From: Candidatus Heimdallarchaeota archaeon B3_Heim | GTDB lineage: Archaea; Asgardarchaeota; Heimdallarchaeia; Hodarchaeales; Hodarchaeaceae | Length of the DNA stretch: 32,000 nt | NCBI GenBank assembly: GCA_003144275.1 | Contig: NJBF01000016.1 | Coordinates: 1-32,000, forward strand | Reading direction: 5' to 3' | Shown: positions 1 through 32,000 of the stretch, one piece after another | How the letters are laid out: the number at the start of each line of letters is the position of its first letter | Position numbering within the stretch: position 1 is the stretch's first letter | Notes under the pieces: model-generated | Databases searched by the model: none | Told to the model about the DNA's origin: nothing | The model's input: only the letters and a program-made list of their open reading frames with translations | Program-made: the position numbers and the translations under genes

Positions 1-263
1 ACTTGATAGCAGAAAGGTTGTAATTAATGTCAGGTGATAAAAATGTGATGATATAATCCATTAGACTTAAAAAGGCCAGTGAAGTGAAGTTACTCATCAA
101 TCGAGATTCTATATAATAAGGATTGGGTGTCATTTGAAAGAATCGTTAAATACCTAGACAAAAAAATGCATCCCTAGTTTTAATATTATATTTTATCCAG
201 ATTTAAGTTTAGGTGAGGCCTCGTATTATAGAGGTAATAATCCACAGAGTTAACGGGTTTAAT

Positions 264-659
264 ATGGTAGATTCTGTTAAGAAATTCGTTCGTAAATCTG
301 ATATCGAAAAAGATTCAGCTAATTTTTCTGAATATTCAATAATATTACCAAAAAATTGGTTTGATGACATTAAAGAAGATGAAATAAATAGTGTAAAGAA
401 AAAAATAAGAGATACATTTGATTATAGACAAAAGAAAGTTAAATCTGATAACCCTAACTATTTTTATTTACTAAAACTATTTGCACTGGGTTATCGGTAT
501 CCTAGAATCAAACAATGGTTAGAGAATCTGATAAATGAATTTAGATTGAATCTTCATAGCAAATTCGAGGAAAATATTAGTCGTCAAACTCTGATTACAC
601 CTTCCCCTGTAATACGCAAAAAAGTCATTGTAATATTTCTATGCGTCAAACAGAGATGA
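264..659 (+). CDS. Hypothetical protein (possibly a gene fragment)
   Basis: Open frame 213..659 (GTG at 213, ATG at 264). K/N/I-rich with no recognisable motif; the 3' end overlaps the convergent membrane-protein gene by 14 bp. Confidence 0.4.
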   Translation: MVDSVKKFVRKSDIEKDSANFSEYSIILPKNWFDDIKEDEINSVKKKIRDTFDYRQKKVKSDNPNYFYLLKLFALGYRYPRIKQWLENLINEFRLNLHSKFEENISRQTLITPSPVIRKKVIVIFLCVKQR

Positions 660-1257
660 TCGGTATAAACGGCATTATAACGGATGCAATAAAACTTATA
701 ACAAGGAGAAGTACCTTTACTCTTGGAAAGACAACTACATCGAAATTCTTCAAAATTAGAAACTTCTGTATAATGCTTAATTCATTATTTGAATCATAAT
801 TATCCAATAAATCCTGTTTAATTCTTTCAAGAACTTTATGACTTTTTCCATATTGTCGATATCCTAATATAAAGGCGAACAGGATTAACACCAACGAAGG
901 GAAGATCGATAATAGATAAGTTGGATAATTGTTGTAAATTGAAACTATCGTGTAGAAAGAATTTGGAAAAATTAGTATTAAAGCAATTAAAAATAAGTCG
1001 ATATCAATTCTAAGCATTGATTCATCAGTTTTTAAAAGGAAATCTTCAAATAATCTAAAAAACACTTCTAAATCGAAATCCTCTTCTTTTTTTCTTGACA
1101 AATCAAAATAGACGTAAATTAGTAGAAGGAATCCAGTAATCAATAGCATTAAAATAAATCCAAGAAAAGAGGGTGTAGAAATGTAGACATAAGTGATTAT
1201 TGGCCATAGAATATAACTGAAAATTATAATAAAGTATTTAAATATTATTTTTTTCAA
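646..1257 (-). CDS. Hypothetical integral membrane protein (4-5 predicted TM helices)
   Basis: 203 aa with hydrophobic stretches at about aa 8-27, 31-51, 88-107, 113-133 and 183-203. TTG start lies 15 nt after the ATPase stop, with GGGGA upstream. Confidence 0.7.
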   Translation of the reverse strand: MKKIIFKYFIIIFSYILWPIITYVYISTPSFLGFILMLLITGFLLLIYVYFDLSRKKEEDFDLEVFFRLFEDFLLKTDESMLRIDIDLFLIALILIFPNSFYTIVSIYNNYPTYLLSIFPSLVLILFAFILGYRQYGKSHKVLERIKQDLLDNYDSNNELSIIQKFLILKNFDVVVFPRVKVLLLVISFIASVIMPFIPIISV

Positions 1258-1272
1258 TTACAAGTGATCCCC

Positions 1273-3156
1273 TTATTTATGATGATGATTATATGCCCTA
1301 CTAAGTGTACTACGGTAATTGGATGGAACTTGACTTTTAAACTGACTATGATCATCTGGTGCCCATTTGAGAAAGATTTCTTTTGTAATTCCTTTATTTG
1401 TTAGAATTGTAGCAAGATTAAAGCTAATGTATCTTAAGGAGGCTAATTCCTCAATAGTGTCCTTCAATTCTTCATCTTCATCTAGTTTCTTGTCTTCATC
1501 AACAAGATCTTCAGAGCTATATTTTAGATCGAATAGGATTTTTTGTTTAATTTTTTCAAAATTTCCTGTTGAAATTTCTGTATCGTCCATTATTTCTGCA
1601 TCAGAGAGTTTTTTTCTTTTAAGGAGTTTAATAACCAGTCTTTCAGTCTTTTTATCAACAATATTATAAACAAATGTATCTGCATCAGAAAAATTAAGAT
1701 ATTTGAAGGCTTTGCTTTTCAAATTTGACCTAGTAACAATATTAAATTGAAAAGCAGTCGATAAATCAATCAGGAATCCCCTAGCATCTATCATTTGATT
1801 AGATCCCCGTCTTGAATAACTTACAAACGAGAGTATTCTAAAATAAAGCATTACTTGAAAGAAATTTTCGTTAAAATCATCAGTTATAAAGTAAAATTGG
1901 TTCTTTGAGTTTTTTAGCATTTTTCCCAGCTGAGCTAAATATGATGCAATGATCTCTGTACTTACTTTTTTTAATACATTTGGTACTTGTTGACGATAAT
2001 ACTTAACACAAGTATCATATACCATTTTTTGAGTGATTTTCTCTTTATTTGGATTTTCATCACAGATGTCGTGCATGAATTTTAGAAAATCCCTAATCTT
2101 AAAACCTGCAAAGAAACATAAATTACGGAAAGTTATTTGATCCTTAAATAAGCTCAATAATTTTTTGTCCTCAAGAATATCGCTTAATCTATTGCTTAAA
2201 ATATTGCTATAAAATACTAGAAGACGATTGTCTGCAGTAGAACCTGAAAATATTCCTTTAAATTCTAATTCAAAATGTAATTCGCTAAATCCATGTTCTA
2301 TAAAGTTATAATTTGAAGTATCTACATGAAAACGACCTTCCATCACTGAAACTTTGCATTTTATCTCTAAACGACGATAAGGGCTTTCACTTAAATCAAT
2401 AATAATGGGAGCTAGTAAATTTTGCCCTTCTTCAGTTAACATCGAAAATTCATCGAATATTAATAAGAATTTATTTATTTAAGTTAATTCTGAGAGAATT
2501 GTTAAGATTTCGTAAAACTCTTTATCTAAGATATCTTTGAAACCTATTTGATCAAATAATTTTTTAATAAGGGGCTTAAATTCAATAGAATCAGACTTTA
2601 GGTTAACCAAATCAAAAGGTTTCTCACAGTTCTTTCGAATCTCATCGATTCGTTCCGTAACTTTTTCATTATGATCCTCTGGACTTTTAAGTCCAAAAAT
2701 ATCGGAAACTAGACCAAAAATACCTTTAAATCTATTCCAGAAGGACTTGCTTTTTGTATCGATATAAGATTTATACATATTAGTAATCTCAAGTATAATT
2801 AAAAACCGTAAGTAACGATGAAATAGCAATCTTCGTTGAACTGTATCCAGTCCGATCTGATCAGCTGCTTTAAACGTCTCTCGGATGTCCGAAAGATCAA
2901 TAAATATAGGTAAAATTCCTTCTTTTGAATATAAGTAATCAAATTTGGCTTTTTTCAGGTAAAGGGTTTTTCCGACCCCCCGAGCTCCAAAAATTATTGA
3001 GTTATCATAGTCTTTTACTCGGTCATATAGAATATGAAACCGTGATGCTAATGACCCTTTAGGAATGTTGAAGTTGTTATCTACATCCTCCTTTGTAGAT
3101 ATAGAATTTGCATTTCTTGCAGTAAACTTAGGTTTCAATTCTTTAAGTAAAACCAT
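1273..3156 (-). pseudogene. P-loop ATPase (ORC/CDC6-like or STAND-like) interrupted by one in-frame TAA at 2481-2479
   Basis: The two track ORFs (2479..3156 and 1273..2442) are in the same frame. The 36 nt between them read INKFLLIFDEFS (Walker B); Walker A GARGVGKT is in the upstream part. GGAGAGGA RBS precedes ATG 3156. About 627 codons if joined. Confidence 0.8.
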
Positions 3157-3244
3157 AAAATCCTCTCCATATTAACTTTTAGTATTACCTCAAATGAATT
3201 ATGACGTTAATCAAGAAATAACATTAATAGCACAAGTAATTAAT

Positions 3245-3425
3245 TCAGCTCATAACTTGAATGTGATATCCTATCTTTCTACTTAAAAATTCTGGATAGT
3301 CAACATTCAACATATGTATGGAGATCGGATCATCTCCAGCATGCCCAGTAGTTCTCCCCCCTGTATATAGCATCAATCAATAAGGGAGCATCTTTCAACT
3401 CCTCAAATTTAAATTTGTTCGTCAT
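3245..3425 (-). pseudogene. Frameshifted, truncated 5' remnant of an LpnPI/AspBHI (MspJI-family) 5mC-dependent restriction endonuclease
   Basis: ATG 3425 reads MTNKFKFEELKDAPLLIDAIYRG; removing one base in the G6 run (3356-3361) continues RTTGHAGDDPIS. This matches the family N-terminus as recalled for LpnPI (DLIIDAVYEGGSSGNASDDPIS). Similarity stops near 3320; that frame ends at TGA 3247-3245. Confidence 0.75.
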
Positions 3426-3808
3426 ATTGATACCATCTATAAAAATATTCTTTAAAGCTCGTTGTCCCTTCTAACATTTTTTTTGGCTAAATAATACAAT
3501 TATAATGAAGTTAATAATTATTCCTATAATTCGTTATTATAACCAGTATGGATATTTTTATGTGATATTAATTCTAATGTGATTATTAGTATCATAACAG
3601 TAGTAGTGTTATGCTTTTTTATATGCTTTTATTCTAAGATTATAGAAAGTTATTCTTAGACAAAATATTGATGGAATTAGAAAACATTTTTTTTCCTTGT
3701 TTTCAAAGCTATACAAATCTTTGTAAAATCTATCAAAAAATGGGTATGGAAATAAGGTTTCATTCTTCAAATTCTTAGAAAAAAGAAACTTACAATTTAT
3801 GGAACGTT

Positions 3809-3838
3809 GGTTATTGCGAGATTTCGCTTAAATTGTTG
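3809..3838 (+). repeat. Left terminal inverted repeat of the IS
   Basis: Core 3817-3838 (CGAGATTTCGCTTAAATTGTTG) matches the reverse complement of 5403-5424 at 20/22 positions. Both ends start with GG. Confidence 0.75.
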
Positions 3839-3978
3839 TAACTGGGCTATGGGGAGGAAAGTTGCTAAAAAACCATGAAAATCTTTGAAAATAAGTGAAT
3901 GACAACGATGAGAATAATGAAAGGGGATAAAAGAGAGGGAAAGACTTAAAGGGGTAATGAGATAATTTTTTCAATACA

Positions 3979-5373
3979 ATGAGTCAAACAACAACTGTGC
4001 AAATACAAGTGGGATCACAACCACTAAAGAAACGATTAAAATACAATCAATCTTTTCTATCACTTCCTATTCCTCTAACTTGTCCGTTGTGCCAAGAAAA
4101 TGATATCGAGATAGGTACTTGGGGTAGCTATTCGACGACTACGGGAGAAGTAAGACGCTTTCGATGTAAAAACTGTTTAGGAACTTTTAATCCCGCTAAA
4201 ATTCCTTTTTGGAAAGAGAATGTTCAAGAAATTATCTGGAAATTAACTCAACTCGTCATTAAGGACAGATTCTCGGTGAATGCTCTGGGTGAAATGTGGG
4301 GGGTGCCGGAAACAACCCTACGAACCTTGGTGACCGCTATAAAGGAGTTCCTTGCTATGAACTTGGAACGAGCCAAACAGTTACAGGAACGACTGGGTGT
4401 TCCTAGCACCACGGAAACCTCCTCATTACGTACCATTTTTTATGATGAAGGATTCCTCAAATTACTGGGTGCAAATGGCTTTATAATCTTTACGCTCGCT
4501 GCTGATGGTACGCCTATCAACGTAGCTATTGAACCTAAGCGGGATGCACAAACAATTCATGGCTATTTCGTGCAGGCTATGACCCAACTAGGGGGAATAG
4601 ATGTTATTGTGGGTGATGGAGCAGTAGCTATCCTAGCAGCTGCGAAAGCCCTTCGTCAATCACTGATTCTAGTTCAACACATCCATCAAGGGAAGGGAAA
4701 ACGTGCAAGAATCACTACTCTGGAACCTATTCCCAACCGAAAAGCTCTTTGGGATATTACGATTGAACTTCATACAGGAACACTTCTTTCCAACGTGGAA
4801 TCCAGGATTATGACTAGGAAGAAAAAGGTCTATCCAGCTAAATGGTCAACGCCAGTAATCAAGAATAAAAGTAGGATAAAATGTAATAAAGAAAATAAAT
4901 CTTCCTCCAAGAGGACTAGTATCCTAACACCAACTGAAGGGGCTGGTCCAACAACAGAAGTACATAAAAGAAGAACCAGTTTCCTAAAGGGTCATGCAAT
5001 AGTTTTAAAAACTGCTAGCAATCCTTACGAGCTAGAAATCAACTATATTCCTGGAGAATCTAATCTTAATTCCCCCGAGTGTCCATCTCTAACGGAGGTG
5101 TATCCAATATTGGCGAGAGTACAACAGGCGTTACCAGATCAGTTTATTAATTCGAATCGCGCAGAAGTCTTTAACTCCCTCCATGATCGTTATAACGTCT
5201 ATTGGGGGCGAAAAACCCTTATCCATGCAAACCGAGATCTTAAAGCTTGGACTGCTGTTACCTTCTTCCCTGAAGGATCTCGTGCTCTTCTTCATCGTCA
5301 ATCATGGCATATTCCGTATCGTTTGTTATTTCAGCTATGGCCATTGATGATTTCTAGGGTTAAGATTTCCTAG
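3979..5373 (+). CDS. DDE transposase with N-terminal Zn ribbon and HTH
   Basis: CPLC...RFRCKNC Zn ribbon (IS1 InsA-like); HTH FSVNALGEMWGVPETTLRTLV; FYDE (D156), VIVGDG (D213), NSNRAEVFNS (E396). Confidence 0.85.
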   Translation: MSQTTTVQIQVGSQPLKKRLKYNQSFLSLPIPLTCPLCQENDIEIGTWGSYSTTTGEVRRFRCKNCLGTFNPAKIPFWKENVQEIIWKLTQLVIKDRFSVNALGEMWGVPETTLRTLVTAIKEFLAMNLERAKQLQERLGVPSTTETSSLRTIFYDEGFLKLLGANGFIIFTLAADGTPINVAIEPKRDAQTIHGYFVQAMTQLGGIDVIVGDGAVAILAAAKALRQSLILVQHIHQGKGKRARITTLEPIPNRKALWDITIELHTGTLLSNVESRIMTRKKKVYPAKWSTPVIKNKSRIKCNKENKSSSKRTSILTPTEGAGPTTEVHKRRTSFLKGHAIVLKTASNPYELEINYIPGESNLNSPECPSLTEVYPILARVQQALPDQFINSNRAEVFNSLHDRYNVYWGRKTLIHANRDLKAWTAVTFFPEGSRALLHRQSWHIPYRLLFQLWPLMISRVKIS

Positions 5374-5402
5374 TTTTCTTTTTAAAGGTCAACGGTGGTG
5401 TT

Positions 5403-5432
5403 CAACAATTTAGACGAAATCTCGAGTCTGCC
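5403..5432 (-). repeat. Right terminal inverted repeat of the IS
   Basis: CAACAATTTAGACGAAATCTCGAGTCTGCC, starting 30 nt after the transposase stop. Confidence 0.75.
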
Positions 5433-5610
5433 AATACAGAAAACCTTTTTTGATTATTTGACAATGATCTAATATTAAAATTGATGGAAATTATTAGTAA
5501 CACTGTAGTACAAAATTCACTCGCCCTTTGGTTGGGTTCATGACAATAACCAAAAAATACTGCCCAGTATTCATTAATACTACCAAGGGTGAAATGATAA
5601 ACGATTCCTT

Positions 5611-5636
5611 TATAAGGGGGTATTATAAGGGGGTAT
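5611..5636. repeat. Exact 13-bp tandem duplication (TATAAGGGGGTAT x2) upstream of the GTPase gene
   Basis: Read directly: 5611-5623 equals 5624-5636. Confidence 0.85.
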
Positions 5637-5747
5637 ATTAGTAAATTTTTTCAAGTAGCACTCACATAATACTCTGAATAGTATCAGTTACTCAAAAGTA
5701 AATAAGTAACGAGGCTGGGATAAAAAAACAATTTGGGAACAACAAAA

Positions 5748-6440
5748 ATGAGTCCAGGAGCATCGACACGTCGCACACATCCTTTCTCAGGAACGAAAAT
5801 ACGTGCTAAGATCGTTCTAATTGGAGATGGAGGAGTTGGTAAAACCGCACTTCGACGTGCATGGTTAGGAGAAGGTTTTAAAACAGAGTATCTCATGACT
5901 ATTGGTGCTGATTTTGCATCACAGGAAGTAACTTACTATCATTCACCTACAAAAACCACTTATGATATAAAATTCCAAGTTTGGGATTTAGCTGGTCAAC
6001 CAAGATTTAAAGCGGTACGAGATCTATATTACCGTGGTGCTGTCGGAGCACTGTGCTTTTTTGATGTGACGAATCAGGAATCATATATGAATCTCGTTGA
6101 ATGGATTCAAAGTTACTGGTCTCTAAACGGAATTGGTAAGAGTCCCTTGCTTATTGTCGGTTCCAAATGTGATCTTCGGGATAATCCTGCTTTTCCCGCA
6201 CAAGTATCTGGGCATTATGGTAAAGAATACGCTGGAGAACTAACCAAACTGCTTAAAGATAAACTAGGGTTTGCTGTTCATTACCTAGAAACCTCAGCGA
6301 AAGACAGAATTAATGTTGATAAAGCTTTCAAGATATTGGCTGGAGAAATCATTTCTAGTTATTCTTTTCAGGAAAAAAAAAGGAATGATAAATCCACAAG
6401 TCAAAAAAAAATGATTTCTGACCAGATTCGTTCCCATTAG
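5748..6440 (+). CDS. Rab-like small GTPase (Ras superfamily)
   Basis: G1 GDGGVGKT, G2 EYLMTIGADF, G3 WDLAGQ, RabF-like YYRGA, G4 SKCD, G5 ETSAK. ATG 5748 preferred over TTG 5733. Confidence 0.93.
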   Translation: MSPGASTRRTHPFSGTKIRAKIVLIGDGGVGKTALRRAWLGEGFKTEYLMTIGADFASQEVTYYHSPTKTTYDIKFQVWDLAGQPRFKAVRDLYYRGAVGALCFFDVTNQESYMNLVEWIQSYWSLNGIGKSPLLIVGSKCDLRDNPAFPAQVSGHYGKEYAGELTKLLKDKLGFAVHYLETSAKDRINVDKAFKILAGEIISSYSFQEKKRNDKSTSQKKMISDQIRSH

Positions 6441-6574
6441 CCCTTATTCGCATTATCGGTTTTGTAGTTATTTTTTATTTGGAACGTAACTTCGCAACAT
6501 TCTTCAAAGATTTGTTCCTATTTTGTATGTATCATACCGTGTAAATGGTTCCTAACCATATGGAGGTAAACTTC

Positions 6575-7804
6575 ATGAAACAGCTGACAAAGATTTTTAA
6601 GACGTTTAATTTTGATAAAGAAGCTCAAGAACAAAATGAAATGATACTTGACATGGTTTACGAGCTCGCAATGAATGAAATCATTGAAAAAGAACAAGAT
6701 TGGGATGAAGAGGGGGCACATTTTGACCCCGCTACAAAAAATGTCTCTTATCCTTCGGGTATGATGGATCTATACGAGAAATGTCAACAGAATGACCTTT
6801 TCTCGATTATCGTTCCTGAAAAGTATGATGGCTTTGGTCTTAGTTATACCTTATGGAATGCAGTTATTGAATTAATGGCTAGAGCCTCTCTAGCATTTTC
6901 CATGTTTTTCCCAAGCCAAGGCCTGAATATCGAAATAATTGATAAATTTGGAACTCCTGAGGCCAAGGAAAAATATTTGCCACTACTAGCCAGTGGTGAT
7001 GCCATAGGAGCAATGGCTTTCTCTGAACCAAATGCAGGATCTGATATTTCAGCCGTAACGACAAAAGCTGAAAAAGAAGGCGATTCCTACTATTTAACAG
7101 GCAATAAAATTTGGCTTTCTCATGGAGGAGCTGCTGGAACATACATTACTTTTGCTGTAACCGATAAAACAGCTGGGCCAAAAGGACTCAGTGCTTTCCT
7201 TGTAGATCCAAAAATCACGAAGGAAAATATGGAAGTTGTTGGAATTGAGGAAAAGATGGGCTTACATGGATCCATTACATCTTCAATGGCATTAGATCGC
7301 GCAGAAGTGCCCAAAGAGAATTTATTAGGAAAGGAGAATGACGGATTTAGACTTATCCTTGGAAGTCTGGCTTCTAGTAGGATAGGCATTGCAGCTCAAT
7401 CTGTAGGTATTTCCGAAACCGCACTTCAAGAAAGCATTAACTATTCTATGCAACGTGAGCAGTTTGGAAGACCCATTGGAAAACATCAAGCAATTTCATT
7501 CATGTTGGCTGACATGGCAACTAAAGTACATCAAGCTCGCTTATTATATTTGTCTACGGCTCACATGAAACACATGGGAGAAAACACACAAATTGAATCT
7601 TCCATGGCTAAATACTGGGCCACCGAATTAGCACAAAAAGTAACATATGATGCTGTTCAGGTTCATGGAGGTTATGGTTACTCCCGAAGTTATCGTGTTG
7701 AGCGATTGTTTAGAGATGCTCGGGTTTTAACAATTTACGAAGGAACTTCAGAAATGCAGAAGACGATTATTTCTCGTGGTGCCTTAGCTCGTGCTCAAAA
7801 GTAA
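6575..7804 (+). CDS. acd: Acyl-CoA dehydrogenase (short/medium-chain type)
   Basis: AFSEPNAGSD, GNKIWLSHG, QVHGGYGY, RDARVLTIYEGTSEMQ (catalytic Glu in IYEG). GGAGG RBS precedes ATG 6575. Confidence 0.95.
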   Translation: MKQLTKIFKTFNFDKEAQEQNEMILDMVYELAMNEIIEKEQDWDEEGAHFDPATKNVSYPSGMMDLYEKCQQNDLFSIIVPEKYDGFGLSYTLWNAVIELMARASLAFSMFFPSQGLNIEIIDKFGTPEAKEKYLPLLASGDAIGAMAFSEPNAGSDISAVTTKAEKEGDSYYLTGNKIWLSHGGAAGTYITFAVTDKTAGPKGLSAFLVDPKITKENMEVVGIEEKMGLHGSITSSMALDRAEVPKENLLGKENDGFRLILGSLASSRIGIAAQSVGISETALQESINYSMQREQFGRPIGKHQAISFMLADMATKVHQARLLYLSTAHMKHMGENTQIESSMAKYWATELAQKVTYDAVQVHGGYGYSRSYRVERLFRDARVLTIYEGTSEMQKTIISRGALARAQK

Positions 7805-7828
7805 AAATTAAGGATGGATGATTGAACA

Positions 7829-8629
7829 TTGAATATACTAGTTTTTGTAAAAGCAACAATTGATCGAAACGCTCCTTTAGATCCCGATGAGATTTTTCCA
7901 GGAGATCGGGATGATAAGAGCGATGTTATGACGAATAACTATGATAAGAACGCGATTGAAGCGGCTTTACGTATAGTAGAAGAGAAAGGTGAAGGTAAAG
8001 TTACTGCAGTTTGTCTTGGGTCTGACATGGCTGACAAAGTTGTTAAAGAAGCTATTGCTATGGGTTGTCATGAAGCAATTCGAATTGAGAACTCCAAGAC
8101 AGAAATCACTCATTTCTACTCAGTCGCTAAAATTCTCGCTGCTGCTGCTAAGAAAGTAGGTGAATATGATCTCCTACTTTTTGGAATGCAGAGTTATGAC
8201 TACGGGACAGCTACTATGGCGCCTATGGTGTCTGAATTTCTTGATCTGCCTCTTGCGTGTTGGGTTGAGAAAGTAGCCTTTAATAATGAAAAAGTTACAG
8301 TTGATAAGGTCATAGAAGGCGGGATCCGTAAAATTGAGCTTCAGCTGCCTGCTGTTCTTAGTATAGCAAGTTCTGGTGACTTTGAAGAACCCCGATACAC
8401 CAGTGTTAGAAGAATAATGAAAGCAAGTAAAACTGTTGTTCCAGTTTGGGAAATTGTCGATCTCGGCGTTGAAGAACAGAAACCCTCCGTTGAGTTTGAT
8501 GATATTGAAGAACCACCTGCTCGGACTGAAAAATGTGTTATTTTTGATGATGGCGATGCTAATGAATTGGTTGGTGAATTACTTGGAGCCTTGAAAGAAA
8601 AAGGCTTAAATCTAGGAGCTTTCAAATAA
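7829..8629 (+). CDS. etfB: Electron transfer flavoprotein beta subunit
   Basis: MNILVFVK, NNYDKNAIEAAL, AIAMGCHEAIRI, LPAVLSI, EPRYTS; TTG start. Confidence 0.93.
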   Translation: MNILVFVKATIDRNAPLDPDEIFPGDRDDKSDVMTNNYDKNAIEAALRIVEEKGEGKVTAVCLGSDMADKVVKEAIAMGCHEAIRIENSKTEITHFYSVAKILAAAAKKVGEYDLLLFGMQSYDYGTATMAPMVSEFLDLPLACWVEKVAFNNEKVTVDKVIEGGIRKIELQLPAVLSIASSGDFEEPRYTSVRRIMKASKTVVPVWEIVDLGVEEQKPSVEFDDIEEPPARTEKCVIFDDGDANELVGELLGALKEKGLNLGAFK

Positions 8630-8641
8630 GGGTGATCTAAA

Positions 8642-9607
8642 ATGGCAAAAATATTAGTTATATTAGAAAACGCGAAAGGTAAAATTGTAGGGCTGACAAA
8701 AGAATGTCTAACTGTGGTCCAGAATCTAGCTAGGGAAATAGACGCGGAAGTTGAAGGAGTCATTCTAGGACATGAGATAAGTAATTTAGCTCAAGAAGCG
8801 GGAAAATTTGGAGTGAATAAAGTTTTTAAAGTTGACGATGCTCAATTTAGGGGGATAAACATCCTTTATCACACACGTACTATCGAAGCCTTGATCAAAG
8901 AAATAAATCCATCTTTAGTGATTGCAGGTGCGAGTCTGTATGGACAGGAACTAGTCCCAAGGCTAGCTGCAAGATTTGATAAAGCTATGTTTGCATCGGT
9001 GAAAAGTTTAACTCTTGAAGGAGACGAATATGATGGCATTCATCCATTATTTGAGGAGAAGCTATTTGTTTCGATGGAAGGTCCAACTGATGGGCTAACT
9101 TTTGCAACAGTCCTTGGAGGAAATAATCCTGAAGCGGAACCTGACGATCGTTTATCGGTTGAAGTGGTTGATTACTCCCCAGTGATTCAAGATTCTGATA
9201 AACGTGAATCTTTCGTTGAAGAAACTATTGCCAAAGTATCTGTTGATATCACAAAGGCTAAACTTCTAATTAGCGGTGGTCGCGGTGTTGGTAGCGCGGA
9301 AAAATTCTCTGCTATTACTGAGGCAGCAAAAGCTCTTGGTGGTGAAGTTGGTGCTAGTAGGGCTGCAGTTGATGCAGGATGGGTCGCATATGATCATGAA
9401 ATTGGTCAAACTGGAAAAACTGTTACTCCTGATTTCTACATTGCGTGTGGAATTTCTGGAGCAATCCAACATCTAGTCGGTATGAGAAATAGTAAAACTA
9501 TCATTGTAGTAAATACAGATGAAGAAGCACCAATTATCGAATTAGCACATTATGCAATTATTGGAGATCTTCACGAAATACTGCCTGAATTGATGAAACA
9601 GATCTAA
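8642..9607 (+). CDS. etfA: Electron transfer flavoprotein alpha subunit
   Basis: SGGRGVG, GASRAAVDAGW, IGQTGKTV, GISGAIQHLVGM FAD-binding signature. Confidence 0.95.
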   Translation: MAKILVILENAKGKIVGLTKECLTVVQNLAREIDAEVEGVILGHEISNLAQEAGKFGVNKVFKVDDAQFRGINILYHTRTIEALIKEINPSLVIAGASLYGQELVPRLAARFDKAMFASVKSLTLEGDEYDGIHPLFEEKLFVSMEGPTDGLTFATVLGGNNPEAEPDDRLSVEVVDYSPVIQDSDKRESFVEETIAKVSVDITKAKLLISGGRGVGSAEKFSAITEAAKALGGEVGASRAAVDAGWVAYDHEIGQTGKTVTPDFYIACGISGAIQHLVGMRNSKTIIVVNTDEEAPIIELAHYAIIGDLHEILPELMKQI

Positions 9608-9672
9608 TCTGTTTTCAATTCACATTTTTTTCTCAACTAGCAGTTACCGAGATACAAACGCGTTTTGATTAG

Positions 9673-9689
9673 AAAAAATAAAAAAAAAA
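9673..9689 (-). terminator. Oligo(U) archaeal-type terminator of the minus-strand membrane-protein gene
   Basis: A-tract on the + strand (U-tract on -) about 20 nt past the stop, in a convergent intergenic region. Confidence 0.45.
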
Positions 9690-9708
9690 GGGAGATAAAA
9701 GATTGAAA

Positions 9709-10257
9709 CTAATCTTTTGAACCGTAGATATATCCAACAATTAATGCTACCCAGCCAACAATCATCAGAACAAGCATGATGAGATTGAGGTTCTCAATAC
9801 CACCTTCAAAGGCTTCATCAAGGAGGGCTCCTAGAACTATCAGAAGATAATGTACTACTGTTGCTACTAAACCAGCAATCAGTCCAAAGAATCCTAAATT
9901 CATTGGTTCCATACCTGCTAATTTTTGAACTGGGGGAATAGCAACAAGTAGAAAACCAATCAAACCAAGTCCAATGAATACAAACATCCAAAGGCCTGCA
10001 ATGTCCCAAATGATCTGAATACTAGAGTCAACAAAATCACTAAAAGCTACGTCTACGGCTGGAACACCTGTCAGTTTCGTTGTACCTCCATCCCAGAAAA
10101 TATCTGCTGTATAATCCACATTAATCACTGGAACAGTACCAGTTTCTGTAATGAAACCGAACCCAGTCATTTTCAAAAATGGTACAATTATTGCCAACAC
10201 TCCGAAAACAACTGCTCCTATTAATCCTATAAATGCATTAGTTTTGCTTTCTGTCAT
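9709..10257 (-). CDS. Hypothetical four-TM membrane protein
   Basis: 182 aa. TM1 ~8-28, a ~50-aa loop rich in T/V/aromatic residues, then three more TM helices. Confidence 0.8.
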   Translation of the reverse strand: MTESKTNAFIGLIGAVVFGVLAIIVPFLKMTGFGFITETGTVPVINVDYTADIFWDGGTTKLTGVPAVDVAFSDFVDSSIQIIWDIAGLWMFVFIGLGLIGFLLVAIPPVQKLAGMEPMNLGFFGLIAGLVATVVHYLLIVLGALLDEAFEGGIENLNLIMLVLMIVGWVALIVGYIYGSKD

Positions 10258-10610
10258 TTTTTCTTACACCTCAAATTGTGAAGAAGACGTACTATATCGG
10301 GGTATCCTCTTTTTAAACTTTATTGTGTACTGAAATGCTTCAGGGAGCTTTTCTTCTATGAAATCTGAAAGTGATAACATTTCGTATCTCATGTTGATAT
10401 TTAGGAAAAATGAAGATATAATTCACCTGAATTGTGAAAAGCAAAAATTCAAATAACAAAAACAGAAATTATATTTACAGTTCTGAATTTTGATAAAATG
10501 AACCGTCCTTTCTTTTATAGTCTCAACCTTCCTTAAGATTTCACCATAGAAGTGAACCTCGCTAGAGGATGAGAAATAATATTACGAAAGGCAATTTGTT
10601 CTGATAGAAA

Positions 10611-12833
10611 ATGGGTGATAAGATGATTCAAGCGGTTTTAGCAATATTACAAGACTGGGTATGGGATGCACGAAGAGAAGCCTATTGGCCTAGCAGTATT
10701 GAATTGTATGGTAAACAAATTGGTTTTCTCGTGTACTTATGTGCAGCAACAGCTGTTATTATCTTACTTATTGGTCTTTATCGGAATATTCGTGTATGGT
10801 TCCAAGGTAAATATGACCAAGAAGAACAAAGCTTTCTCGCCTTTATACTTGTTTTAATCAAACGTGGCTTTAAAAATATCTTTTCCCGATCTTTTCCAAA
10901 GCGTTTGTCCTATGGTATTGGCTCAGGTATCCTGAAACGGAAAACGATGCAAAATACGAGTTTTATTGTGCATTCAATGATCATGGTTGGTTTTCTCGGT
11001 TCTGCAATTGCTACTATTTCGGTTACGATTCACGAATATCTTTTCCATGAGGAATTATTAGTCGGTCCATTGTATCTTCTTCTTAATATTGGTGCAGATA
11101 TATCTGGTGTACTCCTGTTTTGTGGAGTAATAATGGCATTAGCTCGAAGATATCGGAGAGAAAAAACATATTATGAACGAGCAGGGGTTGAAGATCTTGT
11201 TTTACTCTTACTACTCCTTTGGATAAGTATTTCTGGTTTTTTCATTGAAGCCACCAGAATCTTATACGGTTTAAACAATCTTCCAATTGATATTTATGGT
11301 ATCTCATATGTTAATATTGATTTTGAAATAACATCTTTCATAGGTTTTCCTCTTGCATTAATTCTTGGTCCTGTCCTTAGTGCCAATAATTCAATTTTTA
11401 TTGTCCATGCATTTTTCTATCTCTCACATCTAATGTGTGTTCTTACCCTTGCGATCATTTTGACCTTCAGCAAGTTCTTTCATGTTCTAGCTGGATTAGG
11501 AAATATCGTCCTTACTGATGTCAATAAAACAAAAGGCCAGGTTCAATTTAGTCCAGATGGTATCAGTAAAATTGAAGATTTTACATTCTATCAATTGTTA
11601 GAAGCTTCTGCGTGCATGAAATGCCATTTTTGTCATAATTACTGTCCAGCACAAGACTCGGGCGAACCTCTTTCTCCATTGAAAGTCATACAAGATGTAA
11701 AAAATTGGGGTAAGAGACAATATGGTCTAATGGGCTCGAATAAGAATGTAGATATTCTTGGTGAACAATCAGGTTTAACACAAGACGTTTTATGGGCATG
11801 TGTTACCTGTTATGCATGTACCAATTCCTGTCCGCATTTAATTGGGCATGTAGATATGATAGTTGGCATGAGAGCGTCATTAATTGAAGAAGGTAAAATT
11901 CCTGGAACTTTTACTACAATGTTGGATAGTGTATATAATTATGGAAATGTCTGGAATCAACCAAAACGTGAGCGGATAAATTGGTTAAAGGAGGGGAAGC
12001 TTCCAAAAATCAAGAAATCCGATTCAAAACTTCTCTGGCTTCCTGGAGATACACTTGCATACGATCCTCGCAATCAGAAGGTCGCCCGTGCAACCTATGA
12101 TATCTTCACCAAAACAGGACTTGATTATGGAACATTCGGAGATGCGGAAAAGAATGACGGTAACGAAATGCGACGTTTGGGTGAGGAGGCGTTATTCCAG
12201 CATCTTGCTGAAGAGAATATCAAGATGTATCAGAAACGAGACGTCAAACGAATTGTTACTTCCTCACCTCACGCGTTTAACACCATTAAAAATGAGTATC
12301 CTGAATATGGCGGTGAATTTGATGTAGTTCATATTACTACATTTTTGCTAGAAATGATCGAAAACGGGAAAATCAAATTCAATTCAGATTTAAACTATGA
12401 AGTCACTTATCATGATCCTTGTTACCTTGGGAGATACAATGATGAATATGAATCTCCACGAAAAATAATCGAAAAACTTCCAGGTGTTACATTCCGAGAA
12501 ATGCCCAACCATGGTCAATTTTCATATTGCTGTGGCGGTGGTGGTGGAAATATGTTTCGAGAAACTCCCGAGTGGGTTGAAATGCGAATTTCTGAAAAGC
12601 GAGTACTGGAAGCCAAAGACACATTAGTCAATCCACAAAATCAAGGTAATGGAAACTCGACCAAGAAAATTTTACTTACTGCATGTCCATTCTGCACTAG
12701 TATGTTAACAGACGCTCTAAAAACACAGCAATTAGAGGAAAAATTTGAAGTAATGGATATAGTGGAGTTAGTTAATGAAGCTATGGGTGCTGCACCTGCT
12801 TCTGATGAGAGTTCCACCAAACAATTCTCTTGA
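10611..12833 (+). CDS. Membrane Fe-S oxidoreductase (NarI-like cytochrome b + 2x[4Fe-4S] + CCG domains); FadF/ETF:quinone oxidoreductase (EMO)/HdrDE-fusion family
   Basis: TM histidines (IVHSM, HAFFYLSH, SKFFH); CMKCHFCHNYCP and CVTCYACTNSCP; YHDPCYLGRY, CCGGGG, ACPFC. The start may be ATG 10623 (GGTGA upstream). Confidence 0.9.
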   Translation: MGDKMIQAVLAILQDWVWDARREAYWPSSIELYGKQIGFLVYLCAATAVIILLIGLYRNIRVWFQGKYDQEEQSFLAFILVLIKRGFKNIFSRSFPKRLSYGIGSGILKRKTMQNTSFIVHSMIMVGFLGSAIATISVTIHEYLFHEELLVGPLYLLLNIGADISGVLLFCGVIMALARRYRREKTYYERAGVEDLVLLLLLLWISISGFFIEATRILYGLNNLPIDIYGISYVNIDFEITSFIGFPLALILGPVLSANNSIFIVHAFFYLSHLMCVLTLAIILTFSKFFHVLAGLGNIVLTDVNKTKGQVQFSPDGISKIEDFTFYQLLEASACMKCHFCHNYCPAQDSGEPLSPLKVIQDVKNWGKRQYGLMGSNKNVDILGEQSGLTQDVLWACVTCYACTNSCPHLIGHVDMIVGMRASLIEEGKIPGTFTTMLDSVYNYGNVWNQPKRERINWLKEGKLPKIKKSDSKLLWLPGDTLAYDPRNQKVARATYDIFTKTGLDYGTFGDAEKNDGNEMRRLGEEALFQHLAEENIKMYQKRDVKRIVTSSPHAFNTIKNEYPEYGGEFDVVHITTFLLEMIENGKIKFNSDLNYEVTYHDPCYLGRYNDEYESPRKIIEKLPGVTFREMPNHGQFSYCCGGGGGNMFRETPEWVEMRISEKRVLEAKDTLVNPQNQGNGNSTKKILLTACPFCTSMLTDALKTQQLEEKFEVMDIVELVNEAMGAAPASDESSTKQFS

Positions 12834-12852
12834 GGAGAGAAACATCTCCTCA
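12831..12852 (+). terminator. Perfect 8-bp hairpin overlapping the stop codon (TGAGGAGA-GAAACA-TCTCCTCA)
   Basis: Read directly; a terminator or RNA-stability role is inferred. Confidence 0.4.
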
Positions 12853-12960
12853 TATCGCCAATTTTTCGATCGTAGTAGGCCTCGATGAGAGGAAGAAAGG
12901 CAAGATTCAAAAACTGGCTTACTAAATTTTCTAAATTAATTTCTGTACAGGGTGTTATAG

Positions 12961-13914
12961 ATGAAAGACTTCTTTCTTGTTGTTAATCCAACTGCAGCTG
13001 GTAATCGGGTAGAAAAGATTTGGACTGATCAGATAAAACCCAAAATTGACTCAAAATTAGATTATGATTTTGAATTTACCTCTCGTATAGGACACGCGCT
13101 TGAGCTATCGCAGCAAAAAGCAAATGAAGGATATAAAGTAATTTGTTCAGTAGGTGGGGATGGCACAGCCAATGAAGTTATCAATGGTGTCCTGAAAGCA
13201 GAGAAAAAGAGTACGTTTAGTGCCTTTACTGTAGGAACAGGGAATGATATTCCAACTGTATTTGGAATTCCTGAGGGTGATATAGATGCCATCATTGAAA
13301 GTCTTATAAATGGACAGGATAAGAAATTTGACGTTGGTTATTGCATTAATGCAGATCGATATTTTGGGGGGGTTGCATCAATGGGTTTTGATGCTGAAGT
13401 AGCTGATAGAGCTAATAAAGGCGTCAAAAAATGGAGAGGGAAAGGCAATTATCAACGAGCAATTTTCACAACCATTCTGAAGTTTAAACCGTATGATATA
13501 GTAATTGAACCGAATACTGGGCCACTAGTAACAGGGCCACGAATGCTTGTAGCTATAGCTAATGGAAAGCGGTATGGCGCTGGAATGCACATATGTCCAG
13601 ATGCAGATCCGAATGATAATTTATTTCATGGAACCACTCTTCGGAAAATTAGTCGATTCTCGCTTTTACGTCTTTTTCCCCGAACTTATGATGGTAGCCA
13701 TCTGACACATCCAGCTATTGAGACATTTGAAGGTAATATAATCAAAGTGGACTCGCCTAAGAGAAAATGTTTGTATCAGGTGGACGGAGATATCCTAGGG
13801 TACCTACCTGAAACTTTTATCACAAAACCAAATTTCTTGACGGTTCGGGTACCTGATCCGTGGATCTCCTATGCTGATATTTGGGAAGAAACACTAGCTG
13901 AAAAGAAAAAATAA
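12961..13914 (+). CDS. Diacylglycerol/lipid kinase family protein (YegS/DgkB-like)
   Basis: VVNPTAAG, VGGDGTANEVING, GTGND, ANGKRYGAG, QVDGD. Confidence 0.92.
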   Translation: MKDFFLVVNPTAAGNRVEKIWTDQIKPKIDSKLDYDFEFTSRIGHALELSQQKANEGYKVICSVGGDGTANEVINGVLKAEKKSTFSAFTVGTGNDIPTVFGIPEGDIDAIIESLINGQDKKFDVGYCINADRYFGGVASMGFDAEVADRANKGVKKWRGKGNYQRAIFTTILKFKPYDIVIEPNTGPLVTGPRMLVAIANGKRYGAGMHICPDADPNDNLFHGTTLRKISRFSLLRLFPRTYDGSHLTHPAIETFEGNIIKVDSPKRKCLYQVDGDILGYLPETFITKPNFLTVRVPDPWISYADIWEETLAEKKK

Positions 13915-13990
13915 TTGTTATAATTTAGAACACAACTACATGACACAAGTATAAATTAAAATATTAGTAGAATTGAGGAGTAAATTTCAA

Positions 13991-15262
13991 TTGAAAGTTA
14001 AAAAATTACATGCACGAGAAATATTTGATTCTCGCGGTAATCCTACAGTAGAAGTGGAATGTCATTTAGAACAAGGTGTTGTTACCAGAGGTATGGTGCC
14101 ATCTGGTGCGAGTACCGGTATTCATGAAGCGCTAGAGCTGAGGGATGGAGGAACACGACTGATGGGTAAATCTGTGTCCAAAGCTGTTAATAATGTTAAT
14201 CAATTAGCTTCACAATTAGTCGGTAGGAACCCAGAGAACCAAACAGAGATTGATCAATTCTTATTAGAACTAGATGGGACTGATAATAAATCTAAACTTG
14301 GGGCAAACGCGATACTGGGTGTCTCTATGGCTATATGTAAAGCTGGGGCGGTTAGTAAAAATGTCCCCTTGTTTCAACATTTAGGTGATTTACATGGCAA
14401 TTCAGATTTTTATCTTCCTGTACCCAGTTTAAATGTTATTAATGGCGGGGAACATGGTGGTAATGATATCGCTTTTCAGGAATATATGTTAATGCCTATT
14501 GAGGCACAGAGTTTTAAAGAAGGATTATCTATTGGGGTTGAAGTTTATCATAAGCTAAAATCAATCATTAAAAAGAAATATGGAGTAAATGCCATAAATG
14601 TAGGAGATGAAGGTGGTTTTGCTCCTCCTTTGAATAAAGTTGAGGAGCCACTAAAGCTATTAATAGCAGCAATTGATGAGGCCGGACATACGGGTAAGTT
14701 CCAAATTGCTCTTGATCCTGCAGCGTCTGAATTTTATTCTAACGGAAAATATTTAGTAGATGGAGAATCTTTGGAAGCAGATGAGTTCATAAATGTTTAT
14801 GAAGGCTTTATAGAGAAGTACCCAATAATTTCGATTGAAGATGCATTCGATCAGGATGATTGGGAAACATTTCAGAAATTCACTCACAGAAATGGAGATA
14901 AACTCCAGATAGTTGGGGATGATTTACTAGTTACGAATGTGAATCGTATTCAGATGGCTATTGATAAAAAAGCGTGTAATGCCCTTTTACTAAAAGTTAA
15001 TCAGATTGGTTCAATAACCGAAAGCATACAAGCAGCTAAACTTTCACAAGACAACGGTTGGGGAATCATGGTGAGTCATCGAAGCGGTGAAACCGAGGAT
15101 TCTTTCATCGCTGACCTTGTTGTTGGATTAAAAACTGGTCAAATTAAAACTGGAGCCCCTTGTCGATCAGAACGTTTGGCCAAATACAATCAATTAATAC
15201 GGATTGAAGAAATGTTAGGTGATAAGGCTAAATACGCAGGTAAGAATTTTCGTTCTCTCTAG
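13991..15262 (+). CDS. eno: Enolase
   Basis: [56 protein letters not shown] 13991 follows a GAGGAG RBS. Confidence 0.98.
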
Positions 15263-15387
15263 GGGTAGAGAAACTATTTTCTTTCTCTCCTCATTTTTTT
15301 AATTATAGAATATCCCATTTTTTTTGTATAGGATAATCTGATTTTAGTAAAACCAAATTTTTGTTTGGATATCTTATTCGTTCACCT

Positions 15388-15840
15388 ATGCCTCATTTTG
15401 GATTAATGGATTCAGAAGAGATGAAACCAGATGAAGCCTCCCTTTTAAGGGCTAGGCTACATATACGAGGAGGTAAACGTCGATTATCACAAGGAAAATA
15501 TGCAGCTGGAGTTGCTGCTCTACACGATGCCCTCATTCATGGTATGCAATGGTTTCTTCTCTCTACACATCCAGAGTTAGTTTACACTGATGCTGATTGT
15601 GATATAACTGATGACGAAACTCTGCTCCAGCTTATACAAAAAACTCCAATTTTCGCTGATCCCATCTATAAAGAAGATTTCGAATATCTCTCTGAAATCC
15701 TAAATCAGGCGTTAAATGAACGTATGAATGGTTTTGATAAGACTCGATATATGAGAACTCTTCATAACTTCATGAAACAATTAGAGGTAGAGCCTTTTTC
15801 GGATAGTGATCTTCCACCGGAGGATCCAGCAACATATTGA
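15388..15840 (+). CDS. Conserved hypothetical protein, all-helical, possibly HEPN-like fold
   Basis: MPHFGLMD...RARLHIRGGKRRL...ALHDAL...LPPEDPATY; clean ORF. The HEPN-like call is inferred from the helix pattern only. Confidence 0.7.
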   Translation: MPHFGLMDSEEMKPDEASLLRARLHIRGGKRRLSQGKYAAGVAALHDALIHGMQWFLLSTHPELVYTDADCDITDDETLLQLIQKTPIFADPIYKEDFEYLSEILNQALNERMNGFDKTRYMRTLHNFMKQLEVEPFSDSDLPPEDPATY

Positions 15841-16067
15841 GAAAAAAAATTTTTCCTTTGGAGTAGATTAGGGATGCACTGCTATAAATTTCCTAGTACA
15901 GGTGAAAATTCGAAATTATCCTCAAATTGTCTAACTTACAGTAAATGTAGTAAATTACACTTATTAATGTCCATTAGAGAGAGAGGAATTGACGAATATC
16001 AGCTGTTAAGACAAGAGAATCGTTAAAAATAACTTTCTTATTAAACAAATCGTAGACGTGAGTCACT

Positions 16068-18512
16068 ATGTCGAAAAGTAGAGAAGAAAAAAATATTCTG
16101 TGGTTTGATGAACTCAGAATAGAAGATGTGCCCTTGGTCGGCGGAAAGAACGCTTCACTGGGCGAAATGTATCATCATCTAACCAGCAAAGGAGTGAAGA
16201 TTCCTAATGGTTTTGCAGTTACCGCAAGCGCTTATAGACACCTCCTCCGAGATGCCGGGATCGAGGATGCAATCAAAGACGCTTTAGCTGGGTTGGACAC
16301 TCATGATATCAGAAACCTCCAAAAAAGAGGAAGGAAAGTCCGTGAAATTATTCGTTATGCTAAATTACCTGCTGATCTCGAACAAGAAATCCGCAAAGCA
16401 TATCAAGAATTATCTGAAAAATCAGGTCAAGTGGATGTGGACGTTGCGGTACGATCCAGTGCTACAGCAGAGGATCTTCCTGATGCTTCGTTCGCAGGTC
16501 AACAAGAAACTTATTTAAATATCCGAGGTGAAGAATCTCTCTTAGATGCCTGTCGTTCATGCTTTGCCAGTTTATTTACTGATCGTGCAATCTCTTATCG
16601 TCAGGACAAAGGATTTGGTCATTTTGATGTTTACTTATCCATCGCAGTTCAATTAATGATTCGCTCAGATTCAGCTTCTTCTGGAGTTATATTTTCTATT
16701 GATACCGAGTCAGGTTTTGAAAGAGCGGTCTTTATTACCGGAGCTTACGGTCTTGGTGAAACCGTTGTCCAAGGTTCTGTGAATCCAGATGAATGGTATG
16801 TATTCAAACCAACTTTGAAACTTGGAAAGCGACCTATTGTTGGTAAACGATTGGGATCAAAAGAAATTATGATGGTTTACACTTCTGATAGTCGACGACC
16901 AGTTAAAATTGTTGATACACCAGATTCAATGCGAAAAACTTTCTGTGCTACGGATGACGAAGTTCTGAAGTTAGCTGAATGGACTGTAATTATTGAAGAT
17001 CATTACGGAAAGCATATGGATATTGAGTGGGCTAAAAACGGTGATGGTGACTATGAGGGTGATGGTGAGCTTTATATTGTACAAGCAAGACCTGAAACAG
17101 TTCATTCTCAAAAAGCTGCCAATATCATCGAGACTTATGTGCTCAAAGAAAGAAGCAAAGAACTAGTTCATGGTCAAGCCGTTGGTGCGAAGATCGGTCA
17201 AGGTGAAGTTAACGTCATTAAAACATCTGCTCGTATTCATGAGTTCAAGAAAGGACAAGTTCTTGTTACAGATATGACAGACCCCGATTGGGAACCAATC
17301 ATGAAGATTGCATCTGCAATTATAACAAACCGTGGTGGACGTACTTGTCACGCTGCTATTGTCTCACGTGAACTTGGTATTCCAGCAATTATTGGTACAG
17401 AAAACGCAACAAAAATTTTGAAAGATGGAATGAAAGTCACAGCTTCATGTGCAGAAGGACAAGATGGTATTGTTTTCGATGGTATTCTACCTTTTGAAAT
17501 CGATACAGTAGAACTTGATAATATACCTGAAACACGTACAAAAATTATGATGAACGTTGGTATACCAGAGAAAGCTTTTGACCAAGCACTAATTCCAAAT
17601 GACGGAGTTGGATTAGCCCGAGAAGAATTTATCATCAATTCATATATTGGTATTCATCCGCTTGCTTTACTTAACTACAAAGAACTCAAGGAAAAGGCTG
17701 AATCTGATCCTGAAATTCGTGAAATAGTCGCAAAAATTGATGCAAAAACTAATGCTTATCCAGATAAAGAAGAATTCTTTATTGAGCAGTTAGCAATGGG
17801 AATCGGCCGAATCGCAGCAGCATTCTATCCAAATGATGTCGTAGTCAGGATGTCGGACTTTAAAACAAACGAATACATCAACTTGGTTGGTGGAATTTTG
17901 TATGAACCAACAGAATCTAATCCAATGATTGGTTGGCGAGGTGCTTCTCGTTATTATGATGAGACCTATGCTCCTGCATATATCATGGAATGTAAAGCAA
18001 TTAAACGAGTCCGTGATGAAATGGGCTTAACCAATGTAATAACAATGATTCCCTTCTGTCGTACTGTTGAAGAGGGAAAGAAAGTTATCGAAACAATGGC
18101 AAAGGCTGGATTGAAACAAGGTGAGAATGGACTAGAAGTCTATGTAATGGCTGAAGTTCCTTCAAACGTCATTCAAGCTGATGGTTTTGCTGAGGTCTTC
18201 GACGGATTTTCGATTGGAAGTAACGACTTGACTCAATTAGCCCTTGGTCTTGATCGTGATTCTGAGTTAGTTGCCCATATCTATGATGAACGAAATGAAT
18301 CCGTAAAGAGATTAGTAAAATCGGTTATTGATGTTGCAAAAGCCCATAATCGAAAAATTGGTATTTGTGGACAAGCTCCTAGCGATTTTCCTGAATTTGC
18401 TACTTTCTTAGTCGAATGTGGAATTGACTCGATGAGTTTAAACCCTGATACTGTGGTAAAAACTAAACTCGATATTGCGAAAAAAGAGCAAGAATTAGGA
18501 ATTAAACCATAA
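16068..18512 (+). CDS. ppsA: Phosphoenolpyruvate synthase (pyruvate,water dikinase)
   Basis: GGKNASLGEM, AVRSSATAEDLP, SFAGQQETYLN, GGRTCHAAIVSRELG (phospho-His), SIGSNDLTQL, GICGQAPS. Confidence 0.98.
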   Translation: MSKSREEKNILWFDELRIEDVPLVGGKNASLGEMYHHLTSKGVKIPNGFAVTASAYRHLLRDAGIEDAIKDALAGLDTHDIRNLQKRGRKVREIIRYAKLPADLEQEIRKAYQELSEKSGQVDVDVAVRSSATAEDLPDASFAGQQETYLNIRGEESLLDACRSCFASLFTDRAISYRQDKGFGHFDVYLSIAVQLMIRSDSASSGVIFSIDTESGFERAVFITGAYGLGETVVQGSVNPDEWYVFKPTLKLGKRPIVGKRLGSKEIMMVYTSDSRRPVKIVDTPDSMRKTFCATDDEVLKLAEWTVIIEDHYGKHMDIEWAKNGDGDYEGDGELYIVQARPETVHSQKAANIIETYVLKERSKELVHGQAVGAKIGQGEVNVIKTSARIHEFKKGQVLVTDMTDPDWEPIMKIASAIITNRGGRTCHAAIVSRELGIPAIIGTENATKILKDGMKVTASCAEGQDGIVFDGILPFEIDTVELDNIPETRTKIMMNVGIPEKAFDQALIPNDGVGLAREEFIINSYIGIHPLALLNYKELKEKAESDPEIREIVAKIDAKTNAYPDKEEFFIEQLAMGIGRIAAAFYPNDVVVRMSDFKTNEYINLVGGILYEPTESNPMIGWRGASRYYDETYAPAYIMECKAIKRVRDEMGLTNVITMIPFCRTVEEGKKVIETMAKAGLKQGENGLEVYVMAEVPSNVIQADGFAEVFDGFSIGSNDLTQLALGLDRDSELVAHIYDERNESVKRLVKSVIDVAKAHNRKIGICGQAPSDFPEFATFLVECGIDSMSLNPDTVVKTKLDIAKKEQELGIKP

Positions 18513-18624
18513 TTCCCCCTTTTTTCATTTTTTCTATTTTCGCTCATTAGAGTTATATTTGGGAGCCAAAACGCTTCTTTTTTACAAATTTTTACCTTAT
18601 CTATTGTATAATAAACATTTGAAA

Positions 18625-19716
18625 TTATATCAATTCAATTTCTGGATTTAAAAAGGTTAAGAGATAAGGAATAAGGGTATCTGAGTTTTTTACTACTAGC
18701 ATTGATATTCCTCCAATATTTCCGGCTTCGAAGGGGATATAATTGATGTATCTTGCTTTTTCCCCTTCTAGTTCAATTGTTAGATGATTTATTCCGAATG
18801 TGGTCGGATAAGAAATTGAATATTGACCAGAATTTTCAGGAAGAGTTGATTCCCCCAAACTTCCTTGAAACTTGGGGAGAAGATAGGCCATTCGTTCTAA
18901 CGCTAAAATAAGTTCGCTATAACAGATTTCTATACATTTCAACGGAGACGGTGTTTTACCATAAGCAAATTGTGAGTAAAAGAGGGAGGATTTTCGATCT
19001 CTAAAGGTAGGTAAATCAATCAATAAAGATATCACTCCAGAGGCCCGTGCAATAGGGCCGGCTAGACTAGTGTCAACTATTTCTGAGTTTGAAAGAAAAT
19101 TCATACTATTCAATGCTTTCTTAAGCGTTACTGAGTTTTCGATGATTTTTCTAACTCTTTTTACCATTCTTCTTTGACCATTAATTGAACGCATAAACAT
19201 GGAGATGGTAGTATGATCAAGCTGCTTTAAGGCAATTCCAGGTCTCATCACACCAAAAGGAAATTGAGAGTCCCATAAATTCTCAAATATATCTTGTACC
19301 GATGTAACACCTTGATAAGCAGTTTTAGAAAGGTTGGTTATTGAAAAAATCCTGGATATCTTTACAAAAATGTTAAAAATCAACAAAACCTTTTCCCAAT
19401 TTAATAAAAATCCTCTATATAGAGCCATTTTCTCAGATATAAATTGACCCGTTAATTTTTCAATTGCTTCAGTTAAAAAGATTTGACGAGAAAGAGCTGC
19501 AAGCGGTTGATCCTTTTCTAAACTGGAAATGACATTCATGTACGATTGATTTTGTAATTGACTATTCAATGACTTTTGTTGAAGCCAAAAATCCTTTGAG
19601 CTGCCTGTAAGTGCTGCGTTTACCACTTCCGTGTATTTACTTGGGGTAACTTTGTATAAATCAAGAATTTCGTTTCCTCCTCGTATGGCCTCCTGCATAG
19701 AAATTGATTCTGACAT
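18625..19716 (-). CDS. Degenerate homolog of group-4 [NiFe]-hydrogenase large subunit / NuoD lacking the Ni-binding cysteines
   Basis: 363 aa, collinear with EchE-type proteins as recalled: TEAIEKLTG, GVMRPG, AGPIARASGV, and C-terminal TFLNPEIELI in place of (T/S)IDPCxxC. Confidence 0.75.
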   Translation of the reverse strand: MSESISMQEAIRGGNEILDLYKVTPSKYTEVVNAALTGSSKDFWLQQKSLNSQLQNQSYMNVISSLEKDQPLAALSRQIFLTEAIEKLTGQFISEKMALYRGFLLNWEKVLLIFNIFVKISRIFSITNLSKTAYQGVTSVQDIFENLWDSQFPFGVMRPGIALKQLDHTTISMFMRSINGQRRMVKRVRKIIENSVTLKKALNSMNFLSNSEIVDTSLAGPIARASGVISLLIDLPTFRDRKSSLFYSQFAYGKTPSPLKCIEICYSELILALERMAYLLPKFQGSLGESTLPENSGQYSISYPTTFGINHLTIELEGEKARYINYIPFEAGNIGGISMLVVKNSDTLIPYLLTFLNPEIELI

Positions 19717-19835
19717 TCCATTTTATAAAGTTCAGCTTCACTTCATCGATATATTGTACGGCAAATTTATCTATACAAGAGCGAAATTGTCGCTGCGATA
19801 GTTATTCACTTATTATCGAATTCAGAGGTGACAAT

Positions 19836-21935
19836 GTGGGTCTAAAGCCAGAACGTATGAGTATTGCCAAAATTACAGTTGATCACGCAGCAGGCCGATC
19901 TTTTCTGAGTAATATTGGGGCTAAACTTGAGCTAGAATTAATTGATTTAGTAAAGACAATCAGTATTGAGCCCAACCCCCTAACTGAGGAAGAATCCAAA
20001 ACAATAGCATTATTAGAAGAATTTTCGCGCCTTACCGCCTTAATTGATTCATTATCACTCACAAATAAGCATCAGAAGATTGATCTTGAGCGAGATGAGC
20101 TGGAGGAGATAAATTTCGAGGCTGAAAAATTATTTGGCCGAAATGAAAATATTATTACCGAGGTTGAGAACCTTAAAGCTCAGGAACTTAATTTAAAGGA
20201 GGTTCATACAGCAGTTCAATCACTCGAGGCATTACAGGGATTAGATATTCATGATGTCCAAGAATTTGGAACTGGTACTCATTTTTACGCAGTTCTTGGT
20301 TTTCTTAAAGGAATTCATAGCTTCCGCTTAGAAATGGCTCTCGATCAGTTAACTGGTGGTGAATTCATCTATAAGCCCATCAGTTCAGACAAAACCAAAA
20401 TTATATGTTTGATTGGCGTTATGAAGCGATTTAGTGGTCCTTTGGATCGCCTTCTGAGTGGACTTGGTTTTGAACCTATCACTATCCCTCCCAAAATTGT
20501 CGGTTCGCCTGAAGAAGCAAAAAGTAAAGCAGAATCTCTTCTAGAACACGTTGAATTAGATTATTTAACACTAAAAGAAAAAATTAACACTGAATTAGGG
20601 AATGAAATTAATAATATTCGAGCTATGACTGAGCAGCTTGAGATTGAATCCACTCGAATTTCTCTTCTTCAGCGAAGTCAGTTGAAAAATGAGAAGTATA
20701 TAATATGGTCTTGGATCCCTAAACGACAGATTAAATCACTTAAACGGATGACAGCTAAAATCGATTCTAGCATTACTTTAAACATCATTAAAAAACCTAA
20801 ACTTGAAAGTGAAGAATTTCCCACATCTATCCATAACAATATATATTCTCGGAATTATGAGAATCTAATTCATGGATTTGGAACCCCTGGATACAATGAA
20901 TGGGATCCTACCAAAATCCTGAGCATTTTAATGCCCATTTTCTTTGGTATTATGTTTGGAGACGTGGTTGATGGGTTTATTGTCTTTCTAATTGGTTTAT
21001 ATGGATTATCATTGAATGTAGATAAGTATTCCAAAAATTCAATGCTTTCCGAGCTTCAAACGTATTTCGATAAAGGTGGGCCTATCTTAGTTACCTTTGG
21101 ATTAACTGCTATGGTTTTTGGGTTTTTATTCGGAAGCTTTCGTGGTTTAGGCGGGGACCATGCGCATCATCTCGGTCTTGAACCCTTGTGGTTTAGTCCT
21201 GAGGCTGAAGGAGGCCAATTCGCATTATTGGAATTTGCTATAGTACTTGGCATACTTGTGATTTCACTTGCTTTGTTTATGCAGTTTATCCATCTGTTAT
21301 CACATAATAAATGGGAAGCCATATTTTTCCCTGGAATGTTCCTAATATTCTACATTTCACTATCATTTTTAGTCTTTGCTTACGGTCCCGATCCAACAAA
21401 GTGGATTTCGGAAACTACTGGAACTGTTAACCTAATCGCGTTACAAGATAAAACAGCTCAAAGTCTGATAGGTCATACTTTCGATCTTGACTGGGTTACC
21501 GAATTGGGTATACCTGTGTTCGCCATTGGTTCTGTTAGTTACCCCATGTTCTTTTTACTAACATCGTTTATATTAACGACATTATATCAGTTCAAACATG
21601 GTATGGATGGTATTAGTGAATGGTTAGATTACTTAATCACAATGATCTCAAACACGATATCCTTTGCTCGAATATTCGCATACAATATGGTGCATGGATC
21701 ATTATCTTTGGTTTTCATACAAATTTTTGCAGGTAGCGGAGAAGGATGGGCGGATGTATTACCAGGAATGATTTTAGGAGCTCCCATTGTTATCGGTCTA
21801 GAACTACTAGTATCTTTCTTACAATCCTTACGTCTCTGTTGGGTAGAATTTTTCGGAAAATTAGGTTATCTAGGGACTGGTCGTAAATTTATTCCATTTA
21901 AAGAAAACCGTAGGTTTACAGCAATTGCAGGCTAA
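19836..21935 (+). CDS. ntpI: A/V-type ATPase subunit I (a)
   Basis: LKPERM N-terminus, DPTKI...PIFFGIMFGDVVDG, SNTISFARIFA (essential Arg), LQSLRLCWVEFFGK. GTG 19836 follows a GAGGTGA RBS. Confidence 0.93.
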   Translation: MGLKPERMSIAKITVDHAAGRSFLSNIGAKLELELIDLVKTISIEPNPLTEEESKTIALLEEFSRLTALIDSLSLTNKHQKIDLERDELEEINFEAEKLFGRNENIITEVENLKAQELNLKEVHTAVQSLEALQGLDIHDVQEFGTGTHFYAVLGFLKGIHSFRLEMALDQLTGGEFIYKPISSDKTKIICLIGVMKRFSGPLDRLLSGLGFEPITIPPKIVGSPEEAKSKAESLLEHVELDYLTLKEKINTELGNEINNIRAMTEQLEIESTRISLLQRSQLKNEKYIIWSWIPKRQIKSLKRMTAKIDSSITLNIIKKPKLESEEFPTSIHNNIYSRNYENLIHGFGTPGYNEWDPTKILSILMPIFFGIMFGDVVDGFIVFLIGLYGLSLNVDKYSKNSMLSELQTYFDKGGPILVTFGLTAMVFGFLFGSFRGLGGDHAHHLGLEPLWFSPEAEGGQFALLEFAIVLGILVISLALFMQFIHLLSHNKWEAIFFPGMFLIFYISLSFLVFAYGPDPTKWISETTGTVNLIALQDKTAQSLIGHTFDLDWVTELGIPVFAIGSVSYPMFFLLTSFILTTLYQFKHGMDGISEWLDYLITMISNTISFARIFAYNMVHGSLSLVFIQIFAGSGEGWADVLPGMILGAPIVIGLELLVSFLQSLRLCWVEFFGKLGYLGTGRKFIPFKENRRFTAIAG

Positions 21936-21972
21936 GATAAATAGGATTAAAAAAGATTAAGAATGTGAAAAT

Positions 21973-23052
21973 ATGGCTTTTCATCAGATCCGTGAAGCAA
22001 AGGACTATTCTTTTATTAACGCAAGGATCAAAGCGCGTCGAAGCCAGCTCCTATCCACAAGTGATTATGAGCACATTCTAGGTATTTCTTTGGAAGATGG
22101 AATTTCCGTACTGCTTAATCATCCCCGCTATCATGATGCATTTGAAGATATTTCATATCAGTCGAGTCAACTCTCATTAATGATAGAAAAGTCATTAAAT
22201 GACTCAATTGAGGTTGAAATACATTCATTAATAAAGAATCTTCCTAATACCGATCAAGAATTTTTATTATTCTATTTGAAAAAAAATTATCTGAAAATCA
22301 TTGAAGATATTCTCCATAAATTGCATAACTCGGATACCAAACCTTTAGATTTAACAAATCGCTATATTACCTCTCCTGAGGAACGTGTGGAACTAATCCA
22401 TGCAACACAAGTCACCTCAATAGAAGAGCTCGCAGAAACAGTATCAGAAAAGTGGTTGCGTAAGGCAATTCTCTCCTCGTTAGATAAATACAATGAAACA
22501 CAAAATATCCTAGAGATCGTTTATCGAATAGAACGTGCATTCTATGACGAATTATGGAGAGAAAAGATAGGAAATCTCAAGAGAATGAGTAAATCCATCG
22601 CTGAGAAAGTCATTGGAATAGAAATAGACTTGAACAATATCAACATTGTTCTTAGACAAAAAGCCATGCATAAAATTGTTTCTTCAATCGATTCCCTAGT
22701 TATACCCCTTTACTACCGTTTAAAATCGGATTTTGATGATTTGCTGAATGCCCCGTCACTTGCAAGTGCATTCTCGGTACTAGAATCAACCTATTACGTT
22801 GATTTTGCCCGAAAGGTTCATAATAGTTATACCATGAAAAATACGATCGAAATGCTGGAACAGATTCAACAAGAATACTTCTTACAGTCTCTAACAAGTA
22901 TTATGGCAGGTTATCCTTTCCATCTTGGTATTTTACTAAGTTATTACCACTATCGAAAGCAAGAGGTTGAAAACCTCCGTATTATCTTCGAGTCAAAAAT
23001 TAAAGATATAGATATTGAATTTACACGAAATTTACTCATTTACAGCAAATGA
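21973..23052 (+). CDS. ntpC: A/V-type ATPase subunit C (d)
   Basis: YSFINARIKARRSQLL, EIDLNNINIVLR, YHYRKQEVENLRII; lies between the I and K genes. Confidence 0.9.
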   Translation: MAFHQIREAKDYSFINARIKARRSQLLSTSDYEHILGISLEDGISVLLNHPRYHDAFEDISYQSSQLSLMIEKSLNDSIEVEIHSLIKNLPNTDQEFLLFYLKKNYLKIIEDILHKLHNSDTKPLDLTNRYITSPEERVELIHATQVTSIEELAETVSEKWLRKAILSSLDKYNETQNILEIVYRIERAFYDELWREKIGNLKRMSKSIAEKVIGIEIDLNNINIVLRQKAMHKIVSSIDSLVIPLYYRLKSDFDDLLNAPSLASAFSVLESTYYVDFARKVHNSYTMKNTIEMLEQIQQEYFLQSLTSIMAGYPFHLGILLSYYHYRKQEVENLRIIFESKIKDIDIEFTRNLLIYSK

Positions 23053-23117
23053 TGTATGAAAATGATTCATAGAATCCAATAGAAAATTTAAAATGATAAT
23101 TTAAAAGGTGAAAAAAC

Positions 23118-23474
23118 ATGAACACAACACAATTAAAACAGATTTTTAAGGTAAAAATCGTTGTAGGCACATTAGTATTAGTCTTTCTAAGTCTTACGAT
23201 CGCTGTCTCTTCAGTTGTTGCCAGTCCAGAGTCAACACAATCAGTTACTCAAGAGGATTCCAACTGGGGAATTGGTTTAGGAGCAGGTATTGCTATTGGT
23301 TTAGCTGGTTTAGGAGCAGGACTTGGGCTTGGATCAGCAAGCTCTGCTGCAATTGGGGCAATAGCAGAAAGGCCAGAAGTATTCGGAAGAACGATAATTT
23401 TCATTGCGTTCATAGAAGGAATAGGAGTCTTCGGGTTCGTTATAGCATTCCTACTTTCCCTATCATTAGGTTGA
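23118..23474 (+). CDS. ntpK: A/V-type ATPase proteolipid subunit K (c), single hairpin with N-terminal signal-like extension
   Basis: GLAGLGAGLGLG, IAERPEVFG, FIAFIEG (ion-binding Glu). Confidence 0.92.
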   Translation: MNTTQLKQIFKVKIVVGTLVLVFLSLTIAVSSVVASPESTQSVTQEDSNWGIGLGAGIAIGLAGLGAGLGLGSASSAAIGAIAERPEVFGRTIIFIAFIEGIGVFGFVIAFLLSLSLG

Positions 23475-23550
23475 TTGGTATAGTCAGGATTAATAACGTA
23501 ATTTTGTTAATGGATCTTTGCTTTTGAACCAGATTAAACAGTTCGATATA

Positions 23551-23567
23551 GGGAAAAGGTTTTTCCC
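23551..23567. terminator. Hairpin GGGAAAA-GGT-TTTTCCC between convergent genes
   Basis: Perfect 7-bp stem read directly; function inferred. Confidence 0.4.
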
Positions 23568-23651
23568 TCCATAAAACAGCTAATTTCAAACCTTGAAATG
23601 CAAAGATCCAAAAATCCCCCTATCTCTTTATAATTCCGACCAAATATAGTT

Positions 23652-23966
23652 CTACATTTCTTCTTCTTTTTCACTTTTAAGAATCAAGCTACTAAGTGTT
23701 TTCTGTTGTCTTGACACTAGAAGGGCATCTTTTTTTGCTTGATATTGTACAATAACATATAGTTCTATTATGGCAAGGATGAAAAAAACAATGACGGTCA
23801 ATATAAGTACAAATTCACTCAGGGGAGATTCAAAATATTTTGAAAGGAAACTCCCTATAAAAACTCCAAGAATAACCATAATAGGCAAATTGAAAGCCGA
23901 AGCTGCAATATTAGCTGGAGTGCCTAGCTGCCGTCTTCTTTTTTGTTTAATTGTCATGGTAGTCAA
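23652..23966 (-). CDS. Small two-TM protein resembling the AtpZ/AtpI (ATPase gene 1) family
   Basis: FNLPIMVILGVFIGSFLSKYFESP followed by a second TM helix. TTG start overlaps the stop of the Fe-S subunit gene (alternative ATG 23957). Confidence 0.6.
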   Translation of the reverse strand: MTTMTIKQKRRRQLGTPANIAASAFNLPIMVILGVFIGSFLSKYFESPLSEFVLILTVIVFFILAIIELYVIVQYQAKKDALLVSRQQKTLSSLILKSEKEEEM

Positions 23967-24454
23967 CTAAATTGTCTCTCATTCACATCATATATACTCT
24001 CGATGATTTGTTTATATCCCGTACAACGACAGATAATTCCGTTTATCATCTCTTGTATCTCTGAAAAAGTGAATCGTTGCTGTTGAGTAAGAATATAATG
24101 ACCCATAATAAGGAATGCTCCTGTACAAAATCCACATTGAACTGCACCGTGTTTGATGAAAGCGTTTTGCAGCTCATTTGCGTTTTCTTTAGTAGAAATT
24201 CCTTCCACTGTGACGATCTTGCAGTTCATTGCTTCTTGGGCTAGAACTAAACACGATTTTACTGGTTTATCATCAAGAAGAACTGTACAAATTCCGCAAT
24301 CTCCAGCCCAACAAGCCGCTTTTACTGATTTCACCTGAAACTGATTCCGTAAAACATCTAATAACGTCTCATTGGAAGTGATATTCGTAAGTCGTTTCTG
24401 GCCATTAAGTGTGATAGAAAGTGTTTTCATTCCTAGAGTATCCTCTTTAATCAT
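23963..24454 (-). CDS. Xanthine dehydrogenase-family small subunit, 2x[2Fe-2S] (CoxS/CutS-like)
   Basis: CWAGDCGICTV...SC and QCGFC...CRCTGY. Confidence 0.95.
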   Translation of the reverse strand: MIKEDTLGMKTLSITLNGQKRLTNITSNETLLDVLRNQFQVKSVKAACWAGDCGICTVLLDDKPVKSCLVLAQEAMNCKIVTVEGISTKENANELQNAFIKHGAVQCGFCTGAFLIMGHYILTQQQRFTFSEIQEMINGIICRCTGYKQIIESIYDVNERQFS

Positions 24455-25317
24455 TCTAATACCTCCTTGAGTATAGTTCTAGTAACCATTTCAGCCATAT
24501 GCATTCTATATTTCTTACTGGCACGTATATCATCAATTGGTCTCAAGATTGGAGTAATTACATCCCATATATCTCTGAATTTTGCTTCATCAAGTTCCTT
24601 TCTCTCTCGGACAATATTATCGGTTATATCGATCAATAGAGGAGTTGGCGCCATGGCGGTATAAGATAAGCACGTCTTTTTTTCATTGTGAAAGCAAGCT
24701 ACGCCAACTAGCGCTAAGTCTTCTGAACTTCGCTTCATCTTCTTAAAAGAGGATCTTGATCCCTTCTTAGGACGCGGTATACTAATGGAAGTAATAATTT
24801 CATCTGAAGTTAAGAGATTACGTTTTACACCAGTAAAAAACTCATTGATTGGGACTGTCCGTTGCCCCTTTGCTAAAGATGAAATATTAATTTTTGCATC
24901 TAAAACGTAAAGAGAAGCTGCAGAATCAGCTGCAGGTGACGATGTACCAATATTTCCACCAATAGTAGCCCGATATCGAAGAATTTCGTCCGCTAAATCT
25001 GCCAAGGATTGATATAATGCGAGATATTCCTCTTTTATAATTGGGATTGTAAGAACTTCTATAATAGGTGTGACAGCACCAATTTTAAGTTCTTGCTCCG
25101 TTATTCTTATAGTTTGAAGTTCTGGTATCATTTTCAGATTAATAAGAACTTTTGGTTGAATTAATCGATGACGTAGTTCGATTAATAGATCTGTTCCCCC
25201 TGCAAGTAATCGTGCTTTATTTTGATACTGATCAAGAAGCTCTAAAGCTTCTTTTAATGATGAAGGAGTAATTAAATTAAATTTTGGAAGACTTGAGTAT
25301 GAAATGATGTTCTTCAT
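24451..25317 (-). CDS. Xanthine dehydrogenase-family FAD subunit (CoxM/CutM-like)
   Basis: LLAGGTDLL, RYRATIGGNI, ADSAASL, DDIRASKKYR; ATGA overlaps with its neighbours. Confidence 0.95.
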   Translation of the reverse strand: MKNIISYSSLPKFNLITPSSLKEALELLDQYQNKARLLAGGTDLLIELRHRLIQPKVLINLKMIPELQTIRITEQELKIGAVTPIIEVLTIPIIKEEYLALYQSLADLADEILRYRATIGGNIGTSSPAADSAASLYVLDAKINISSLAKGQRTVPINEFFTGVKRNLLTSDEIITSISIPRPKKGSRSSFKKMKRSSEDLALVGVACFHNEKKTCLSYTAMAPTPLLIDITDNIVRERKELDEAKFRDIWDVITPILRPIDDIRASKKYRMHMAEMVTRTILKEVLE

Positions 25318-27689
25318 TGTTTTTCCTCCATCAATTTTTTCTTTAAAGAGGCAATTAACTCAGGCCTCTGCTTTTGAATTTCAGACCAGACTCTTTCTGA
25401 AGTAATTGGTAAATCAAATATTTGTACATTAATTGCATCTGCAATTGCATTTCCTAATGCGGCTGGTACACCAATCATTGTTAGTTCTCCAATACCTCGT
25501 GCTCCGTGTGGACCATCCTCTTGGGGATTTTCAATAAAGTATGAAGAGAATTCCTTTGGAATATCTCCAGGTCGGGCAATAATATAATCAACAAAGCTGG
25601 GATTAAGCAACTCCCCGGTCTTAGAATATTGTAGTTGCTCAGATGTGGCAATAGAAAGGGCCATGACACTGCCGCCAATTACTTGCCCTTCACATAATTG
25701 TGGATTGATAGCTTTCCCTATATCAAAAGCAGAGACTATTTGATTGATTTTAATTTCTCCAGTTAATGCATTAAGTTCAAGTTCGACACCTTGAGCTCCA
25801 AAAGTTTCAAATATGGCAGGATTGCCAGCTCCTGTGTCAGGATCCAGGATAGTCATTTTAGCAATATATTTCCCATGACCAATAACAGGCCCACCAATGG
25901 ATTCGCCTGTTGGATACATATAGCCCATCACCACTTCAGAGAGACTCAAGTGATTCCACGGTTCACCTTTAGGAAAAATTAATTCGTTTTTAATGACTAA
26001 ATCATCTTTTATCACTCTTAATACTTGAGAAGCAGTTTCAAATATCTGTTCTTTTGCATTAAGACAGGCATTTTGGACAGCATTTCCATCCATAAATAGA
26101 GATCGTGATCCAACGGTTTGCCATGTATAGGCATCTCTATCAGTATCTCGATCTCCTCTAATTTTTACTTTCTCAATTGGTAAACCAAGTTCATCTGCCG
26201 CAATTTGTGCTAAGCTAGTTAACGTACCTTGACCCATTTCTGAGGTTCCAACTGAAAGTATAATACTCCCATCTTCATTAAACTTAACGTAAGATGAAGA
26301 GGCACTGTTTGGGGGTTGTGCAGGTCCTTTCATAAAACCAGCAATCCCAACACCTCTAAAAATCCATGGTTTAAGGGGAGGAGTCTTTTTCCTTTTCTTA
26401 GTGAGTTCACTCCAAACTTTATCTAAACATTCATCGATACTGCCAGCATCCTCTCTCAGACGATATTGATTCCCTGTAATCCCCGAACCTGGCTTTAAAG
26501 TATTTATCTTGCGAAAAGTAACTGACCCTAATCCTAATTTTTTTGCGATGATTTCATTTTGTCGTTCGATTACCCAATGAAGCTCTAAATGCCCAAAACC
26601 ACGAAAAGCAGTCGCATAAGGTTTATTCGTATAAACCGTGTAAGAATCTGATTTAATATGATCTATTTCGTACGGGCCGATTGAAACATAGCCAGCAGCT
26701 CTGCCTACATTGACCGCATAGTCAGCAAAGGCTCCTGAATCCCAAATATATTCAATCTGCTGAGCTGTTATTTTCCCTTGCTTAGTAACACCTGTCTTCA
26801 GATTTGCTACCATTCCAACTCGTATCGGAGCGCTTCTAAAGTTCTCTTCTCTTGTCAAATGTAATTTAACAGGACGATTGTTCGCTTTTCGAGAGAGTAA
26901 AACGACCAAAGGTTCAAAATTAAGTCCTGCTTTTCCTCCAAATCCACCTCCAAGGAGAGGTGAGTATACAGTAATATTAGATGTCGATGTTGCAAAAGTA
27001 ATACCCAATAGATAACGTACGGTGAATGGTGATTGGGCAGAGGACCATACTTCTATAGTTCCGTCTTTACGGTAATGTCCTATAGAAACTATAGGTTCTA
27101 AGTATGCATGGGAGATTTGGGGCATACTATAACTGTGTTCGAAGATTTCATCAGCTTGTTTAAACCCATCTTCTATGTTACCTTTTCGTAATTTAAAATG
27201 ATTTGCTACATTTGTTCCTGGAATAGGATGAAAAGCGGGAGAATGATTGTAATCAGCCATTTTTTCATGAACTAATATTTGTTTGGAGTCCATTGCTTTA
27301 ACAGGGTCTAAAATAGGTTCTAATGGCTCATATTCTATCTTTATTAATGATAGAGCTTCTTCAGCAATAGTCTCTGATTCTGCAGCTACCGCCACAACAG
27401 GTTGACCAATCCAAACAACTTTTTCGACTGCGAGAATATCCCGGTCTCCAGCGTAAAGACCAATTTTCACAGGCCAATCCTTTCCAGTAACAATAGCAAC
27501 AACCCCAGGCAATATTTCTGCTTCGGCTGTGTCTATTGAAAGTATTTTTCCGTGTGCGATTGGAGAGGCAAGAAATTTTCCTGTAAGCATATTTGGAATG
27601 TAATCTATGTCAACTGCATACATCGCCTGGCCAGATACTTTATCTCTTGCATCTTTTCGGGGAACTGACTGACCTACATACTCATTCAT
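25314..27689 (-). CDS. Xanthine dehydrogenase-family molybdopterin-binding large subunit; substrate unknown
   Basis: GGGFGGK, AFRGFG, GTSEMGQG, GSRS, AINPQLCEGQVIGG, GARGIGE. Confidence 0.93.
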   Translation of the reverse strand: MNEYVGQSVPRKDARDKVSGQAMYAVDIDYIPNMLTGKFLASPIAHGKILSIDTAEAEILPGVVAIVTGKDWPVKIGLYAGDRDILAVEKVVWIGQPVVAVAAESETIAEEALSLIKIEYEPLEPILDPVKAMDSKQILVHEKMADYNHSPAFHPIPGTNVANHFKLRKGNIEDGFKQADEIFEHSYSMPQISHAYLEPIVSIGHYRKDGTIEVWSSAQSPFTVRYLLGITFATSTSNITVYSPLLGGGFGGKAGLNFEPLVVLLSRKANNRPVKLHLTREENFRSAPIRVGMVANLKTGVTKQGKITAQQIEYIWDSGAFADYAVNVGRAAGYVSIGPYEIDHIKSDSYTVYTNKPYATAFRGFGHLELHWVIERQNEIIAKKLGLGSVTFRKINTLKPGSGITGNQYRLREDAGSIDECLDKVWSELTKKRKKTPPLKPWIFRGVGIAGFMKGPAQPPNSASSSYVKFNEDGSIILSVGTSEMGQGTLTSLAQIAADELGLPIEKVKIRGDRDTDRDAYTWQTVGSRSLFMDGNAVQNACLNAKEQIFETASQVLRVIKDDLVIKNELIFPKGEPWNHLSLSEVVMGYMYPTGESIGGPVIGHGKYIAKMTILDPDTGAGNPAIFETFGAQGVELELNALTGEIKINQIVSAFDIGKAINPQLCEGQVIGGSVMALSIATSEQLQYSKTGELLNPSFVDYIIARPGDIPKEFSSYFIENPQEDGPHGARGIGELTMIGVPAALGNAIADAINVQIFDLPITSERVWSEIQKQRPELIASLKKKLMEEKQ

Positions 27690-27728
27690 TCAATTTTCAC
27701 CATAAGTATTGAGAAGGTTTGTAATACG

Positions 27729-28025
27729 TCATCCTCCTCCTACAATTTCCAAAAAACCAATTCGATCAACTCTTACCCGATCTTTGGAGGTTAAAATGGT
27801 ATCTAACCTAGTTGTTGATCGATTCACCACATGTCCATTTACCAAAAGAATTGTTGCTTGATGCAATTTTTTATGATCAAGAAGAAGTGACTTTAAATCA
27901 GGATCCTTTTGGATTAAAGTGTTTACTACATCCCGTATTGTAGGTTCTTTATCTAGTATCTCTAACTCGATTTCAGAACCCAGATTTACCCCTAATTTTC
28001 CAAAAAGTTGAACATGTATTTTCAT
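27729..28025 (-). CDS. MoaD/ThiS/Urm1-like ubiquitin-fold sulfur carrier ending in GGG
   Basis: MKIHVQLFG, ILLVNG, C-terminal IVGGG-stop; directly upstream of the Mo-enzyme genes. Confidence 0.88.
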   Translation of the reverse strand: MKIHVQLFGKLGVNLGSEIELEILDKEPTIRDVVNTLIQKDPDLKSLLLDHKKLHQATILLVNGHVVNRSTTRLDTILTSKDRVRVDRIGFLEIVGGG

Positions 28026-28141
28026 TGTAATTGGGATAGTTTAGATATAATCTGTTGAAATATTTTCTTCTTTCTAGGGTTTTTGAAGATTAAATGCAAA
28101 AAGAAGAAAATCTGACCCTGTCTGAATTTGTTACAATTCAC

Positions 28142-29032
28142 TTAAAGAGTAGGAAGAAATAAGAAAAACACTCCCAGTACAATCAAAGATGCTGCAAAAA
28201 GTCGTTGCCTAATGTCTTCCTTAAATAGAATACGTGCTAGAACCATTGCAAAAAATATATTAAGAGCTCCAATCGGTTCGACTATGGAAACATCTAGATA
28301 ATTAAAAGCTACAATCAATACTAGATACGAATAGGCATTTGTAAGACCTGAAACTACACTAATACTTGGATTTGTTTTGATGACATGATAAGGCTCGATC
28401 ACTTGTCCTTTAAATATCAAAATGGTAAACAATATAATAGTGATCAACAGATATATCAAGAAGGCATAAACTTCAGGTGTAAAATTATCTGTTGCAGCAA
28501 AACCATCAATTATTCTTCCTATTGCCATTAAAAGTGATGCACTAACCATTAACTGGGCTGATGTATTAGTAAATACTTGTTTTAAAGAATTTTTAAATGA
28601 AGATCCCTTTTGCAAATAAGATAAACCAATAAATATTGACACTACACCAATTAATTTCATCAGTGTAATTTCTTCACCAAGTAAGATAGTAGAGAATAGT
28701 AATAAGAATATTAAGTTAAAATTATATAGGGGAGTAACTAAACTAATATCTCCTTCTTTTAACGAAGCGGTATACATCCAAAAGGCAAATGAATAGAATA
28801 TACTTGACATTATAGGAAAAATTATCATTTCCGAAATTTTAATATGCATTATAGCAAATGGGAATAGACTTACTGCCCCAAATCCGAAAAAAACTGTCGT
28901 TATTGCAAGTGATTTATCCTCGATTGAGTCTTTACCTAGTAATTTCAAAAATATTCTTTCAAAACCTAGAAGAATTATCCTGACAACCAATGCTAGAGTT
29001 AATATTCCAGTACTCACAAAATTACTTTCCAA
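28142..29032 (-). CDS. EamA/DMT-family transporter
   Basis: ~10 TM helices in two repeats; GDISLVTPL, LLGEEIT, LDVSIVEPI, LFKE. Confidence 0.9.
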   Translation of the reverse strand: MESNFVSTGILTLALVVRIILLGFERIFLKLLGKDSIEDKSLAITTVFFGFGAVSLFPFAIMHIKISEMIIFPIMSSIFYSFAFWMYTASLKEGDISLVTPLYNFNLIFLLLFSTILLGEEITLMKLIGVVSIFIGLSYLQKGSSFKNSLKQVFTNTSAQLMVSASLLMAIGRIIDGFAATDNFTPEVYAFLIYLLITIILFTILIFKGQVIEPYHVIKTNPSISVVSGLTNAYSYLVLIVAFNYLDVSIVEPIGALNIFFAMVLARILFKEDIRQRLFAASLIVLGVFFLFLPTL

Positions 29033-29737
29033 TTAGGTCGATTCTATCAGATCAACTAGTTGAGAATAATTCTGAATTGTTCGAAATGATGGCGTAATAA
29101 CTTTTGCTTCCTGTTCCTCGTTTGGGTTGAACCAAATAGGTGTAATTCCGATAAAGGCTGCAGGATTGATATCATGTTTCAATGAATCTCCTACCATGAA
29201 AGTATTTTCTGGAATACCTCTCATCAGTGACAACGTATGATAGAAGATTAGTGGATGAGGTTTTTCATGGCCAACAGCTTCCGAGGTAACAATCTCCTCA
29301 AACATATCTCCAAGGCCTAAGAGACTTATTTTTCTATATTGGATGTTTGCCTGCATATTAGTAATAATGCCCAAACGATAATTTTTCCTTTTTAACGAAT
29401 CTAATGCATCTTTCAACCCTGGATATGGAGTCATTTTTTCATAAAAACCAGCATAATATCCATCTAGAAGAGCTGAAATTAAATCAGTATTCGGAATACC
29501 AGTTGCTATTTCAACAAACTTTTGAAAGTACAAAGCTCGAGAATGTGAGGCAGCAGAATCAGCTAAAAATCTCTTAATCCAAGAACGACTGTCTGAATAC
29601 AGTTTACTAAAGTCTGCAAACTCCATGTTTGCTCCTTGCTCATTCCAACTTTTGTGAGCTTGAGTAAGCCCTCTTCGTTGAGCTGTGTCATAATCATATA
29701 GCGTACCATCTAGATCAAAGAGAACAATTTTGGACAA
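29033..29737 (-). CDS. HAD-superfamily hydrolase (subfamily IA, YjjG/nucleotidase-like)
   Basis: FDLDGTL, GIITN, KPHP, MVGDS..DI. TTG 29737 preferred (AGGTG upstream). Confidence 0.9.
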   Translation of the reverse strand: MSKIVLFDLDGTLYDYDTAQRRGLTQAHKSWNEQGANMEFADFSKLYSDSRSWIKRFLADSAASHSRALYFQKFVEIATGIPNTDLISALLDGYYAGFYEKMTPYPGLKDALDSLKRKNYRLGIITNMQANIQYRKISLLGLGDMFEEIVTSEAVGHEKPHPLIFYHTLSLMRGIPENTFMVGDSLKHDINPAAFIGITPIWFNPNEEQEAKVITPSFRTIQNYSQLVDLIEST

Positions 29738-29877
29738 AAAACAACACCTATAGTCTGTGCACAATAAATGAATTTCACTGCTTTAAGAATTTTTCAGCTA
29801 TGCTCTATGATTTGTATGAAATAAAAAAAGAAAATGGAAAACTAAGCATCAAAAAAGTTGCTTAAATTTTTTTTGCT

Positions 29878-30750
29878 CTATTGCCTCATAGAATCTATCA
29901 GTTTCTGGAGTTGAGGTAAATTTGCTTCCCGTTTAAACAGGGGATCCTTATTTGTTTTATAAACTGGCAAATAATCTTCAAAAGTTGGTTTTTCATTCTT
30001 ATAGAAAACCCCCAAAGGTAATTTCCCTTTCTCGGTAGCTCTTTTGAAAGCCTCAGTTCTATTTTTTGGATCATATGATTCTTCTAGATAATATACATTT
30101 TCCCTGAACCATTTCCACGTGTTTATCTTATTAAATGATACACAAGGTTGGAGGATATCAACAAAAGAATATCCTTTGAAAGAAATAGCTTGTTTAATTA
30201 CTTCAAAAGATTTTTCTTGGTCTGCAATTGAAACTCGTGCAACGAAAGCTGCATCTAATGCAATAGCTAGTGCTAATGGATTAAATGGTTCATTGGTAAC
30301 ACCTTGTACCTGAACTGGTGTAATAAATCCAAACTGGCTGGTTGGTGAAGCTTGACCTTTGGTTAATCCGTATACCATGTTATCGTGTGCAAGATGGGTA
30401 ATATTTGGGTTTCTCAGGATATTATGGATAAAATGGTTACCACCTTCACCAAATGAACATCCATCGCCACTTTCAACAATGACGGTAAGCTCAGGATTAG
30501 CTGCTTTAACTGCCATTGCTGCAGCTACTGCTCGTCCGTGTAGACCATTAAAAACGTTAGTTTTCAGATAATGAGGAGTTTTTGCCGCTTGACCTATACC
30601 CGATGCCATGACCAATTTTTCAGGCTTTATATCTAATTCAGTTAATGCTTGTTTGACAATTTTTAAAATACTAAAATTTCCACATCCGGGGCACCACGCC
30701 ACGTCTGTTTCATGGGGCATATCATAAATACTTGTATCCATGTATTTCAT
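29878..30750 (-). CDS. korB: 2-oxoacid:ferredoxin oxidoreductase beta subunit
   Basis: [37 protein letters not shown]. Confidence 0.95.
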
Positions 30751-30753
30751 CTC

Positions 30754-31998
30754 CTAAATCTTCTCAATAAACTCCTTCACTTCTTCTACACTGAAAGGCA
30801 TACCGTTATATTTCAGAAATTGATCGGGTTTGATGTTGTACTCCAATGTAATCACTTTTCCGAATTGAGCGGTAGCATTGTTTTCAACTACAACAACCTT
30901 TTTTGCTTTTTTCAGGTAATCAATAGTATCTTCTGATAATGGATACACTTGTTTGAAATGGAGAAAAGCCACATCTTTTCGGGTCGATAGCTCTAGAGCT
31001 TCTTTCACAGCACTATAGGTTGACCCCCAGCCTATCAGCAAAATAGAATAATCTGTAGGGCCAATTAATTCAGGTTTAACGAAATCTTCTTTTAATAATT
31101 TGAGTTTTTTATATAGACGCTTATCTACCATTTTGGGTCGTAAATCATGGACATCCTCTGTAATGTGGCCTTCTTCATCGTGTTCATCACTATCCACATT
31201 TACTAATCCCGATCCATAACCTGGGATTCCCCGAGGAGAAATGCCATTCTCTGTAAGGAGATATCGTTTGTAGTTTTCATCCGTCTTTTCGATATACTTC
31301 GTATTTTTAATGTTTGTAAGATCCAGATCGGGAAGGCTATAATGTGAATCAACGAGGAATTGATCACTAAGTATGAATACTGGAACTTGATACTTATCTG
31401 CGAGATTAAATGCGTGCTGAGTCAGAAAAAAAGCTTCTTCTGCATTTCCAGGAGCAAAAATTGCCCGTGCGAATTCTCCATGACCGCCATTTAGTACAAA
31501 TTGTAAGTCCTCTTGACCTGTTCGCGTTGGAAGTCCTGTTCCTGGTCCAGGACGCTGTGCTATGTGGAAGACCATTGGAGTTTCTAAAATTCCTGACAAT
31601 GATAGTCCTTCGGTCATAAGAGCAAAACCTCCTCCAGAAGTTGTAATCATTGCTCTTGCACCAGCGTACCATGCGCCAATTCCTTTGTTGACCGCAGCAA
31701 TTTCATCTTCTGCCTGATCTATTATAATCCCAAAATCTTCTGCCTTTTGGGAAAGGAAGACCAATACTCCTGTCGAGGGGGACATAGGATAAGAGGAGAT
31801 AAAGTTGAGTCCTGCTGCGATACTTCCCATTGCGATTGCTTGTGATCCATTTAATGTAAGATAGTTCTTTACTGAATCATCTTTTTGAAGATCAATTTTA
31901 AGTTTCCCATCTTCTAGCATTTGATTCCCGATCTCGCTACCGCGCTGGCAAGCCTTTATATTGTTTTGGAGAATAGTATCTCCTTTTGATGAGAATCT
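30754..31998 (-). CDS. korA: 2-oxoacid:ferredoxin oxidoreductase alpha subunit (5'-truncated by the window edge)
   Basis: YPMSPST, QAEDEIAA, TSGGGFALMTE, QRPGPGTGLPT, DSDEHDEEG. The frame stays open upstream of ATG 31920 to the window end (RFSSKGDTILQNNIKACQRG), so the true start lies outside. Confidence 0.93.
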   Translation of the reverse strand, partial: RFSSKGDTILQNNIKACQRGSEIGNQMLEDGKLKIDLQKDDSVKNYLTLNGSQAIAMGSIAAGLNFISSYPMSPSTGVLVFLSQKAEDFGIIIDQAEDEIAAVNKGIGAWYAGARAMITTSGGGFALMTEGLSLSGILETPMVFHIAQRPGPGTGLPTRTGQEDLQFVLNGGHGEFARAIFAPGNAEEAFFLTQHAFNLADKYQVPVFILSDQFLVDSHYSLPDLDLTNIKNTKYIEKTDENYKRYLLTENGISPRGIPGYGSGLVNVDSDEHDEEGHITEDVHDLRPKMVDKRLYKKLKLLKEDFVKPELIGPTDYSILLIGWGSTYSAVKEALELSTRKDVAFLHFKQVYPLSEDTIDYLKKAKKVVVVENNATAQFGKVITLEYNIKPDQFLKYNGMPFSVEEVKEFIEKI

Positions 31999-32000
31999 TT

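Follow-up and report, generated by a model that had tools for sequence, protein, structure and literature searches.

A reading frame on the minus strand of the window, i.e. the whole stretch of 32,000 nucleotides of a Hodarchaeales contig that was analyzed, raises the question of what remains for a protein to do that has the fold of a redox enzyme subunit and none of its cofactor ligands. From the sequence, the gene had originally been predicted to encode an orphan large subunit of the hydrogenase type, repurposed as a scaffold, regulator or decoy. The 363-codon frame described at that time is indeed open throughout. Its second ATG (19698, M7, 357 aa) is probably the true start, since M7 is invariant in alignments of 18-24 orthologues, the six codons 5′ of it are unconserved, being interrupted in one locus (L061), and the sequence TTTATAAA lies a short distance upstream. 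At equal distance, TTTATAAA or TTTATTAAA occurs at closely related orthologous loci (L047, L008, L063 and L061). TTTATAAA is a putative promoter element, and the transcript may be leaderless, starting near the second ATG. Two runs labelled metatranscriptomic contained only 5-7% of the sampled words and covered mainly the 3′ end of the PEP synthase gene, from related organisms. One contig of 222 nt matched positions 19218-19439 without differences; its source run is probably DNA. The coordinates are compiled in Table 1.

Table 1. Positions in the window of the gene for the cofactor-less NuoD-fold protein and of its features
Feature	Positions	Strand	Remarks
Cofactor-less NuoD-fold protein, CDS	18625..19698	minus	357 aa from conserved Met; stop codon 18625-18627
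ORF extended to upstream ATG 19716	18625-19716	minus	363 codons; ORF list and translation
TTTATAAA, TATA-box-like	19723..19730	minus	~25 nt upstream of ATG 19698; sequence read directly
N-terminal ~45 residues	19575..19698	minus	helical in AF2; hhalign alignment starts at residue 46
Position of N-terminal RxCGxC / NuoD DRxxY, now KDQPLA	19498..19515	minus	codons K68-A73 (363-aa numbering); MbhL 6cfw_L profile, hhalign
Position of C-terminal DPCxxC, now NPEIELI	18628..18648	minus	codons N357-I363; hhalign, family alignments

The protein has the fold of NuoD and of [NiFe]-hydrogenase large subunits, as had been supposed. Its AF2 model is compact and confident (pLDDT 88.9, pTM 0.88). By single-sequence HMM searches the homology is weak: Pfam PF00346 was matched with an E value of 3e-4 and 20.3 bits, under the cut-off of 24 bits, and the NuoD model TIGR01962 with 4e-8 and 32.5 bits, the threshold of 459 bits not being reached. 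By contrast, profiles and structure make it unambiguous. The profile of the family matched MbhL (6cfw_L) best among the PDB entries (E 3e-7), and an hhalign comparison with NuoD and the hydrogenase large subunit of the same genome gave a probability of 98.8% and an E value of 6.6e-17 over 312 columns. Foldseek yielded TM scores of 0.74-0.77 to NuoD/HycE. With VIA-align, Z scores of 31-32 and rmsd values of 2.9-3.0 Å over 329-341 residues were obtained for HycE, Nqo4 and the mitochondrial subunits, HycE (7z0s_E) being the top match (Z 32, 2.9 Å, 341 residues). TM scores to clusters of the ESM Atlas were 0.80-0.84 for hydrogenase large subunits and NuoD (0.82-0.84 for the hydrogenase clusters). 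The model of the protein in the Atlas itself was poor (pLDDT 0.32), and the structural neighbours of that model were discarded; a feature-based Atlas search with the protein gave no usable match. The end-to-end collinearity with EchE-type subunits claimed originally holds for residues ~46 to 360 and fails for the first ~45 residues, which are helical and unalignable. This N-terminal part varies within the family and is shortened in distant members. According to the AF2 secondary structure and hhalign, it does not contain the GPQHPxxHG sheet motif of NuoD and hydrogenase large subunits, a segment that docks on NuoB and NuoH in complex I.

All four cysteines serving as Ni/Fe ligands are lost. 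In the profile alignment, ERMCGIC of MbhL is paired with E67-K68-D69-Q70-P71-L72-A73, both N-terminal cysteines being replaced, by Q70 and A73. The original prediction was right about these cysteines, while the segment SLEKDQP that it had assigned to RICGIC was off by two to three residues. For the C-terminal motif it was exact, as hhalign pairs DPCxxC with N357-P358-E359-I360; the family consensus at this position is FLNPEI. The absence of HRGxE/HRGxEK and of the NuoD quinone motif was seen as well, the segment aligned with the former being ~Q46-N51 and the tyrosine of 'DRLCY' falling on P71 (hhalign). The NuoD of the genome keeps both the quinone tyrosine and the GPQHP segment, whose N-terminal loop bears the histidine of the quinone site. 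Family alignments revealed that the Ni/Fe cysteine motifs are missing in every member, and neither a cysteine nor a histidine is conserved family-wide. The protein of the window contains two of each, another member (P0020) no cysteine at all. The window's protein is soluble and basic (pI ~8.7); a basic pI is common to most of the family (7.8-9.7 in 15 of 17 members) and sets them apart from genuine NuoD (5.6-6.3).

The family is confined to one genus of the Hodarchaeales. Of the 21 other species in this genus, 19 gave a full-length match and one more (G062) a match clipped by a contig end; there was no match in G077, whose genome is 80% complete. Outside the genus, none of the other ~380 of 400 Asgard genomes contained a match at E 1e-85 or better. 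Libraries of 5.8 and 1.8 billion proteins yielded ~25 relatives in all, which are 330-363 aa long and annotated as hypothetical only, and literature searches found no publication describing the family. Judged by its sequence, the gene is not a pseudogene and is under purifying selection wherever it was found in the genus. Each copy is single-copy, uninterrupted and free of stops, and for eight unsaturated pairs the NG86 dN/dS was 0.14-0.22 rather than neutral, similar to AtpC (0.13-0.22) and above PPDK (0.03-0.07). Across the family, ~17 invariant and ~17 near-invariant positions have been kept. At the same time, the gene is the fastest-evolving of its block, with a substitution rate several-fold above that of its neighbours or of genuine NuoB. 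Within the genus the identity of the protein falls to 25-35%, compared to 83-85% for PEP synthase and 75% or above for NuoB. A fast rate together with a dN/dS near 0.2 would equally fit a protein of marginal importance.

The gene is flanked by the genes for PEP synthase and AtpI. The orphan status assigned to it was borne out. Among the window ORFs scanned (six ORFs of at least 100 aa at 213-6440 excepted) there was no gene for NuoB, NuoH or a hydrogenase small subunit, and in genome-wide searches NuoB and NuoH were each detected at two loci only, without a third copy of either. Both are canonical loci on other contigs, corresponding to a complete Nuo operon (contig C93) and a genuine group-4 hydrogenase whose large subunit carries RICGIC and DPCIGC. 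A comparison of 20 orthologous loci never placed the gene beside nuo or mbh genes. Instead, it belongs to a block that is syntenic across the genus (POR, HAD, EamA, Cox, NuoD-fold gene, PPDK, enolase, DAGK, HdrD, Etf). The Nuo operon, judged by NuoB, is present in 20 of the 22 genomes of the genus, and the two genomes without it are 70-71% complete. Five congeners (86-95% complete), in which PF00346 matched the NuoD gene only, and likewise G069 (90%) and G070 (94%), which have no CoxL at E 1e-100 or better, nevertheless keep the NuoD-fold gene. That congeners without a detectable hydrogenase or molybdenum hydroxylase keep it speaks against a role that depends on one of these enzymes, an argument weakened by the incompleteness of the MAGs.

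Against this background, several explanations of the gene can be weighed. Its rapid evolution and the loss of every catalytic residue might suggest a decaying, functionless relic, left by the duplication of a NuoD or hydrogenase gene and on its way to being lost. This reading is largely refuted and the least likely of all, since the copies are uninterrupted (19 full length, one contig-clipped) down to ~25% identity, the TATA-like box is conserved, and the dN/dS values, the invariant positions and the confident compact fold speak for a maintained protein. The neighbourhood points in other directions. In the window and at most orthologous loci, the gene is arranged head-to-head with atpI, ~120-370 bp apart depending on the locus, and the sole atpI and atpC copies of the genome adjoin it, as would befit a factor of the A/V-type ATPase membrane sector that is co-regulated with atpI-atpC-atpK via a shared divergent promoter region. 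However, at least six congeners do not have the cassette at this site, the gene still lying beside PEP synthase, and arrangements with and without it are interspersed on the gene tree, so that the cassette seems to have been inserted here, or lost from here, more than once. The link to the ATPase genes envisaged in the original prediction thus finds no support in the congeners, and such a factor is highly improbable. Upstream of the cassette, which is the only insertion between them, coxLMS is located on the same strand in the window and at most loci, and at four loci (L053, L055, L056, L010) the NuoD-fold gene is even the next one downstream of coxS on that strand, ~30-260 bp away. The protein could accordingly be an accessory or adaptor of the CoxL-CoxM-CoxS-type molybdenum hydroxylase, linking it for instance to an electron acceptor or the membrane. 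As the whole block is syntenic across the genus, though, adjacency to the Cox genes carries little functional information; in the genomes without CoxL, G069 and G070, the upstream gene encodes an EamA transporter, and the protein has no redox cofactor site. We regard this function as very unlikely.

Two other explanations start from the fold itself. As an alternative or decoy D-subunit, the protein would replace NuoD or the large subunit on NuoB-NuoC-NuoI-NuoH of the complex I-like enzyme or of an Mbh-type hydrogenase, either as an assembly placeholder or by silencing the quinone/H2 site. Its overall fold equals that of the subunit to be replaced, and the wide occurrence of NuoB in the genus is compatible with such a partnership. 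On the other hand, variable helices take the place of the GPQHP docking segment, the low identity within the genus is unexpected for an interface with the well-conserved NuoB, the protein is basic while genuine NuoD is acidic, and its gene never lies in the vicinity of nuo or mbh genes. Co-folding with the genome's NuoB (alignment A5 for NuoB, A3 for the NuoD-fold protein) gave a score of 0.05 (mark 0.32), which was counted neither way. On balance, a decoy is unlikely. A maturation scaffold, which would transiently carry the Fe(CN)2CO moiety or chaperone the apo-large subunit of the group-4 [NiFe]-hydrogenase, has precedents in HupK and HoxV. These large-subunit-like proteins have no enzyme activity and serve the assembly of the [NiFe] cofactor, HoxV carrying the Fe(CN)2CO moiety, and their genes are located in hydrogenase/hyp clusters of Pseudomonadota (PMC12134894). 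Like them, the NuoD-fold protein is stand-alone, almost certainly inactive and similar to hydrogenase large subunits, so that they are a known precedent of a non-catalytic re-use of the fold, and a genuine [NiFe] large subunit that might be served exists in the genome. Going by the descriptions of HupK and HoxV, the family differs from them in that its genes lie away from hyp and hydrogenase genes and also occur in genomes without a detectable hydrogenase, as in the five congeners mentioned above. With no cysteine shared by all members, ligation of an iron moiety is not possible, and no HupK-type family of NCBIfam was matched at E 10 or better. A HupK/HoxV-like role is therefore scarcely probable at all.

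The preserved fold, the loss of the ligands, the purifying selection and the absence of partner genes nearby together indicate that a non-catalytic repurposing of the fold, as proposed originally, is the right class of explanation. Judging from the residues that have been replaced, the role of the protein is almost certainly not catalysis. It is reasonably likely that it constitutes a stand-alone pseudo-enzyme with the NuoD/large-subunit fold, which would act by binding, as an adaptor or scaffold.

A hint at a former partner came from the congeners. In 12 of about 20, the NuoD-fold gene is followed by a tightly adjacent gene (4-bp overlap or gap) for a mini-protein of ~110 aa with one transmembrane helix and the four-cysteine motif CPxEAI...CLGxxCxxC. 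By this motif, the mini-protein probably binds one [4Fe-4S] cluster; its match to the LdpA Fe-S-binding domain of Pfam is weak (E 7e-4), and while AF2 predicted the transmembrane helix with confidence, the cysteine domain reached a pLDDT of only 62-72. Because of the tight adjacency, the family probably originated as one half, the large subunit, of a minimal redox module tethered to the membrane, of which the NuoD-fold protein is possibly a remnant. The clade of the window does not possess the partner gene, the best match to a cleaned HMM in its own genome having an E value of 0.25. The partner gene would have been lost there, the protein presumably acting alone or with another partner. A candidate located antisense to PEP synthase on the contig of the window was rejected as an artefact, as the HMM seed had been contaminated with an antisense ORF of L010. 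The tree gives no firm order for the deepest splits within the family, so that the mini-protein may be ancestral or a later acquisition. A more specific proposal, which we consider improbable, is a hitherto undescribed minimal membrane module peculiar to Hodarchaeales, in which the ligand-free NuoD-fold protein would be paired with a single-pass mini-ferredoxin with a single [4Fe-4S] cluster. Such a module might serve for redox or ligand sensing or as an electron adaptor, with the old active-site/quinone cavity as binding pocket. The clade of the window would then have lost the Fe-S anchor, and its protein would have been repurposed once more as a soluble binding protein.

As to the origin of the family, the tree is less specific than the original prediction, which had favored a hydrogenase of the EchE type over NuoD. 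The members form one monophyletic group, which sits on a very long, isolated stem (~2.5 substitutions per site) and nests in neither the NuoD nor the hydrogenase group; at its base, this stem joins other long branches in a polytomy. Owing to the long stem and this polytomy, neither ancestry can be claimed. With NuoD/Nqo4/NDUFS2 (PF00346, TIGR01962) the protein shares the fold over ~330-340 residues (for T. thermophilus Nqo4 and mitochondrial subunits, Z 31 and rmsd 2.9-3.0 Å), the absence of Ni/Fe cysteines, and the motifs R..E in the RGFLLNxEK helix, RPG, GPxxR and P...N near the C-terminus. Unlike NuoD, it scores under the Pfam and NCBIfam cut-offs, lacks the quinone tyrosine, an equivalent of HRGxEK and GPQHPxxHG, is basic, and is never encoded in a nuo operon, genuine NuoD being encoded elsewhere in the genome. 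The group-4 [NiFe] large subunits (MbhL 6cfw_L, HycE 7z0s_E, EchE) are collinear with it from the L1 motif to the C-terminus. In contrast to them, it has neither the four metal-ligand cysteines nor HRGxE nor a C-terminal extension for processing by an endopeptidase, it does not fall within the hydrogenase clade of the tree, and its gene has no small-subunit, NuoC-like or membrane-subunit neighbours. Large subunits of the Ehr and Mbx types have reportedly lost some or all Ni/Fe ligands as well; their genes are said to lie beside those of NuoB-, NuoH- and NuoL-like partners, and the subunits to remain part of a membrane complex. These and the NuoD-fold protein have the loss of cysteines in common, but not the operon that also encodes NuoB-, NuoH- and antiporter-like subunits. 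A closer analogue occurs at locus L064 of another Heimdallarchaeial family, namely a cysteine-less NuoD-like gene with a NuoH-like gene behind it. Outside the family, no gene matched the family profile better than this NuoD-like gene (E 9e-21).

Cofactor-poor proteins resembling large subunits are thus a known kind already, represented by HupK/HoxV and the cysteine-less subunits of the Ehr/Mbx type, and NuoD is the textbook case of a fold that changed jobs, from a NiFe to a quinone site. The family described here goes a step further than NuoD, in that the fold has been long-lived without any cofactor site and outside complex I and hydrogenase operons. Its narrow distribution, in one genus, limits the value of the finding. 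According to a recent preprint, Hodarchaeales are the closest relatives of eukaryotes, and the survey of Asgard hydrogenases presented there filters on two CxxC motifs (bioRxiv 10.1101/2024.07.04.601786). Surveys of this kind would drop the family, which has therefore apparently gone unnoticed. The pairing with the mini-protein in half of the genus provides a testable handle on the role of 'dead' large subunits.

The NuoD-like protein by itself matches PF00346 with an E value of 3e-4 (20.3 bits, Pfam cut-off 24 bits) and NCBIfam NuoD TIGR01962 with 4e-8 over residues 52-228. Two exhaustive protein searches yielded about 25 relatives of 330-363 amino acids and 21-90% identity, every one originating from a Hodarchaeales or 'Heimdallarchaeota' metagenome bin and annotated as hypothetical. 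With the family profile, the kinship to NuoD and hydrogenase large subunits is secure. Among PDB sequences the profile hit P. furiosus MbhL first (E 3e-7), with several NuoD chains ranking next, and hhalign with the NuoD and hydrogenase large subunit encoded in the genome gave 98.8% probability (E 6.6e-17), residues 46-360 being collinear with NuoD 41-357. An AF2 model built from the family alignment (pLDDT 88.9, pTM 0.88) was superimposed on NuoD and HycE by Foldseek (TM 0.74-0.77) and VIA-align (Z 31-32, rmsd 2.9-3.0 Å, 329-341 residues), and ESM-Atlas hydrogenase/NuoD clusters reached TM 0.80-0.84. While profile, hhalign, Foldseek and VIA-align agree on the fold that had been assumed, the end-to-end collinearity of the original prediction applies from about residue 46 on. 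The N-terminal ~45 residues are helical and variable and do not align to the GPQHPxxHG segment, which the genome's genuine NuoD and hydrogenase subunit both have at the N-terminus.

Alignments with MbhL and by hhalign also confirmed the claimed loss of the Ni/Fe cysteines and of HRGxE, although the register of the replaced motifs had been off by two to three residues. ERMCGIC of MbhL aligned on E67-A73, the N-terminal cysteines being replaced by Q70 and A73; NPEIEL takes the position of the C-terminal DPCxxC, about Q46-N51 that of HRGxEK, and P71 that of the NuoD quinone tyrosine (DRLCY in the genome's NuoD). The protein contains two cysteines and two histidines. Since one family member has no cysteine, a thiolate-bound cofactor cannot be a family property. 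Fifteen of 17 family proteins are basic (pI 7.8-9.7), genuine NuoDs of the same class acidic. The frame is intact as predicted, but lies on the minus strand, where it is the sole open one within these coordinates. Translation probably starts at the second ATG (19698), because M7 is invariant across the family, the six codons 5' of it are unconserved (and broken in one relative, L061), and the window and close relatives share a TTTATAAA box, whose spacing to this ATG suggests a leaderless archaeal transcript. The base composition is native.

Coordinates of the features (G, Asgard genome, G000 being that of the window; C, contig; L, locus from another genome)
Feature	Location	Strand	Remark
NuoD-like ORF	window 18625-19716	minus	363 codons
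TTTATAAA box	~25 nt upstream of ATG 19698		
atpI, atpC, atpK (range includes small 2-TM ORF)	window 19857-23966	+	genome's only atpI and atpC copies
Small 2-TM ORF	window 23652-23966	minus	adjoins atpI-C-K
nuoA-B-C-D-H-I-J-K-L-M-N operon	G000 C93:80100-92200		complete, 11 subunits, without NuoEFG
Group-4 [NiFe]-hydrogenase	G000 C58:53700-57100		large subunit fused to NuoC
Four-Cys gene	L120:8357-8692	+	adjoins NuoD-like gene
Four-Cys gene	L123:8997-9326	+	adjoins NuoD-like gene
Four-Cys gene	L048, L049, L050, L054-L058, L062, L032		
NuoD-like gene, other family	L064:9878-11005	+	PF00346 E 9e-38; same in L065
NuoH-like membrane gene	L064:11087-12142	+	PF00146 E 1e-18; directly after NuoD-like gene
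TGA-bearing CoxL paralogues, e.g.	G063:C185:10618-12939; G060:C79:33209-35527; G071:C7:73691-76009		

Among 400 Asgard genomes searched, full-length matches were confined to the window's GTDB genus, in which 19 of 21 other species possess the gene; in G062 it is cut by a contig end, and in G077 (80% complete) it was unmatched in this search. All copies found are single and uninterrupted. The dN/dS of 0.14-0.22 (Nei-Gojobori, eight unsaturated pairs) is similar to that of AtpC (0.13-0.22) and above those of PEP synthase (0.03-0.07) and CoxL (0.06-0.11). The decaying pseudogene named earlier as the refuting case was rejected on the uninterrupted copies and this ratio. The gene is nevertheless the fastest-evolving of the block, its identity being 25-35% where PEP synthase reveals 83-85%, enolase 77-80% and CoxL 72-75%; NuoB identity within the genus is at least 75%. 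Comparison of window 16068-27689 with its counterpart in G060 (L063) revealed mosaic synonymous divergence, with dS of 0.08-0.11 for atpC and coxM and of 1.0-1.2 for the NuoD-like gene, coxL and PEP synthase, which suggests that part of the block recently recombined between lineages.

The window's genome (94% complete) has two canonical loci. NuoD of the C93 operon is Cys-less and retains GPQHP and DRLCY; the C58 large subunit retains RICGIC, HRGIE and DPCIGC, with a C-terminal extension after DPCIGCMDR. A third NuoB or NuoH was not found by genome-wide search. A tree that included Asgard NuoD and hydrogenase subunits shows the family as a monophyletic group whose stem measures ~2.5 substitutions per site. 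The proposed hydrogenase descent was not recovered: the family falls inside neither of the two groups and there is a polytomy at the base, so that the tree favours neither a 'dead hydrogenase' nor a 'further-degenerated NuoD'. The top non-family match to the profile comes from another Heimdallarchaeial family (L064): a NuoD-like protein that is basic and without Cys, HRGxE and GPQHP. Its gene and the NuoH-like one are followed by that of an uncharacterised 209-aa protein, with no full nuo operon nearby. The L064 NuoD-like protein may be an intermediate and the nearest outside relative of the window's family, and the L064/L065 genes may encode a reduced two- or three-subunit complex.

In 12 congeners, a same-strand gene for a ~105-120-aa protein lies directly behind the orthologue of the window's NuoD-like gene, which it either overlaps by 4 bp or follows after 4 bp. 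The product has one confidently predicted N-terminal transmembrane helix and a C-terminal motif, CP(V/T)EAI-x13-16-CLGxxCxxC, with four invariant cysteines. Ferredoxins hold a single [4Fe-4S] cluster by this pattern, with three Cys supplied by one motif and the fourth being the last Cys of the motif before it, and such binding is probable here; for one member, the LdpA Fe-S-binding domain was a sub-threshold match (E 7e-4). The protein is annotated as hypothetical throughout; it has only 15 relatives in a large protein library, and its distribution is as narrow as that of the NuoD-like family. The gene occurs in at least three deep lineages of the NuoD-like gene tree, whereas two well-supported clades lack it, one of them the window's. 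In the window, only 112 bp separate the stops of the NuoD-like and PEP synthase genes, and a search of the whole genome detected no homologue. The most economical interpretation is that NuoD-fold protein and membrane Fe-S anchor ancestrally formed a two-gene module and that the window's clade lost the anchor; a possible alternative is the opposite polarity, a later gain of an ancestrally absent anchor.

At all 20 orthologous loci, the NuoD-like gene stands tail-to-tail with PEP synthase/PPDK. On the 5' side, three arrangements are interspersed across the gene tree: most loci, like the window, have atpI-atpC-atpK head-to-head, then the small membrane ORF and, on the NuoD-like gene's strand, coxS-M-L; four have coxL-M-S and two an EamA transporter directly upstream, the former on the same strand. 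With synteny extending over the entire region, gene neighbourhood is hardly informative on function. The atpI-C-K genes (membrane sector a-d-c) lie apart from the A1 genes; with the small ORF they occupy the site in most congeners and are missing in at least six, and this interspersed pattern seems to reflect movement or loss as a unit. A paralogue distant from the window's CoxL (33-35% identity) has a single in-frame TGA in many congeneric genomes, for which a selenocysteine codon or systematic read-through would fit better than independent pseudogenes.

Several other readings might be envisaged. A role as decoy or as alternative D-subunit in the Nuo complex is unlikely. An accessory of CoxLMS is improbable, as G069 (90% complete) and G070 (94%) keep the gene with no CoxL match at E 1e-100 or better; a factor of the neighbouring ATPase sector is more improbable still. 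Little speaks for a maturation scaffold like HupK/HoxV, since in five congeners with the gene (86-95% complete) a PF00346 search shows the NuoD gene only and hence no hydrogenase. Such genomes argue against specific partners, an argument weakened by MAG incompleteness. Least credible is a relic, given the intact copies under constraint.

Hydrogenase large subunits have metal ligands and partner genes, both absent in this family. NuoD scores above its family thresholds and possesses quinone residues and an operon, all lacking here; HupK/HoxV (PMC12134894), compared by description, has a cysteine and a hydrogenase context, the family neither, and Ehr/Mbx-type subunits are operon members, unlike the NuoD-like gene. 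A literature search found no description of the family. The main Asgard hydrogenase/complex I survey filtered on two CxxC motifs (bioRxiv 10.1101/2024.07.04.601786), which would have excluded the family. In its way of working, the family appears to resemble no characterised member; within a known superfamily it forms a new branch, orphaned and free of ligands. The protein is without cofactor ligands or adjoining partner genes, and retains a conserved compact fold under purifying selection. It would rather likely serve as an adaptor or scaffold that works by binding; in the past this would have taken place in a redox context at the membrane, whereas in the window's lineage the protein would now act alone.
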